Below are positions 1-64,000 of a stretch of 64,000 bases of DNA, piece after piece. The translations under genes and the position numbers were made by a program. The notes below the pieces were generated by a model, which was not told the origin of the DNA, searched no databases, and worked only from the letters and a program-made list of their open reading frames with translations. The stretch is from Myxococcales bacterium (lineage in GTDB: Bacteria > Desulfobacterota > Binatia > HRBIN30): positions 80,505 through 144,504 of the forward strand of contig JBBILD010000011.1 of the NCBI GenBank assembly GCA_037445065.1, written 5' to 3'. Every line of letters begins with the position of its first letter. The stretch's first letter is position 1.

Positions 1-884
1 TTCTTGCGCGGTCGCTCCCCGACCGGAGGAGGAGGTGCCAAGGGGGGGAAGGCCGGGGCACCGCCATCCCGAGCCGTGACGCGGTCCCGCGCTCCGCGTT
101 CCCGGTTCCCGGGAGCGCCGGGCAAGTCGCGCAAATTGATTTTTCCGAGGACCTTGGGCCCGCGCCGCGGAGCCTCCTCGGACGCAATGCCCGGTCCAGC
201 CCCTGCCCCCGGTACTGCAGCTTCGTTTGATGGCGCGACCACTTCTCCCGCTCGGACTTCGAGTCGGGATCCTGCTTCTCCAGCGAGCCGCACTCCTGCG
301 GGGGCGGCTTGCGGTGCTGCGGGTTGTGCAGGTGCCTTGCTGGTGGCTTCCGGTTCGGCTTCTGCGCCGGACGGGCGCGCCGCTTGCTCCGGCAAAACAG
401 GGGGAGCGGGCTCTGGGGCGAGGGTTGGGGCCTCGATTGGTGCTTCGACAAGCACACCAGTTTCCAGTCCCGGCAAGGGCTCGAGTGCGTCCGGAAGGGG
501 CTCCGGACCGGAGAGTGGCGAAGCCACCGGGGCGGCAATGTCACCCGATGTCGGCGGAGAAGTGAGGGCGGGACGAGCGCTACCCGTGCTGGCTGGGCTT
601 GATGCCTGCGCGGCAGAACGGCGCACGATGACGTTTGGCCGTACCCTGCGCTCTACCCGGGTTTGGCCCGCACTGTCCGTGACCACTCGTTCGTCTCCCA
701 CGATACTCGCAGTGCGGTCCGCCTGCCCGATCCCGAGTTCTTGCGCGATCTGCGCCGCTTCCGCCTCGTTCAGGGAGCTGGCCGCTTTCTTCTCACCAAT
801 GCCCACACGCCGAGCGGCATCGATCACTTGTTTTACATCGACGCCCCAGTCCTGGGCAAAATCCCGCACGCGTTTTCCTGCCAT
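1..884 (-). CDS. infB: Translation initiation factor IF-2, N-terminal part (gene runs off the left edge of the window)
   Basis: Minus-strand translation from ATG at 884 reads MAGKRVRDFAQDWGVDVKQVIDAARRVGI..., the typical IF-2 N-terminus, followed by an Ala/Pro/Ser-rich linker. It sits directly downstream of ylxR-nusA, the canonical operon order. The plus-strand ORF 4..903 is its antisense artefact. Confidence 0.8.
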   Translation of the reverse strand, partial: MAGKRVRDFAQDWGVDVKQVIDAARRVGIGEKKAASSLNEAEAAQIAQELGIGQADRTASIVGDERVVTDSAGQTRVERRVRPNVIVRRSAAQASSPASTGSARPALTSPPTSGDIAAPVASPLSGPEPLPDALEPLPGLETGVLVEAPIEAPTLAPEPAPPVLPEQAARPSGAEAEPEATSKAPAQPAAPQAAPAGVRLAGEAGSRLEVRAGEVVAPSNEAAVPGAGAGPGIASEEAPRRGPKVLGKINLRDLPGAPGNRERGARDRVTARDGGAPAFPPLAPPPPVGERPRK

Positions 885-899
885 AAGTGGATCCGTACC

Positions 900-1199
900 T
901 TAGCACATGCCTTTCGTAGCGCGATCGCTGGTCTCATAACTCAGCCGAATCTGCAACCTTTGCTCGCGGTTGAGAGCGTGGCGCAGCGAGGGAATGCGTC
1001 CCTTCCGCCGCAAAAACAGTTCCCAGCACTCCTCCCGTGGATGAATGTAAGCGCTGCGGCCCGTCGCCGCCCCAGTCTTGAGGATCGGACTTCCCTCTGC
1101 CGTGATGCCAAAGCGGATCATCTCGGCTTGCGGGCTGCGCCCGCCGCACCCTACGCACAGGCGGATCGGAATGTGTGGTGGTTTTCGAGGTGTACCCAT
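900..1199 (-). CDS. ylxR: YlxR/RnpM-family (DUF448) RNA-binding protein
   Basis: 99 aa with a CVGCGG..GRSAYIHP motif, located between nusA and infB as in the conserved operon. Confidence 0.75.
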   Translation of the reverse strand: MGTPRKPPHIPIRLCVGCGGRSPQAEMIRFGITAEGSPILKTGAATGRSAYIHPREECWELFLRRKGRIPSLRHALNREQRLQIRLSYETSDRATKGMC

Positions 1200-1211
1200 C
1201 CAATACTCGGC

Positions 1212-2576
1212 TCAGGAACTCGATGGTTCGGCAGAAGAATCGCCGGGAGCGCTACCTGCTTCGGCCTGCGACCCAGCGAGTGCGAGTGCCTCGGTCGAAG
1301 GACTCGGTTCCTCACTCGGCTGGTGTGCCTCCGCTTCCTTTTGCGCCACAAAGGCACGCGCTGCGTTGAGAATCTGGCGAGCCCGGGCGCGTCCAATACC
1401 CTCGATCTCGGCCAAGGTTTCTTCGTCGAACTGGGCAAGTTCTTCCGGGCTCGCGATCCCTTCATCGAAGAGCCGGTCGGCGGTGGCGGCATCGATACCA
1501 GGGACCGCCATGAGTGCTTCGCGCGCATCTTGCGCTTCTTTTGCGGCCTCCGACTCGCTTTTGACGGTGAGGTCGTAGCCCGTGAGCTTGGCCGCAAGGC
1601 GAACGTTTTGTCCGCGACGCCCAATGGCCTGGGCAAGTTCTTCGTCCGGTACGACGATTTCCATTTTCCTTGCGTCCTCGTCCAGCACGATGCGGCTGAC
1701 CTTGGCCGGGGCCAGGGCACGCCGGACGAATTCTACCGGGTGGGGATCCCAAGCGATCACGTCAATCCGTTCTCCGCGCAACTCTTGCGTAATGGACTGC
1801 ACACGGGTCCCACGCATGCCCACACACGCGCCGACCGGGTCCACGTCAGGGTCTTTGGAGGTAACGGCAACTTTTGCACGCGAGCCAGGTTCACGCGCCG
1901 CTGCTTTGATTTCCACGATTCCCTGGGACACCTCGGGCACTTCCTGTTCGAACAGTTTGATCAAAAAGCCCGGGTGCGTGCGAGAGAGGATGATTTCCGG
2001 ACCTTGGCTGGCCATCTCCACACGGAGGATGTAGGCACGGATGTGATCGCCTGGCCGGTAGCGCTCGCGCGGAATCTGCTCTTCCTCGGGCAGGATGGCC
2101 TCGGTGCGCCCGAGATTGACGACAATCTTGCGGCGGTCGGAGCGAGCAACGGTGCCAGAGTGAATTAGCTGTCCTTCCCGCGCTTTGAACTCGTTGTAAA
2201 TGATTTGCTTCTCTAGGTCGCGGATGCGTTGGCCGAGCTGCTGGCGAACCATTTGCGCTGCGATGCGGGTGCGCTCCATCTCGATCCGCTCGAGCAACTC
2301 GTCCCCGAGTTGCGCTTCCGGATCGAATTCTTCCCGCGCCTGCTGTAAGGAAATCTCTCGGTTCGGATCCTGTACTTGCTCGACCACTGTCAGCACGCGG
2401 AATAGTTCCACTTCGCCGAGTTCGGGGTTGTATTTTGCCTCGAGCCGGTATCCTTCCGGGAGCCGTTTGCGCTCCGCCGCTAAGTAGGCCTGCTCCACGG
2501 CTTCGATCACCAAGTCCCGAGCAATGCCCCGCTCGCGGCTTACCTGATCGATCATGCGGCTCAATTCCGTTGCCAT
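1212..2576 (-). CDS. nusA: Transcription termination/antitermination factor NusA
   Basis: 454 aa with NusA N-terminal, S1 and KH domains (GRTEAILPEEEQIPRERYRPGD, VGACVGMRGTRVQSI) and a C-terminal acidic low-complexity tail. Confidence 0.95.
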   Translation of the reverse strand: MATELSRMIDQVSRERGIARDLVIEAVEQAYLAAERKRLPEGYRLEAKYNPELGEVELFRVLTVVEQVQDPNREISLQQAREEFDPEAQLGDELLERIEMERTRIAAQMVRQQLGQRIRDLEKQIIYNEFKAREGQLIHSGTVARSDRRKIVVNLGRTEAILPEEEQIPRERYRPGDHIRAYILRVEMASQGPEIILSRTHPGFLIKLFEQEVPEVSQGIVEIKAAAREPGSRAKVAVTSKDPDVDPVGACVGMRGTRVQSITQELRGERIDVIAWDPHPVEFVRRALAPAKVSRIVLDEDARKMEIVVPDEELAQAIGRRGQNVRLAAKLTGYDLTVKSESEAAKEAQDAREALMAVPGIDAATADRLFDEGIASPEELAQFDEETLAEIEGIGRARARQILNAARAFVAQKEAEAHQPSEEPSPSTEALALAGSQAEAGSAPGDSSAEPSSS

Positions 2577-2580
2577 GGCA

Positions 2581-3090
2581 TCACCTCTTTCCCTTGCCTT
2601 CGTGGGCGCGCATCCCTTCAGGCCAGGCCGGGTCGGACTCCAAGTTTGCCTGTGCGATTTGATCGAAGGGGATTTGCGTTTCGGTCTCTCCCTCCCGCAC
2701 CGAGATGCTGCGCAGGTCTACGCCGGTCAGTTCCCCAGTGAAGGCTTTTCTCCCAGCGATCGGCACGCTCACTTTGACCCGTACCCGTGCCCCTAGGTAG
2801 CGGCGAAAATGCTCGGGTCGCCGTAGTCGGCGGTTGATCCCTGGGGACGACACTTCCAGCACGTACGCTCCCGGAACCACGTCGTGGACGTCGAGCAAAT
2901 CGCTCAGTTGGCGGCTGATGACGGTGAGTTCGTCGAGCGTAACGCCGTGTCCCTCTCGCCGATCGACAAAAAGGCGCAGCACCATGCCGGATCGCTCGCG
3001 CCGGTACTCGATGTCAAAGATCTCGAGCCCCTCGCTCGCTGCCACAGGTTCGGCGATTTCCCACACGCGGGTTGTCACTTCTTCGTACAT
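2581..3090 (-). CDS. rimP: Ribosome maturation factor RimP
   Basis: Start taken at the internal Met (MYEEVTTRVWEIAEPV...). RimP-like sequence placed immediately upstream of nusA. Confidence 0.85.
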   Translation of the reverse strand: MYEEVTTRVWEIAEPVAASEGLEIFDIEYRRERSGMVLRLFVDRREGHGVTLDELTVISRQLSDLLDVHDVVPGAYVLEVSSPGINRRLRRPEHFRRYLGARVRVKVSVPIAGRKAFTGELTGVDLRSISVREGETETQIPFDQIAQANLESDPAWPEGMRAHEGKGKR

Positions 3091-3102
3091 GGTCAACTTT
3101 TC

Positions 3103-3132
3103 AAACAAAAAAAGTGGGCATATCGGCCCACT
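3103..3132 (-). terminator. Rho-independent terminator downstream of greA
   Basis: Perfect 7-bp inverted repeat AGTGGGC-(6 nt loop)-GCCCACT. On the minus strand it is followed by a run of seven T (A run at 3107-3113 on the plus strand). Confidence 0.45.
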
Positions 3133-3284
3133 TTCTTGCGCGGCCAAATTCGTGCCGGAGTGCTTAGCACACCCCGGGCGAGCGCCGCAACGATTGCTTC
3201 GGGAAAGCACGCACCCAGTCGCGGTCGGAGGGCCGCGCCTTCTTTGTGGCTTCGAGTCCGCGGCGAAGTTCCGGTCTCTGGAAC

Positions 3285-3776
3285 TCAGGAGTTGCCGAGA
3301 TCGGTGCGCTCGTGAAGGGTGGTTAGCTCCACAATCGTGTAAATCCGTAGCCCGCGCGGTGTCTGGACTTCGACCTCCTCGCCTGGAGCACGCCCCATGA
3401 GTGCGCGACCGATCGGCGAGTGGATGGAAATTTTTCCTTGCGAGGCGTCCACTTCCTCGGGCATGACGATTTCGAACATGACGGTGTTCCCATCGTCCAC
3501 GTCCCGTACCTTGATGACGCTACCATAACCCACCACGCCGCGCGGAACCGAAGACAAATCGTACAGGGAAAGTTGCCGAATCCGGGCTTCGAGTTGCGCA
3601 ATCCGCGCTCGGACGTACTCCTGCCGGTGTTTGGCAGCGTCGTACTCCGCGTTTTCACTCAGATCGCCGTGGCTCGCCGCCTCTTGCAACTCTTTGGGAA
3701 TCCTACGGGTCAGTTCGTATTGCAGATCGGCGAGTTCCTTTTTGAGTTTCTCGATAATCGGCAGTCCATTGGCCAT
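3285..3776 (-). CDS. greA: Transcription elongation factor GreA
   Basis: 163 aa with an N-terminal coiled coil and a C-terminal FKBP-like domain. Strong GreA-family similarity (LSENAEYDAAK, GKISIHSPIGRALMG). Confidence 0.9.
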   Translation of the reverse strand: MANGLPIIEKLKKELADLQYELTRRIPKELQEAASHGDLSENAEYDAAKHRQEYVRARIAQLEARIRQLSLYDLSSVPRGVVGYGSVIKVRDVDDGNTVMFEIVMPEEVDASQGKISIHSPIGRALMGRAPGEEVEVQTPRGLRIYTIVELTTLHERTDLGNS

Positions 3777-3778
3777 CG

Positions 3779-4978
3779 TTAAATCACCCCGTTTTTTTGG
3801 AGTTCCTGCAGGTCCTTGGCGCTGAGCCCAAGCCAGCTTTCATAAACTTCGCGGTTGTGCGCGCCAAGATGGGGGCCGAGCCATCGGATCGCCGCTGGAG
3901 TTCGCGAAAACTGCATGGGTGTTGCAGCCACCGGGACCTCTCCGAGCGTCTGGTGCTGGATCCACTGGATCCCACCGCGCTCGCGCAGATGCGGATCGCG
4001 GAGCAAGTCGCTCATGGTGAGAACCGGGGCGCAGGGCAAATTGGCGCCCTCAGGCCCGAGCGTGGCGAGCACCTCTTGGACTGTGTGAGAGGCGACCCAG
4101 TCTGCCACCACTTGGTGGACCTCGTCGTGACGTTCCAGGCGGGCTTGCGGGGTTTTGAAGCGCGGGTCGCGCCCAAGTTCTGGTCGCCCAATGGCGGTCA
4201 TTAAGGCGCGGAACAGTGCGCTGTTGCCAACCGCAATGACCACCCAGCCGTCTTTGGCACGGAAGCAATCGTAAGGTGCGGTAAACGGGTGCCGGTTGCC
4301 CATCCTTTTCGGTTCTTGCCCGGTCATGCCAGTTATGGTGACCCAATTGTCGGTCATGCTGAGGATGGCCTCCATGTTCGACACGTCAACGAACTGGCCC
4401 TCCCCGGTCAGGCGGGCGGAAAACAGCGCGCAAACGACGCCAAAAGCCGCAAACAGCCCCCCGATGAAGTCTGCAAGCGCACCACCACCACGGGTCGGCG
4501 GCGCAGCGGCAAAGCCAGTCAGGCTCATCAAGCCCCCCATGGCTTGGGCGATGATGTCGTAAGAAGGTCGCTGGGCGTACGGTCCCGTTTGCCCAAAGCC
4601 AGAAAGGGCCGCGTATACGAGCTTGGGGTTTTCTTGGCGGAGCGAGTCGTAGCCGAGCCCCCAACGGCTCATCGTGCCTGGCGTGAAGTTTTCCACCACC
4701 GCGTCCACCTTGGCAGCTAAGCGCCGCGCCAGTTCTTGCCCTTGGCTGGTACGGAGGTCCAAGGTGATGCACTTCTTGTTCCGGTTCAGCGCTAAGTGGG
4801 CGAGCGGCACTCCGTGGAGGGAGGGATAACCGTAGCGCCCGTCATCGCCGCGCCCCGGCAGTTCCACTTTGATGACTTCTGCTCCCAAATCGCCCAGCAA
4901 CATGGTCGCGTAGGGGCCAGCCACCACACGGGTAAAATCCAAGATGCGAATGCCGCTCAGCGGACCGGATGGGCGCAT
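3779..4978 (-). CDS. Family III CoA-transferase (CaiB/BaiF family)
   Basis: 399 aa with the N-terminal GIRILDFTRVVAGPYATMLLGDLGAEVIKVE motif and family-III CoA-transferase architecture throughout. Confidence 0.85.
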   Translation of the reverse strand: MRPSGPLSGIRILDFTRVVAGPYATMLLGDLGAEVIKVELPGRGDDGRYGYPSLHGVPLAHLALNRNKKCITLDLRTSQGQELARRLAAKVDAVVENFTPGTMSRWGLGYDSLRQENPKLVYAALSGFGQTGPYAQRPSYDIIAQAMGGLMSLTGFAAAPPTRGGGALADFIGGLFAAFGVVCALFSARLTGEGQFVDVSNMEAILSMTDNWVTITGMTGQEPKRMGNRHPFTAPYDCFRAKDGWVVIAVGNSALFRALMTAIGRPELGRDPRFKTPQARLERHDEVHQVVADWVASHTVQEVLATLGPEGANLPCAPVLTMSDLLRDPHLRERGGIQWIQHQTLGEVPVAATPMQFSRTPAAIRWLGPHLGAHNREVYESWLGLSAKDLQELQKNGVI

Positions 4979-4981
4979 ACG

Positions 4982-5164
4982 TTATTTCTCGTCGCCCAGA
5001 AGTTGCTTTGCTTTTTCGTGCGTTTCGTCGCCCCGGTACTTGGATGCGCTGCCGGAGAGCCAGGACCAGGCCTGACTCCACGCCGTCTCGGAGTGATGGA
5101 GATACCAGTACATGAGACCGACCCCAACGACGAAGCCCAGTAAGAAGCGCTTGAGGCTGTTCAT
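4982..5164 (-). CDS. Small hypothetical membrane protein (60 aa, one TM helix)
   Basis: Hydrophobic segment FLLGFVVGVGLMYWYL. The stop is 3 nt upstream of the CoA-transferase start. Short ORF, so uncertain. Confidence 0.35.
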   Translation of the reverse strand: MNSLKRFLLGFVVGVGLMYWYLHHSETAWSQAWSWLSGSASKYRGDETHEKAKQLLGDEK

Positions 5165-5257
5165 ACGGTTATGGCTACGAGCAGCAACGCGCGCCTGTCA
5201 ACGACTTTCTACCCGCGTTCGGTGGCCCTTACCGCGGCTTCAGGAGTCGTTCGTTCC

Positions 5258-5755
5258 TCACTGTGTTTCGCCTTTCTTCTCCCCTTCGGGCTCCTTCTTG
5301 GGCGCCGTGGGGGGAACGGGTGGCTCCTTCGGATCAACAAAAATGGTGATTTCATCGCGACCCCATCGGCCATCAACATCATCGATGCGGCAAGAGACTT
5401 TGTACTCACCTGGGCGCTTGAAGACGTGTACAGGCTCGCGTTCTTTCGAGGTGGTAGCGTCGCCGAAGTCCCAGTGAAACCGGGGCTTCTTGAGTTCCTC
5501 GCCCTCCAAGTCGAGCGTGAACTTCACCTTGAGCGGGGCTTCTCCCATGTCGGGTTCTGCCTCGACCCAAAAGAGGATTTTGTTGAGTAGCTCCAGGTCC
5601 GCCTCGCTGATCGTCGGCAGAGGAGAGGGGGACTGCTTCGGGGTCTGCTCCACCGGGGGGGCAGGGGTAGGTTGGGCAGCCTTCCCTGCCACCCCGAGCC
5701 CACACACCATGCATCCGAACAGCCATCCGGCACTGAGTTTTGTCCGCCAGCGCAT
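5258..5755 (-). CDS. Secreted PKD-domain protein
   Basis: N-terminal signal-like hydrophobic segment after Met at 5755. The WDFGDATTS...GEYKVSC motif is typical of a PKD domain. Confidence 0.6.
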   Translation of the reverse strand: MRWRTKLSAGWLFGCMVCGLGVAGKAAQPTPAPPVEQTPKQSPSPLPTISEADLELLNKILFWVEAEPDMGEAPLKVKFTLDLEGEELKKPRFHWDFGDATTSKEREPVHVFKRPGEYKVSCRIDDVDGRWGRDEITIFVDPKEPPVPPTAPKKEPEGEKKGETQ

Positions 5756-5861
5756 CCGCCTTTGACCTCCACAGTTTTGCGCGCGGCCTTTATCGGAAGG
5801 GCGTTGCTGGTACAAGGTACCGCCGCAGCGGGTACACGCCGATCGGGGAGTCTTCGCGCGC

Positions 5862-6893
5862 TCAGTGCTGCTGGCGAACCCGTTCTCCCGGTTTGTTCTT
5901 TGTGGGTGTTTCGTCCAGAAGGGCCAAGAGGCGCCGCGCTGCCTCGGTGGGAGTGAGGCGGTGGTCTCCGATGGCTGCCTCCAGTTCCGTGAGTACTCGC
6001 TTCACATCGCTGCGCGCAAGAAAATGCGCCACCACGCCATCTTCGACGAGGTCCCAGAACCATTTGCGCCATTGCGCTTCGCGCTTGCGGCGTAGCTCGC
6101 TCGCCTGCGCCAAGGTGTCGTGGTGGCGGCAAATGATCTCCCACACCGTGTCCATGCCTTTGCCGGTGAAGCCGCTGACCGTAATCACCGGCGGCTCCCA
6201 GACCGAGGAACTATGGCGAAAGAGGCGCAGTGCACTGCGGTACTCGGCCGCCGCGCGCTCCGCCGCCTGTACGTTCTCTCCGTCCGCTTTGTTGATGGCC
6301 AAGGCGTCCACCAACTCCAGAATTCCTTTTTTAATGCCCTGCAGTTCGTCGCCAGCACCAGCGAGCATCAGGACCAGAAAAAAGTCCACCATGGACGCAA
6401 CCGTGAACTCCGATTGCCCCACCCCCACGGTCTCGACCAGCACCACGTCGTAACCGGCAGCCTCGCACACTAGGATGGCCTCGCGGGTGCGCCGCGCGAC
6501 GCCACCGAGTGAGCCCCCGGACGGACTGGGCCGTATGAAGGCCTGTGGTGCCACAGACAGCCGAGCCATTCGCGTCTTGTCGCCCAGGATGCTGCCGCCA
6601 GAGATTGCGCTCGACGGGTCCACCGCCAGCACAGCCACTTGCTTCCCTTGCGTGATCAAGTAGAGGCCGAAGGCTTCGATAAACGTGCTTTTGCCCACGC
6701 CCGGGACCCCGCTGATCCCGATGCGGAAGGACTTGCCCGTAAACGGCAACAGCAGCTCGAGCAGTCGCTGCGCCTGCTCCTGATGGTCGGCACGCGTGCT
6801 TTCCACCAGGGTAATCGCTTTCGCGAGCGCTCGCCGATCTCCACTGCGAACGCCTTCAGCAAGCGCTTCGACGGTGGAGATGGTACGGCTCAC
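5862..6893 (-). CDS. meaB: Methylmalonyl-CoA mutase-associated GTPase MeaB (ArgK family)
   Basis: P-loop GVPGVGKST followed by a LAINKADGE motif. The start overlaps the mutase stop by 4 nt. Confidence 0.9.
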
Positions 6894-9097
6894 GCGTGGG
6901 CAACCTTGGATGTGGGTTCTGTTGCTTGGCGCACCAGTTCGAGCACCTGGCGCGCCGCCTTAGGGATCGGGGTGCCTGGTCCGAAAATCGCCTTGACACC
7001 GGCTTGGCGCAAAAAGGCGTAGTCCCGCGAGGGAATGATGCCACCGACGGTCACGATGATGTCGGAAGCGCCGAGCCGCTCGAGTTCCCGAATCAACTGT
7101 GGCACCAGCGTCTTATGGCCGCCCGATTGGGTCGAGATCCCCACCACATGAACGTCGTTTTCCACCGCTTGGCGGGCCACTTCTTCTGGGGTTTGGAAGA
7201 GGGTACCGATGTCCACGTCGAAGCCCAAGTCCGCGAACGCAGTGGCAATCACCTTGGCCCCGCGATCGTGACCGTCTTGCCCCACCTTGGCGACCAGAAT
7301 GCGCGGCCGCCGGCCGTGCTCGTCGGCAAACCGCCGCACCTCTTCGCGCAGTGCTTCCCACTCCGGGTCCTGCCCGTATTCGCGCGCGTAAATGCCGGAT
7401 ACGGAGCGGATTTCCGGCTGGTATCGGCCCCACACCTTCTCGAGAGCAGCCGAAATCTCTCCCACCGTGGCACGAGCACGGGCCGCCTCGATGGCCAGGG
7501 CGAGCAGGTTCCCCTCGCCGCTTTCCGCGCAACGAGTGAGCGCAGCCAGCGCTGCCTCTACTTTGGCGCTGTCGCGCTTCGCGCGGATCTCTTTGAGGCG
7601 GGCAATCTGCTTCTCCCGCACGGCGGTGTTGTCAATCTCGCGAATGTCAATTTCCGGTTCTTCCGGAAGCCGGTACTTGTTGACTCCGACGATGATGTCC
7701 TCGCCGCGGTCAATGCGCGCCTGGCGGCGTGCGGCAGTTTCTTCGATGCGCAGCTTGGGCAGCCCCGCTTCGATTGCCTTCACCATGCCACCCATGGCTT
7801 CCACTTCCTCGATGATGTTCATCGCCTTGCGGGCCAAGGCGTGGGTGAGGGATTCCATGAAGTACGACCCGCCCCACGGGTCAATGACTTTGGGGATCCC
7901 CGTTTCGAGCTGGAGGATGAGCTGGGTGTTGCGAGCGATGCGGGCCGCGGTATCGCTCGGCAGGGCGATCGCCTCGTCGTACGAGTTCGTGTGTAAGCTT
8001 TGCGTGCCTCCGAACACGGCCGCCATCGCCTCGATGGTGGTACGTACGATGTTATTGAACGGGTCCTGCTCCGTGAGGCTTGCCCCGGAAGTTTGGCAGT
8101 GAGTCCGCAACATGAGAGAGGTGCGCTTCTTCGGTCGGAAGTGACGCTTCATCAGGGTCGCCCACAGCAAGCGTGCGGCACGCAGCTTGGCCACCTCCAT
8201 GTAGAAGTTCATGCCGATTGCGAAGAAAAACGACAGACGCCCGGCGAACTCGTCAATGTCCAACCCCTTGGACAGTGCCGCGCGCACGTACTCCAGCCCG
8301 TCGGCCAGGGTGAATCCCAACTCGAGGTCGCACGTGGCTCCGGCTTCCTGCATGTGGTAGCCGGAAATCGAGATCGAGTTGAACTTGGGCATTTCCTTGG
8401 CGGTGAACTCGATGATGTCTGCCACGATGCGCATCGAGGGCCCTGGCGGGTAGATGTACGTGTTGCGCACCATGAATTCCTTGAGAATGTCGTTTTGGAT
8501 GGTGCCGGTCAGTTTCGAGCGGTGTACGCCTTGCTCTTCTCCGGCCACGATGAAGCTTGCCAGAACGGGCAGCACCGCACCGTTCATGGTCATGGACACG
8601 GACATCCGGTCCAGCGGCACTCCGTCGAACAAGATCTTCATGTCCTCCACCGAGTCGATCGCGACCCCAGCTTTGCCGACGTCACCGACAACGCGGGGGT
8701 GATCGCTGTCATATCCGCGGTGGGTGGCCAAGTCGAAGGCCACCGAAAGCCCCATTTGCCCTTGCGCGAGGCAGGCGCGGTAGAACGCGTTCGACTCCTC
8801 GGCCGTGGAAAAGCCAGCGTACTGGCGGATGGTCCAAGGCTTCTCCGCGTACATGGTTGCGCGCGGGCCCCGGATGAAGGGGAAGTCGCCCGGGATGGTG
8901 TCGAGAAAATCGAGCCCTTCTACGTCCGCCCGAGTGTACAGTGGCTTTACGTCAATCCCTTCGGGTGTATGCCAAACGAGTTCTTGCGGGTCGCGGCCCT
9001 TGCGCTCTTCGCGCGCAAGCTCCGCCCATCGCTCGAGATTCGCTTTGTCTTGTGCCGCCATCGGTTTCTCCTCGTCCTGCCCGGCTGCGGAGGGCAA
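6890..9097 (-). CDS. Methylmalonyl-CoA mutase, catalytic domain fused to a C-terminal B12-binding domain
   Basis: 735 aa. TIM-barrel mutase domain plus a C-terminal cobalamin-binding module ([23 protein letters not shown]...[13 protein letters not shown]). Confidence 0.9.
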
Positions 9098-9189
9098 GAG
9101 GGCAGAGTGGTATCTAGGCCGAGGCTTCTAGCAATCAGCGGGAAGCGAGCAAACACGCCCGCCCTCCCAACCGCTGCACGGAAGCGGGG

Positions 9190-9435
9190 TCAAGCCTTGC
9201 GTTCGAGCACTTCTCGCTCGCCGTAGAGCTTGCGTACCCGGATCGTACTTGGCGGCGCCACCGCCAAGCACAGTTCGCAAAGTGTGCACTCGTCCAGATT
9301 TTTCTCCACGATTTCGAGCCGCTCCTGGGCTCCGAGGGCGAAGATATTGACCGGGCACACTTCCACTAATTTCCGCGCCAGTTCCGGGTTCCCGGCCACC
9401 TCGGGAGCGACTTCGACGTCAATGAATAGTGCCAT
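9190..9435 (-). CDS. Small 4Fe-4S ferredoxin-like protein
   Basis: 81 aa with CP...C-x2-C-x2-C cysteine spacing (CPVNIF, ECTLCELC). Embedded between sucD and the mutase. Confidence 0.5.
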   Translation of the reverse strand: MALFIDVEVAPEVAGNPELARKLVEVCPVNIFALGAQERLEIVEKNLDECTLCELCLAVAPPSTIRVRKLYGEREVLERKA

Positions 9436-9463
9436 GGAGTGTCCTCTCCTGCAGGAGTTGCCG

Positions 9464-10363
9464 TCACATCCCGAGCCGCTGTTTCACGAGTGCGGGGATG
9501 TCCTCGATGCGCTCGGCAATGGAAATGCCTGCTGCCTGCATGCGCGCGATCTTTTCTGCCGTGGTGTCTGCCTTCCCCTCGACGATCGTGCCGGCATGAC
9601 CGAAACGCATCCCGGGCATCTCGTCCATAAAACGGCCCGCCATGAAGGCCACGATCGGCAAGCGGCTCTTCTTCTCCACGACGTATTGGGCCAGCTCGGC
9701 CTCCATTCGTCCTCCCGGCTCGCAGTAAATCACGATGGCGCGAGTTTCCGGGTCCGCCTCAAATAGGGGCATCAAGTCGGCATACGTGGAACCGATGATT
9801 GCGTCCCCCCCGATCGAGACCGCAGTGGACTGCCCCAGGCCTGCCGCGCTCAGGGTATTGCACATTTCTGTCGTCATACCGCCCGAGCGCGACATCACTC
9901 CCACGAAGCCCTTCTTGAAGGCCTTACGCGCATCCTCCGCTCGCCCGCCGAGACCTCCCATTTTCGCTTCGTCCGGAGAAAGAATTCCCAAACAGTTTGG
10001 CCCGATGATTCGCGCCCCGCGCTGGCGCGCCAGCTCCACCATTTGCGCTACCTCGTAGCGGGGGATCCGCTCGGTCACGATGACGATAAGCTTGATGCCG
10101 GCGTCCAGCGCTTCGAACACCGCGTCGCGCGTGAAGGCTGGCGGCACCGCCACCACCGTGCCATCTACCCGCGTGCGTGAAGTGACCTGCCGGACCGTAT
10201 CGTACACGGGAACCCCGTACACTTCGCGTCCCCCTCGCCCTGGGGTGACCCCGCCCACGATCTTCGAACCGTAATCGAGACACTCCCGGGTCATGTTTAC
10301 CGCTTCGCGACCCGTGATGCCTTGAATAATGAACGTCGTGTCTTTGGTGATCAGGATGGACAT
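9464..10363 (-). CDS. sucD: Succinyl-CoA synthetase alpha subunit
   Basis: Start taken at MSILITKDTTFIIQGITGREA. Carries the CoA-binding and phosphohistidine (GHAGTIV) motifs. Confidence 0.9.
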   Translation of the reverse strand: MSILITKDTTFIIQGITGREAVNMTRECLDYGSKIVGGVTPGRGGREVYGVPVYDTVRQVTSRTRVDGTVVAVPPAFTRDAVFEALDAGIKLIVIVTERIPRYEVAQMVELARQRGARIIGPNCLGILSPDEAKMGGLGGRAEDARKAFKKGFVGVMSRSGGMTTEMCNTLSAAGLGQSTAVSIGGDAIIGSTYADLMPLFEADPETRAIVIYCEPGGRMEAELAQYVVEKKSRLPIVAFMAGRFMDEMPGMRFGHAGTIVEGKADTTAEKIARMQAAGISIAERIEDIPALVKQRLGM

Positions 10364-10365
10364 CG

Positions 10366-11574
10366 TCAGCCCTCGCGCATTTTTGCGACGGCGCGGCCTG
10401 CAGCCTCGTACATCGAGACCGTGCGGTCGCAGTACTCCACTCCGTAGTCCCGCAAGATCTTGAATCCTTCGTTCTCCCAAGATCCGGGAATGCGGAAAAT
10501 CGCGATCTTGTCCGCGGGCCGGAAACCCGACTCAATCACGCCTTTGATCACGCCGCGGGCCACGAGGTCTACCCGCGTGTTGGAGACCACGTTCATCATC
10601 ACCGCGATTTTCTTGACCCCGGGCTTCGACAAGATCAGCTTGGTCAGAGCACAGGTCTTGGCCACACTGGGATTGCCGCCGATCTCGCAGTAATTGGCGG
10701 GCCGCCCGCCGTGCTTGCGAATCGCGTCGAACAGGGTCAGCGACCCTCCGCCGGCGCCAATAATGAGGCCGAGGTCCCCGTCGAACTCTACCACGTTCCC
10801 TGCCACCCCGCGCGGGTCGGACGCGTCAATTTGCGCTCCTCGGACTTCGAACTCGGTCGGCGGGCGCGCTTGGCGCTTCTCCTCGGGAGAAATCCCGAGT
10901 TCTTCCAGTAAGGCACGTTGCGACTCCTTGGCGTCGTCCTCGAGGTCCACGTGCCCGTCGAGGCAAACGAAACGCCCATCTTCGAGTCGCGCCAGAGGGT
11001 TGATCTCGGCCAGGGTGAGGTGGTGCGCTTGGAAGCAACGCGCCAACTGTGCCGCGATGTGAGTGAGCCGCACTAGGTGCGTACCGCGAATCCCCAAGGA
11101 GGCAATCAGCTCCTTTGCCATGTAGTCCGAAAACGGTTGGATGGTCGAGAAGTGGCGCTTGGCGATATGCTCCGGGTGCTTTTCAGCGACTTCTTCCACG
11201 TCAATGCCACCCATGTCGCTGAACACCATGACCGGGAGCCGAGCAAAGCCATCCCAAGTCACTCCCAGGTAGTACTCCTGGGCGACCGGTGCGCGGCCTT
11301 CGACGAGTACACCCCGCGGGGTGTGGCCCTTGATCACGAGGCGCAAGATTTTCCCCGCCGCGTGCGCTGCCTCGCTGGGCGTTTCGGCGAACAAGACGCC
11401 ACCCGCTTTCATCCGGCCCCCGGTCAGCACTTGTGCCTTCAGCACCACCGGGCCGCCGATCTCCTCCGCAATTGCGGCGGCTGCTTCGGGTGACTCCGCT
11501 ACCCGAGAGCCGGTCGGTAACGGGATGCCATACTTACCGAATAGCTTTTTCGCCTCGAACTCGTAGAAACGCAT
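10366..11574 (-). CDS. sucC: Succinyl-CoA synthetase beta subunit (ATP-grasp)
   Basis: Start taken at MRFYEFEAKKLFGKYGIP. ATP-grasp domain plus a CoA-ligase domain. The stop is 3 nt upstream of the sucD start. Confidence 0.85.
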   Translation of the reverse strand: MRFYEFEAKKLFGKYGIPLPTGSRVAESPEAAAAIAEEIGGPVVLKAQVLTGGRMKAGGVLFAETPSEAAHAAGKILRLVIKGHTPRGVLVEGRAPVAQEYYLGVTWDGFARLPVMVFSDMGGIDVEEVAEKHPEHIAKRHFSTIQPFSDYMAKELIASLGIRGTHLVRLTHIAAQLARCFQAHHLTLAEINPLARLEDGRFVCLDGHVDLEDDAKESQRALLEELGISPEEKRQARPPTEFEVRGAQIDASDPRGVAGNVVEFDGDLGLIIGAGGGSLTLFDAIRKHGGRPANYCEIGGNPSVAKTCALTKLILSKPGVKKIAVMMNVVSNTRVDLVARGVIKGVIESGFRPADKIAIFRIPGSWENEGFKILRDYGVEYCDRTVSMYEAAGRAVAKMREG

Positions 11575-11741
11575 GCCCTCGCTCCTCGCCGTTGCGCCGG
11601 AAAGCGCCTCGCGCCTAGCCAACTCGCTCCTTTGCGTCAACGCGCGGGAGGCGGTGCCCGTCGCCCTCACTGGCTGGAGTCGTTTCCAGTGCGGTGGTAA
11701 CTACGGGCGGAACCACGGTGAGCAACGGAAAGGACTGGACA

Positions 11742-13406
11742 ATGACTCGATCCCTCGAGCAGCCCTTCGAGCTGCAAGCGACACAGCAGATCATTGACGC
11801 GAGCGCCGCGGTCGTGGATGCAGCTTTGGCCGCGGCACGCGAACGAACCGCGCGCGGTCAAGAGATCGACCGCGCGCAGCCTCACTGCGAGCGCCTTGCA
11901 TACGCGGCAACCGAAGTGCGAGCCGCGCGGGATTTGCTGGCCTACGTTCAGCAAGCCGCCGCTGCCGGCGAACAGACGGCCATCCTCCAGGACATGGCCG
12001 CCCTGTTTGCTGCGGAAGTGGCGCAAAAGCTGGCGAGCCAGGTGGACGCTCATTGGCACGATTTTGGGGTGAGTAGCGAGCACTACCGCGCCACCTTGGA
12101 AGCGCCGGAAACCAAAGCGTTGTTGCGGGCTGCTCTCGAGGACGCACGTGTTTGTGCCATCGGCCGGCATGTCATTGCCACCCGTGGCGCCAATCACTGC
12201 TGGCTGGACAGCGACCTCGCCGTGATGACCCGTGACTCGGTGCGGCAGTTTGCCGAAGCCGAGGTGCTTCCGATCGCAGAACGGATCCACCGCCACGATG
12301 AGATCGTCCCCGACGACCTGATTCAAAAGATGGCTGAACTCGGCTTTTTCGGCATGTCGGTTCCCGAACAATACGGCGGAGGGGGCATGGGCAATCTGCC
12401 CATGATCCTGACCACCGAGGAACTCTCGCGCTGCTCCTTGGCTGCGGCAGGAAGTTTGATCACGCGACCAGAGATCCTCACCAAGGCGCTGCTCAAGGGT
12501 GGTACCGAGGAGCAGAAGAAGCGCTGGCTGCCGCCGATCGCGCGCGGCGAAATCATGGTGGCGATCTCTGTGACGGAGCCCGATACCGGTTCGGACGTGG
12601 CCTCTATCAAGTGCCGCGCCGAAGAGGCCGAAGTGAATGGGCAGCGGGGATACGTGATCAATGGTGCGAAGGCCTGGTGTACGTTTGCCGGACGTGCCAA
12701 TGTGCTCGCGCTGCTCGCCCGCACCGACCCCGATCCGCGAAAAGGGGCGCGCGGGCTGTCGCTGTTCATTGTTCCGAAAGATCCCTTTTACGGCCACACG
12801 TTCGAAATGCGCCAGCCGTCGGGAGGGCTGTTGGTGGGTAAAGCGGATGCGACCCCGGGCTACCGCGGGATGCATTCTTTTACCTTGAGCTTCGAGAATT
12901 ACTTCGTGCCAGCGGAAAACCTGGTGGGTGGCGAGGCCCAGAAGAACAAAGGCTTTTACTTGCAGATGGCCGGCTTTGCGGCGGGCCGGCTGCAAACGGG
13001 TGGCCGCGCGACTGGTTTGGCGCAGGCTGCGCTGGAGCGCACCGCGGAGTACGCCAATGACCGCAAGCAGTTTGGCCGCCCGATCGGCGACTTTTTGCTC
13101 ACCCAATACAAGCTCGGGCGCATGGCCACCCACATTATGGCGGCGCGCCAACTCACTTACGCAGCGGCGCGCAAGATGGACGAGGACGAATCTGCCGCCC
13201 TCGAGCCCGCCATGGCCAAGCTCCTCGCATCCGATGTGGCAGTGTGGGCCACGCAAGAAGGCCAGTTGCTACACGGTGGCTGGGGATACGCCGAAGAGTT
13301 TCCCATTTCGCGCTACGTGGTTGACGCGTTAGTGCTGCCGATTTTCGAGGGAGTCAAACCGATCCTGGAACTCAAGGTAATTGCCCGGCAGTTGCTTGCC
13401 GCCTAG
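11742..13406 (+). CDS. Acyl-CoA dehydrogenase with an N-terminal extension
   Basis: The C-terminal 380 aa form a canonical ACAD fold (GGGGMGNLPMILTTEELSRC, YAEEFPISRY). GGAAAGGA Shine-Dalgarno sequence upstream of ATG 11742. Confidence 0.85.
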   Translation: MTRSLEQPFELQATQQIIDASAAVVDAALAAARERTARGQEIDRAQPHCERLAYAATEVRAARDLLAYVQQAAAAGEQTAILQDMAALFAAEVAQKLASQVDAHWHDFGVSSEHYRATLEAPETKALLRAALEDARVCAIGRHVIATRGANHCWLDSDLAVMTRDSVRQFAEAEVLPIAERIHRHDEIVPDDLIQKMAELGFFGMSVPEQYGGGGMGNLPMILTTEELSRCSLAAAGSLITRPEILTKALLKGGTEEQKKRWLPPIARGEIMVAISVTEPDTGSDVASIKCRAEEAEVNGQRGYVINGAKAWCTFAGRANVLALLARTDPDPRKGARGLSLFIVPKDPFYGHTFEMRQPSGGLLVGKADATPGYRGMHSFTLSFENYFVPAENLVGGEAQKNKGFYLQMAGFAAGRLQTGGRATGLAQAALERTAEYANDRKQFGRPIGDFLLTQYKLGRMATHIMAARQLTYAAARKMDEDESAALEPAMAKLLASDVAVWATQEGQLLHGGWGYAEEFPISRYVVDALVLPIFEGVKPILELKVIARQLLAA

Positions 13407-13420
13407 GTGTGCGGCGGGGG

Positions 13421-14710
13421 TCACTCGATCCGGCTCACCCGGCCTCCATCATCGGCGACGAAGAGCACGGTGCGGTCAGGTGCGGCGGCACTGACCGCCA
13501 CTCCGCCGCGGATCGCCGCGCCTACGGGGATCGTCTGCGTGCCGCCCACTTGTGGGCCTGCATCTTCGATGACGTACACGTTGCCGTCCATGCTTGCAGC
13601 CACGACCGAGCGGCCAGCGCTGTGCACGAGCACCCCCAGTGGCGCGTGGATCGCTCCCGGCAAGCTGTGACTCCAAACTACCGCACCGCTGCTGGTGTCA
13701 ACCGAGTGCACCTCGCCCGTGGTGGTTGCGATGTAGAGCCGGTCTCCTGCCAACGCCGGCGCCGCGAGCACCTGGGGTTCTCCCCCGCCAGCTCCGACGG
13801 GCAGAGCCACGTTGTAGCGGAGTTGGCCTGTGGCAGCGTCTACCTTGAACAGCCGCCCGTTGGTGTCGACCGCAAACACCGCTTCCCCGTCCGGTCCTCC
13901 CTCATCCGTTGCGATCACCGGCCCTCCGGCGACCGGGGCACTCGTGCTCACCGTCCACAGTAAGAATCCGTCGTTGCGGGTCATGCGCAAAGTGCGGTCC
14001 TCACCGGCCCACACCACGTTCCCACCCGCACTGACGGCAGGACTTGTCGTGAAGGGAGCGATGGCAGTGCCGAGGAAACGCAGGACGCCGTTGGGACAAA
14101 TCCCCACTTCGTTGCGCGCGAGCGTGCCGGCATAAATTGTTCCGTCGGTGGGGCTCAGAGACAGCGACCGCCCGACCGCGCCACCCACGTTGAAGGGAAA
14201 GAACCCGGGCTGCTTGGCCCCCGTTTGGTCGATGGCGAAGACGAAACCTGACTCCGAACCGAAAAACAGCGCTTCTTGCCCAGAACGAACACCAACGAGA
14301 GCGGTGGTACGAACCGAGAGGGCGCCAGTGAAGTTGAAGCGGCTCGGGTCCAACCTGGCCAGCGTTCCAGTGTCCAGCGCGTAGAGCTGGCCGTCGGTGT
14401 TGCCAGCGTACAGCACGGCATCGAGCGGTTGGTCGCTTGGCTGCCCGTTGCCCAGTACGGGTTGTACGACAAACGGCGACGGCGGCGTCGTTTCAAACTG
14501 GGCGACGATGGTCGCGTTCAAGCGAACCGGCGCGGCGGTGATGGCCCCTGTGTTCTGGCTGTCTCTTTGGTATTTGGGCCAGCTCGAGCGGGCCAGGGTT
14601 GCGGGGTTCTGAAAACTGCACCGCGTCCCCCCGCCGGAGTCGCAGCCGGTTAGGCAAATCACGACGGACAAGGTAGCGCTGGCGAGAGCACGGATGCTTG
14701 GTCGGTTCAT
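13421..14710 (-). CDS. PQQ-like beta-propeller repeat lipoprotein (BamB-like)
   Basis: Signal peptide with an LTGC lipobox. Repeated LYALD/VFAID/LFKVD beta-propeller blade motifs. Confidence 0.75.
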   Translation of the reverse strand: MNRPSIRALASATLSVVICLTGCDSGGGTRCSFQNPATLARSSWPKYQRDSQNTGAITAAPVRLNATIVAQFETTPPSPFVVQPVLGNGQPSDQPLDAVLYAGNTDGQLYALDTGTLARLDPSRFNFTGALSVRTTALVGVRSGQEALFFGSESGFVFAIDQTGAKQPGFFPFNVGGAVGRSLSLSPTDGTIYAGTLARNEVGICPNGVLRFLGTAIAPFTTSPAVSAGGNVVWAGEDRTLRMTRNDGFLLWTVSTSAPVAGGPVIATDEGGPDGEAVFAVDTNGRLFKVDAATGQLRYNVALPVGAGGGEPQVLAAPALAGDRLYIATTTGEVHSVDTSSGAVVWSHSLPGAIHAPLGVLVHSAGRSVVAASMDGNVYVIEDAGPQVGGTQTIPVGAAIRGGVAVSAAAPDRTVLFVADDGGRVSRIE

Positions 14711-16203
14711 TGGGTTCCAACTCGGTACAGATACCCGTCATCCGCCCCCACCCAGATGGTGCCGTCGAAGTCAACCGCGGCGGAGGAACGAATGGCGGCG
14801 CTGGTAAGCTGCAGCGGAGGCCACGCCGGCAAGCCGGTACCGTTGTCGAGGGCGTAGAGGATCCCAGCGGTCGTGCCGAACACCAGGTACCCGTCGGAGG
14901 AGAGCGCTGGCGAAGACAGCACCACCCCCTCGACTGCCTGCTGAACATCGCCGAGCGGGGCATCTCGACCATCACCGCCGCGCACGGCAATGATCCGCCC
15001 ATCCTTTGTAACCCCAAACAACACCGACTGCAGTGACGGTGGAGTCGCTGTCGGAGAGGCGGTTGCCGTGGGGCTCGGCGACGCCTGTGGAACCGGGGTT
15101 GTGTCTGGGACTGGGCTCGGGGTGGGGGTTGCGGTCGCAATGGAGAGCGTGACAGTTGGAGTGAGCGTGGGAGTTTCCGTCGGCAATAACTGGGCTCCGA
15201 GAGCGAGCGAGGCAGCAAAACTCGCCTCAGGGAAGACCCGGAGCCAGAGTGTCCCGGAGCCGTCGGGGGCGAGCGCACGGATGGTCCCATCGCTCGTGTT
15301 GGCGTAAAACGCAGTCGTACTCACCACAGGGGCCAGTGCGACCGGTGTATCGGGGTCGGTGCCGGGCCCCACCTTCGAACGCCAGCGCAAGACGCCGCCT
15401 TCGAGCGCGGCGAGAAGATGCCAGTGGCCGTCGCTCGAGGCAACCAGCACGCCGTTGCCGAGGGCCAAAGCGGGAGACGACAAAAAAGGGGTTGGATAGG
15501 ACCCAGACTGGGGGTAGCGCCAGAGTACGTCGCCGGCTGGGCTCACCGCCCACACGATGCCTTGCTCCGTATCGGAGCTCGCCGCGGTTCGCACCGCAGC
15601 GGGGATTATGACTTGCACCGGCCGCCCGGTCACACTGTGGACCACCAGCAAGGGAGGTGCGGAAAACCGCGCCTGCGCCACTTCTCCGTTGCGCGCTGGG
15701 TCGAAACACAACGTACAGGTGGGTCCTTCCGCCCGGTCCTCGACGGCATAGAGGCGACCTTGCTCGCTGCCAAAATACACGACCGTGGGGCCACCCGGCG
15801 GAGCAAAGAGCGTCGGCGAGGAGAGAACTTCTCCGAGCCCCGGGTTCTCGGCCGGGCAAGCCTCGCAGGTCTCCACTCGCCAGCGTACCTCGCCGCTCGC
15901 CGCCGCGGAGAGAAGCGTCCCCGCTCGGGAAGCTACGTAGACCACGCCGTCAATTCCGATGGCAGGCGAAGAAATGACGGGACTGAGAGGCTCGCGCGCG
16001 TCTACCGGGATCGCCAGAGGAGTGGCACGCGCTGCCGCTACGTTTCCAGAACCCTGTCCTGTGTGTGCGCTGTCGTGCCGGAAGCGAGGCCAAGCGGCTG
16101 AGGGGACCGTCGGCAGGCCAGAGTTCCCGGAGTTACATCCCAGCAAGGCAATCGCCAGAAAACCGAAGCAAATCCACGAGTGGCGCGTTGTGCGTATTCT
16201 CAT
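14707..16203 (-). CDS. PQQ-like beta-propeller repeat lipoprotein with an internal Thr/Pro linker
   Basis: Start moved to MRIRTTRHSWICFGFLAIALLGC (lipobox). The 200 codons upstream in the ORF track are junk. Propeller motifs RLYAVED, RIIAVRGGD, ILYALD, YLYRV. Confidence 0.7.
   Translation of the reverse strand: MRIRTTRHSWICFGFLAIALLGCNSGNSGLPTVPSAAWPRFRHDSAHTGQGSGNVAAARATPLAIPVDAREPLSPVISSPAIGIDGVVYVASRAGTLLSAAASGEVRWRVETCEACPAENPGLGEVLSSPTLFAPPGGPTVVYFGSEQGRLYAVEDRAEGPTCTLCFDPARNGEVAQARFSAPPLLVVHSVTGRPVQVIIPAAVRTAASSDTEQGIVWAVSPAGDVLWRYPQSGSYPTPFLSSPALALGNGVLVASSDGHWHLLAALEGGVLRWRSKVGPGTDPDTPVALAPVVSTTAFYANTSDGTIRALAPDGSGTLWLRVFPEASFAASLALGAQLLPTETPTLTPTVTLSIATATPTPSPVPDTTPVPQASPSPTATASPTATPPSLQSVLFGVTKDGRIIAVRGGDGRDAPLGDVQQAVEGVVLSSPALSSDGYLVFGTTAGILYALDNGTGLPAWPPLQLTSAAIRSSAAVDFDGTIWVGADDGYLYRVGTQ
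15020..15180. repeat. Low-complexity Thr/Pro/Ala/Ser linker-coding region inside the PQQ lipoprotein
   Basis: Encodes PTETPTLTPTVTLSIATATPTPSPVPDTTPVPQASPSPTATASPTATPP. Confidence 0.5.
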
Positions 16204-16220
16204 TTCCGCTGTACCGAACC

Positions 16221-16796
16221 TCACGGGCGCTGGGCAACGAGCCGTGCAAGATAGGCCGGGCCGTTGTCGTCGAGCAAGCCCTCCTCCTCTTCGAGTACAA
16301 GAAAGTCTTCGAAGTAGCCGCGCAGTTCTCCCCGTTGGAGCAGGTGATTCGGGTTGCGTGGATGCCCGAGTGCCTGCTGATCCATCAAGTACGTTTCCAC
16401 CAACACCAACCCTCCGCTGCGAACGGCCTCCTTCATGGCCGGGAACAACGAGCGCTGCAAGTAGCGAATGTTGAGAATGGTGCCGAAGGCGGCGGTAGGC
16501 AGAGAGTATTGTTCCAGGTCGGCTTGAACCACCTCGATGGGTAAGCGTTCTTCTCGTGCCCTTTCGGCGAGCTGGCGGAGCGCGGTGAAGGCAATGTCCA
16601 CCACCACGCAGCGCAGTCCCCGCCGCGCCAGAAAGACTGCGTTGCGCCCGTTTCCTCCGGCGACATCGAGCACTGGCGGTTGGATGGCTTCCGCCCATCG
16701 CACTACGAGTGCCGACGGTGGAGCCGTTTGAGAGGCGGGAGACTGCTCGCGATACCGGCGCTCCCACTTCTCGCGATCTTCTCGCACCTGCTTCAC
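16221..16796 (-). CDS. Class I SAM-dependent methyltransferase
   Basis: VLDVAGGNGRNAVFLA glycine-rich SAM-binding motif. Putative GTG start overlaps the comF stop (GTGA). Confidence 0.6.
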   Translation of the reverse strand: MKQVREDREKWERRYREQSPASQTAPPSALVVRWAEAIQPPVLDVAGGNGRNAVFLARRGLRCVVVDIAFTALRQLAERAREERLPIEVVQADLEQYSLPTAAFGTILNIRYLQRSLFPAMKEAVRSGGLVLVETYLMDQQALGHPRNPNHLLQRGELRGYFEDFLVLEEEEGLLDDNGPAYLARLVAQRP

Positions 16797-17524
16797 CCCA
16801 GCACGGCACGCGCGAGCACGACCGCGTCCACGGAGGTCGCCCCGGCGCGGCGCAGGGCGGCGCTGCAATGGTGCAGCGTCGCCCCGGTGGTCATCACATC
16901 GTCGAGCAGCAGGACCCGCTTGCCGGCCACCGTAGCGCGGTACCGGCGCGGTACAGTGAAAGCTCGGCGTACGTTTTGCAGCCTCTGCTTGCGCGTCAGT
17001 TCGGCCTGAGGAGGGGTGGGGCGCAGGCGGCAAAGCGTAAAAGGGGCCAGGGGTGCACGGGGATACGCAACTCGTGCCAGCAACAGGGCCTGGTTGAAGC
17101 CGCGCCAGCGCAGTCTTTGCGGATGGAGGGGAACGGGAACGAGCAAGTCGTAACCGGCTGCGCTCACCTCGATCGTGTGCTGAAGCAAGAGGCCGAGCGG
17201 CTGGGCGAGGCTTGCAAGTCGCCCGTATTTGAAGCGCGAAAGCGCGTGCCCCAAGGGGTTAGCCTGCTCGGGGTGATACAGGAACGCGGCCCGCACGCGG
17301 GCAAAGGCAGGCGGGCGCCGAGTGCAGCGAGCGCAACGCAGGGACGTCCCGGCGCTCGCGGGCAGCGGCAGGGCGCAAATGCTGCAGATTGGCGGCCTAG
17401 CCACGCGGGTCTGCTGTGCGCAGGCCGAACAGAGGGGAAGCGAATTGGGCAGGAGCACACCACAGGCGCAGCACACCGGCGGGTAGACAAAATCGAGCAT
17501 CCTCTCCCACACTGCACCGAGCAT
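16793..17524 (-). CDS. comF: ComF-family protein (phosphoribosyltransferase-like)
   Basis: N-terminal Cys4 zinc ribbon (CCACG...CSAC...CSIC) plus a C-terminal PRTase motif VLLLDDVMTTGATL. Confidence 0.8.
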   Translation of the reverse strand: MLGAVWERMLDFVYPPVCCACGVLLPNSLPLCSACAQQTRVARPPICSICALPLPASAGTSLRCARCTRRPPAFARVRAAFLYHPEQANPLGHALSRFKYGRLASLAQPLGLLLQHTIEVSAAGYDLLVPVPLHPQRLRWRGFNQALLLARVAYPRAPLAPFTLCRLRPTPPQAELTRKQRLQNVRRAFTVPRRYRATVAGKRVLLLDDVMTTGATLHHCSAALRRAGATSVDAVVLARAVLG

Positions 17525-18090
17525 GTCGGAAGCCTACTCAGCTTGTGCGAATCCGACAATCGCCCCCGCGGTCGGCCATAGGGGACGGGTGAGGCGCCAG
17601 CGAGACCGCACCGTTGTTTGCTACGGATCGGAGGGCCCGTTGTGTGTCGTGCTGTGCACGAAAAACCGGTATGGTTGTGCGTGAGGTTGCCCTGCACGTG
17701 CCATGCGTGCGTGTGGAATGCGGCGGAGCGGGTTCGCTGCGGACGATTTGCGCGGATCCACACGGTTTTCAATCGCTCCGGCGTCACGAAATTCGTTGCG
17801 GAAAAGAAAAGCCGCGTTGCTCACGCGCAACCGAAGAATGCTGCGGCGCGCGGTCGTGGCTGGGCCGGCGCAGAAACGTGCAGCCACGCCGTGGCCCTTG
17901 GGGGCGGCTTGCCCGGTTGTGCGGATGCGCTCGAGAGGGCACCCGCGGGAGTCCGAAGGACAGCTCGGCGCAGCTCTCCCGAGCGACGTCGTTCCTTGCG
18001 CGTTCCCTGTTGGAGTCGGAGGTTCGAGAGCCAGTCTGTAGTCGGGATCCCGTGCTTACGGAAGCGGGCAAAGATGCCGCGCTCGCGTGT

Positions 18091-18120
18091 CTCCTGAAAG
18101 ACGCAGGCAGGTTGCCTGCG
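18091..18120 (-). terminator. Putative terminator hairpin after the spermidine-synthase-like gene
   Basis: 8-bp GC-rich stem CGCAGGCA-ggt-TGCCTGCG immediately after the stop codon. On the minus strand it is followed by UCUUUC. The U-tract is weak. Confidence 0.3.
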
Positions 18121-21100
18121 TTAGGGTTCGCCGAGCGCCTTCAGTTCTTCCCGAGCCAGGGTGTAATCTGGGGCGAACAGAAACGCGGTGCGGAGTCGCT
18201 GCGCTGCTCCTTGCCGGTCTCCGATCAAGGTCAGTCGCCGGGCTTGTTGGTGCAGTTCGAGCACAACGTTGCGCTTGGCTTGTTCGGCGTTGCGCCGCGC
18301 CATTCCGCCGCGAGCGCGGTCGCCGAGCTTTTCGTATAGATCCGCCAGCGTTTCCCATTCTTGAGGGGAATCGGGATACCATTCCAGGTAGTCCCACAAA
18401 AGACGCTCTGCGCTGGCGAGGTCACCGGACTGGTGCGCCGCCTGCGCCGCTTTGACTTTGAGTTCGTGGTTGCGCAACGCGTACGGAGAGGCAAGCAAGC
18501 GCTGGGCTTCGCCCCATGCTTGTTGGAAGCGTCCGAGCCCGAGCAGCGCCTCGAAGCGGATCCGTTGTGCCGGGAGATCGCCGGGCCAGGAAGCCAGCAC
18601 CGTGTTGGCTGCATCGAGGGCCTGCGAAAAGTTCATTTGTTCGAGTTCCCACTCGGCAAGGGAGAGGGAAATCACGCGCGAGCGGGGCAAGAGTGTGCCG
18701 AGCATACGGAGTTGAGGAAGGAGGCGCGCGCGTGCCTCGCCTGGTTCTTTCGCCGTTGTCGCTTCCAGTGCCAGGGCGAGCGCTTCGTTCTCTGGTGCCT
18801 TTCCACTCGCTCGGGCCAGCTCGAGGAGCTGCCGGGCGATGGCGAGTTCGTTCTGTTGGAGATATGCGAGGCCCAGAGTCGCAAGCCTCGCCGGCTCGTC
18901 GCCGGTAAACGCGTTGCGCCAGAAGTTCACAATCTCCTCGGCCAGCGGGCGCAAAACCGCCCAGTTGTGGCCTAGCGCGCCAGTGTCGTAGAGGCTCCAA
19001 GGGGTGGAGAGTTCGACGAACATGTTGTCGTCGCTGTTGGGAACAGGCGCGCGTCTTGCCAGTGCTGCGGTTGCGTGGGGGCTCAAACGAAGCAAGCTCC
19101 AGAGGTCCGCGGTCGCGTGCACGCCGATGCGCTGCAGGTCCGCAGCGACGCTCGCAGGCTGCTCCTCGAAATTCGGCAGGCCTGCCGCAGTCAGCGGCTC
19201 CAGGCTCGACAAGAACAGCAAGTCGGGCGACCCAGGTTCGGTGTAGAATCCGTAAACGTAGGGAAACTCAACCTGCAATGCTCGTAAGATCGCCGCCACG
19301 GCTTCGGGCTGGATGCTATAGACCTGCACCCATTGGAGGAGCTTGCCTTGCGGGCTCAGGGCTTCGCGAGCTGAGCGGAAAAACTCGGCTGTGAACAAAT
19401 TGGCGGCCCCACTCATCCATGGGTTGGACGGTTCGGACACAATGAGGTCGTAGCTTCCTTTACGGGCGGCCAAGAACGAGCGAGCATCGTCGAGCACCAG
19501 TCTCACGTTGGGCTGCTCCAAGGGGCGGTGATTCAGCGAGTCGAAAAAGTGCGATGCGGGCACCATGGCCGGTTCGATTTCGATCACGTCCACCTGCACA
19601 TTGGGGTGCAATGCCAAGCTTCCTGCAGTGACCCCTGAGGCAAGCCCAATCACTGCCGCGCGCGTGGGCTTGCTCCCGAACAGGACACCAATGTGGCCTA
19701 GCAGCACCTGAGTCGGTAGGTCTCCGTGTGCGCTGGCGTCTGCTTTCCCGTCGACGCGTAACCCGAGTTCTCCGAGAACGCGGTGAACGGAGACGAGGCT
19801 ATTCCACCCCTCACGGTAGAAGAGGAGTTCCGATCGTTTTGTGCCTTCTAGGGGCTGGGGCCCAACCCCGACATCGATCTCGTCGAGAGGGAAGCGGAAC
19901 ACGCCACGAGCAAGGTTCTGCGGATCCCAGGGCCACGGGATCGCCCACACCGCAACGGCAATGGCCAGCGCTATGCTCGAAAGAGCGCGGCGGAAACGGA
20001 GGTCTGTGTCCAGGCACCAGCGGGTTATGAGCCCACTGGCAAGCGCGTTCATGGTGGCCAGCGCTAGGATCGTGCGCTGCAGCCCAATTGCAGGAATTGC
20101 CCAAAAGCCGGTAACGAAGGCGCCCAAAGCCGAACCGAGCGTGTTGGTGAAATACAGCAGCCCCGTGGCTGCCGGGGCTGTCAGATGGCTGCTGAGGGCA
20201 CGGACGAGTAGCGGAAACAAAGTGCCCAAGACGACCGTCAGGGCGAGCATGATCAGCATGGAGGCGGTCAGGACGCTCGCCACCACGCCGCTCGGGGAAA
20301 AGCCAAAGAACACGAAAATCCACGGCTGAAGATCCGGAAGGCGGTGCAACAACTGGCTGCTCGTAAGTCCAAAGATTGCCAGCGCTAGGAGCCCGGTTGC
20401 AAACGTTCGCAACGGGTTGACGAGCCGGTCGGCAAGACGGCGAATGAGAAGCGAACCGGCCGCGATCCCGAGCAAGAAGGCGGCGAGCATGGTGCCGAAT
20501 GCGTAGGTGGAAGAGCCGACCGTCGGCGCAAGCGAGCGAGTCCAGGCAACTTCGTACGCGAGAGCGCAAAAGCCCACGCTCCCGTAGACTGTTGCGACAA
20601 GCCAGGCCGGCACGGGCTTGGAAGGTTTGGTAGTGCGTGCGTTCCTGGGCGCCGCCGGCGAGGCGCCCACAGCCGGCGAAGGTTCTCCGGTGCGCTTCGC
20701 GCAGTACAACACGGCCAATGCGGCGATGGCCAGGTCGGTGGTGGCCGCGAGCAGGTTCGTGCGGGTCAACCCGAGAGAAGGAAACAGCACAAAGGTTGCA
20801 GCGAGGACTCCGGCGACGGCGCCTAAGGTATTGCTTCCGTACAGCAGTCCCACGCCTCGACCCACGCCATGCCCGCTTGCTCCGAGCACAGTGGCGACCA
20901 GCACGGGTAACGTTGCGCCCATCAGCACGGTGGGCGGGGTGAGGAGAACCACCGCGAGTGCGAAGCGCGCCAGCGTCGCAGACCAGAAATCCCAGTCTGC
21001 AAACCACGCTTGCTGTGCAAGCGGCGCCAGAGAAAAAACTTTGGGTACGAGGAGCGCATACACGCCGACCCCAGCTTCCAGCAGTCCGTAGAGGAGCCAG

Positions 21101-21387
21101 CCGTTGCGGCCGCGGCGCGCCAACGAGCCTCCCCACAGGCCCCCGAGGCCGAGGCCCAGCATGTAGGCGACCAGGACCGTGCTCACGGCCCAGGTTGTGG
21201 ATCCAAAGGCAAGCCGCAGCCAACGGGTCCAAGTGACTTCCAACGCAAGGCTCGCCGCACCGGACAAGAAGAGCAGCGCCGCGGCCCAACGAACCCGTGT
21301 TTCAGAGCTGAATTGCGCGGGCAGGGCCGGCCGCACTACTACTCCAACCGGCGTTGCGAGTCGTGGCTTGGGCCTCCGCCAACTCAT
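18121..21387 (-). CDS. Multi-pass membrane protein fused to a spermidine synthase-like domain and C-terminal TPR repeats
   Basis: 1088 aa. N-terminal polytopic region with about 14 TM helices, a central spermidine synthase fold (VIGLASGVTAGS...DLIVSEPSNPW) and TPR-like repeats at the C-terminus. Confidence 0.8.
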   Translation of the reverse strand: MSWRRPKPRLATPVGVVVRPALPAQFSSETRVRWAAALLFLSGAASLALEVTWTRWLRLAFGSTTWAVSTVLVAYMLGLGLGGLWGGSLARRGRNGWLLYGLLEAGVGVYALLVPKVFSLAPLAQQAWFADWDFWSATLARFALAVVLLTPPTVLMGATLPVLVATVLGASGHGVGRGVGLLYGSNTLGAVAGVLAATFVLFPSLGLTRTNLLAATTDLAIAALAVLYCAKRTGEPSPAVGASPAAPRNARTTKPSKPVPAWLVATVYGSVGFCALAYEVAWTRSLAPTVGSSTYAFGTMLAAFLLGIAAGSLLIRRLADRLVNPLRTFATGLLALAIFGLTSSQLLHRLPDLQPWIFVFFGFSPSGVVASVLTASMLIMLALTVVLGTLFPLLVRALSSHLTAPAATGLLYFTNTLGSALGAFVTGFWAIPAIGLQRTILALATMNALASGLITRWCLDTDLRFRRALSSIALAIAVAVWAIPWPWDPQNLARGVFRFPLDEIDVGVGPQPLEGTKRSELLFYREGWNSLVSVHRVLGELGLRVDGKADASAHGDLPTQVLLGHIGVLFGSKPTRAAVIGLASGVTAGSLALHPNVQVDVIEIEPAMVPASHFFDSLNHRPLEQPNVRLVLDDARSFLAARKGSYDLIVSEPSNPWMSGAANLFTAEFFRSAREALSPQGKLLQWVQVYSIQPEAVAAILRALQVEFPYVYGFYTEPGSPDLLFLSSLEPLTAAGLPNFEEQPASVAADLQRIGVHATADLWSLLRLSPHATAALARRAPVPNSDDNMFVELSTPWSLYDTGALGHNWAVLRPLAEEIVNFWRNAFTGDEPARLATLGLAYLQQNELAIARQLLELARASGKAPENEALALALEATTAKEPGEARARLLPQLRMLGTLLPRSRVISLSLAEWELEQMNFSQALDAANTVLASWPGDLPAQRIRFEALLGLGRFQQAWGEAQRLLASPYALRNHELKVKAAQAAHQSGDLASAERLLWDYLEWYPDSPQEWETLADLYEKLGDRARGGMARRNAEQAKRNVVLELHQQARRLTLIGDRQGAAQRLRTAFLFAPDYTLAREELKALGEP

Positions 21388-21503
21388 CGGGCGTCAGTGT
21401 ATGGCCGCGCGGCCAAGAAAAGTCCACGCTGGTGCGCGCTCGAGACGCACATCTGGCTGCGGAGACGCCTTCGCAGCGCGAGCTGCTCTCCGAAAGAACC
21501 GGA

Positions 21504-23033
21504 TTACTGGCAGGCGAGCTTGAGGCTAATCACGACATCCCCGAGGTCTTGCCCCACTCCGGGGAGAGGCGTGGTAGCCACCAAGTGCAATCCCCCTAGC
21601 TGGCCACTGTTGAAATTGGCGCAACTTCCCGAAAGCGGCGCACCGGAAAGCGTGGGCCCGGCGAGGGTCGCCAAGCTAGGCGCCGGACTCGAACAAGTCT
21701 GACCGCTGGGGCAATTCGCATCCTCGATGCAGGAGCCGCTGCCCGAGCAGCCACCAGGAGTACTGATTGCGTCCTGCAATGACGCCGAGGCGGTGCCAGT
21801 CGTGAGCGGAACGAGCAGTGCTTGGGAAGAGGCGAGCCCAGCAGAGTCATCGCCAGTGCAAGGCTGTCCGTCCGCTCCCTCTCCGCCGCTAGTCACCACC
21901 GTGATGCGCAGTATAGCGAGCGCGACACAATCGCCCGCCCCCGTGGCGTCGGACCAAGCTTCCCGCAAGGCAGCGATGGTGGTACCCGGAAAGTCGGTAT
22001 CACCCCCGCCTGTGCCTGACACGGGAGAGCCAGGGCAAGCATCGCCGTTGCTGGCGAGGCGGTCTTGGCACAGGGACACATCGCGCGGCAAGTTGGTGAA
22101 GGGCGACGAGCAGGCACAAAAGCCAGCGACGCGCACGAGTTCCGCGCACAGGGTCTTTCCTCCCACAGTGACAGGTGGCAGGGAGCGGCTCGCCTCACCG
22201 GCCAACAAAACGCCTTCGCCGAGGTTGCCGAATGGGTACCCGAGACCCTGCAGCGTACAAAAGCCCAGCCCCGCTGCGGCAGGAACGGAGGCTGCCGGCG
22301 CACTGCCCGGGCGGTCAACCCGCAATCCAACATCGCTCGCACTGGTATCTATGGCGCAGGCGGCTTGGTGGCAATGCGAACTGAGGCGGCACAAGTCGGG
22401 CCGGCAACCGAGGTCGGTCAGCGGATTGCACGACGGCGAAAGTGTGCAGTTGGTGGCCGCCGTGCTCACACTGGTTCCCGGCGGTTTGCTCGGGGCACTC
22501 AAGGCTTCCCCCAACGCTGTCAAGAAGTCCCCTTGCATGGCAAGTTGCCCCCGGAGCGCGCGCTCGAAGGCGGTCGCGACTAACCAAACCTTGGCGAAAT
22601 CCCAGTCATGGACTCCCGGTGCGAGCGACCCGCCGGGCAAAAAACCAAGCTGGCGCAAATCGCTGGCGGTACACTTCGGAGTCGGGGTTCCGGTGAACGC
22701 ATTCTGTAAGGCAACGAAGAACTTGTCTCGCTCACTCTTTCCGCCGAGCACCTGGGGCAGGTCGAAGATACGATTGAGGTCTTTTTGGCAGCGGTGTGCG
22801 GCGAGGACGAGAAAGCCCGTGCCGGGCTTGGTCAGGTTCTTGACCTGCTCGCGGCGGATGGCATCAGCACACTTTTTGAGTGCGCTGGCGACTTTTGATT
22901 GAAAGAGGGCCGTACGTTTTTCGATTTCGAGCTGGCACTTGTCGATGGCAGCGTGCGCTGCCACGGGCAGGCCAAGGAACACGATGCAAAGGGCGAGGCA
23001 GAAACATTTTGGTCTCAATCGGCTTCGGCTCAT
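21504..23033 (-). CDS. Cys-rich secreted hypothetical protein
   Basis: Signal peptide MSRSRLRPKCFCLALCIVFLGLPVAAHA. More than 30 Cys residues and no recognisable catalytic motif. Confidence 0.5.
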   Translation of the reverse strand: MSRSRLRPKCFCLALCIVFLGLPVAAHAAIDKCQLEIEKRTALFQSKVASALKKCADAIRREQVKNLTKPGTGFLVLAAHRCQKDLNRIFDLPQVLGGKSERDKFFVALQNAFTGTPTPKCTASDLRQLGFLPGGSLAPGVHDWDFAKVWLVATAFERALRGQLAMQGDFLTALGEALSAPSKPPGTSVSTAATNCTLSPSCNPLTDLGCRPDLCRLSSHCHQAACAIDTSASDVGLRVDRPGSAPAASVPAAAGLGFCTLQGLGYPFGNLGEGVLLAGEASRSLPPVTVGGKTLCAELVRVAGFCACSSPFTNLPRDVSLCQDRLASNGDACPGSPVSGTGGGDTDFPGTTIAALREAWSDATGAGDCVALAILRITVVTSGGEGADGQPCTGDDSAGLASSQALLVPLTTGTASASLQDAISTPGGCSGSGSCIEDANCPSGQTCSSPAPSLATLAGPTLSGAPLSGSCANFNSGQLGGLHLVATTPLPGVGQDLGDVVISLKLACQ

Positions 23034-23196
23034 GCGCGGTCTCTCCCGGCGCGGTTTGTCCACAGAATTTTTGGAACCGGACGTCACCTTGCCTGAGGCG
23101 ATCGCAGGATGTCAAGCGTGATTCGGAGCCTCGCGGAACCCATACACCCGGGAGCGCTGGGATTGGGGAGTGGTCCGGGAAGTAGGATCGCGCGGC

Positions 23197-23673
23197 TCAA
23201 CTACCGAGCGCGATCTCCTCGACAAGTTCGAACGGCCGGTCCACGAATTGCAGATCTGCCACCTCGCCGGAGGCCCGCACCGTCGTCCGCCCCGCCCCTT
23301 TGGTGGCAATGGAGAACGTACAGGTGATCACCTCGCTATCGGCAGGCATCGGGTCCAACGAACCGGCGAGAACGGTGCGCACTCGCCCTGGTTCGGGCTC
23401 GAGGAAATGCAATTGTTTACCCGCTCGCGCCCCGTCGCTCGCACAAGTTTTGAGACGCAGCACCTGCGTGTCGTAACGGATCTCGCCGATCAGGGTGACA
23501 ATATCCCCGCCGCGGTTCAGTGCGCGTAAACTCACGCGCGCCTCGTCGCTGCCCGTGCGTTCACCGAACAAGCGCAGGTCTGCGTTGCGCGCGGGGTCCG
23601 GTCGGCCGAACTGCCACCACCAAGCTAGGCCCACGACGATTCCTACGGGAACGATCCAAAGCCAGCGCCGCAT
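23197..23673 (-). CDS. Membrane-anchored protein with a single cohesin-like module
   Basis: N-terminal TM helix (MRRWLWIVPVGIVVGLAWWW). The module is similar to the repeats of the upstream gene (VITCTFSIATKGAGRTTVRASGEVADLQF). Confidence 0.5.
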   Translation of the reverse strand: MRRWLWIVPVGIVVGLAWWWQFGRPDPARNADLRLFGERTGSDEARVSLRALNRGGDIVTLIGEIRYDTQVLRLKTCASDGARAGKQLHFLEPEPGRVRTVLAGSLDPMPADSEVITCTFSIATKGAGRTTVRASGEVADLQFVDRPFELVEEIALGS

Positions 23674-23677
23674 GACC

Positions 23678-25930
23678 TCATTCGAGCACGACCTGACCGC
23701 TGACGCCAGAGGCCTCGTACTCGGTGAATTGATCGTCCGCGAACGATGCTCTGCCGACCGACAGCGTAGCGGTGCCCTGCGCTTGGGCGCTGGTCGTGAA
23801 ACGGCACTGAGCAATGCGACCTGCCGGGAAGGGGGTCAAATCCCCAGCCATCACCAGGCGCAGCTCACCCGGCTCTGGGTTCCGAGTTTGGATCTGGGTT
23901 TGGGGGCTGAGGGCTTCATCTTTCGTACACTCGACGAAAGTGAGCACGTTGCCGTCCTCGTAGCGCACGATCAAGGGCGCGAGGGTAACCAAGTTCCTAC
24001 CTACTGGAGCCAACGAAATGTCCACGGTCACTTGGCCGCCCGAGGCAATCGCGTCCTGCAACGTCACGCCAGGCAGCCCCTCAACGAAACGCACACTACC
24101 GTCTATTCCCGAGGCAGAGAAGTCGTTGAACTGGTCGTCAGCGAGCTCCGCCCGCTCGAACTCCAACGCTGCCGTGCCGGTGGCACTTGCCACGGCAGAG
24201 AAGGTGCACTCGACGATTGGGCCTTCGTTGAGGGGAACGAGGTCGCCGGCCAACACGAGTCGCACCGTATCTGCTGCCACCGGGCTCGCGGTCACTTCTT
24301 TGCCGCGGCTCACGCCTACCGAGCGCAAGCAACGCCGGAAGGTCAAGCGGGAAGAATCGAAGCGGAATTCGAGCGGAGCAACGGTAACGATCTGGCGGAA
24401 GTTGGGCACCAGCGAGATCGGTACGGTGACGTCGTTGCCTGGTGCGACACTGACCGCCCCCAACACGACTTGCGGCGGCGCCGGGCCAGAAATGGTGATC
24501 GTGCCGGAGCGGCCGGTTGCCGCGAATTCTCGCTCCGCGGCGTCCGCAAGCTGAGCTGAGACAAAAGCAACCGTGGTCTGTCCGCTGGCTGTCACCGCGA
24601 TCCGGAACTGGCAGCGCAGGATTTCCCCGTCGGCGAACGGAACCAGGTCCCCAGCCAGGACCACGCGCAGCACCCCAGCCGACGGCGTGGCTGCGGCAGC
24701 AATCTTTCCTGCACTGACCGCTGGCGCCTTGTCGCAGCGTTCGAAACCGAGTTGGCTCGGGTCGTAACCGAGGATCAGGGGAGCCAGCGTGACGGTCGTG
24801 TTCCCGTTTTGTTGCAGGGAGATCGGCACAGTCACCACAGTACCCGCGGCGGCGGACACGTCGCCGACGGTGATCGCGGGCGGGGTCACTTCGGGCGTGG
24901 CCGTCGCCGTGGCGGTACTGGTGTGAGACGGTGTGCTGGAAGGAGTCGGGGTGGGTGTGACGGTCGGCACCTCGGTTTCGGTGGGGGTAGCCGTCTGAGT
25001 CGGGGTGTCGGTTGGCGTGGGGGAAACTTCCGGGGTGGCGGTCGGCGTATCGCTCGGGATCGGGGTGGCCGTCGGGGTGGCACTAGGAGGGGCAGTTGGA
25101 GTGGGGGAGAGCGTGCGGGTGAATGTCCGCGTGGGGCCGGGTTGCGTTGGCGTGTTGGTGGGCACCCGGGTGAAGGTGTAGGTCGGGGTTACAGTGGCCC
25201 CTTCCGTCGGTGTATGCGTGGGTGTGTTCGTGCGGGTGGGCGATTGTACCGGCGTGGCTGTGGCGATCGGAGCGATGAGTGCTGCTCGCACTGCCGCGTT
25301 CGCGCCAGCCTGGAGGAACGCATCATTGGCAGCGTCGGAGGCAGAACCACCGCTCACCGCACCGGGGATCTGGCGAATCACGCGATCGATCTCGATCAGG
25401 TCTGGGGTCGCGTAGCTGCACAGGCGCGGGCCGGCAGTGGCAAGGACCAGCCGCACCATCGCTTCGCTGATCGGGTCCACGTCCACGGGAGAGCGAGTAG
25501 AGGTGACGAACGCGCGCAGTGGCCCCGCAACAACGAGAAAGCGGCACGTATCCTCGGTTGAGTTTGCCGGCAAGGGAAGCTCGTACTGGCCGAGCGAATT
25601 GGTACGAGTCTCGGCCATCACCGTCTCCACGCCATCCGGCCGCCGGAAAACGAGTTGCACGACATTTCCGGCCCCGACGGGTACGAAGGAGCCGGAAAGA
25701 GCCTGCGCACTCGAACCGGCGAGTTGGTACAGAAGTTCCCAACGGCTCCTCGCCAGTTGGCCATTTGGGCTACGCACCGTGCCGCTAACTTTGACGCCGG
25801 GCGGTGGAGGAGGGGGTGGCAAGGTAAACCCGACGCTTGAGTCGCCACCACAACCACCCAACCACGCGAGGCTCGCAATCACGATGGGCAAGGCCAGCCC
25901 GACTGATATTTTTCGCTCCCGTCTCACCAT
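23678..25930 (-). CDS. Lipoprotein with four tandem cohesin-like modules and a long Thr/Pro linker
   Basis: Lipobox LGGCGG. Four roughly 130-aa repeats share V.VPISL...L.YD...L and C(Q/R)F...A.G(Q/T)T..L.F motifs. A 125-aa TP-rich linker is present. Confidence 0.65.
24877..25261. repeat. Low-complexity Thr/Pro-rich linker-coding repeat inside the cohesin-like lipoprotein
   Basis: Encodes roughly 125 aa of PT/TP dipeptide-rich sequence ([28 protein letters not shown]...). Confidence 0.5.
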
Positions 25931-26137
25931 TCGATCCCCTCGGAAAATTGGCCGTTGGTACCCTCCCTGCGGTTCCATCGAGCGACAAACTGCTCAGCGC
26001 GCAGGCGCCAACGTGGCTACCACCCTGTCATGCCTTTCGTCAACCAGAAATCATCCCTCGAGCTATCGAACGAACTGCAAAGCTCGCTTTTCGCAACAGC
26101 CGCCCATGGGAAGGCAGAAAGGACATTTTTCCCCGGC

Positions 26138-26671
26138 CTATTTACGGTTGCGGTGCCGCTGGGGGATGGGGGACGGCGCGAAAGTGGCCTCCTGGACTTG
26201 AGATGCAAGTCTACGGTCAAAGATGGCAAGCCACCGCTTGGCTGGCTCACTGACCAATTTGGTTGAGGGCCACAACCAGGACGGTTTCTCACCGGAAATC
26301 GGCGGTGGTCCGAAACGCCGCTCGAGCGCCGCTTGCATCTCGTGAGCAGGGAGATCGTTCGCGTACACCAAGATCATCCATAAGCGGCCGTTCCAAAAGC
26401 GGAACTCCAGATCCACAGGACCAGGCAGGATATTGTCGTTCGCCTTCCACACAACGAACCGCCGGCCGCGTCCATCGCCCTTCGCGTCTGGCAGGGGTGG
26501 GAGTTCTTGGCTTCCAGGATACGCCTGGCGGAACTCTTCTAGACTCATACCGAGCTGTGCTTGGGCCCAACCAGTGGGTGCAGGTGTCTGCTGGGGGTCG
26601 GAATCCGCGAACGCTGGGCACGAACACAGCCACACTGCGGCGATGAACGAGAAAACTCGGCGACTGGGCAT
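26138..26671 (-). CDS. Secreted hypothetical protein
   Basis: Signal peptide MPSRRVFSFIAAVWLCSCPAFA with coding-like composition. No recognised domain. Confidence 0.45.
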   Translation of the reverse strand: MPSRRVFSFIAAVWLCSCPAFADSDPQQTPAPTGWAQAQLGMSLEEFRQAYPGSQELPPLPDAKGDGRGRRFVVWKANDNILPGPVDLEFRFWNGRLWMILVYANDLPAHEMQAALERRFGPPPISGEKPSWLWPSTKLVSEPAKRWLAIFDRRLASQVQEATFAPSPIPQRHRNRK

Positions 26672-26722
26672 GCCGCCGAAGCAACCAAAGGAGCCAAGGA
26701 TTGTCGAGGGCACCGCGGGCTT

Positions 26723-27076
26723 TTAGCCGCCGAGGGAGAGAGCGAACCAGGCGAACTTCGCGGACCAGGGAAGGAAGGACAGGAACAAATGGATGCCGGC
26801 AACGAACAACAAGGCGAGAGGAACGGACGCGTGCTGCTGGTAGCGGTGCAGCAGCAGGATGAAAGCGCAGGCGCATGCCTTGAACAGCAAGAGGCTGTTC
26901 ATCACTCCCAACTGCTCGAACGAGGCGACCAGCAGAGGGTTTGCCTCCCGCCACCCGAGCCGCAGCCCTTGGTAGGTAGCCACGCCGTCGAACAACTGTA
27001 AGGCGATGTTGAGGGCAAAGAGGTCCTGCACGTGTCTTTCCCCGAGCTTCGGCAGTGGGCCGGTCAGAGCCGTCAT
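26723..27076 (-). CDS. Small hypothetical membrane protein (about 117 aa, 3-4 TM helices)
   Basis: Its start ATG overlaps the stop of the upstream CoA-transferase (ATGA). Hydrophobic helices LLLFKACACAFILLL and LALLFVAGIHLFLSFL. Confidence 0.5.
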   Translation of the reverse strand: MTALTGPLPKLGERHVQDLFALNIALQLFDGVATYQGLRLGWREANPLLVASFEQLGVMNSLLLFKACACAFILLLHRYQQHASVPLALLFVAGIHLFLSFLPWSAKFAWFALSLGG

Positions 27077-28308
27077 GTCAGCACCCCGGCCTCTTTGAGT
27101 TGAGCGATGCGCTCGGGCGGATAACCGAGAATTTCTCGCAGCACCCGTTCGGTGTGCTCCCCCAAACACGGTGCCGGCCGCGACACCTGGCAAGGCGTTT
27201 CGCTCATCCTCCAAGGGATGCCAAGGTGCAGCTTGCGACCCACCTCGGGGTGGTCGAGTTCCACGAAAAAGCCGGACTCCCGCAAGTGGCGGTCCTGCGC
27301 GATGTCCCGACTGTCGTAACACGGGAAGCATGGGATTCCGGCTGCCTGGAGCTGTTCTGTGACCTCGCGCGGCGAGCGTTGGCGGGTCCAGGATTCCAGC
27401 ACGGCTTCGATCTCGTCCTCGTTAGCTTTACGCCCGGCTACGGTCGCGAACTTAGGGTCGTGAGCGAGGTCCTCCCGCCCCATCGCCTGCGCCAGTGCTT
27501 TCCATTCCACGTCATTGCGCACGGCAATGGCAACCCAGCGTTGTTCTCCTGCGCAGCGGAAAATTCCGTGCGGAGCCATGCTTGGGTCGCGGTTGCCGCT
27601 ACGTTCGGGTTGGGTCTGCTTCCAACCGTATTGGATGACTGCCTCGGGGATGACTGCAATCGTGGTTTCCCACTGCGATAGATCGATAAACTGGCCTTCG
27701 CCGGTTCGCTCGCGGTGCCAGAGAGCCGCGAGCACCGCCACCGCTGCGTGCAGGCCGGCGGTGGGATCTCCGTAAGAGATCCCCACGTGCATAGGCGGGG
27801 AGCCGCGGTAACCGGTCAGAGAAGAAAGGCCGGAAAGCGGAACCTGCGCGGGCCCATACGACACGTATTCGCGCTCGGGACCTGTACAGCCGTACCCGGA
27901 CATGGAAATCATCACGATGTCCGGTCGGACTTTGCGCAACTCTTCGTAACCGAGGCCGAGCCGCTCCATGACTCCGAACGCGAAGTTTTCGCAAACCACG
28001 TCCGAAACTCGCACGAGATCTTTCGCGACGGTGACGGCTTCCGGGTGCTTTAGGTTGAGCGCTAAGCTGAGCTTGCCTTGGTTGTACTGGTTGAAGTACC
28101 CGCTTCGGTTGAGTCCGGGCTGTCCCTCAGGCCACGGTGGCAGTAGGCGGGTCACGCACGGATGTTGCGCCGATTCGACCCGGATGACCTCGGCACCCAA
28201 GTGGGCGAGCTGCAAGGTACAAAACGGGCCCGCCCACACCCACGTGAAGTCTGCCACGCGGATGCCACCGAGTGGCCGCTCGTCCAGGTTCGCACGCGTC
28301 TCATCCAT
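27073..28308 (-). CDS. Family III CoA-transferase (CaiB/BaiF family)
   Basis: 411 aa. GIRVADFTWVWAGPFCTLQLAHLGAEVIRVE motif. Confidence 0.85.
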   Translation of the reverse strand: MDETRANLDERPLGGIRVADFTWVWAGPFCTLQLAHLGAEVIRVESAQHPCVTRLLPPWPEGQPGLNRSGYFNQYNQGKLSLALNLKHPEAVTVAKDLVRVSDVVCENFAFGVMERLGLGYEELRKVRPDIVMISMSGYGCTGPEREYVSYGPAQVPLSGLSSLTGYRGSPPMHVGISYGDPTAGLHAAVAVLAALWHRERTGEGQFIDLSQWETTIAVIPEAVIQYGWKQTQPERSGNRDPSMAPHGIFRCAGEQRWVAIAVRNDVEWKALAQAMGREDLAHDPKFATVAGRKANEDEIEAVLESWTRQRSPREVTEQLQAAGIPCFPCYDSRDIAQDRHLRESGFFVELDHPEVGRKLHLGIPWRMSETPCQVSRPAPCLGEHTERVLREILGYPPERIAQLKEAGVLT

Positions 28309-29491
28309 GGTTCGATCTTATCTCGGCAAAAACCTCGGCGTTATGCTCGCCCAGGCGAGGTGCTGGCCGGCGCAACTCCCAGCCCCCTTTTTGGAAACGG
28401 TACGGCGCGCCTGGAATAATGGCCGCTTTGCACGACGGCTGGTGGAGGACAGCGAAAAATCCGCGCGTTTGCAGGTGCTCCGAGCGGAACAAGTCGCCCA
28501 TGGTGGAGACCGGGGCCAGCGGGATCCGACGTGCCTGCCCCGCGCGGTACAATTCCTCGACCGACTGGGTTTGCGTCCACTCCGAAAGGAGCAGCTTGAG
28601 GGCGTCCCAGTTTTGGGCTCTGGCGATCCGATTGGAAAAGATTTCGAGCGCAGCCCAGTCGGGGTTCCCCATCAGCTCCACCAGCCGCTGCCACTGGTGC
28701 TCCTCCACACAACAGACAAAAATCCAACCATCGCGGCAGGGGAGAAAGTCGAGCGGCTGGATCGGTTTTTGGCCCAGGCGGGAGGCAATCAATCCCATGT
28801 ACGGGTAGTATTCGAAAGTGAGTTCCAAGATGGAAGCGACGCACTCCTGCATGGACACAGCGACGTGCTGTCCGCAGCCCTTGCGCCTGCGTGCAAACAA
28901 GGCTCCCAAGGCCGCTACGGCTGCGTTCAATCCGGCTTGGAATTCGGCTTGGTTGCCGAAGGGCTTCAATGGCGGCAGGTCATCGCTGCCGGGACCGGCA
29001 CCGTTCAGGTACGCCAATCCTCCTGCAGCCCAGGCCACCAGGTCTGTCGCCTGGTAGTGTGCATAAGGCCCTTGCAAGCCAAATGGAGTAATGGACACGA
29101 GGATCAAGCGCGGGTTTCCTTTGCGCAAGTCTGGCCAGGACAGGCCGCACCCTTCCATGAGAGACGGGTGAATGTTGTGCACGAGCAGGTCCGCGCCCTG
29201 AGCCAGCTCGTGCAGCCGCTCCTGGCCGGAAGCAGAGCGCAAGTCGAGAACCACACCGCGTTTGTTCGCGTTGAGATAAAGGAACAAGCCGCTTTGCTCC
29301 GGGTTGCATGCCTCGCCCGGGAATGGCCCGCGCCAGCGACACGGGTCACCTTCGGGAGGCTCGACTTTGATCACATCTGCCCCCAGGTCGGCGAGGAGCT
29401 TTGTTGCATAGGCCGCAGCGACCAGCGAACCACACTCCACGACGCGCAGGCCACTCAATGCGCCGCCAGCCATAGCGCCCGCGGTTAGCAC
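28301..29491 (-). CDS. Family III CoA-transferase (CaiB/BaiF family), tandem paralogue
   Basis: 396 aa. GLRVVECGSLVAAAYATKLLADLGADVIKVE motif. Overlaps the downstream paralogue by 8 nt. Confidence 0.85.
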   Translation of the reverse strand: MLTAGAMAGGALSGLRVVECGSLVAAAYATKLLADLGADVIKVEPPEGDPCRWRGPFPGEACNPEQSGLFLYLNANKRGVVLDLRSASGQERLHELAQGADLLVHNIHPSLMEGCGLSWPDLRKGNPRLILVSITPFGLQGPYAHYQATDLVAWAAGGLAYLNGAGPGSDDLPPLKPFGNQAEFQAGLNAAVAALGALFARRRKGCGQHVAVSMQECVASILELTFEYYPYMGLIASRLGQKPIQPLDFLPCRDGWIFVCCVEEHQWQRLVELMGNPDWAALEIFSNRIARAQNWDALKLLLSEWTQTQSVEELYRAGQARRIPLAPVSTMGDLFRSEHLQTRGFFAVLHQPSCKAAIIPGAPYRFQKGGWELRRPAPRLGEHNAEVFAEIRSNHG

Positions 29492-29599
29492 AGGGCGCTC
29501 GGGATCGCTAGCAACGATGCCGGCATCGTATTGGCGCTTGACAATCGGCGCGGCAGCGAGTCAGTTAAGCGGGCGACGAATACGCGGAAAGGAAGCTAC

Positions 29600-30361
29600 A
29601 TGAACGTGGGTTGCAGCAGGCGAGGGGTTGGCTGCGCGGGTCTGGCGCGACGGGTGTTTACCTGTCTGGTGGGATACTCGATCGGCGCGGCGCTGATCGC
29701 AGGCTGTGGGAGCGATGGATCCTCCGCGGTAACCGTGATTCGAGTCCCGACCCCGGGCGCCGGCGTGATCACTGGGATCGTGCAAGCTCCGAACGGTGTG
29801 ATTGCTGCTCCCCGCATTTGGGAACCGAGGTTTGCTTGGAGTTTGTGGTCGAGCATGGCCGAAGCGCTGCAGGGAGTGCGGCCGGTTGGCGCAGGAGTGA
29901 GCGTGTCGCTCAGCATGTTGGACAGTGCCGATTTTGCCGACGGCACCATTGACGCCGCACTCCCGCTGGTCGTAGACGTCGTGACCGAGGCGGACGGCCG
30001 TTACACGATCATGGATCCGGCCGCGGATGACGTAACTTCTTGCCGCAAGATGGTCACTGCTGGCACGGGCACGGCCGTGATGCGTTCTTTTGTGTACGGG
30101 CGGGAGATTCCGATTGACTCGTCGAGCGAGGCGCTGGTGCGGGTGGTGCTGGATTACGTCGCTGGCTCGACCTCACAACTCTGTGACTTCGACACGGCGG
30201 AATTGGTGCGCTTGCAGCGGAAGGTGGCCGATGTTGTGTTTGCGGCGCGCGGCAATTCTGTGGAAGAGTTGAACCAACGCGCTTACGATCTCGCCCGCAC
30301 GAATCGCTCCTTGCGTGCGGCGCTGGAAGAGGCGGCGCACACGTCCTCCGAAACGAACTGA
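29600..30361 (+). CDS. Hypothetical lipoprotein
   Basis: Start at ATG 29600 after a GGAAAGGAAG Shine-Dalgarno sequence. Lipobox-like LIAGCGS. Confidence 0.5.
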   Translation: MNVGCSRRGVGCAGLARRVFTCLVGYSIGAALIAGCGSDGSSAVTVIRVPTPGAGVITGIVQAPNGVIAAPRIWEPRFAWSLWSSMAEALQGVRPVGAGVSVSLSMLDSADFADGTIDAALPLVVDVVTEADGRYTIMDPAADDVTSCRKMVTAGTGTAVMRSFVYGREIPIDSSSEALVRVVLDYVAGSTSQLCDFDTAELVRLQRKVADVVFAARGNSVEELNQRAYDLARTNRSLRAALEEAAHTSSETN

Positions 30362-30428
30362 GTGTTCCAGCGTCGTACGGCGGAAGGCCCCGGGTAGGGC
30401 ACCTGTCGCCCCGCGGCTTCGGCGTTCC

Positions 30429-30701
30429 TTAGGCTTGCAGTTGCAAGCGAGAGCGAAGGTCCGCCGGCAGAACGCTGAGAAGCTCACCCACTTCTTGCGG
30501 TTCCGGCTTGAAGTGCCAGGCCGCCATGAAATCGGTGTGCGAGAACTCACTCCCTGGCCAGCGGGCAAACACGACCCATTTGTCCGTTTCACGGCGCAAA
30601 AGATGCACTTCTTGCTTGTCCGTGACCCCGATGGCTGCCCGTTCGCTCGGGGTCATCGCGAAGAGCACGTAGTCACTGAACTTGGTCGTGACAAAGAACA
30701 T
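30429..30701 (-). CDS. Hypothetical protein (90 aa)
   Basis: ORF with good coding composition, 13 nt downstream of the 239-aa hypothetical gene. Confidence 0.35.
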   Translation of the reverse strand: MFFVTTKFSDYVLFAMTPSERAAIGVTDKQEVHLLRRETDKWVVFARWPGSEFSHTDFMAAWHFKPEPQEVGELLSVLPADLRSRLQLQA

Positions 30702-30713
30702 GACCGCCTCCTC

Positions 30714-31433
30714 CTAACGCGAGAGGTTCGGGCACACACCTAAGGCCCCGTGTCGCACGGCAGCCGAGTAGCTCAGGATCTGCATTCCGTTTTCGCTGAA
30801 GCCGCCCACGTTGAGGATGCCGCGGTCCACGGTCCGCGAACTGGACCAGTCCCATTGCGCGGAAAGTAAGCGTTCCTTGCGCAACAGCCAAAACACCAAA
30901 AGATCGTACACGATTTCTACGGCACGCCGGCGCCGCACGCTCCACCCGTCTTGCGTCCACGGCGAGGCCCACTCATCTAAGACCTTCGTTTGCTCATCGT
31001 AGGTGCGGTTGAATGTGCGAGACAGGGGCTTGCGGGTCACCACCGCCCATCCCACGGTGGGCGTTTCGGTTCGCGCCAACGGTTCGAGTAGGATCCCCCA
31101 TTCTTCTTTGAGCTGGTAACCAACTTTTTCTAGAAAGCGCCGATCGAACGCTTGTGGATAACGTTCGATCATGGCGGCAATGGTGAGAGGTTTGCCGTCC
31201 ATCTGGCGAATACGCGGCACCAAGAGCATGTCACCACGGGCGATGGCGTCGAGCGGCTTCGGCAGGTCCCCGCCTTTTTCGGCTGCCTTTTGCGCAAGCC
31301 GGAATTCCTCGCTGGAAAACGGTAAATCTTGCGGTATCTCGGCGGCGCCTGGAAACACGCTCTGGAGTTCTTCGGGGGCAATGAACTGCTCGCCGAGGAC
31401 AAGGCGCAATGATTCCAGCCGAGTGAATTTCAT
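30714..31433 (-). CDS. Hypothetical protein (239 aa)
   Basis: Long ORF with no recognised domain. Divergent from dgt. Confidence 0.5.
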   Translation of the reverse strand: MKFTRLESLRLVLGEQFIAPEELQSVFPGAAEIPQDLPFSSEEFRLAQKAAEKGGDLPKPLDAIARGDMLLVPRIRQMDGKPLTIAAMIERYPQAFDRRFLEKVGYQLKEEWGILLEPLARTETPTVGWAVVTRKPLSRTFNRTYDEQTKVLDEWASPWTQDGWSVRRRRAVEIVYDLLVFWLLRKERLLSAQWDWSSSRTVDRGILNVGGFSENGMQILSYSAAVRHGALGVCPNLSR

Positions 31434-31484
31434 TGGCGCCGTATAGCAAAGTGCGGTTACGGCTCAACCAAAGGGGGACTCGCC

Positions 31485-32684
31485 TTGCTTGCGGTGCCAC
31501 CCGGGTCGTATAAACCGCCTGCTTTGTGGGCGGAGCGAAAAGATCTCGAGCAATGGGAGGATCGCTGGCTTGCGCCGTGGGCAGTGCGTACCGCGGCCTC
31601 GCGCGGTCGGCAGGTCCTGGAACAGGAGCACGCGTTTCGCCTCGCATTTCAGCGCGATCGCGATCGGATCATTCACTCCACTGCCTTTCGCAGGTTGGAG
31701 TACAAGACGCAGGTGTTCGTCAACCACGAGGGCGATTACTACCGGACGCGCCTTACCCACACGATGGAAGCAGCGCAGATTGCTCGCACCTTGGCGCAGG
31801 CGCTGCGCTTGAATCAGGACTTGGCTGAGGCCATCGCCCTCGCTCACGACTTAGGCCATACGCCCTTCGGCCATGCTGGTGAGCGGGTGCTGCATGAATT
31901 GATGAAACCGTACGGGGGCTTCGAGCACAACGCGCAGAGTTTGCGCATCGTGGAATTGCTCGAAGAGCGCTACCCGCAGTTTCGCGGTCTCAATCTCACG
32001 TGGGAGGTCCGAGAGGGGATTGTCAAGCACTCGCTTCCGTACGACAAGCCGCTGGCCGAGCGGTTCGACCCCGGTCAGGCCCCGTCGCTGGAGGCGCAGT
32101 TGGTAGATTACGCCGACGAGATCGCGTACAACACCCACGATATTGATGACGGGCTCAAGTCCGGCTTGCTTTCGCCAGAGCAACTCCATGAGGTCGCCCT
32201 GTGGCGCGAGGTGTTCGACGAGGTGCGCCGAGAACATCCTGCGGCGGGTTTCCGCATCTGGCGGTATCAGGCCCAGCGGCGGCTGATTGATCTTCTAGTT
32301 ACAGATCTCATCGCGGCCGTGAGCCGCCGGATCGAGGAGGAGAGAATCACCTCGCTCGAGGACGTGCGCGACTACAAGAAACCCTTAGTTGCCTTCAGTG
32401 TGGAGCTGGAGGAGCGCCGCCAGCAGCTCAAGCGCTTTCTGATGGACAATTTGTACCGGCATTACTTGGTCAACCGCATGATGGTCAAAGCCCAGCGGGT
32501 TGTCGCGGAACTGTTTCACGCATACCGCAGCGAGCCCGGGCTTCTGCCGCCGCACATTTTGCGGCGGCGAGAGGAAGAGGGGGAAACCCTGGAGCGAATC
32601 GTGTGCGACTACATCGCAGGGATGACCGACCGCTTTGCGCTGCAAGAACATCGCAAATTGTTCGACCCTCAAGAACGCGTCTGA
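31485..32684 (+). CDS. dgt: dGTP triphosphohydrolase-like HD-domain protein
   Basis: RDRDRIIHSTAFRRLEYKTQVF and HDLGHTPFGH HD motifs. Confidence 0.85.
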   Translation: MLAVPPGSYKPPALWAERKDLEQWEDRWLAPWAVRTAASRGRQVLEQEHAFRLAFQRDRDRIIHSTAFRRLEYKTQVFVNHEGDYYRTRLTHTMEAAQIARTLAQALRLNQDLAEAIALAHDLGHTPFGHAGERVLHELMKPYGGFEHNAQSLRIVELLEERYPQFRGLNLTWEVREGIVKHSLPYDKPLAERFDPGQAPSLEAQLVDYADEIAYNTHDIDDGLKSGLLSPEQLHEVALWREVFDEVRREHPAAGFRIWRYQAQRRLIDLLVTDLIAAVSRRIEEERITSLEDVRDYKKPLVAFSVELEERRQQLKRFLMDNLYRHYLVNRMMVKAQRVVAELFHAYRSEPGLLPPHILRRREEEGETLERIVCDYIAGMTDRFALQEHRKLFDPQERV

Positions 32685-32761
32685 GCAAACCGGGGCGCGT
32701 AGCCTACAGCAACGGCGACTCCGCCCCGGCGAATGCTTCGCTGGGGCAGGCTGGAACAGCG

Positions 32762-33163
32762 TCACTGCGCATCCAACAGTCGCGCCTCGCCACGGGCGTT
32801 GTAATTGACCAGGGGTCGCTCGTCGTTCGCACTGAGGATGGCAACGATTCCCTCGTGCACGTTGTGAGACCACAGTTGCTGCCACTCGTTGGCCAGTTTG
32901 AGGCGATCGAGTCGCGGCACCTTCCGCCATGCTTCCGGATCCACGGCGATTAGGAGAATTCTTCCTTGGCGGCGGACCGAACGGACACCCACCACTTGGC
33001 GTAACTGGGGATCAGCCTGCAGCCGGGCGACGATCTCTTCGGGAGAAATCCAGTGGCCGGGTGCCTGACGGGCGGGGAGGCCCAGCAGCAGAACGAAAGC
33101 GAGCAGCAGCCAACCCGCGGCCTGGCCTCCGATGCGGGCCGCGGGCTGGCGCTTAAGCCTCAC
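32762..33163 (-). CDS. Hypothetical membrane-anchored protein
   Basis: Putative GTG start, then TM helix AAGWLLLAFVLLLGL. The upstream part of the ORF overlaps the 3' end of the large gene and was discarded. Confidence 0.4.
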   Translation of the reverse strand: MRLKRQPAARIGGQAAGWLLLAFVLLLGLPARQAPGHWISPEEIVARLQADPQLRQVVGVRSVRRQGRILLIAVDPEAWRKVPRLDRLKLANEWQQLWSHNVHEGIVAILSANDERPLVNYNARGEARLLDAQ

Positions 33164-36100
33164 GGGTTGGGTGCGGGCGTCGGAGCCGGGGTCGGAAACT
33201 GGATGCGATTCCACGGTAAATGCTCCACGCCTGGCTTTTTGAGTTCCTCTTCGCGCTGCCGTACTCGTTCCCGATCGTCCATGACGCGCGGGCTCTTGCG
33301 ATCGTCTGCCACCGCGCGCGCCGGCAGCAGTTGGTCGAGCAGGCGCGCCCACCAGGAACGCGCAGGCGCCTCAGCCGGGGCAGTAGCGACCATGATCGAA
33401 GGTGCCCCAGAACTCACCGTTGCTGCACCAGCGCTGCACGAAGGGGGCAACGCCGGACAAGTGGGCTCGCCCGTTCCTGGAGAGAGGGTGATGCCGTCGT
33501 ATTCTCCGTTGCCGTCGTGGTCGGCGAAAATCGGGTTCGTGAAACCCCACGGTAACAAGTTCCCAGCAATGGCGTTAACGGCGGGATCGAGCGGAGGAGG
33601 ACCGGTGAGGGGCAAGTTTTGGCTGGCTTCGACGATGTAATAACTGTCCTCAGTCACGGTGTCCGTATAGGTCGCATTGAAGCGCACCACATTGGCGTTG
33701 GTTTGTTCGAACGGGTTGGAGGGGTTGTTGGCGACCGCCGGGGTGGTGGTGGAGTTGAAGCAAGCGAGCACGCAACCGTTCTTGATAATCCGCACTTCTT
33801 CCACCGGGATCCACGGTGCCGCTTGTACCTGAATGTGCAGGTTGATGCTGCTCGCTGACGGACCCACCGTGTCGCCCATTTCCACCGTGGGCCCGCCATT
33901 GTCCGCGGTCACAGTAACGAACGGTCCGCTCGATACGGTCATCTGGCCGTCCAACACTGCTTGGTTGAATTGCTTCACGTCGAGCGCGCCACTGGTCGGC
34001 AAGTCCCCCGCCTTCACGAACGTGCGCGAAAAGCCAGGCAGTTCTTCCACGATCCGGTGGCTATCGGAGACGCCGGTCCCCCAAACGAAATGGCGGGCAC
34101 TGTTCTTTCCGACTTCGATGGCTTGGTTCAGCAGGCTCAGCCAGTCACGGCGCACAAGTTTCAGGTCCGAGATCGTCCCCCGGGTCGCGCCGTTGTGGAT
34201 TTCCATGACATCGAAATCGATGTTCCGTGTGCCGTTCGGGTTCTCGAAGCCGCTGCCACACCCCTGGGTCGCACACAACGTCGGCCGCGGCACGACATTC
34301 AAGTCGAGCAGCACCTGGTTGCAGCCATTTGCGGCGCCAGGAATCGAGCCGCTGTCGCAACCGCACAGACCACCGCCGGTGCACTGCGCGTGAGTGGTGC
34401 ATGAAGTGCCATCGTTCGTGCCCCCGAAACACTTGCTGTTGGAGCATTTTACGGGATACTCCTGGCAAGTATCGATGGCGCCCGGGGGATTGAAGCCAAT
34501 GTTGTCGAACATGCCGATGTTGACCACCCCACCCAACCCGGCACGAGGATGGTTGAGCTGGACGACTTGCTCCCCCAGGTCCACACACGGTGCGCCGCCG
34601 CAGTCCGAGTTCGAGGAGCAGGGCTGGCCCTTTTTCGAGCCACTGGCACATTGAAAATCGGACTGTGCACGGAGGCGGTCGTAAATCACATTGGCGCTGA
34701 CCACTTCGTCTTCGATCGAGCCGGACCGTCGCAAATTCGGGTTGAAGATGGACGGCCAAGCGTTGATGTGGCCCCACCCGTTCGCTGTAAAAGGCTGGTG
34801 GGGGACAGACGTGGTCACCTCCGTTCCGACGATCGAGGCCACGAACGGCTCCATCTTGAGCTTTTTGATGATCGGCGCGTAGTCCGTGTTGATGTCGTGG
34901 TCGGTGGAGACCATGACCTCGAGACCTTCTCCGGCGTAGCTCCGCACCCGCGCCTCGAGCGGTGCAGACGAATCCAAGCTGCGCCCTGAGTGGATGTGGA
35001 AATCGGCTGAAACGAAGCCGGCGGTATCCACCACTCGCTTGATGGTTTGGATGCCGAGGTCGGTTGTGGCCCCACTGGTGATCGTTACCGATGAGACTTG
35101 CTGGGCCGTGTATTCGAGGCCGCGGGAAATCGTGACCGTGTATGTCCCTGGTTTCACGTCCACAACGGCCTTTCCTTTGGCGTCCGTGTAAATCACGTGC
35201 ATCTGTCCGCCACCTTTTTGCACGCCCGGGAAGGAGACGGCCTTCAGGTCAGTGGTGTCTGCGCGGCACAGGTAGCCAGGGTCGCAATCAGAATCCGCGT
35301 TGCAAAGATGGCCACGGCACTTACCGTCGCTTGCACAAACGGTTCCTGTCGGACAACCACTGCTGCACGGAACCGGCACCTTGTTCGTGCAAAGGCGGAA
35401 ACAAGTGTTGCCGCTGCCGCAAGTGCTGTCGTTTGTGCAGGAAGTCGCAAAGTTGTTCGAACACATGCCGGACCGCGTATCGAACTCGAAGGCGGCGAAC
35501 TCGCGCTTCATGTCCGGCGACGGGCTCAGCGAGACTTTTGCCGGGATTCCGGTGTTGCTGTCCGCATCCCGGACTTCGATTTTCAGCCTGCCCGGCTTGG
35601 TAAGTGGAATGGGCGGAATCGCGGTGTTTTGGCCCGCGGTGACCGTGAACGGAGGCGTGACGATGTCGTTTTGTCCGGGCACACTGACCAGCGCCACGTA
35701 GTCCCCTTCGGGCAACTGAATCTTGCTGAAGCTACTCTTGGTGCGCACTGAAGAAATCGGCGCGTTGTCCAGGAGCGCCCACTGCGGACCCAGCCCAGCG
35801 AAAGTGGTCCCACCCACTCGTACAAAGGTGACGGTTCCTTCCACCGGCGAGGCGGGTTGGAATTTCCCAGACACCGTGCCGAGCGACGAGGCAAGCGGAG
35901 TTTGGTTCAGGATGCTCTCCAGGTTGCGCTTGTCGCCCACGACGCTTGCCACGTCGTTTCGTTCGCCGAGGATAAGGCGGCGCTCGAAGGTCCGCGACGC
36001 GTTGTTCGCAAGTGGCGGAGGGCTCACGTTGGGAAAGATCGTGCCGGTGAGAAAGGCCGATTGCAGGCTTTGCATGACAAAGCCAAAAGCGACCTGGGTG

Positions 36101-37047
36101 ATGGTCCCGCCAGCGGCGGGCCCGTTGGAATCGTCGAACCCCTCGCCAGGAATATACCCGTACGCGATTCCCCCCACTTTCTTGTTCCGCGCCATAACCC
36201 CGTCTTTCTGGTCCAGATTCCCAGGGGTGGCAAAGAAGGGGGCTTGGGTGAGTGCAGCCACGATGGCACCAGCGTTACTGAGGTCCAAAATAGGATGTGT
36301 AAAGCCGCGGCCTTTATCCGGAGCGAACGGCACCAGGCCGCGCCCGCCCCATAGCAGCACGTCGAAAATCGGTATGGACTTGGGGCTCCCAGTCAGGTTC
36401 CACACCTCGGTGCGGAGGAAGAGCGTGCGCGGGTTGGCTTTGCAGGCCTTGTAGGTGGTGCGCACGCGGATCGTCGGGTTGGTGCGAGTCGAGCAGAGCG
36501 CACTCGGGGAGTCGCACAGCCCGAGCATGATCCCGTACACGGTAATCGCTGCGCAGTCTTCCTCGCTCGAGGGCAGGGGGCAATTTGGGTTCGAGCTGCC
36601 GACGGTCGCGCACGGGTTGTTCCCACTGGGCACGCCCCAAGGAACCTCGTCCCCTTTCCGGAACAAAAACACGTTTGCCAAGCTCAGGCCGCCGACGTTG
36701 AAGCTCTGCGGCAATTGATCGTTGTGCTTGCCTTTGATGCCTAGGTCGAGCAGGGTACCGCCGGTTTCGACGGCGTTGGAGGAGGTTAGGTCCACCGTTG
36801 CGCTGCCACCGACTGCCGGGATGGTTTCCGTGTCAATGTTGTCAATGATGGCGACCACTTTGCCGTTGGTCAGGGCCCAGTCGCCAATGCCGCCGGCGCT
36901 ATCCGATCCGCCGATGAGCAACGCATTCGCGTTTGTGGGAGTGATCTGTTCTGCCTTGCACGGGCCGCACACTGCCACTGCCGGCTGGCTAGCCAGCAGC
37001 ACTGCCACAAACCCAGCGAGCACCAAGCCCGGTTGTGTCCTGCTCAT
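33160..37047 (-). CDS. Very large secreted Cys-rich protein with a PHP-like (CehA/McbA-type) metallohydrolase domain
   Basis: Signal peptide MSRTQPGLVLAGFVAVLLASQPAVA. PHP-like motifs FHIHSGRSLDS...VMVSTDHD...QLNHPRAG. Several Cys-rich EGF-like segments. About 1295 aa. Confidence 0.75.
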   Translation of the reverse strand: MSRTQPGLVLAGFVAVLLASQPAVAVCGPCKAEQITPTNANALLIGGSDSAGGIGDWALTNGKVVAIIDNIDTETIPAVGGSATVDLTSSNAVETGGTLLDLGIKGKHNDQLPQSFNVGGLSLANVFLFRKGDEVPWGVPSGNNPCATVGSSNPNCPLPSSEEDCAAITVYGIMLGLCDSPSALCSTRTNPTIRVRTTYKACKANPRTLFLRTEVWNLTGSPKSIPIFDVLLWGGRGLVPFAPDKGRGFTHPILDLSNAGAIVAALTQAPFFATPGNLDQKDGVMARNKKVGGIAYGYIPGEGFDDSNGPAAGGTITQVAFGFVMQSLQSAFLTGTIFPNVSPPPLANNASRTFERRLILGERNDVASVVGDKRNLESILNQTPLASSLGTVSGKFQPASPVEGTVTFVRVGGTTFAGLGPQWALLDNAPISSVRTKSSFSKIQLPEGDYVALVSVPGQNDIVTPPFTVTAGQNTAIPPIPLTKPGRLKIEVRDADSNTGIPAKVSLSPSPDMKREFAAFEFDTRSGMCSNNFATSCTNDSTCGSGNTCFRLCTNKVPVPCSSGCPTGTVCASDGKCRGHLCNADSDCDPGYLCRADTTDLKAVSFPGVQKGGGQMHVIYTDAKGKAVVDVKPGTYTVTISRGLEYTAQQVSSVTITSGATTDLGIQTIKRVVDTAGFVSADFHIHSGRSLDSSAPLEARVRSYAGEGLEVMVSTDHDINTDYAPIIKKLKMEPFVASIVGTEVTTSVPHQPFTANGWGHINAWPSIFNPNLRRSGSIEDEVVSANVIYDRLRAQSDFQCASGSKKGQPCSSNSDCGGAPCVDLGEQVVQLNHPRAGLGGVVNIGMFDNIGFNPPGAIDTCQEYPVKCSNSKCFGGTNDGTSCTTHAQCTGGGLCGCDSGSIPGAANGCNQVLLDLNVVPRPTLCATQGCGSGFENPNGTRNIDFDVMEIHNGATRGTISDLKLVRRDWLSLLNQAIEVGKNSARHFVWGTGVSDSHRIVEELPGFSRTFVKAGDLPTSGALDVKQFNQAVLDGQMTVSSGPFVTVTADNGGPTVEMGDTVGPSASSINLHIQVQAAPWIPVEEVRIIKNGCVLACFNSTTTPAVANNPSNPFEQTNANVVRFNATYTDTVTEDSYYIVEASQNLPLTGPPPLDPAVNAIAGNLLPWGFTNPIFADHDGNGEYDGITLSPGTGEPTCPALPPSCSAGAATVSSGAPSIMVATAPAEAPARSWWARLLDQLLPARAVADDRKSPRVMDDRERVRQREEELKKPGVEHLPWNRIQFPTPAPTPAPNP

Positions 37048-37141
37048 GACTCCCTCCTTTGCCCGCAGGCGATCCGCACGGTTCGATCGCCTTGCTTTCA
37101 CTCTTTTGTCTCGCGGTTGTCAATCCGGGTCGTGAACTCTG

Positions 37142-38092
37142 TTGCAGCTTTGGGCCCTGTTGCTAGCTATCGTAGTTGTGACGGAGCAGGACGCGAAAGC
37201 GGAGACTCTGCCCGCTGCTCACCGAGCGGGGTTTGTTGCCATTGTCGGGCGGCCCAATGTGGGCAAGTCAACGCTACTCAACCAGCTCCTTGGGCAGAAG
37301 GTGGCCATTGTGAGTCCGAAGCCGCAAACCACCCGCGGGCGCATTTTGGGGGTTCTGACCAGACCTGGCGTCCAGCTCGCCTTCTTGGACACCCCCGGTT
37401 TGCACGAGGGCCGCGGCCTCCTGAACCAACGCATGGTGCGGCGTGCGCGCGAGGCGATGGAAGAGGCCGACGTCGTTCTCTGGATGTTGGATGCGGTGGA
37501 CGGCGTTACCGCAGAGGACGAAGCGTTAGCGAGAGAGTTGGCAGCGCTCGGTCCTCGCCTTTGCATTGCGCTGAACAAGATCGACAAGCTCAAGAAAAAC
37601 GATTTGCTGCCCATTCTGGCGCGCCTGGACCAGTTGCTGCCAGGCATTGATGTGGTGCCGATCAGCGCTAGCGAGAGGCTCAACTTTGCCGAGCTATTGT
37701 GCGAACTCGAGCGGCGCTTGCCCGAGAGCCCGCCGTTGTACGAGGCGGACCAGTTCACCGATCAGACGGAGAGAGCCTTGGTGGCAGAGATGGTGCGCGA
37801 GCAAGTGATTCTGCAAACCCACCACGAGGTCCCCTACGCGGTGGCAGTGACGGTTGATCGCTTCGAAGACAAGGAAAACGTTACCGTGATTCACGCTACG
37901 ATTCACGTCGAGCGCGAGTCGCAAAAGCCGATTTTGATCGGGCACAAGGGGTCGAAGATCAAAGCCATTGGCCAGGCGGCGCGCAGGGAGATCGAAGCAT
38001 TGCTCGGCCGCAGGGTGTACCTGGAGCTGTTTGTACGCGTGCAAGAGGGCTGGACAAAAGACGAGCGCCGCTTGCGCGAGTTTGGTCTCTGA
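37142..38092 (+). CDS. era: GTPase Era
   Basis: G-motifs GRPNVGKST and DTPG, plus a C-terminal KH domain. The true start may be an alternative codon downstream of 37142, since the first 20 aa are hydrophobic. Confidence 0.85.
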   Translation: MQLWALLLAIVVVTEQDAKAETLPAAHRAGFVAIVGRPNVGKSTLLNQLLGQKVAIVSPKPQTTRGRILGVLTRPGVQLAFLDTPGLHEGRGLLNQRMVRRAREAMEEADVVLWMLDAVDGVTAEDEALARELAALGPRLCIALNKIDKLKKNDLLPILARLDQLLPGIDVVPISASERLNFAELLCELERRLPESPPLYEADQFTDQTERALVAEMVREQVILQTHHEVPYAVAVTVDRFEDKENVTVIHATIHVERESQKPILIGHKGSKIKAIGQAARREIEALLGRRVYLELFVRVQEGWTKDERRLREFGL

Positions 38093-38098
38093 GCCCAC

Positions 38099-38112
38099 CT
38101 GCCCGCGGGCAG
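38099..38112. terminator. Perfect 14-nt GC palindrome between the convergent era and acyl-CoA synthetase stops
   Basis: CTGCCCGCGGGCAG lies exactly between stop codons at 38090 and 38115. It could act as a bidirectional stem-loop. No U-tract. Confidence 0.25.
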
Positions 38113-38114
38113 CG

Positions 38115-39695
38115 TCAAGAGTCGGCAGCGAGCCGCTGCACGGCCAGAGTGCGGAGCGCCGCTTTTTCGATTTTGCCGGTGCCGGTGCGCGGAAGGTCTC
38201 CGTCGGTCACCAGCAACACGTGCCGTGGTACCTTGTAGCTCGCCATCCGTTCCCGGCAGTGGTTAATGATCTCCTCCGGCGTTGCTGAGGCACCCGCGCG
38301 CAGCACGACAAAGGCAACGATGTTTTCGCCACGAACCGGGTGCGGCACGCCGACGACGCAGGCTGTGGCCACCGCAGGGTGAGTTGCCAAAACTTCTTCG
38401 ACTTCTTGAGCGGCGACGTTGACACCCGCGGTCTTGATGACGTCTTTGAGCCGGCCCTCAAAGTGCAAGCGGCCTGCTTCATCAATGCGCCCGAGATCGC
38501 CGGTGTGAAAGTAGCCCGCGGCGTCGAACGCCTCGCTGCGCGCTACCTTATAATATCCTTCCATCAGCGTGGGTCCGCGCACACAGATTTCACCGGTTTG
38601 GCCGGCGGGTAGGGGATCTCCGGTGCCCGGGTCGGCAATCAAGATTTCGGTTCCCGGTAAGGGGCGGCCGGCCGTCTGGGTGCGGATCTCTTCCGGATCG
38701 TCCCAGTGGGCACACGCGACACAGGTGGCGGTTTCGCTGAGTCCGTACATGCCCGCGGCAAAGTGCGGGTGGACGAGCAGGCGTTCGGCGAGAGGATGAG
38801 CAGAGCCCTTTCGCAAGGCTAGCTTGCGCCGGGGGAAGTCCGGGTGGTCCAGGAGCGGGCCAGCTTGGTGCCAGCCGGCCATGATCGTGCACCGTTCGCG
38901 TTCGAGTAAGGCAAGGGCTTCGCCGGCATCGAATCGCTCGTGCAAGACGACTCTGGCCCCGCCGGCCCAGGACGCAAGCAGGCCGAGCACAAAGCCGCCC
39001 GTCCAAAACAGGGGCATGTGTCCCCACCAACAGTCCGTTGCCTCGATCCCCAGCGCCCGAGCGATACGCTGCGCGGAGAGTACAAGCGCTGCGTGACAGT
39101 GTACGACAGCTTTCGGAAGTGCTGTGGTTCCCGAAGTGAAAAAGATCACAGCGCGATCTGCCTCGGAGGCCACATCCCGCAGGGCGCAGAGGGTTGCGTC
39201 CCACTCGTTACCGGCGGACTCCTGACTCCCTTCCTCGCGGAGGTACCTCACCCCGCGCAGGGCGGGAAGTTGGGGTAGAAACAGGGGCTCGTCGGTCGTG
39301 ACTCCGAGGCGAGGATCTATGCTGCTCAGGGTGGCGCGATAGTCGTGCTTCAAGAAGTTCGGAACCGCGTAGAGCCACTGCACATCCGCATGGCGTAGGG
39401 CGTACTCGATTTCTGCTCGCTTCCAGAGTGTAGACAGGGGCACGAGAACGCCACCCAACTCCCACACCGCGAAGGCGTGCACGATCCAGTCGATCCGATT
39501 GGGGCATAAAAGCCCAACGTGCGCCCCACGCGTCACTCCCTGCGCGAGGAGACGGCGGGCGGTCGCACGCACTGCCTGAATGAGCTCGGCCCCGGAAAGA
39601 CGGGCCTGTACTTGTGCCCCGCTGGCCTCAGCGATCATTTCGCGCTCGCCGAACCGTTGGCAGGTCTGCTCGAAAAACTGGCTGAGGGTCGGCAT
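38115..39695 (-). CDS. AMP-dependent acyl-CoA synthetase/ligase
   Basis: AMP-binding motifs FFTSGTTALPKAV and GYYK, with the C-terminal lysine region. Confidence 0.85.
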   Translation of the reverse strand: MPTLSQFFEQTCQRFGEREMIAEASGAQVQARLSGAELIQAVRATARRLLAQGVTRGAHVGLLCPNRIDWIVHAFAVWELGGVLVPLSTLWKRAEIEYALRHADVQWLYAVPNFLKHDYRATLSSIDPRLGVTTDEPLFLPQLPALRGVRYLREEGSQESAGNEWDATLCALRDVASEADRAVIFFTSGTTALPKAVVHCHAALVLSAQRIARALGIEATDCWWGHMPLFWTGGFVLGLLASWAGGARVVLHERFDAGEALALLERERCTIMAGWHQAGPLLDHPDFPRRKLALRKGSAHPLAERLLVHPHFAAGMYGLSETATCVACAHWDDPEEIRTQTAGRPLPGTEILIADPGTGDPLPAGQTGEICVRGPTLMEGYYKVARSEAFDAAGYFHTGDLGRIDEAGRLHFEGRLKDVIKTAGVNVAAQEVEEVLATHPAVATACVVGVPHPVRGENIVAFVVLRAGASATPEEIINHCRERMASYKVPRHVLLVTDGDLPRTGTGKIEKAALRTLAVQRLAADS

Positions 39696-39710
39696 GTTGT
39701 TGGGCGGCGC

Positions 39711-40910
39711 TCAGCCGCAAACCCCAGCCGAGCGTAGCTCCTCGATCTGAGCGGCTGTTTTCCCCAGTTCTCTGAGGCACTCCTCGGTGTGCTGCCCCAA
39801 CTCGGGGGGAGGGATGCGAAGCGAGCCCGGCGTCTCGCTCATCTGGAAGATCACGTTCATCGTCCGGAAGGGCCCGAGGCGGGGGTGGCGCCATTCTGCC
39901 ACCGAGCCCAGGACTTTGAGTTGCTCGAGTTCGAACAACTCTTTGAGGCTGTTCACTTTGCAGGCCGGTACATCGTTGGCGTGGCAAAGAGCAATCCAGT
40001 GTGCGCACGTATTGGTGCGAAAGATCTCCTGCAGTACGGAAACCACTTCTTCGCGGTGCTGGCAGCGCGCGGTGTTGGTGGCAAAACGCGGGTCGGCAAG
40101 CAGATCTTCGCGGCCGAGCGCAATGCACAAGCGTTTGAAAAAGGCGTTGGTCAAGCAAGCAAGGATGAAGTAACCGTCCTGGGCCTCGAAAGCTTGGTAG
40201 GGGACCAGATCGGGGTGCCCGTTGCCGAACTTCGGGTAGTCGTACCCGGTGTTGAGGTAGGCGGTGGAAATGTCTGCCAGTAGGGAGATCACGGCGTCGA
40301 GCATGGACAAGTCGATTTTCTGGCCGAGTCCAGTTTTCTCGCGATGGAAGAGGGCGAGAGCGATCGCGTAAGCGCAGTAAATGCCGGAGGAAATATCGGC
40401 CACTGGGCCGGCTGCCTTGGCGGGCGGGCCACCGGGGAATCCAGTGAGCCCCATCATGCCTCCTGTTGCTTGCAGAACGAGGTCCATCCCGGGTTGTTGC
40501 GCCATCGGCCCGCGGTTTCCGAACGCAGTGATGGAAGCGTAGATTAGGCGCGGGTTGCGGGCGCGCAATTCCTCGTACCCGAGGCCGAGCCGCTCCATCA
40601 CCCCGGGGCGAAAGTTCTCCACCAACACGTCGGCCTGTTGCACCATCTCGCGAATCAGTTCTGCACCGAGCGGGTGTTTGATGTCTACCGCGACCGAGCG
40701 CTTGTTGCGGTTCAAGCCCCAGAAGTTGTAGCTACCGATCTTGGGGTCCGCCCCGCGTGCGTAACGGATGCTGTCACCGCGGCCAGGCTTCTCGATTTTC
40801 CACACATCGGCACCCATGTCTCCGAGCAGCGTGGTGCACCACGGCCCGGCCGCCTGGTGGCTGAGATCAATGACCCGAATCCCTCGCAAAGGTCCGCGAT
40901 TCTCACTCAT
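39711..40910 (-). CDS. Family III CoA-transferase (CaiB/BaiF family)
   Basis: GIRVIDLSHQAAGPWCTTLLGDMGADVWKIE motif. Confidence 0.85.
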   Translation of the reverse strand: MSENRGPLRGIRVIDLSHQAAGPWCTTLLGDMGADVWKIEKPGRGDSIRYARGADPKIGSYNFWGLNRNKRSVAVDIKHPLGAELIREMVQQADVLVENFRPGVMERLGLGYEELRARNPRLIYASITAFGNRGPMAQQPGMDLVLQATGGMMGLTGFPGGPPAKAAGPVADISSGIYCAYAIALALFHREKTGLGQKIDLSMLDAVISLLADISTAYLNTGYDYPKFGNGHPDLVPYQAFEAQDGYFILACLTNAFFKRLCIALGREDLLADPRFATNTARCQHREEVVSVLQEIFRTNTCAHWIALCHANDVPACKVNSLKELFELEQLKVLGSVAEWRHPRLGPFRTMNVIFQMSETPGSLRIPPPELGQHTEECLRELGKTAAQIEELRSAGVCG

Positions 40911-40919
40911 GTTGGTTCC

Positions 40920-42530
40920 TCACTGTGCGAATTTCGAATCTCCCGGCCGGTGGCCTTGCTCGTGGCTGCTCACCGGTGCTTGAGCGAAACGAGCCCGCAA
41001 CGCCCCTAGATCCACCTTGTTGGTCGCGTTGCGCGGTAAGCGCGCCACAAACTCGATGCGCCGGGGTTTTTTGAAGCCCGCAAGCCGCGTGGCGGCAAAG
41101 GAAAGGAGATCCTGGTCGGTCACGCGCGCTCCCGGCCGGCGGACGACCACGGCCGTGACTTGCTCGCCCCACTTCGGATGCGGCGTGCCGATGACCGCGA
41201 CCTCCGCCACCCCAGGATGTTCGCGCAACACCTCCTCCACCTCGGCGGGCGACACGTTCTCGCCCCCGGAAATGATCAGGTTTTTCAACCGCCCGGTCAT
41301 GTACAAGAACCCGTGCTCGTCTTGCATCCCCAGGTCTCCGGTATGCAACCAAGCGCCGCGGATCGCAGCCCGCGTGGCGGCGCGGTCGCGCCAGTAGCCG
41401 AGCATCACCGTTGGCCCACCGACCACGATCTCTCCTTCTTCTCGCGCTTGCGCGAACGAACCGTCGGCGCGGCGCACGCGCACAACCAGGTGCGGGTTTG
41501 TGCGCCCCACTGTACCGGGGAAATCGAAGACCTCGGTCCCGCGACTCATGGTCACGCCGTCGGTGGCCTCGGACTGGCCGTACGCCTCGATGACTTCGGC
41601 AAACGGGAATAACTCGCGCAGAGCACGCTTGTCCGCCATCGGCGTAGTCGTGCCGCCCACGGTGACCTTGCGTACCCGCTGTTGGATGCTCTCTGGCAAA
41701 GAGCCGAGCGTCACCACGTCGTGGACCATGCCGCCGATGAGCGTGAGGTCGGTGATCCCGTATCTCTCCACGGCCTCGAGCAGTTCCTCCACCCGAAAGC
41801 GCTCGAACAGCACGACAGGGGCACCCATCAGCAGGCGGCAGAGAACATGTGAAACGAACACCGGAGTGTGGCTGATCTGGCTGAGCGCTGCCCCGACCTC
41901 GCGCCCGTTGTCTCCGCGCGCTTGCGAACAAGCCAACGTTGCCCACTGCAGGTTTTCGTGTGAGAGCAGCACTCCTTTGGGGGCACCGGTCGTGCCAGAG
42001 GTATAGGCCAAAATGGCAGCGCTACGCGGTGCACTCTGCCACTCAGGCTTCTGGCTCGTGGTGGGCTCGGTCACGCTGCGCAGCGGCCCATCGGCGGACT
42101 CAGAGCCGAGCAAGACCTTCTGCTCCCAGGCTGCCGCGACCTCGCAAGCGGTTTCTTCGAGCGATTCTCCCATTACCAGCACCGACGCTTGCGAATGGTC
42201 GAGAAGGCGCAGGATCTCGCTCGCCGTCGAACGGGGAGAAAGGGGCGTGGCGACTGCACCCAGATGCCACGCGGCGTAGTGTAACGCCACGGCTAGGGGG
42301 CTGTTGGCCGTGCAAAAGGCGACTCGCTCTCCGGTTTGAACTCCGATTTGTGCCAATTGCGCGGCTAGGTGCTGGCTCGCTGCCGCTAGCTCGGCGTAAG
42401 TCCAGGAGCGCTCGCGATACCAGAGCGCCGGCGTTGCGCCACGTCGCTCTGCCTGCAGCAGCAGATGGTCCACGTGCGTGATCCTCGGGACACGAGGGCG
42501 AACCGCTACACTCTTTCCAGGCATCGCCAA
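40920..42530 (-). CDS. AMP-dependent acyl-CoA synthetase/ligase
   Basis: YTSGTTGAPKGV P-loop-like AMP-binding motif and a GEIVVGGPTVMLGYW motif. Confidence 0.85.
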   Translation of the reverse strand: MAMPGKSVAVRPRVPRITHVDHLLLQAERRGATPALWYRERSWTYAELAAASQHLAAQLAQIGVQTGERVAFCTANSPLAVALHYAAWHLGAVATPLSPRSTASEILRLLDHSQASVLVMGESLEETACEVAAAWEQKVLLGSESADGPLRSVTEPTTSQKPEWQSAPRSAAILAYTSGTTGAPKGVLLSHENLQWATLACSQARGDNGREVGAALSQISHTPVFVSHVLCRLLMGAPVVLFERFRVEELLEAVERYGITDLTLIGGMVHDVVTLGSLPESIQQRVRKVTVGGTTTPMADKRALRELFPFAEVIEAYGQSEATDGVTMSRGTEVFDFPGTVGRTNPHLVVRVRRADGSFAQAREEGEIVVGGPTVMLGYWRDRAATRAAIRGAWLHTGDLGMQDEHGFLYMTGRLKNLIISGGENVSPAEVEEVLREHPGVAEVAVIGTPHPKWGEQVTAVVVRRPGARVTDQDLLSFAATRLAGFKKPRRIEFVARLPRNATNKVDLGALRARFAQAPVSSHEQGHRPGDSKFAQ

Positions 42531-42673
42531 GCAACTAACGGTCGTTCATTTCTCCTGTCAAGCGACCGCGGAAACGATCATTCTCCAGCGACCGCGCGGC
42601 CGAGGCCAAAGGCGGCGATGGACTCGGGGCGCGGCGGCGTTGCGCGAGCCCCGTGAGTCCGTCCCCCCCGTTG

Positions 42674-43633
42674 TCATCCGGCCGAGCGGTGTAGCGAGAG
42701 TCCGAGCTCGACTCGTTCCGCGGCGGTACAGGCTGGGTCGGCACGCTTGCCTCCCAGAGCTTCGAGCAAAGGGCGCAAGCCCTTGCCGTTGGCCAACTGG
42801 ATGGCCAGCCCTGGGCGCGCATTGAGTTCGAGGATGCAGGGACCGAGGTGGGGGTCAATGACGATGTCCACGCCCAGATAGCCCAGCGGCACGGCGTCGA
42901 AACAACGCGCGGAGATGTCGAGAAGCTCGCCCCAACAGGGCACGCGTAGCTCGCGGAGCGGGGCGCCAGTGTCGGGATGTTGTTCGATGGCCCGCCCCTC
43001 CCAGACCGCGTGTCTGGCGCAGCCGGAAGAAAAATCCACTCCCACGCCGATGCCGCCAAGGTGCAAATTGGCGCGCCCGTCGGACTGCCGTGTCGGCAGG
43101 CGCACCATCGCCAGGATCGGAACTCCGTGTACCACCACGATGCGCACGTCGGGCACTCCCGCAACGCAAAACGCCTCGAAGTCCGGGTGGCACTGCAAGC
43201 GGTGCTCGACAAACACTTCGTCGGTGGTCTGCGTGAGCGAAAAGGCGCCGGCCAGAATGTCCGCCGCGTGGGCGAGCAGATCCTGCTCGCTCACCCGTTT
43301 GCCGCTCGGACGCAGCCACTGCTCTTGCTCGCGTTGTACGACGACCACGATGCCCTCGCCGCCAGCGCCACGTGCTGGTTTGAGCACGAAGTCGTCGAAC
43401 TGCCGCAGGCGCTCCCCTAGGTCTCGTAATTGGGAGAAGTGGGCGCAGGCCGCGTACGTGCGTGCCACAGGGAGTCGCCGCTCCTCCAAGGCACGTTTGG
43501 TGGCGAGTTTGTTGTCCACCAAGGCGACGAGCTGCGGTGGGTTGAAGGGAATCATGTAGTCGTGGTTGCGACGGTTGAGTCCGAGCGCTTCGCGGTGCAG
43601 CCGTTGGAGGCGCTGAACCAGGTGCTGGATCAT
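42674..43633 (-). CDS. RimK-like ATP-grasp alpha-L-glutamate ligase-like protein
   Basis: Start at MIQHLVQRLQ, overlapping the upstream stop as ATGA. ATP-grasp fold (FVLKPARGAGGEGIVVV...LGVDIVID...ILELNARPG). The 238 codons at the ORF 5' end are an out-of-frame overlap with the upstream gene. Confidence 0.8.
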   Translation of the reverse strand: MIQHLVQRLQRLHREALGLNRRNHDYMIPFNPPQLVALVDNKLATKRALEERRLPVARTYAACAHFSQLRDLGERLRQFDDFVLKPARGAGGEGIVVVVQREQEQWLRPSGKRVSEQDLLAHAADILAGAFSLTQTTDEVFVEHRLQCHPDFEAFCVAGVPDVRIVVVHGVPILAMVRLPTRQSDGRANLHLGGIGVGVDFSSGCARHAVWEGRAIEQHPDTGAPLRELRVPCWGELLDISARCFDAVPLGYLGVDIVIDPHLGPCILELNARPGLAIQLANGKGLRPLLEALGGKRADPACTAAERVELGLSLHRSAG

Positions 43634-45822
43634 GCCCCTTTTCCCTCCTCGGTGAGCGGCCAGAAACGCACGTACTCGAGGAGTCGCAGGCCGCGCCACT
43701 TGCCGAGCACGATGTCCACGCCCACGGACAGCAAGAGGATTTCTGGGAAGGCGAGGAGCAGAGACTGCAGCCCTCCCCATTCTATGGCGGTGTGACACGC
43801 AGCCGCCATGAGCAAGGTGTTGGCAGTGAGTCGCAGGGCAGTGCGAGTGCCGAACTGCGCGCGCGACGAGGCAAAATGCTCGATCATGTTGGACATGATG
43901 ACCATGGGAAAAATGCTGACGTTGAGCAAAGCGCCAATGCCGAAGGAAGCTCCGAGCACGGCGAGGCCAGCCATGATTCCGGCCACGATCGTGATCAGGA
44001 TGGCTAGACGCGAGACCAACTGCAGCCGTACCCTCTGCAGAACGGGGCGAAGCGCAGCACCGCTGCCAACGATCGTCACGAAGATCAGGATACCCCAGGC
44101 AAGCCCCGTGGTCAGGAACGCCAGCGAAACGATGACCGGCGCAAACGTCCCAAAGGTCTCGATCCCCACCACGATGCGAACCAGCACCACGAGAGCGGCA
44201 ATCACGGGCAGGACCAGGATGAAGGTCAGGGCTTGCAAGGGAACTTGCGCTACCACCGCACGCGACCAAGCCGCTACCACCCAGCGCCGCCAAGGCTGCA
44301 GGGAGTCGATCAGGAAGGCGTCTACCGAGGTGGGCTTCAATGCCCACTTGCGCGCTTCGCTGGCGAACGGAAGTCCGTCGAGCAAGTTTGCGCGGACCAG
44401 CGACCAGAGCACCGGTAACTTGACCGGGCGATCGAGCAAAACGATTTCCCCGGCGTCGAGCAATCTGTACAACACCGCGCCGAGAACAGTGCCCACTGGG
44501 CGCGCAAACTCGCCGGCAATCACCACCCGCGCGTCTTGCATTTTTACGCCGACCTCGCCGAGCACCAGAGAGGCAAAAAGCCCGGAGTCGTCGCCAGTGT
44601 GCAGGACAAGTACGTGCGCGGCTTGGACCAAATTGAGGTTGTTCGACAGGAGCCGCTGTAAGTATTGCTGGCGGAAGTACCTCGGCGCTTGCGGGACGTT
44701 AAACACGACCACGTTCACGTCCGCGTTCGTTGCTTCTCCAAAGATCCGCTCGATGGTTTGCGCAGCGGGGTCCTGGTCCGTGATGATCACCACGGAGGCC
44801 ACCGGGTCGGCTACGTAGCTCGACAGAGTGCGCGCTAGAGGTCGCGGGGGAGCGACAAACTCGCGCGCCTTCCCCCCTGACGGACTGGCAGATTCGAGGC
44901 GGGTTCGCTGGATGAGAAAGCCGTAGTCGAACTCCGTTCCTGCAGAGGAAACAATCAGAGGCAGGTCGCCCCGATAGATCGCGAAGTAGCGGTTAGGCAG
45001 CCAGGCGAAATGCCCTCCACTGGGATCGAGCGGTACCCATGTGTCGCCAACCTTGGCCTCGACCCAGGCAATGGTGGCCCGCTTCTTGGCCGCGTCTTCC
45101 AGACGCAGCCCGCCAATGATGTCGGCGGGAATCCCGCTGGCCCGCAGTAAGGCGGCGAGCAAGCGAGCGCGGCCGGTCATCGTCCCTTTTCCCCGGCGCA
45201 GCACGCTGAGCGCGTCTTCCCGCGTCCCCCCACTCGAGGCTTGAATCGAATTTGCAGTGAATTGAAAGAGAGCCCACAGTACCTCGCGCATGGATTTGGC
45301 GCCCTCGGTGAGTTCGCGTGCCAGTTTGCGCACGCCTGGATCCTGGCTCTGGATGAGCGAGGAGTCAGGCCAGTCTGGCCCCGTGGCCTCTCCCGTTCGT
45401 GGAGGAGGTGGTTGTTCCGGAACGTCGGCAATCGTATCGCGCACAGTTGCATCCCATTCGAGGACGATCTCGGGAGCTTGCGAGCCCGGCTCGCGTACGT
45501 AAACGCCCAGCATGTTCGGCCCGACAGGCGACTCGGAGAGGCGGAAGCCGGGTGTTTGGTTGCGGCGGCTCAGGATCTGCTGATGATCATTTGACAGCGG
45601 CAAAAAAACCTTGAAGGATCCGCTGGACAAATCCGGACTGGGGCGAAGGTAAAATCGTACCCGCCAGTAGGTGGTGGTCGGATTTTGCGGGCGTTCCTGT
45701 TGCGGAATGGCGAGTTCGGGCCCAGCGTAGAGTTCGGCGCTTGTGGTGGGTGTCGAAACGGCGGTCATGGCGCCCGCGTTGGCAGACCATAGGAGGCAAG
45801 CCAGCAGCAGGCGCAGGACCAT
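43630..45822 (-). CDS. Inactive transglutaminase-like domain fused to a C-terminal 7-transmembrane domain
   Basis: Signal peptide from Met 45822 (the ORF-track start 45951 would overlap the divergent ACAD). Transglutaminase-like core with the catalytic Cys replaced (KGTMTGRARLLAALLRASGIPADIIGG). Seven C-terminal hydrophobic helices. Confidence 0.8.
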   Translation of the reverse strand: MVLRLLLACLLWSANAGAMTAVSTPTTSAELYAGPELAIPQQERPQNPTTTYWRVRFYLRPSPDLSSGSFKVFLPLSNDHQQILSRRNQTPGFRLSESPVGPNMLGVYVREPGSQAPEIVLEWDATVRDTIADVPEQPPPPRTGEATGPDWPDSSLIQSQDPGVRKLARELTEGAKSMREVLWALFQFTANSIQASSGGTREDALSVLRRGKGTMTGRARLLAALLRASGIPADIIGGLRLEDAAKKRATIAWVEAKVGDTWVPLDPSGGHFAWLPNRYFAIYRGDLPLIVSSAGTEFDYGFLIQRTRLESASPSGGKAREFVAPPRPLARTLSSYVADPVASVVIITDQDPAAQTIERIFGEATNADVNVVVFNVPQAPRYFRQQYLQRLLSNNLNLVQAAHVLVLHTGDDSGLFASLVLGEVGVKMQDARVVIAGEFARPVGTVLGAVLYRLLDAGEIVLLDRPVKLPVLWSLVRANLLDGLPFASEARKWALKPTSVDAFLIDSLQPWRRWVVAAWSRAVVAQVPLQALTFILVLPVIAALVVLVRIVVGIETFGTFAPVIVSLAFLTTGLAWGILIFVTIVGSGAALRPVLQRVRLQLVSRLAILITIVAGIMAGLAVLGASFGIGALLNVSIFPMVIMSNMIEHFASSRAQFGTRTALRLTANTLLMAAACHTAIEWGGLQSLLLAFPEILLLSVGVDIVLGKWRGLRLLEYVRFWPLTEEGKGA

Positions 45823-45941
45823 GGATGGCAAGTGTCTACCAGGAGCTACCTGTACGGGCAATGGCGTAGGCGTTGGCAAGTGTGGCTTGGTTGTCTCGGT
45901 CCGGTGGGCATGCTTAAGCCAAGACCCACACCAGAAAACCG

Positions 45942-47111
45942 GTGGAGGCAAGGACCATGAGCGGTAGCGTGGGTTACGAGCAGGAAGAAGTGGTGGCCAC
46001 GGTACGGCGTTTTGTGGAGCGCGAAGTCATGCCGGTGGCGAGCGCGCTCGAGCATCGAAACGAGTATCCGTCCGCGTTGGTCGAGCGGATGCGGGAGTTG
46101 GGCTTGTTTGGAGCGACGATCCCTCCCGAGTACGGGGGTCTCGGCCTCGACGTGACCACCTATGCGCGGATCGTGGAGGAGCTGGCCCGGGGTTGGATGA
46201 GCCTGAGTGGGGTGCTGAACACTCATCTCATGGTCGCCTACTTGATTCGCGTGCACGGAACAGACGCGCAACGCTCCCACTACTTGCCGGCGATGGCGCG
46301 AGGCGAGCACCGCGGGGCATTGTGCCTGACCGAGCCGCACGCCGGAAGCGACGTGCAGCGCATCCGCACCACCGCGGTACGGCGCGGGGACACCTACGTG
46401 CTGAACGGTAGCAAGATGTTCATCACCAACGCGCGGACCGCAACGGTCTACGCAATTGCCGCGAAAACCGACCCCAAGGCCGATCCGCCGTACCGCGGGA
46501 TTAGCTTGTTCCTGGGCGAAAAAGGCCCGGGTCTCACGGTAAGCCGGGACATCGACAAGCTCGGGTACAAGGGGATCGAGACCTGCGAAGTGCACCTGGA
46601 AGACTACCACGTTCCGGCGGATCGCTTGCTCGGCGGAGAGGAAGGAAAAGGGTTCTTGCAGGTCATGAGCGGCCTCGAGGTCGGGCGTGTGAACATCGCT
46701 GCTCGCGCTGTGGGCGTGGCTACGGCTGCGTTCGAACAGGCGATCCGGTACGCACAACAGCGGGAAACCTTCGGCCGCCCGATTGCCCAGCACCAAGCAA
46801 TCCAACTGAAGCTGGCTGACATGGCAACCAAAATCGAAGCGGCGCGGCTTCTCACCTATCGTGCGGCGGAGAAGAAAGATCGGGGGGAACGTGCTGACCT
46901 GGAGGCCGGCATGGCAAAGCTGTTTGCGTCCGAAACGTGCCTCGAGGTCGCCACCGAAGCCATGCGCATCTTGGGCGGCTACGGGTACACGGCCGAGTTC
47001 CCAATTGAACGCTACTTCCGTGACGCGCCACTCATGATCATCGGTGAAGGGACCAACGAGATTCAGCGCCTGGTCATCGCTCGCCAACTGCTCGAAAAGT
47101 ACAAGCTTTAA
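45942..47111 (+). CDS. Acyl-CoA dehydrogenase
   Basis: 389 aa canonical ACAD (CLTEPHAGSDV, GGYGYTAEFPIERYFRDA). Confidence 0.9.
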   Translation: MEARTMSGSVGYEQEEVVATVRRFVEREVMPVASALEHRNEYPSALVERMRELGLFGATIPPEYGGLGLDVTTYARIVEELARGWMSLSGVLNTHLMVAYLIRVHGTDAQRSHYLPAMARGEHRGALCLTEPHAGSDVQRIRTTAVRRGDTYVLNGSKMFITNARTATVYAIAAKTDPKADPPYRGISLFLGEKGPGLTVSRDIDKLGYKGIETCEVHLEDYHVPADRLLGGEEGKGFLQVMSGLEVGRVNIAARAVGVATAAFEQAIRYAQQRETFGRPIAQHQAIQLKLADMATKIEAARLLTYRAAEKKDRGERADLEAGMAKLFASETCLEVATEAMRILGGYGYTAEFPIERYFRDAPLMIIGEGTNEIQRLVIARQLLEKYKL

Positions 47112-47297
47112 CCAGCGCTCCTGCGTGCTCGTTTTTGCCTTGGGCACGCTCCGGATGCATGCGCTCGGCAGGGCGCCCTTGTGCCCAAAACGAATCAGGG
47201 GATCAGCCGGCGCACCGGGCTTGTTGCTCGCACGGGCACCGAGGCGTAGCTCGCTCCTGGGGCTAGCGTGTGCCGAGCGTCACTTGTGGCCGGCGGC

Positions 47298-48491
47298 TCA
47301 AGCTGGCGTGTCGAGCCCGAAGAGTCGTTGGGCATTGGCTCCCAGGATGCGTTCGCGAGCCTCCGGCAGGTGTTCGGTGACGAGCAAGACCTTGGCCAGC
47401 GCCACCGCCTGCGGGTAAAAAGGCCAGTCGCTGCCAAAGAGCAAGCGCTCGCTGCCTAAGGTTTTATGGATCTCGTAAATGCTGGTGACGCCTTGCGAGG
47501 AGAGTTCGAGCCACACGTTATCGTAGGTTCGCGCCAAGCGAACGGCGTCCTCGACGTCGCGCGCGCCGGCGTGGCCGAGGATGAAGGGCAAGTCGTGGAA
47601 CTCGGCGATCGGCCGTTCATAGCGCCGCAGCAACGCGTACGGTCGCAAAAACTCGGGCTCGATTCCGGAGCGGCCGGCGTGAAACAAGACCGGTAAGCGG
47701 AGTTGCTGGCAGGCTCGGTAGATCGGCATGGCGGCCTCAGAATCCGGGAAGAAGCGTTGCATTTCGGGGTGGAGTTTCACCCCCCGCACCCCGGCGCCCG
47801 CGTAGCGGCGGAGCTTTTCGACCGCTTCTGGGTCGTTGGGATGGACCGAAGCGAACGGGAGCAAGCGGGCTTGGTTTTGCGAGCGTTCGATTGCCTCGCG
47901 GATCTCGAGGGTGGGGTCCTGGCCACCAGGCAAGCGCACCGCAATGGGTAGGATGGCGGCGCGCGAGATGTGCAGGGCGTCCATCTCTGCCAGCAGATTC
48001 GGGATCGTGTGCGTACTGGCAGCACGGCTCCCGAACAGCAGGCTCATCACGGTTTCCCAAGTGAGCCGCCGGTGCATGGCATCGGTAAAGGCAGAGTTGA
48101 CGTAGACGTCGAGGTCGATGGTGCAGGGAGGCTGCTGGGCATCGCAGTCCATCAAATACTGCGTTCGCGGCGTGCGGGCGAGTAAATCCACGCGCGGAGC
48201 GAGGAAATACGACCAGCCGAGATGGGTATGTGCGTCAATGACCGGTGGCAGCTCGATGGCGATGCGCAGGGTGCCATCCCCATCTGCGCGAAAATACGGG
48301 AGTCGTTGCAGGTCGCGGTAACCTTCGAACACGAGAGGGCCGAAGGGCCCGCTCCCCGAACGCAGACTTTCGAGTGCACGCTGGCGCTCCAGTCGCGCGC
48401 GGTCTTCCTCAGTGTAGTCGTTACCTGTTCCCCGGCAGGCGCTGGCCAAAGCTGCCAAACAAAGTTGCAGTACCTCTCTGCGAGTTGGCAT
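47298..48491 (-). CDS. Amidohydrolase-2 family metal-dependent hydrolase with a Tat-like signal
   Basis: Start at MPTRREVLQLCLAALASACRG. TIM-barrel hydrolase motifs DAHTHLG...HAG...FGSDWPF. The 5' 570 codons of the ORF-track entry are antisense to the M20 peptidase gene. Confidence 0.8.
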   Translation of the reverse strand: MPTRREVLQLCLAALASACRGTGNDYTEEDRARLERQRALESLRSGSGPFGPLVFEGYRDLQRLPYFRADGDGTLRIAIELPPVIDAHTHLGWSYFLAPRVDLLARTPRTQYLMDCDAQQPPCTIDLDVYVNSAFTDAMHRRLTWETVMSLLFGSRAASTHTIPNLLAEMDALHISRAAILPIAVRLPGGQDPTLEIREAIERSQNQARLLPFASVHPNDPEAVEKLRRYAGAGVRGVKLHPEMQRFFPDSEAAMPIYRACQQLRLPVLFHAGRSGIEPEFLRPYALLRRYERPIAEFHDLPFILGHAGARDVEDAVRLARTYDNVWLELSSQGVTSIYEIHKTLGSERLLFGSDWPFYPQAVALAKVLLVTEHLPEARERILGANAQRLFGLDTPA

Positions 48492-48581
48492 ACGAAATTG
48501 CCCGTGTAGATGAACGGAACGGCGGAGAGAAGAGAGAGCGAGCACTTTTGCGTTGCGGCGGCGTGCGGTAGGTGAGGAGGC

Positions 48582-50003
48582 ATGCAAACGGAGAGACTCC
48601 AGTCGTGGATCACGGCCGAGTGGCAGCGCTCGGTGCTTCCTGCCTTGCGCGAGTACATTTCCATCCCCAACCAGTCCCCCGCCTACGATCCGGAGTGGCG
48701 AACCAACGGCTTGCTCGAGCGAGCGCTGGGGGTCGCGCGACAATGGATAGAAGCGCAGCGTTTGGGGGGCTTGCGCGTGGAAACGGTGGTGTTGCCGGGT
48801 CGCACGCCGCTGTTGTTGCTCGAGGCGGACGGAGGCCGGGAGGGAACGGTGCTCCTGTATGGCCACCTCGATAAACAGCCCCCTTTCGAGGGCTGGCGCG
48901 CAGGGCTGGGTCCGTTTGAGCCTGTCCTTGAGGGAGATCGGCTGTACGGCAGGGGCGGGGCGGACGATGGTTACGCGGTGTTTGCGATCGTGACGGCTTG
49001 GCGAGCCTTGCAAGAGTTCGGGGCCCGCTTCCCGCGTTGCGTCGCCCTCATCGAGTGCAGCGAAGAAAGTGGCAGCGGCGACCTCGAAGCGTACGTAGAA
49101 CATCTCCGAGACCGCATCGGACGACCGGACCTGGTTGTCTGTCTCGATTCGGGGTGCGGCGATTATGAGCGCTTGTGGGCCACGGTGTCGCTGCGCGGGC
49201 TGGTCAACGCGGTCCTGCGCATTCGCGTGCTCGAGGAGGGTGTGCATTCCGGCGCGGCCAGCGGTGTGGTGCCCTCGACCTTTCGCATTGCGCGCCAACT
49301 CTTGGGTCGGATCGAGGACGATAAGACCGGGCGCATTTTGCTGGACTATGCTTGGTGCCCCATTCCCGAACAGCGGCTCGCCGAAGCGGAGGAAGTGGCG
49401 CGCGTGGTGGGCCCCGCGTTGCGCGATGCGTTCCCGTTTTATCGAGGAGCGCGTCCGGTCAGCGCCGATCCGCTTGAACTCGTCCTCAACCGGACCTGGC
49501 GCCCCCAGTTGGAGGTCGTCGGTGCCAGCGGTTTGCCCCCGGTGGCGAACGCTGGCAATGTGCTGCGGCCGATGACGGAGCTGAAGCTGTCTTTGCGGTT
49601 GCCGCCGCGCGTCAACGCTGCGGGAGTCGCACAGGCGTTGCAGCGAAGGCTGGAGGAAGACCCCCCTTACGGAGCCGATGTGGTTCTCGAGATTGGCGAG
49701 GCGGCGAGCGGCTGGGATTCCCCGGCGCTCACTGCCGAGCTGCAGCGTCTCTTGCATGCTGCGTCGCTCGCGTATTGGGGAAAGCCGCCTTGTTTTATGG
49801 GCGAAGGGGGCACGATTCCTTTTATGGGGATGCTGGGGCGGCTGTTTCCGGCCGCACAATTTGTGGTCACCGGTGTGCTGGGGCCGCACTCGAATGCGCA
49901 CGGTCCGAACGAGTTTCTGCACTTGCCGACGGCAGAGCGAATCACGTGCGCGGTCGCGCACGTGCTCGCGGAATGGACGGGGGCGGGTGCAGAGGCCGAG
50001 TGA
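48582..50003 (+). CDS. M20/M25/M40 family metallopeptidase (dipeptidase-like)
   Basis: 473 aa with M20 motifs LLYGHLDKQPP, GRGGADDGY and ECSEESGSGD. Confidence 0.85.
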   Translation: MQTERLQSWITAEWQRSVLPALREYISIPNQSPAYDPEWRTNGLLERALGVARQWIEAQRLGGLRVETVVLPGRTPLLLLEADGGREGTVLLYGHLDKQPPFEGWRAGLGPFEPVLEGDRLYGRGGADDGYAVFAIVTAWRALQEFGARFPRCVALIECSEESGSGDLEAYVEHLRDRIGRPDLVVCLDSGCGDYERLWATVSLRGLVNAVLRIRVLEEGVHSGAASGVVPSTFRIARQLLGRIEDDKTGRILLDYAWCPIPEQRLAEAEEVARVVGPALRDAFPFYRGARPVSADPLELVLNRTWRPQLEVVGASGLPPVANAGNVLRPMTELKLSLRLPPRVNAAGVAQALQRRLEEDPPYGADVVLEIGEAASGWDSPALTAELQRLLHAASLAYWGKPPCFMGEGGTIPFMGMLGRLFPAAQFVVTGVLGPHSNAHGPNEFLHLPTAERITCAVAHVLAEWTGAGAEAE

Positions 50004-50010
50004 GCCGAGG

Positions 50011-51012
50011 TCAAGCTGAACGGGCTGCGGGCTGCCGCGCAGCGAGATAGCGCTCGAAGGCTTCACGGGAGGACACCCGCGGCGTATAGCCGAACTCCGC
50101 CTTGAGCTTTCGGTTGGACAAGACAGGGCGGTAAGCGAGGAAGCCGACTTGTTCGGGCCCGTACTGGGTGAGCCCGAGAGCACGGCCGAGGCGCAGCGCC
50201 ACACGCAGTAGCCGGCGCGGGATGCCGACGTACGGCTTTCCCATGGTGGCCGCCATTTCCGCTAGGGTGACGGTGCCGTCACCGGCAACGTTGAAGACGC
50301 CGCTTTCCTGACGCCAGAGTGCGCGGTGCAGGATCTCGACCACGTCTTCGTCCCATACGAAGACAAAAGGAGTGGTGGTGCCGGAAACACCGAGCACGAA
50401 AGGCCGCTCGAACAGCGCTGTGATTTGGTTCTTGACGGTTGGGCCCAGGACGGTGCAGAGGCGAAAGACAACCTGGATCAGCTCCGGTTGCTCGGCTCGT
50501 TGTCGCGCCAGATACTCTTCGATCAGGCGCTTATGGTACGAGTAAGCGAATTCCTCGTTGCCGCGCAGCGGATGCGTTTCCTCCAGCCACGCGGGATTGT
50601 CGGCATGGTATCCGTAGGCGGCACCGCTACTGGTGACGATGAGCCGCCGGACGCGCGCTCCCAGGCAAGCCTGGACCACGTTCTCGGTCCCGCCCACGTC
50701 GATCGAGTACATCTCTTCGCGACTCATTCCTGGAGGAGGGGTCACGATCGAAGCGAGGTGCACCACCGACTCGATGCCGCCTTCCTCCAAGAGTGTGACC
50801 AAGGCGGGATCGCGCACGTCCAATTGCCGCCACTCCGCGCCCCCTGCGTCGGCGGAAGCGGGAATGCGCAGGTCTATGGCCACCACCCGCTCGATGGCTG
50901 GATCGCGCTCGAGCCGCGCGACGAGCCGGCGCCCGATAAAGCCAGCGGCTCCGGTTACCAGCACGCGCTGGCGGGTTGGTTCCGTGCGAGCTGACTCATC
51001 CCGTTTGCTCAT
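50011..51012 (-). CDS. NAD-dependent epimerase/dehydratase (SDR family)
   Basis: Start at MSKRDES. Rossmann motif VLVTGAAGFIGRRLV and a YxxxK motif. Confidence 0.85.
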   Translation of the reverse strand: MSKRDESARTEPTRQRVLVTGAAGFIGRRLVARLERDPAIERVVAIDLRIPASADAGGAEWRQLDVRDPALVTLLEEGGIESVVHLASIVTPPPGMSREEMYSIDVGGTENVVQACLGARVRRLIVTSSGAAYGYHADNPAWLEETHPLRGNEEFAYSYHKRLIEEYLARQRAEQPELIQVVFRLCTVLGPTVKNQITALFERPFVLGVSGTTTPFVFVWDEDVVEILHRALWRQESGVFNVAGDGTVTLAEMAATMGKPYVGIPRRLLRVALRLGRALGLTQYGPEQVGFLAYRPVLSNRKLKAEFGYTPRVSSREAFERYLAARQPAARSA

Positions 51013-52774
51013 CGTAGGTCCCAGGAGGCTCCTGGTGCATGTCTTTGAAGGACTGCAGTCCAGGAGCAAACAGGTGGGCCGTCGGGTCCACGTCCACGTG
51101 GATCACTGCGCACCGGTTTTGTGCGATTGCTCGGGCAACGGCCTCTTCGAGTTCGTGCGGGTGGGCGACCCTTTCTCCGCACGCGCCCATAGCCTGAGCG
51201 GCGAGCGCCCAGTCTGTTTCGGCAAAGTCGGTCTCGATGGTGCGCGAGCCATCCGGACCGAGAGCATGAGCCAGTTGGGAGCGGTACGGTTGTAGCGCAA
51301 TCATCTGGTTGATTTTCACCATGCCCCACTGGCGGTCGGAGCATACCAGGAAGACGGGCTTGAGGCCGTAGCGCACGGCAGTTTCGACTTCTTGCATGTT
51401 AAAGCCCATCGCCCCGTCGCCAATGATACAGTAGACGGGGCGATCTGGTGCGGCGATGCAGGCGCCCAGGGCTTGCCCAACCCCCGCTCCTAAGTGCCCG
51501 AAGTGCGCGGTGGAGAACAAGCTGTTCGGCCGCTGCACTTGGGTGAAAAAATGGCCCCACACTGCGGTGTTGCCTCCGTCGAGAACGACAATCGCCTCCT
51601 CGCCGAAGAGCCGCTGGCAGATGGCGGGAACGTGAGCGGTCACCATGGGGGCGCTGCGGTTCAGCAACGCCTGATCGAGTTGTTCCTGCTCCGCCAACTT
51701 GCTGCGCGCTAGTTCCGCCACTCGTTGTGCCCGAGCTTTGCGGTCAATGCGGCTGGCATGTGGCCGCAAGCGTTCGACCAACCCTTTGACGGCAAGCCGC
51801 GCGTCACCGAGAATCGCGATGTCTACAGGGCGGTTACGGCCGAGCCGCGTGTCGTCAATGTCAATCTGAATCCACCTCTGCTTTTGTCGCGGCGCCCAGT
51901 ACGGTGGTTTGCCCCACCAGTCGGTTTCGCCCACCTCGGAGCCAATGCAGAGAACGAGGTCAGCGGCGTTGCGCACCTCGGTGCATGCCGCCACATGCAC
52001 CATGGGCCAAACCAGCGGGTGGGTTTCTGGGAGCAGGCCGCGTGCATTCCACGAGGTCGTTAGAGGGGCGTGAAGGAGGTCAATGAGGTCCTCGATCTCA
52101 TTCCAGGCGCGGGCGTGCAACGCACCGCCACCGGCGTGCACTAGCGGAAGCTCGCTCTCCAAGAGCGCGGCAGCGGCGCGGTCGAGCAGTTCGGAAGAGG
52201 GCTCGACCGGCGTTACCCTGCGGTAGGAAGCGGGCGGCCAAACCGGTTGTTCCGGGCAAGGCCCGTTGATCAAATTTTCCGGAACGTCGAGGTGTACCAC
52301 GCCAGGCCGGCCGGTGAAACATATGCGCAGCGCTTGTCGGGTCAGTTCCGCAATGCGGTCCGCCGAGGGCACAGTGGCAGACCACTTGGACATGCCAGAG
52401 ATCACCCGCACGTGATCGAAACACTGATAGGTTCCGCCTCGGTCCGGGTAGGCGATACCCGTGCGGCGGGAACTCGTGATGAGCAGCACACGGTTTCCCT
52501 CCGCGTTTTCCACCGCCACGCCAGGCAACACGTTTGCGACGCCCGGGCCGTTGCTGGCGATACACACACCGAGTTCACCAGTGAGCCGGCTGTACGTGCC
52601 CGCCATATGCGCTGCAACCGCTTCGTGGCGAGGCGAGTACATCTTCATGCCTAGCTCGACGCAGTGGGCGTAGAGCTGGGTGTAGGTGCCGTCCACGATT
52701 CCAAAGAAAGCACGCACCCCTTCAGCGGCCAGCAAGCGGGCCAGCAAGGCTCCGCCAGTCGTCTGTTGTTGCAT
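50996..52774 (-). CDS. Thiamine pyrophosphate-dependent enzyme (acetolactate synthase-like)
   Basis: TPP N-terminal, central and C-terminal domains (GIVDGTYT...GPGVANVLPGVAVENAEG...IIGDGAMGFNMQE). Confidence 0.85.
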   Translation of the reverse strand: MQQQTTGGALLARLLAAEGVRAFFGIVDGTYTQLYAHCVELGMKMYSPRHEAVAAHMAGTYSRLTGELGVCIASNGPGVANVLPGVAVENAEGNRVLLITSSRRTGIAYPDRGGTYQCFDHVRVISGMSKWSATVPSADRIAELTRQALRICFTGRPGVVHLDVPENLINGPCPEQPVWPPASYRRVTPVEPSSELLDRAAAALLESELPLVHAGGGALHARAWNEIEDLIDLLHAPLTTSWNARGLLPETHPLVWPMVHVAACTEVRNAADLVLCIGSEVGETDWWGKPPYWAPRQKQRWIQIDIDDTRLGRNRPVDIAILGDARLAVKGLVERLRPHASRIDRKARAQRVAELARSKLAEQEQLDQALLNRSAPMVTAHVPAICQRLFGEEAIVVLDGGNTAVWGHFFTQVQRPNSLFSTAHFGHLGAGVGQALGACIAAPDRPVYCIIGDGAMGFNMQEVETAVRYGLKPVFLVCSDRQWGMVKINQMIALQPYRSQLAHALGPDGSRTIETDFAETDWALAAQAMGACGERVAHPHELEEAVARAIAQNRCAVIHVDVDPTAHLFAPGLQSFKDMHQEPPGTYDEQTG

Positions 52775-52994
52775 GAAGCCTTGATACGCACGCGTGCAGG
52801 AAAACCTCAAGAGGACCAGCCTTGGCGAGCCCTAGTTCCGGCTTTTTGCGAAAGTCGGAAGAACCCTGCAGGTAGCATGCGAAGCACGGAAAGCGTTTCA
52901 GCAAGGGTCGGAAGAAAAAAAGAGGTCTGGAAGAGGCACGCTTACTGCACCACCCGCGACCTGCGTACTGGAACTGCAGCTCAGGAGGGGAACG

Positions 52995-54794
52995 ATGATT
53001 GGCGGAAAAATGGTCACACCCGTGCAGCGTTGGCTGCTCCTGGTGTGCGCCTCTTGCCTTGCGGGTACCGCGTCTGCCCTACCTCGCTACGGGCCGCTCG
53101 AAGTCAGCGGAAACCTCAGTGCGCAGCAGTTGTTCCGTTCGCCGGACCCGGGCGTGTGGGGCTTGGTTCAACAACGCAACACGGTGAAGGTTCGGGTTGA
53201 CTACAATCTTCTCGAGCGAGGCAGGCTGGCTGACCGACTCGAGGTCCCGGGGATCGAGCGCGCCAAACTGTTCCTGCTTTACCGCGGCGTCTACGACAGC
53301 GTATACGACCTCACTCCTGGATTCGAGCAGGACGACATTTACGGCCTCCCCATCGGGTTACGCTTGCGCCACTTACCGCGGCGGGCGCTGGACGCTTTGC
53401 GCTTCGAGAATCGCCTGCGAGAGGCGTACCTGGACATCAAATTGGCGAAGCTGCCTTTGAGTTTTCGGCTCGGCCGGCAGCAGATCGTGTGGGGGGAGAC
53501 CGACAACTTTCGCCTGCTGGACCGAGTCAACCCTCTCGACCTCACTTGGCACTTGCAGCAGGAGACGTGGGACGAACTGCGCGTGCCGCAGTGGATCATC
53601 AAAGGGCTGTGGGACATCGACCGATTGGGCCCTCTGAACAACGCGTTTGTGGAATTTTACTGGAATCCAGGCGACTGGAACCCGGCGAAGAAAGCGTTTT
53701 TGCCGCGCCCTTGGAGTGCACCGATCGTGAACCCACTCGATGATCCGCGCTCGCCGCCGGCGGGTGGGCGCGGCTTGTTCCAACTTTTGTCCCGTTTTTA
53801 TGGGCGTCCGATCGACAAGCTTTATCGGGGAACGCGCCTGTTTCAGCAGGGTGACTATACCCGCAATCCTGCGGACAACAGCCAGGTCGGCGTGCGGTTC
53901 AGCGCCGTCACTGGGAGCGAGATGCCGCTGCTTCCGGAGGGCCTGCAGTTCACCCTGAATTACTTTTACCAGCGTTGGGCGGGTGACGATGGTACGAATG
54001 CCGCAGCGTTCCGCGCTGTGCTGAACCCACGGGAAGCTCTGGATGCGATCCGACGAGGCGAGGCTCCTTTGGAGGCCATTGCTCCGTACGTCCACGCTGT
54101 AGGTTTCTCCTTGAACTACGCGGAGGAGAAGTACACTCAGACCGTCTATCGGGTCGAGAGCATTTACGAATTCGGGGTTCCCTTTGTGGATGCGGCGAAG
54201 AGCTTTTCGCTCTCCTCGCCCTTGGCCCTGCTTGCCAATGACATATACGGGGTGAGCAAGCGCGACATGTGGAAGGGGATGGTCGGCTTCGATCGCCCCA
54301 CCTGGATCCGCCCTCTGAATCGGAAGGCGACGTTCCTCATCCTCGGGCAGTTCTTTTGGCACTATTTGCTGGACAACCCGGACATCCAGTGTCGCGATCC
54401 GCAGGAACGTCCGCCGTGCGAGCGGAGCGGACAGGGCCGCGGGTTCCGCGGGCAGTTCTCAACCAGCGGTGTGGCCACCACCGGAATCCCGGGGCAGCTC
54501 GCCTACATTGATAAAGTGCGCGACTGGGAGTTGTTGGCCACGTTGGCAGCCACCACGTTCTATCAGGGCGGAAAGATCGTGCCGTTTGTCGTGTACATCA
54601 TCGACCCAGTGAACCACTACAACCAGGAAGTCATCGGGCTGCTGGACTACTTTATCACGAACAACGTGATTCTGAGTTTCTCCCAGCGCTTTTTCATCAA
54701 CACCACCAGCCGTCCGGTGTTCGAGTCGTGGGGAGTCGCTGGATTGAACCGGGGACGCACGGAAACAGGCGTGAAACTGACGATCCAGTTTTGA
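52995..54794 (+). CDS. DUF1302-family outer-membrane protein
   Basis: 599 aa with an N-terminal signal peptide and DUF1302-like sequence. Followed 10 nt later by a DUF1329 gene, the conserved pair. Confidence 0.75.
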   Translation: MIGGKMVTPVQRWLLLVCASCLAGTASALPRYGPLEVSGNLSAQQLFRSPDPGVWGLVQQRNTVKVRVDYNLLERGRLADRLEVPGIERAKLFLLYRGVYDSVYDLTPGFEQDDIYGLPIGLRLRHLPRRALDALRFENRLREAYLDIKLAKLPLSFRLGRQQIVWGETDNFRLLDRVNPLDLTWHLQQETWDELRVPQWIIKGLWDIDRLGPLNNAFVEFYWNPGDWNPAKKAFLPRPWSAPIVNPLDDPRSPPAGGRGLFQLLSRFYGRPIDKLYRGTRLFQQGDYTRNPADNSQVGVRFSAVTGSEMPLLPEGLQFTLNYFYQRWAGDDGTNAAAFRAVLNPREALDAIRRGEAPLEAIAPYVHAVGFSLNYAEEKYTQTVYRVESIYEFGVPFVDAAKSFSLSSPLALLANDIYGVSKRDMWKGMVGFDRPTWIRPLNRKATFLILGQFFWHYLLDNPDIQCRDPQERPPCERSGQGRGFRGQFSTSGVATTGIPGQLAYIDKVRDWELLATLAATTFYQGGKIVPFVVYIIDPVNHYNQEVIGLLDYFITNNVILSFSQRFFINTTSRPVFESWGVAGLNRGRTETGVKLTIQF

Positions 54795-54804
54795 GGACAC
54801 AGCG

Positions 54805-56076
54805 ATGACAAAATCCCTCCGAATCGCAGTAATAGGCTTAGCCGTGTCAGCGGCCATCCAGGCGCCGGCGGACGTTCAACCTGGAGATGTCGTCACGAAG
54901 GACAACGTCAGCAAGGCAGAGGGGCTGATCGGACCTGGCGTGCGCTGGTGTGTGGAGCACGGGATGCAGATGAAGATCGTGCCGACGCGACGTGTGGAGT
55001 GGCCGCGCAGGTATCGGGAAGCAACGGAGAAGTACTCTGCACAGGTTCGCCTGGCGGCAGATCGCAACAAACTCGAAAACTACGTGGCGGGCATGCCGTT
55101 CCCGAACATTGACCCGAACGACCCCGACGCCGCGACCAAGATCATGTGGAATTACCAGTACAAGCCACTGATTACCGACGATGTTCTCATGCGCGACTTC
55201 CAGGTGCCGAGCGGTCCGCTGACCTACACGGCGCCGATGGTTCCGGATCGTGAATTCACCATCGGCGACCTTCGCCGTCTGTACTACAACGGCCGCTTGT
55301 TCGTGGATCCAAAGCCAGAACTGCCCAACCCGGACGGTGTGCGGTACAAAGAAATCCTCAGTCCGGTGGTCGCACCGTACGATATGAAGGGTGTGGGAGC
55401 TCTGTACATTCGGTACGTAGACGCGTCGCGGCAGGATGACAGTTGGCTCTACGTACCTGCGGTGCGGCGTGTGCGGCGAATGTCCACTGCCCAGCGTAGC
55501 GATGCGCTTTTTGGCCAAGACACCGACGTGGACTCTTACTGGGGCTTCAGTGGTCACATTGCCTGGTTCGATTGGAAGTTGCTCGGCGTGCGCGAAATGC
55601 TGGGTGTGTTGCACCGCGAGCAGTTTCGGCCGCAACGTTGTCCGGGCGGGGCCGACTTCGTGTTTTGCGACAATTGGGAAAAACGCCGAGTTTACGTCAT
55701 CGAGGGGACCGCCCGCTTACCACAGTACGCGTACGGCAAGCGCGTGCTGTACATTGACAGCGAGGCCTGGGTAGTACTGGCATCGGACATTTATGATAAA
55801 CGAGGCGACCTTTGGAAAGTGTGGATCGAGTACTTTTCTTTCCGCAAGCAGGCCCCCGGGTCGGACCTGATTTACGAGGACGAGATGGGCTTCACCTCGG
55901 CGACAATGGTGGACACCCAGATGAACCACGCTACCGTCATTATGATTCCCGGCCCGAACTCTCCCGATCCGAATACCTGGTACTTCAATCAGGGTCCGAA
56001 CGCCCGCTCTCCCTATGCTTCCGGCAATACGGAAGACGTGTTTACGATCTCTCACTTGATCAGCGCTGGGCACTGA
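54805..56076 (+). CDS. DUF1329-family periplasmic/outer-membrane-associated protein
   Basis: Signal peptide. GMPFPNIDPNDPDAATKIMWNYQY motif typical of DUF1329. Confidence 0.8.
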   Translation: MTKSLRIAVIGLAVSAAIQAPADVQPGDVVTKDNVSKAEGLIGPGVRWCVEHGMQMKIVPTRRVEWPRRYREATEKYSAQVRLAADRNKLENYVAGMPFPNIDPNDPDAATKIMWNYQYKPLITDDVLMRDFQVPSGPLTYTAPMVPDREFTIGDLRRLYYNGRLFVDPKPELPNPDGVRYKEILSPVVAPYDMKGVGALYIRYVDASRQDDSWLYVPAVRRVRRMSTAQRSDALFGQDTDVDSYWGFSGHIAWFDWKLLGVREMLGVLHREQFRPQRCPGGADFVFCDNWEKRRVYVIEGTARLPQYAYGKRVLYIDSEAWVVLASDIYDKRGDLWKVWIEYFSFRKQAPGSDLIYEDEMGFTSATMVDTQMNHATVIMIPGPNSPDPNTWYFNQGPNARSPYASGNTEDVFTISHLISAGH

Positions 56077-56258
56077 GCTGGTGGCGGTCGTTATAGGCGA
56101 GTGCCCGCGGCGATTGTGGAGAGCAGTTCATCAGCGCGCGGGCCCCATCGGACAGGAGAAAACGGCCGCGAGAGGAGAGGGATCCCGTCGCGGTACCTCC
56201 TTTTCCCATTGAAAAAGGCTCGCACGGGGCGTAGCGTCGCGCCGCACAAGGGGTCGTC

Positions 56259-57482
56259 GTGGGCGAGATTGATGCACGGGCCATTTACCGGGTCAAGGCT
56301 CTGATTCTCGCCCTGGTCTTGGGATGGGTGTGGGTCCTGCAAATCTGGATTTCCCCGACCTCGTTGGCCCCTCAGGTCTCCCTGTGCGTCCTGCCGGCGT
56401 GGGTCGCAGCGAGTGCGGTTACGCTGCTTCGCCGCCCGCCGAGCCGCGGCGAAATCGCAGGGACTTTGGCGCTGGATATGGTCGCTCTCACCGGTGCCGT
56501 TCACTTTGGAGGGGGGCTCGACCACGTGAGCGGGGTTCTCTTGTATGTATTGGTGGTCTTGCTCAGCGGCCTGCTGGTGCATGAAAACGCGGCCTTCTTG
56601 TTCGCGGCGATGGGCGCGCTTTTGTACGATTCGATGGGGCTACTCGAGTACGCAGAGTGGTTACCGCACCGGGTCGCGTATCGGCGTCCGCCGGACCGAC
56701 AACTGGCGACGGTGATCATGGTGAACGTGTACTTGATCGTGATTGCGTGGGTGGTTTGGTTCGCGTTCCGCTGGCAGCGCGAGGCGCGGGCTGCCCAGCG
56801 GGCGCAACGAACGGAGGCGCTGCGCGCCATGGCGCACGATCTGAAGACGCCGCTATCGAGCATTTACGGGTACGCGTCTTTGGTCTCGGAGACCCTGCCT
56901 CCGGGTGCCGCCCCCGAGGCGCGTGAGTTCGTGGGTAGGATCACTGCCGTCGCTGCGGATGCGGTGGACCTGGTGCACGACGTGTTGGAGACCGTCACCG
57001 CCGAGCCGCGTCCGCTGGTGGCGCGACCGAGCCGCGTCGACCTCGCACAGGTTTTGGCGGCCGCCGCGCAGCGAATGCAGTGGCTGGCACGCGAATCGGC
57101 GATCGAGTTGGTGGTCGTAAAACCAGTGGACCCAGCGCTCGTCGAGTTGGATGAGACGCTGCTGGCGCGAGCCCTCAACAACCTGCTCGTAAACGGGCTT
57201 CGCCACACACCGCGCGGAGGAGCCGTGGAACTCGGAGCCCGCCTCGACGTCCAGGAGGTGGTGTTCTGGGTGGCAGATAGCGGAGCGGGAATGTCCATGG
57301 AACAGTATCGCCAAATCGAGTCGCAGGCAGAGCGAGGGTTTCCGAGCGGCACGACCAGCGGCCTCGGCTTGTTGATCGTGAAAAGAGTTGCAGAGGCTCA
57401 CGGGGGCAGGCTCGAACTCGAGGCGAATCCTGGCAGCGGAAGTCGTTTTACTCTGATTCTGCCCCAACCTGCACGCTGCTGA
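56259..57482 (+). CDS. Membrane sensor histidine kinase (no adjacent response regulator)
   Basis: Six N-terminal TM helices, a HisKA H-box (MAHDLKTPLSSIYGY) and an HATPase domain (GAGMSMEQ...GLGLLIVKR). Confidence 0.85.
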   Translation: MGEIDARAIYRVKALILALVLGWVWVLQIWISPTSLAPQVSLCVLPAWVAASAVTLLRRPPSRGEIAGTLALDMVALTGAVHFGGGLDHVSGVLLYVLVVLLSGLLVHENAAFLFAAMGALLYDSMGLLEYAEWLPHRVAYRRPPDRQLATVIMVNVYLIVIAWVVWFAFRWQREARAAQRAQRTEALRAMAHDLKTPLSSIYGYASLVSETLPPGAAPEAREFVGRITAVAADAVDLVHDVLETVTAEPRPLVARPSRVDLAQVLAAAAQRMQWLARESAIELVVVKPVDPALVELDETLLARALNNLLVNGLRHTPRGGAVELGARLDVQEVVFWVADSGAGMSMEQYRQIESQAERGFPSGTTSGLGLLIVKRVAEAHGGRLELEANPGSGSRFTLILPQPARC

Positions 57483-57515
57483 GCGCGGGATCCTGGTCGC
57501 ATTGATGGCGCAGAC

Positions 57516-58154
57516 GTGGTAACGAGTGCTGCCATGGTCAGCGGGAAATCCAAGAAGCGGCAGCCGCGAGTCAAGCGGCTGATCGAACGCGCTATGGAAC
57601 TCGAGCGCCAGACCATGGAGTTATATTGCCTGTTCGAGACGCGTTTTTCTGAGCCCGAGGAGGTACGGAGTTTTTGGTTCGAGATGGCCCAGCACGAGTC
57701 GCGCCACTTTGGGGCCTTGGCCTTGGTCGCGGGCCTGTTGCGAGGCCAGTCGCCGCGGCCATTGGCGGCAAGCTGCGGGTTTCGTCCGGAACACTTGGCT
57801 CACTTGAAGGCCTTGCTGCAACGCTTCCTGCGCGAAGCTCGGCGCGGGGCAAGCTTGGAGCGTGCGTTCGAAATGACTTTGGAAATCGAGAGTTCTGAGA
57901 TCGAAGAGGTCGTGCTGGATCTCACCGAACAGTTGCGCGGCGAAGCCGAACGGGAAAAAGCCGCCAAGCTTCTCATCCACGATTTGGGGGACCTCACCTA
58001 CATGATCGAGAAGTACACGCACAACCAAGAACTGCTCGCACGCGCAGACGACCTCCTGGAAAAACAGGTGAACCGATTACAGGGCGGAGGAGGCTCCGCT
58101 CCGGGGGCGGCGCGCAAGAACGCGGTTCGCCTCAGGGTGGCAGAACGCCGCTAG
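57516..58154 (+). CDS. Ferritin/rubrerythrin-like hypothetical protein
   Basis: ExxH-type diiron-site-like motifs (ELERQTMELY, EMAQHESRHF). Confidence 0.5.
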   Translation: MVTSAAMVSGKSKKRQPRVKRLIERAMELERQTMELYCLFETRFSEPEEVRSFWFEMAQHESRHFGALALVAGLLRGQSPRPLAASCGFRPEHLAHLKALLQRFLREARRGASLERAFEMTLEIESSEIEEVVLDLTEQLRGEAEREKAAKLLIHDLGDLTYMIEKYTHNQELLARADDLLEKQVNRLQGGGGSAPGAARKNAVRLRVAERR

Positions 58155-58221
58155 AACTGGCTACCCGGCCGACAGGCCCAGTGGCCTACAGCAGAGAATT
58201 GCTGACAGGGACCCGCGACTT

Positions 58222-59382
58222 GTGATAGGGAGCAGGCCCATGCGGCGGTGGTTGTTGTGTTGTGCAGCGGGTTTGTTGGCTGTGAGCGTGGGACAGGCAA
58301 GCGACCGGATGCCGGCCGCATCCATTGTTGTAGATGTCACTTCCGGTGCCGTTTTATCGAGCGAGCGTGCAGACGAGCCGTATCCGGCGGGGCGGCTGCA
58401 CCATTGGTTGCTCCTGTTGGCAGCGCAGGATCAGGCCGCACTCGGTACCTTGCCCCTCGATGTTCCGGTGGCCGTGAGCCAGGAGACCATGAGGACCTAC
58501 GCTGCGGAAAAGCGCGACGGCTTTGCTCTGGATGCAAAGAAAACGTACTTGCTCTCGGATCTTTTGAAGGCCGTTGCGCTAACGGGGGCGGACCTGGCTG
58601 CCGTGGCTGCTGCCGAGGCGATGTGGGGGGCGAGCGACAACGCCCTCGAGGGCATCAATGAGTACGGGCGTCGGCTGGGTTTGAAGCACACACGCTTTGT
58701 CTCCTGGAGGAGCGACGACCCGTCGAACCAAACCACCGCACGCGAGGCTGCTGCGGTGGTTGTGCGACTGGTCAAACCGGGCAGTTTGCCCCGCGAGTGG
58801 TCGGCGCTACGCGCTTTCCCCTTCGACGATGGGCGCGTGGTACTCTCCAACCGAATGCTCTTATTGGATCCTCGCTTTACCTGGGGGCTGGCCGACCGCA
58901 CGGGGTCGGGGCCGAAACGGGTTGTCCGCTTAGCGGCAGCAGGAATCGAGCGGGAGCAGTTGCACTTGCTGGCTCTCTCGTTGGGTGCATCCGCTGAAAA
59001 GGAGGTAGGGGCTGCGTTGGCCGCGACCTTGGCTCGGGTTGAACAGGACTATGATTTGGTGCCTCTCGTGCGGGAAGGCGAGCCGCTGCAAATCGAAGTC
59101 GACGTCGAAGGTGGCCAAGAAACAAAGCTGGTCCCGATTGCTGGTCAGGGCTTTCGTTTGCCCATGCGGCGCAGCGGGCCAGAACCCGGGTTGCAGATTC
59201 GTTACCAGTTGCCCTCGGCGGTAACCGCGCCGGTTCGCCGAGGTGAGGTGCTCGGGGAAGTCATCATCGAGCTTGATGGCAAGGTGCTGGCGGTCATTCC
59301 GGCGTTGAGCCCGAACAGCATCGCAGCCGATCGGCTGCAGTCCGCGACTGGGCCTACGCAAGGGCTCAGGTTGTGGCGCTAG
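58222..59382 (+). CDS. D-Ala-D-Ala carboxypeptidase (PBP5/DacA, peptidase S11) homologue lacking its catalytic residues
   Basis: Signal peptide. Alignable to DacA along its whole length, but the motifs are altered: SxxK to PAGRLHH, SxN to TGAD, KTG to RTG. Confidence 0.7.
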   Translation: MIGSRPMRRWLLCCAAGLLAVSVGQASDRMPAASIVVDVTSGAVLSSERADEPYPAGRLHHWLLLLAAQDQAALGTLPLDVPVAVSQETMRTYAAEKRDGFALDAKKTYLLSDLLKAVALTGADLAAVAAAEAMWGASDNALEGINEYGRRLGLKHTRFVSWRSDDPSNQTTAREAAAVVVRLVKPGSLPREWSALRAFPFDDGRVVLSNRMLLLDPRFTWGLADRTGSGPKRVVRLAAAGIEREQLHLLALSLGASAEKEVGAALAATLARVEQDYDLVPLVREGEPLQIEVDVEGGQETKLVPIAGQGFRLPMRRSGPEPGLQIRYQLPSAVTAPVRRGEVLGEVIIELDGKVLAVIPALSPNSIAADRLQSATGPTQGLRLWR

Positions 59383-60308
59383 CGACCCTTGGCTTCCGCG
59401 CCGCTTGACGGCATTTCGGATTCGTCGCTGTCCAGCTCGAGGAGGCTTTCGGCGAGAGCAGCGACGTCCTCGTCAGGGTCCTGCAGAGCTTTCTCCAAGT
59501 ACGCGCGCGCTGCGGGCCCGCCCAAATCTGCCAGCGCTTCGAGAGCTTCGTAACGGTTGTCCGGCGACGGATCGGCAAGCGCCGCCGCGCCCAGTAAATC
59601 CACCGGGGCGGCGTCGGTCATGTCGGCGAGGGATTGAATGGCCGCCAACCGCACTTCTTCGTCGGCGTCCTTCAACGCTTCGCCCAGAATCGGGATTGCC
59701 TCTGGGTTATCCGAGGCACCGAGCAGGGTGACCGCCGTCAAGCGGCGGTCGGGGTCCGGGTCTTGTAAAGCGATCTGTTTGAGGGAGGGGATGTCGTCCG
59801 GGTCAACATCCAAATCCACATCCGCCGGCACCTCGATCGCCTCAGGTGCCTGACCCATCCCACCCGGGCGCGGTTTCAAGCGCTGCATGTCTTCACCGCC
59901 CCGCACTTCTCCCCGCGAGACATCCATGGTGCCACCCGATGGAGCCTCAGCTCGTTCTGCTCCCGAGGCTCCCCGACTCGCCGACGACCCACTGCCCGCC
60001 CTGCGCTCGTGTGCCTCCCGTAGATCTTGCAAGCGGCGTCGCATGGCTTCCTGGCCGCGCTCGCGCGCCTCTGGTGCAGAGGTAAGGGGTGCGGGGGCTA
60101 GCTCCGGTTCGGAACCACTTCGGAGGTAGAGGATCGCCACCGTGAGCGCAGCCACGCTGCCGAGCACGACGGCCCAGCGGACCTGAGGCGGGGGATTTTG
60201 CTTCGCATCCGGCGACACGCCAGGCTGCTTAGCAAGAGAGTTGGGGCCCGGAAAGACGGGGACCCGACATTGCCCTTGCGGGAACACCTGCCCGCAACGC
60301 GGTTGCAC
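59379..60308 (-). CDS. HEAT-repeat protein with an N-terminal TM anchor
   Basis: PBS/HEAT-like repeats (AIPILGEALKDADEEVRLAAIQSLADM and AARAYLEKALQDPDEDV). Confidence 0.65.
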   Translation of the reverse strand: MQPRCGQVFPQGQCRVPVFPGPNSLAKQPGVSPDAKQNPPPQVRWAVVLGSVAALTVAILYLRSGSEPELAPAPLTSAPEARERGQEAMRRRLQDLREAHERRAGSGSSASRGASGAERAEAPSGGTMDVSRGEVRGGEDMQRLKPRPGGMGQAPEAIEVPADVDLDVDPDDIPSLKQIALQDPDPDRRLTAVTLLGASDNPEAIPILGEALKDADEEVRLAAIQSLADMTDAAPVDLLGAAALADPSPDNRYEALEALADLGGPAARAYLEKALQDPDEDVAALAESLLELDSDESEMPSSGAEAKGR

Positions 60309-60334
60309 GCGCTGGTACGACGTGAGATACGCGC

Positions 60335-60742
60335 ATGGAATCGTCCGTTATGTCTCTCGTTTTTTACCTGCTCGCAGTGACTTGTGTGGGGCGCGCCTGC
60401 TTGGGCGCCGCCGCGAGCGCACTGTTCGGCGAATCCGGACTGCCGGCATCCTCGATCGAAGTCTGGTTTCGCTTGGCGGCGATGGGTTGGTTGGGACTCG
60501 AATTGGCGCTGAGCACGGTCTTCCTCTTTGCGGCGCGCAGGCCAGTAACGGAGCACGGGGCGGTGTGGGGAAGTCTGGGAGTGATCGTCACACGCTTGGT
60601 CGTCGATGTCGTCGGCGTGCTCTCCTTTCCCCCGCAGGTTGCTCTTTGGCTGCTGTTGGACCTAGTCGTGCACTTGGCGTTGTTTTCTCTTTGGCTCCGC
60701 GCTGTGCCGGATGTGGTGAAGTCACCCGAATGGAAGCGCTGA
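60335..60742 (+). CDS. Hypothetical polytopic membrane protein
   Basis: 135 aa with four hydrophobic helices. Confidence 0.4.
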   Translation: MESSVMSLVFYLLAVTCVGRACLGAAASALFGESGLPASSIEVWFRLAAMGWLGLELALSTVFLFAARRPVTEHGAVWGSLGVIVTRLVVDVVGVLSFPPQVALWLLLDLVVHLALFSLWLRAVPDVVKSPEWKR

Positions 60743-60885
60743 CGGCTCCCTGCGGGATCAAAAAAGTGCGCGGTTGCTGGATTGGCGATTCAGCCTTTAC
60801 GGGTGCTGGTGGATGAGGGTGGAGCAGACAAGGGCGATGCCCTTGGTGATTTTTGCCCGGGCTGGAAGCGAGGCATGGCTGTGGG

Positions 60886-61995
60886 CTAGGGTGCCACGTC
60901 GAGGAGGTCCGAGAAGCCGCTCGGCGCGTGTGGTCCAAGAATCAGTTGCTCGAGCACCCCTACTCCCACGATCCCGTTGCCCCTCACCTCGCAGAGGTTC
61001 TGAACGTGCAAGAACATGGGGATCTTCGGGTCCATCGAAGCAGCTTGCCACACCTCCCCGCCGATGACGTTTTCTCCCTGGTAGCGACCGTGACCCCACA
61101 CCGGCTGCCCGTAACCGAGCCCTGCCATGAAGCAGCGCAAACGCGTCTGTAACTCCAGGTCGATTCGGCCGGTGGTTGTGCTGGGATCAAAGGAAAGCTG
61201 GGCGCTGTGGATCCAGCGAGTCCCTGGCTCGAATGCCAGGGTATAGTTCACTTGCGTGCGCGCGGACTCGCTCGTCATGGACTCCTCCGCCTTGCCCGGC
61301 TGCAGCACAAAAGCCGCTTCGTGCCAGCGTTGCCCGTCGGACTCTTCGCTTACGCTGAAGTGCAGGCAATAGGAACCCCAGTGCAGCGGCGCCCAGAGCC
61401 AGAAGAACTGTGGCTTGGTCACCGGCAGACCACCTTCCGGTTGGCCAAGCGGTCGCACTCCCCACGACCGGTCCCGAGCCCCCAAAAAGCTCTGCGGTTC
61501 GAGCGCGAACCGTTTTTCAGCGGCGACCAGCTCGCCCCGCCACGCACCGTGCTGGGTGAGCCGGGTATAATCCATCCACAACCGGGGGCCTGTGCGGCGC
61601 TGGAAGCGGGGTTCTTCGATCGGTGGAGCGATTGCTTCGAACCGCAAGTGACCTGCAATGCCGTACTCGTTGTCAGTGATTTCGATCTCCAGAGTCTCCA
61701 GCGGACGGACAATGCCGATTCGAATCGGACCGACCGCGAGCGGAAACCGCTCGCCTCCGATCAGCGTGCGGGAGGCGTGGAGGATCCTCTGGTCGCCCTC
61801 GTAGACTACAGTGACGGCGGCATCCATCAACCGCCGGTTTGGGTAGATGCCGAACGCGATCGCGAAGAACAGCGATGCGTCCCTTTGGTAACCATGGAAG
61901 AAGTAGCGATCGTAAAAGTTCGGGTCGCTCGTACCCGGGAACGCAATGGGTTCGGCGGTCTGGTGAAAAGGGAAGTCGTCTCCGCGCGTGATCAT
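60886..61995 (-). CDS. Conserved hypothetical protein (369 aa)
   Basis: Long ORF with coding-like codon usage and no recognised domain. Confidence 0.55.
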   Translation of the reverse strand: MITRGDDFPFHQTAEPIAFPGTSDPNFYDRYFFHGYQRDASLFFAIAFGIYPNRRLMDAAVTVVYEGDQRILHASRTLIGGERFPLAVGPIRIGIVRPLETLEIEITDNEYGIAGHLRFEAIAPPIEEPRFQRRTGPRLWMDYTRLTQHGAWRGELVAAEKRFALEPQSFLGARDRSWGVRPLGQPEGGLPVTKPQFFWLWAPLHWGSYCLHFSVSEESDGQRWHEAAFVLQPGKAEESMTSESARTQVNYTLAFEPGTRWIHSAQLSFDPSTTTGRIDLELQTRLRCFMAGLGYGQPVWGHGRYQGENVIGGEVWQAASMDPKIPMFLHVQNLCEVRGNGIVGVGVLEQLILGPHAPSGFSDLLDVAP

Positions 61996-62185
61996 CGTTT
62001 CCTCTTGTCGGGGTTGAAAGGAACCGAAACGGCTGTCCTAGCGCGTGCGTGTGGTGTGATTTCGACGATCGAGGCGGGCCGCAACGGACTCGCCGGCCCC
62101 CACACAAACGGTTGGACACGAGGAGAGCGGGAAGAGCCCGCGCCGACCCCGCTGCGACGCTTGCGCGTAGTCCAAGCCCTCTGCC

Positions 62186-62701
62186 TCACTTCCGCTCTAG
62201 GGTTTCTAGCTCGCCGACACCGCACCGTGCTGCAACGTTCTCGAGGTACTGGCGGAACTGAGACGCATCGTCCTCGCTTTCACAGGGAAGCTCGAGCAAG
62301 CGCGCCCGTTCCGCAATGGGAAGCGCCTGCCACTGGGCAAGATGCAGTTTGATCCCGATGCGATCCAGCTTGCGGCGCACTGCCTCTGGAATCCAGGCCA
62401 GGGGGTCGTCGCCTTCGTTTGGCGCCGATTGCCACGCCGGTGGCGAGCCGCCCTCACATCCAATCACACGTGGCCGGCCGTGCTCCGGGATGGCAACGAC
62501 GTTGCGGCCGCCGCACTTCGGGCATGGAAAGTACGAGGTGCTGCCGTCGTGGCGGGCGAACGCGCGAAGGTCCAACAGCAACACGTTCTCGTCATCCACC
62601 TCGAACGGGAGAAGGGCGTTACACGCAGGATTCAGGCAGTGCAGCACGCGCACCCCACCACTCTTCCCTTTGCTTTTCGAACCGGTGCTCTCTTCGGTCA
62701 T
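62186..62701 (-). CDS. Hypothetical Cys4 zinc-ribbon protein
   Basis: Start at MTEEST. C-x4-C...C-x2-C ribbon (HCLNPAC...CPKCGG) plus a conserved C-terminal helical region. Confidence 0.5.
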   Translation of the reverse strand: MTEESTGSKSKGKSGGVRVLHCLNPACNALLPFEVDDENVLLLDLRAFARHDGSTSYFPCPKCGGRNVVAIPEHGRPRVIGCEGGSPPAWQSAPNEGDDPLAWIPEAVRRKLDRIGIKLHLAQWQALPIAERARLLELPCESEDDASQFRQYLENVAARCGVGELETLERK

Positions 62702-62837
62702 ACGGCGATTGCTTACTCGTAAGAGTGACAAAACGCTAGGCAGAAGGGTTGTTGTTGCCCGCCGCGTCTTCGGTGCGGCGGCAGCCGTACAATCTGTCTT
62801 GACAGCACCGAAGCTCTACTTCCATAGTGCGGGCTCC

Positions 62838-64000
62838 ATGCACAACTCACGAGTGGACAGCCTCGCGGCACGAGGAGCGGCGTTGCTGGGGAGTCGCGGT
62901 GGTTGGAGGTTGCAAACAGTCTTGGTGTTGTCGTTGTTCGTTGCCGTCCGCGGACCCGCGCAGTCCGATGCAGTTTCTTTCGAGCGGGTGGCGGTGGAGC
63001 CGCTGGTGGAAGGAACGTTGCTCGCCCTCGCGGCAGGTGATCTTGACCGGGATGGGAGAAGCGACTTGGTGACCGCGGACGCCGACGGTGACACCGTGGC
63101 CGTACTGTTCGGCAACGGTGATGGGACGTTTCTCCAACCGCCGTCTCTTTTTTCGCTGGAGGATTCCGCCAGTCCGAGGGCCATTTTGATGGCGGACGTA
63201 GACGGTAACGGAACGTCGGATGTGGTGGTCGCTGCAGAGGTGAGCAACACCGTGGCGGTGCTCCTGAACAGTGGAGATGGAGTGCTAGGTCGGCCAATAG
63301 CGATCCCGGTGGGAGAAGCCCCGGGAGCGTTAGCCGCAGGGGACCTGAATGGAGACGGAAGGCTGGACGTGGCCGTAGCGAACACCTTGGATGCGACGGT
63401 TTCTGTGCTCGTGAACCAAGGCGGAGGGAACTTCACCGTCGAGAGTACCTTCGAGGTCGGAGGGGGCCCTTCTGCAGTGCGAATTGCGGACCTCGACCGG
63501 GACGGGCGCCAAGAGCTGATCGTGAGCAGTCTCGATGGCGGAGAGGCATTGGTGGGTTCTGTGCAGATTTTCGCTAGGCAAGCAGAGGGTTTGTTCACCC
63601 TGGTGCAAGAGATCCAGGGGGATATGTTGGACGGACCGGTTGCTGTCTTGCCACTGGACACCAACGGCGACGGCGAGTTGGAACTCGCCGTCCTGAATCA
63701 AGATCTGGATGACGTGGCGCTTTTCGCGCGCAATGCTGCTGGTCAGTTCGAGTGGACCGGCGCGAGCTTTCCGGTGGCGATCCAGCCCAACGATTTTGCA
63801 AGTGCGGACTTCAACGGGGACGGGATTTCGGATCTTGCAGTTTCCAGTGAATTCGAGGATAAGGTTTCGGTGCTCTTGGGGCTTGATGATGGTTCGTTCG
63901 CGGCAAAGGTAGACTTCGATGTGGCCCCGGCGCCGCAAGCTCTTGCGCTGGCGGACTATGATCGGGACGGAAGGGTGGACATTGCGGTTGCAAGTCAGGA
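62838..64000 (+). CDS. Secreted FG-GAP/VCBS repeat protein (continues beyond the right edge of the window)
   Basis: Manual translation from ATG 62838 gives a signal peptide and at least seven repeats with DxDxDG Ca-binding loops (DLDRDGRSDLV, DVDGNGTSDVV, DLNGDGRLDVA and others). It is not in the ORF track because no stop codon falls inside the window. Confidence 0.75.
   Translation, partial: MHNSRVDSLAARGAALLGSRGGWRLQTVLVLSLFVAVRGPAQSDAVSFERVAVEPLVEGTLLALAAGDLDRDGRSDLVTADADGDTVAVLFGNGDGTFLQPPSLFSLEDSASPRAILMADVDGNGTSDVVVAAEVSNTVAVLLNSGDGVLGRPIAIPVGEAPGALAAGDLNGDGRLDVAVANTLDATVSVLVNQGGGNFTVESTFEVGGGPSAVRIADLDRDGRQELIVSSLDGGEALVGSVQIFARQAEGLFTLVQEIQGDMLDGPVAVLPLDTNGDGELELAVLNQDLDDVALFARNAAGQFEWTGASFPVAIQPNDFASADFNGDGISDLAVSSEFEDKVSVLLGLDDGSFAAKVDFDVAPAPQALALADYDRDGRVDIAVASQ

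Follow-up and report, generated by a model that had tools for sequence, protein, structure and literature searches.

An RloB/RloC-type membrane protein and ligase pair in Candidatus Binatia, with one additional domain and without RloA in the neighbourhood

The module described here consists of a membrane protein gene (gene B) followed directly by an ATP-grasp ligase gene (gene C), and by sequence comparison the two are homologous to rloB and rloC of the rloABC operon. The Binatia pair is a lineage-specific variant of this known system, with an extra domain and no protease nearby. We hold it to be probable, rather than secure, that this is the Binatia version of RloB-RloC, in which membrane protein B and cytoplasmic ligase C form one complex that works outside the acyl-CoA pathway.

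A system that combines a 7TM/inactive-transglutaminase protein with an ATP-grasp enzyme was reportedly predicted by Iyer et al. in 2009, and the original prediction that this module matches it is borne out by the domain hits and by the homology to rloB and rloC. NCBIfam now holds an RloB model (NF052267). It had also been said that the system was not characterised biochemically; this is out of date, as the genetics of rloABC, together with the structure and enzymology of RloA, are now known (PMC12239564). The rloABC operon of P. aeruginosa (RloB/RloC: PA14_41710/41730) was the subject of a genetic study by Lormand et al. (mBio 2025; PMC12239564), in which the RloA peptidase was also studied structurally and enzymatically and was found to cleave polyglutamate in vitro. 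In P. aeruginosa, the only organism for which the phenotype is reported there, rlo affects hypo-osmotic tolerance, the envelope, and cell shape; RloB and RloC are epistatic to RloA, and the hypo-osmotic lethality of a triple rloA mutant is rescued by deletion of rloB or rloC (PMC12239564).

Genes B and C are both encoded on the minus strand of the window, by which we mean the whole 64-kb stretch of DNA that was analysed. Gene B, for the RloB-like membrane protein, occupies 43630-45822 (730 aa plus stop), as defined by its translation, Pfam/NCBIfam matches, homologs, and an AF2 model. Gene C, for the RloC-like cytoplasmic ATP-grasp amidoligase, occupies 42674-43633 (319 aa plus stop). The module had been drawn to end at 45951, but this is only how far the longest open reading frame, opening with TTG, can be extended; the supported start is the ATG at 45822, which yields the 730-aa product with its signal peptide and agrees in length with the gene call of a 98%-identical relative. 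The 129 homologs of gene B range from 700 to 805 aa.

At 43630-43633 the plus strand reads TCAT, giving ATGA on the coding strand, in which TGA ends gene B and ATG opens gene C. Direct reading confirms this 4-nt overlap, and the gene calls of the 98%-identical relative have it too. Similarly, a strong Shine-Dalgarno sequence for gene C, AGGAGG, can be read directly at 43644-43649 (minus strand), within the 3' end of gene B and 10 nt upstream of the gene C ATG. The overlap and the internal ribosome-binding site are compatible with the translational coupling that had been proposed. The pairing of B with C is far beyond chance, because gene C comes directly after gene B in all related loci (56/56) and most of the junctions overlap. 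In addition, transglutaminase-like, 7TM, and ATP-grasp domains occur fused in single chains (P0290, P0311, P0383, and P0302).

From its N-terminus, the gene B product is made up of a signal peptide, a beta-sandwich, a dead transglutaminase-like core, a linker, an alpha/beta domain, and the 7TM domain; its structure was examined in an AF2 model with a pLDDT of 76.5. The signal peptide or anchor, MVLRLLLACLLWSANAGAM, covers residues 1-19 (45766-45822, minus strand) and coincides with a hydropathy peak and a model helix at 2-18, and export is predicted. The beta-sandwich N-domain follows at residues 50-128 (45439-45675, minus strand), and the transglutaminase-like core at residues 162-307 (44902-45339, minus strand), the latter placed by PF01841 (59.8 bits) and by alignments to 3isr and 6g49. 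The 7TM_transglut membrane domain, residues about 510-724 (43651-44295, minus strand), was delimited by PF14402, model helices, and hydropathy. A profile HMM search, the check suggested with the original prediction, returned Transglut_core (PF01841) at 3.7e-16 and 7TM_transglut at 8.8e-45 in Pfam, the latter scoring 153.6 bits over residues 532-723, where the cut-off is 25. The Arg/Lys-rich loops and tail, and the position of the ATP-grasp domain C-terminal to the 7TM domain in the fusions, predict an N-out, C-in topology.

Between the transglutaminase-like and 7TM domains of the long-form protein lies a further domain, periplasmic and of alpha/beta (flavodoxin-like) type, which spans about 160 aa (residues about 343-500; 44323-44796, minus strand) and had previously been missed. 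It has no Pfam match, and its fold matches are generic flavodoxin-like. Nearly all long-form sequences in this survey come from Candidatus Binatia MAGs, which contribute 51 loci.

That the catalytic Cys has been lost at GTMTGRA (gene B residues 213-219) is upheld when the protein is aligned with 3isr and 6g49, both active enzymes. M215 (45178-45180) takes the place of the Cys and I251 (45070-45072) that of the His, and Asp266 (45025-45027; all minus strand) is kept, so that Asp alone remains of the Cys-His-Asp triad. Among 41 family members, none has the Cys and none the His, and all 41 have the Asp. By fold and Pfam match gene B belongs with the PF01841 transglutaminase-like cysteine proteases, and the aligned residues mark this domain as catalytically dead across the long-form family. 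As both Cys and His are lost, it probably binds and does not cut. 3isr, a transglutaminase-like putative cysteine protease of Cytophaga hutchinsonii, has Cys and His and no membrane domain, whereas gene B has Met and Ile.

Short-form 7TM_transglut proteins from uncultured sources, such as P0254 and P0255, which are without the middle alpha/beta domain, are the closest relatives of gene B in both its N-terminal half (173-177 bits) and its 7TM domain. In alignment A2, these short forms retain the Cys (ASCxGK) in 17 of 30 rows and the His (THxWVE) in 21 of 30, a retention that had gone unremarked. The label "inactive" does not suit every transglutaminase domain of this kind, since such close short forms keep both residues. 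As in the long form, P0255 is followed by an overlapping ATPgrasp_ST gene, and a large TPR protein comes after it.

The assignment of gene C to the ATP-grasp family is well founded (PF14397, ATPgrasp_ST, 1e-74 in Pfam), and its score against TIGR02291, 309.7 bits, is slightly below the 314.2 cut-off. Its description as "RimK-like" is a loose one, the protein being of the ATPgrasp_ST/TIGR02291 type. Scores fall short of the RimK family thresholds (53 bits against 143.4 for TIGR00768), PF08443 gives 27.7 bits with no single stretch significant, the match to Pseudomonas RimK (7qys) is weak at 19.7 bits, and gene C shows no N-terminal accessory (RLAN) domain. K85, the Gly-rich loop at 89-94, R187/N189/H191/GG, and E269-x-N271 are conserved, which leaves the motifs for binding ATP and Mg intact, and because these invariant ATP-grasp motifs align with those of RimK, the ligase is likely active.

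RimK, the poly-alpha-glutamate ligase for ribosomal protein S6, shares with gene C the ATP-grasp fold and the R-x-N-L-H-x-GG and E-x-N motifs. With the retropepsin-like peptidase RimB, it provides the model applied to Rlo, in which a Glu-specific aspartic peptidase counteracts a ligase. RimK, however, works entirely in the cytoplasm and lacks a membrane partner such as gene B.

As a canonical reference we used an rloABC locus on a Legionella plasmid, verified with Pfam. Common to RloB/RloC and the Binatia pair are the 7TM_transglut domain with an exported, catalytically dead transglutaminase-like domain, and an ATPgrasp_ST/TIGR02291 ligase directly downstream with overlapping stop and start; the Legionella B/C overlap is likewise 4 nt. 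Between gene C and Legionella RloC the identity is 40.8% (about 41%). For the 7TM domains of gene B and Legionella RloB it is 38%, and Legionella RloB scores 151 bits with a Binatia profile over this domain, whereas the N-terminal domain aligns only at E about 0.01. Gene B is also longer than RloB (730 aa against about 508 aa), and compared with short-form and gammaproteobacterial RloB the extra alpha/beta domain is found in the long form alone. Its N-terminal domain matches PF01841 and not PF14400 (Transglut_i_TM), to which Legionella RloB has a match at 1e-44, and against the RloB equivalog model NF052267 it scores 133 bits, in the 7TM part only, where the cut-off is at least 900. Given the score below this cut-off and the presence of PF01841 in place of PF14400, its function may differ from that of the Pseudomonas system. 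The hosts also differ, Binatia here and Gammaproteobacteria there, and no RloA (PF05618) gene lies nearby here.

We propose that the gene B product is an inner-membrane protein whose exported beta-sandwich, dead transglutaminase-like, and flavodoxin-like domains would be followed by seven helices, leaving its C-terminus in the cytoplasm, where the gene C amidoligase would sit. The two proteins most likely form one membrane-bound complex. The gene C protein would spend ATP adding amino acids, of which glutamate, the substrate of its relative RimK, is the most plausible; the acceptor could be a peptide that is being extended or an envelope molecule bearing a carboxylate. The gene B protein would link this ligation with the periplasm, whether it passes the product across, anchors it, or senses it, with export or presentation as the presumed outcome. 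Glutamate is proposed by analogy, as an extrapolation from RimK (about 20 bits of similarity) and from the specificity of RloA in vitro.

Gene B could instead encode mainly the sensor of a receptor-controlled enzyme: in the periplasm its dead transglutaminase-like domain and a binding-protein-like lobe would bind a ligand, and its 7TM domain would switch on the cytoplasmic ligase, with a cytoplasmic target and no export. We regard this as unlikely: the fold matches of the extra domain are of the generic kind noted above, and the Pseudomonas peptidases are secreted and act genetically on RloB/C output, which argues for a periplasmic product (PMC12239564). The idea that in Binatia the long form works on its own as a receptor-enzyme, independently of any peptidase, strikes us as speculative and quite improbable; its dead transglutaminase-like domain and binding-protein-like lobe would form a periplasmic ligand-binding head connected by the 7TM domain to the cytoplasmic amino-acid ligase. 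If it were true, an envelope or environmental signal would directly control the synthesis of a peptide-type product, a wiring unlike the "make and trim" logic proposed for Pseudomonas RloABC.

Returning to the RloB-RloC complex that we favour, its peptidase partner is missing from the neighbourhood, as first reported: PF05618 is absent next to the module and across the 64-kb window, including its 20 small ORFs. Searches by tblastn and by unfiltered HMM in six frames found no RloA in the window or within 8 kb in the 51 Binatia loci; the controls were positive, and the same HMM caught distant CPR homologs at E = 6e-6. The phrase "reduced two-component variant" is fair as a description, with RloA within 8 kb in 0/51 Binatia loci, but "reduced" is not established; the three loci of the Cys-retaining short form P0255 are also without RloA. 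With RloA absent nearby, the Pseudomonas logic of a product that needs trimming may not apply. It is possible, if doubtful, that the system is a canonical three-part one whose RloA-type (PF05618) or other trimming peptidase is encoded elsewhere; it would then operate just as Pseudomonas rloABC does and be "two-component" by gene order only. Two of the three redundant RloA paralogs of P. aeruginosa do lie outside the rlo operon (PMC12239564). In one sister Binatia clade, 10 loci have a CPBP (CPBP/Rce1-like) intramembrane protease gene directly after gene C, and one more has it about 1 kb further off, as if the module needed some protease partner but not a particular one. The RloA HMM, however, was negative in the window and all 51 Binatia loci despite its reach to CPR homologs, and the 64-kb window holds no CPBP homolog.

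The acyl-CoA genes said to flank the module are present, with a divergent acyl-CoA dehydrogenase upstream and, downstream, a family III CoA-transferase together with two AMP-binding ligases. Co-option into CoA-linked metabolism, with the ligase acting on an acyl-CoA-derived acid or alongside the flanking synthetases, CoA-transferase, and dehydrogenase, is nevertheless very unlikely and unsupported, because the downstream CoA genes are confined to the window's own small clade and only the divergent dehydrogenase is more widely kept. Apart from the window and its 98%-identical relative, just two relatives, at 60% identity, have AMP-binding and CoA-transferase genes after gene C. The gap to the downstream AMP-binding gene is about 145 nt with no clear terminator, which would allow a connection; a consensus scan detected none between gene C and this acyl-CoA synthetase gene, and a GC-rich hairpin just past the gene C stop (42620-42660, minus strand, from RNA folding) is a weak candidate for the transcript end, with a non-significant z-score of -1.4 and no place in the scan output. 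Orthologs of the dehydrogenase (75-90% identical) lie immediately upstream in about 17 loci from two major clades, of the three in Binatia, and a regulatory link with the module is conceivable, but this gene is on the opposite strand and far more conserved than gene B or gene C. One whole major clade retains B-C with no acyl-CoA neighbour; CPBP protease, NUDIX, AAA, or glycosyltransferase-like genes adjoin the pair in other clades, and the homologous pairs of Legionella, Andersenbacteria, and one short-form locus set have unrelated neighbours. Moreover, when the window's genes (roughly 50) were clustered by sequence and representatives checked with Pfam, about 8 proved to be acyl-CoA dehydrogenases, CoA-transferases, or AMP-binding ligases, at dispersed positions between 3.8 kb and 47 kb, and Binatota genomes carry complete fatty-acid degradation pathways (PMC8262859).

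For the window itself, placing the pair with RloB-RloC chiefly means correct annotation; it is neither a new system nor evidence for a CoA link. In P. aeruginosa, RloB and RloC influence antibiotic tolerance, biofilm formation, and cell shape, and the survey supplies comparative constraints on their biochemistry. The conserved core is the B-C pair, in some organisms as one fused chain. The protease partner can be done without or exchanged: Legionella has RloA, as do other Gammaproteobacteria according to the literature, CPR bacteria have it fused to the ligase, and some Binatia have a CPBP protease, whereas the short-form locus set that we examined has a TPR protein in this place and the window's clade has no partner nearby. 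These constraints narrow the possible mechanisms, and point to simpler two-gene systems for in-vitro reconstitution.

Genes B (RloB-like membrane protein) and C (RloC-like ATP-grasp ligase) both lie on the minus strand, at 43630-45822 and 42674-43633 (319 aa), respectively. The longest open reading frame of gene B begins with a TTG and extends to 45951; we place the start at the ATG at 45822, because the resulting 730 aa protein opens with a typical signal peptide and agrees with homolog lengths and with the gene call of a 98%-identical relative. Positions 43630-43633 are TCAT on the plus strand and hence ATGA in the coding direction, and this direct reading bears out the predicted four-nucleotide overlap between the B stop and the C start. 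An AGGAGG Shine-Dalgarno sequence sits within gene B, 10 nt 5' of the gene C ATG. In 56 of 56 loci B is directly followed by C, most junctions overlapping by 4 or 13 nt.

In Pfam, residues 165-267 of B match Transglut_core (3.7e-16) and residues 532-723 match 7TM_transglut (8.8e-45), as the original prediction had it. The NCBIfam model "osmotic stress tolerance membrane protein RloB" aligns to the 7TM part only (133 bits; cut-off 900), and neither residues 20-165 nor the middle domain gave a Pfam match even at E ≤ 10. In the AlphaFold model of B (pLDDT 76.5), an N-terminal signal peptide and a beta-sandwich (residues 50-128) precede the transglutaminase-like core (162-307), which a disordered linker (310-342) joins to an alpha/beta middle domain (~343-500); a helical membrane bundle (510-724) follows. 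Its Arg/Lys-rich loops and tail, together with B-C fusion proteins, support a predicted N-out, C-in topology.

The catalytic site of the transglutaminase-like domain is, as judged from alignment, dead. The motif GTMTGRA, proposed to be the Cys-less counterpart of the active-site motif, corresponds to residues 213-219. In profile alignments of B to the active enzymes 3isr and 6g49, M215 occupies the catalytic Cys position and I251 that of the His, with D266 alone of the triad kept. None of 41 long-form homologs (B proteins that carry the middle domain) has Cys or His at these positions; the Cys position is taken by S, T, A, M, or V, and the Asp is invariant.

Gene C matches ATPgrasp_ST at 1e-74 (Pfam) and scores 309.7 bits against TIGR02291, "alpha-L-glutamate ligase-like protein," slightly below the 314.2 cut-off. 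The proposed RimK-like ligase therefore held up as an ATP-grasp protein, but its score falls far under the RimK family thresholds, and the N-terminal accessory domain is absent. The ATP-grasp signature residues (K85, the Gly-rich loop at 89-94, R187/N189/H191/G193-G194, D256, and E269-x-N271) are invariant across the family, which suggests that the enzyme is probably active.

How widespread is this arrangement? The 129 close homologs of B all measure 700-805 aa, and nearly all of those with a source name belong to Candidatus Binatia or "Deltaproteobacteria" metagenome-assembled genomes. A scan of species-representative genomes returned 51 loci of the long form, again with few exceptions under these two labels; its query was the long-form alignment, so it mainly sampled Binatia. 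Among 1.8 billion representative proteins there are 11,003 relatives of B, of which the long form makes up about six 50%-identity clusters, and most are 505-550 aa short forms that skip the middle domain. Among short-form 7TM_transglut proteins of this size, P0254, P0255, and similar sequences, as well as locus L059:6001-8476, retain both the Cys and the His of the transglutaminase catalytic sites; several of them carry Cys at the Asp position. Since the nearest short forms retain both the Cys (ASCxGK) and the His (THxWVE), the triad appears to have been lost secondarily in the Binatia proteins, and the "inactive" label of the 7TM_transglut Pfam family is, on these residues, not universal, failing for a large short-form branch. 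The middle domain and 7TM bundle also occur after other N-termini, such as PKD. Four metagenomic proteins join the transglutaminase-like domain, the 7TM bundle, and ATPgrasp_ST in a single chain (P0290, P0311, P0383, and P0302; 822-880 aa, or 1558 aa for P0302, with its added TPR repeats). Such fusions are strong evidence that B and C act together physically, with the ligase facing the cytoplasm.

The closest described system is the Pseudomonas aeruginosa operon named rloABC by Lormand et al. (mBio 2025, PMC12239564). In that operon, rloA encodes a secreted retropepsin-like peptidase (Pfam PF05618) with polyglutamate-cleaving activity in vitro, rloB the inactive-transglutaminase/7TM protein, and rloC the ATP-grasp protein; the hypo-osmotic lethality of a triple rloA mutant is rescued by deleting rloB or rloC (PMC12239564). 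A Shewanella transposon screen has tied an RloB homolog to membrane-vesicle production (PMC12096838). A Legionella adelaidensis plasmid carries a canonical rloABC (PF05618, then PF14400 with PF14402, then PF14397, all Pfam-checked), also with a 4-nt B/C overlap. Its RloC is 40.8% identical to the C of the window, whereas its RloB shows 38% identity to B in the 7TM domain only, its N-terminal half aligning marginally.

The peptidase predicted to be missing beside the pair is indeed missing from the window: Pfam scans of 20 of its small ORFs and tblastn with two RloA sequences found no RloA-type gene. An unfiltered HMM search of all six-frame ORFs from the window and from every locus in the set matched, besides the controls from Legionella and Aeromonas, just two loci, both from Andersenbacteria; the HMM is narrow, as the search with the Legionella RloA protein gave close Legionella-type sequences only, yet it still detected these CPR homologs. 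An RloA-type peptidase encoded elsewhere and acting in trans would be compatible with our main model and has a precedent in Pseudomonas, where two of the three RloA paralogs lie off the rlo operon (PMC12239564); we regard it as possible, if on balance doubtful.

Related loci differ in what accompanies the pair. In the Candidatus Andersenbacteria loci L055 and L056 (L056:7071-9938), a PKD plus 7TM_transglut protein is followed by an ORF fusing ATPgrasp_ST to the retropepsin-like PF05618 domain (Pfam-confirmed in L056); the "RloA" module is there joined to the cytoplasmic ligase and not secreted. Three loci of the Cys-retaining P0255 lack RloA and have an 857-aa TPR protein after the pair. In one Binatia clade of the B tree, 10 loci have a gene for a CPBP/Rce1-like intramembrane protease (PF02517) directly after C and in the same orientation (L046:11314-12102; also L009-L014, L017, L041, and L048). 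This protease is a possible alternative partner there; the window holds no homolog. The nearby M20 peptidase at 48582-50003 was dropped as a substitute, its recurrence being confined to close relatives of the window.

The original prediction also offered co-option into CoA-linked metabolism, given the flanking acyl-CoA genes. The gene order in the window is divergent acyl-CoA dehydrogenase, B, C, AMP-binding ligase, CoA-transferase III, AMP-binding ligase, and Era, and the 98%- and 60%-identical relatives share it in full. A consensus promoter and terminator scan gave nothing useful around the module, with no terminator in the gap between C and the downstream AMP-binding gene (42531-42673), and a GC-rich hairpin 3' of the C stop was not significant against shuffles, so transcription may read through. 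When gene contexts were mapped onto a neighbour-joining tree of B, however, AMP-binding and CoA-transferase genes followed C only in the window's small clade; in the CPBP clade the protease gene takes that position, and in a third clade a NUDIX gene lies downstream, with ABC transporter and glycosyltransferase-like genes on the upstream side. The sole recurring neighbour is the dehydrogenase (45957-47111, plus strand, divergent from B across a 134-bp gap), found at about 17 Binatia loci in two of the three major clades. Its orthologs there are 75-90% identical, far above the conservation of B (45-61%) or C, it lies on the opposite strand, and one whole Binatia clade keeps B-C without it. We read it as retained ancestral synteny, with a shared regulatory region at most. 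Sequence clustering, with representatives checked in Pfam, assigns about eight of the roughly 50 window genes to three acyl-CoA enzyme families (acyl-CoA dehydrogenases, CoA-transferases, and AMP-binding ligases), at sites spread between 3.8 kb and 47 kb. Complete pathways for fatty-acid degradation are known from Binatota genomes (PMC8262859). No CoA enzyme reached an NCBIfam equivalog cut-off, the best match of the dehydrogenase being acryloyl-CoA reductase AcrC (363 bits against 640). Co-option into CoA metabolism is thus very improbable.

Several other features of the window deserve a record. A housekeeping block at 900-4978 (minus; YlxR, RimP, GreA) is probably the nusA/infB region and is adjoined by a family III CoA-transferase paralog (3779-4978). 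A 1313-aa ORF (33160-37101, minus) has a weak CarboxypepD_reg match alone and occupies the same position beside Era in the relatives L001 and L062; the latter, 98% identical, also shares a DUF1302 and DUF1329 (LolA-like) gene pair (52995-56076, plus). A simple GC3 heuristic also yielded eleven candidate ORFs (90-276 aa), some perhaps spurious, that had no Pfam match at E ≤ 0.01, among them those at 14698-15036, 16065-16544, 23197-23814, 26138-26713, 29531-30361, 30429-31433, 32603-32953, 57516-58154, and 60335-60742.

The observation behind the original prediction stands, and its interpretation does so in part. What the analysis shows is the set of parts and their coupling. B and C would most likely assemble into a complex at the membrane, whose chemistry we infer as follows. 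The cytoplasmic ligase would join amino acids onto a peptide or carboxylate acceptor; these are plausibly glutamate, a guess from RimK homology, polyglutamate cleavage by RloA, and the Pseudomonas epistasis. B would connect this chemistry to the periplasmic side, where the ligand of its dead transglutaminase-like domain and extra lobe would be either the product or a signal. That the pair is purely a sensor-controlled enzyme seems unlikely to us. The B-C module is a lineage-specific variant of the known, partly understood Rlo system.
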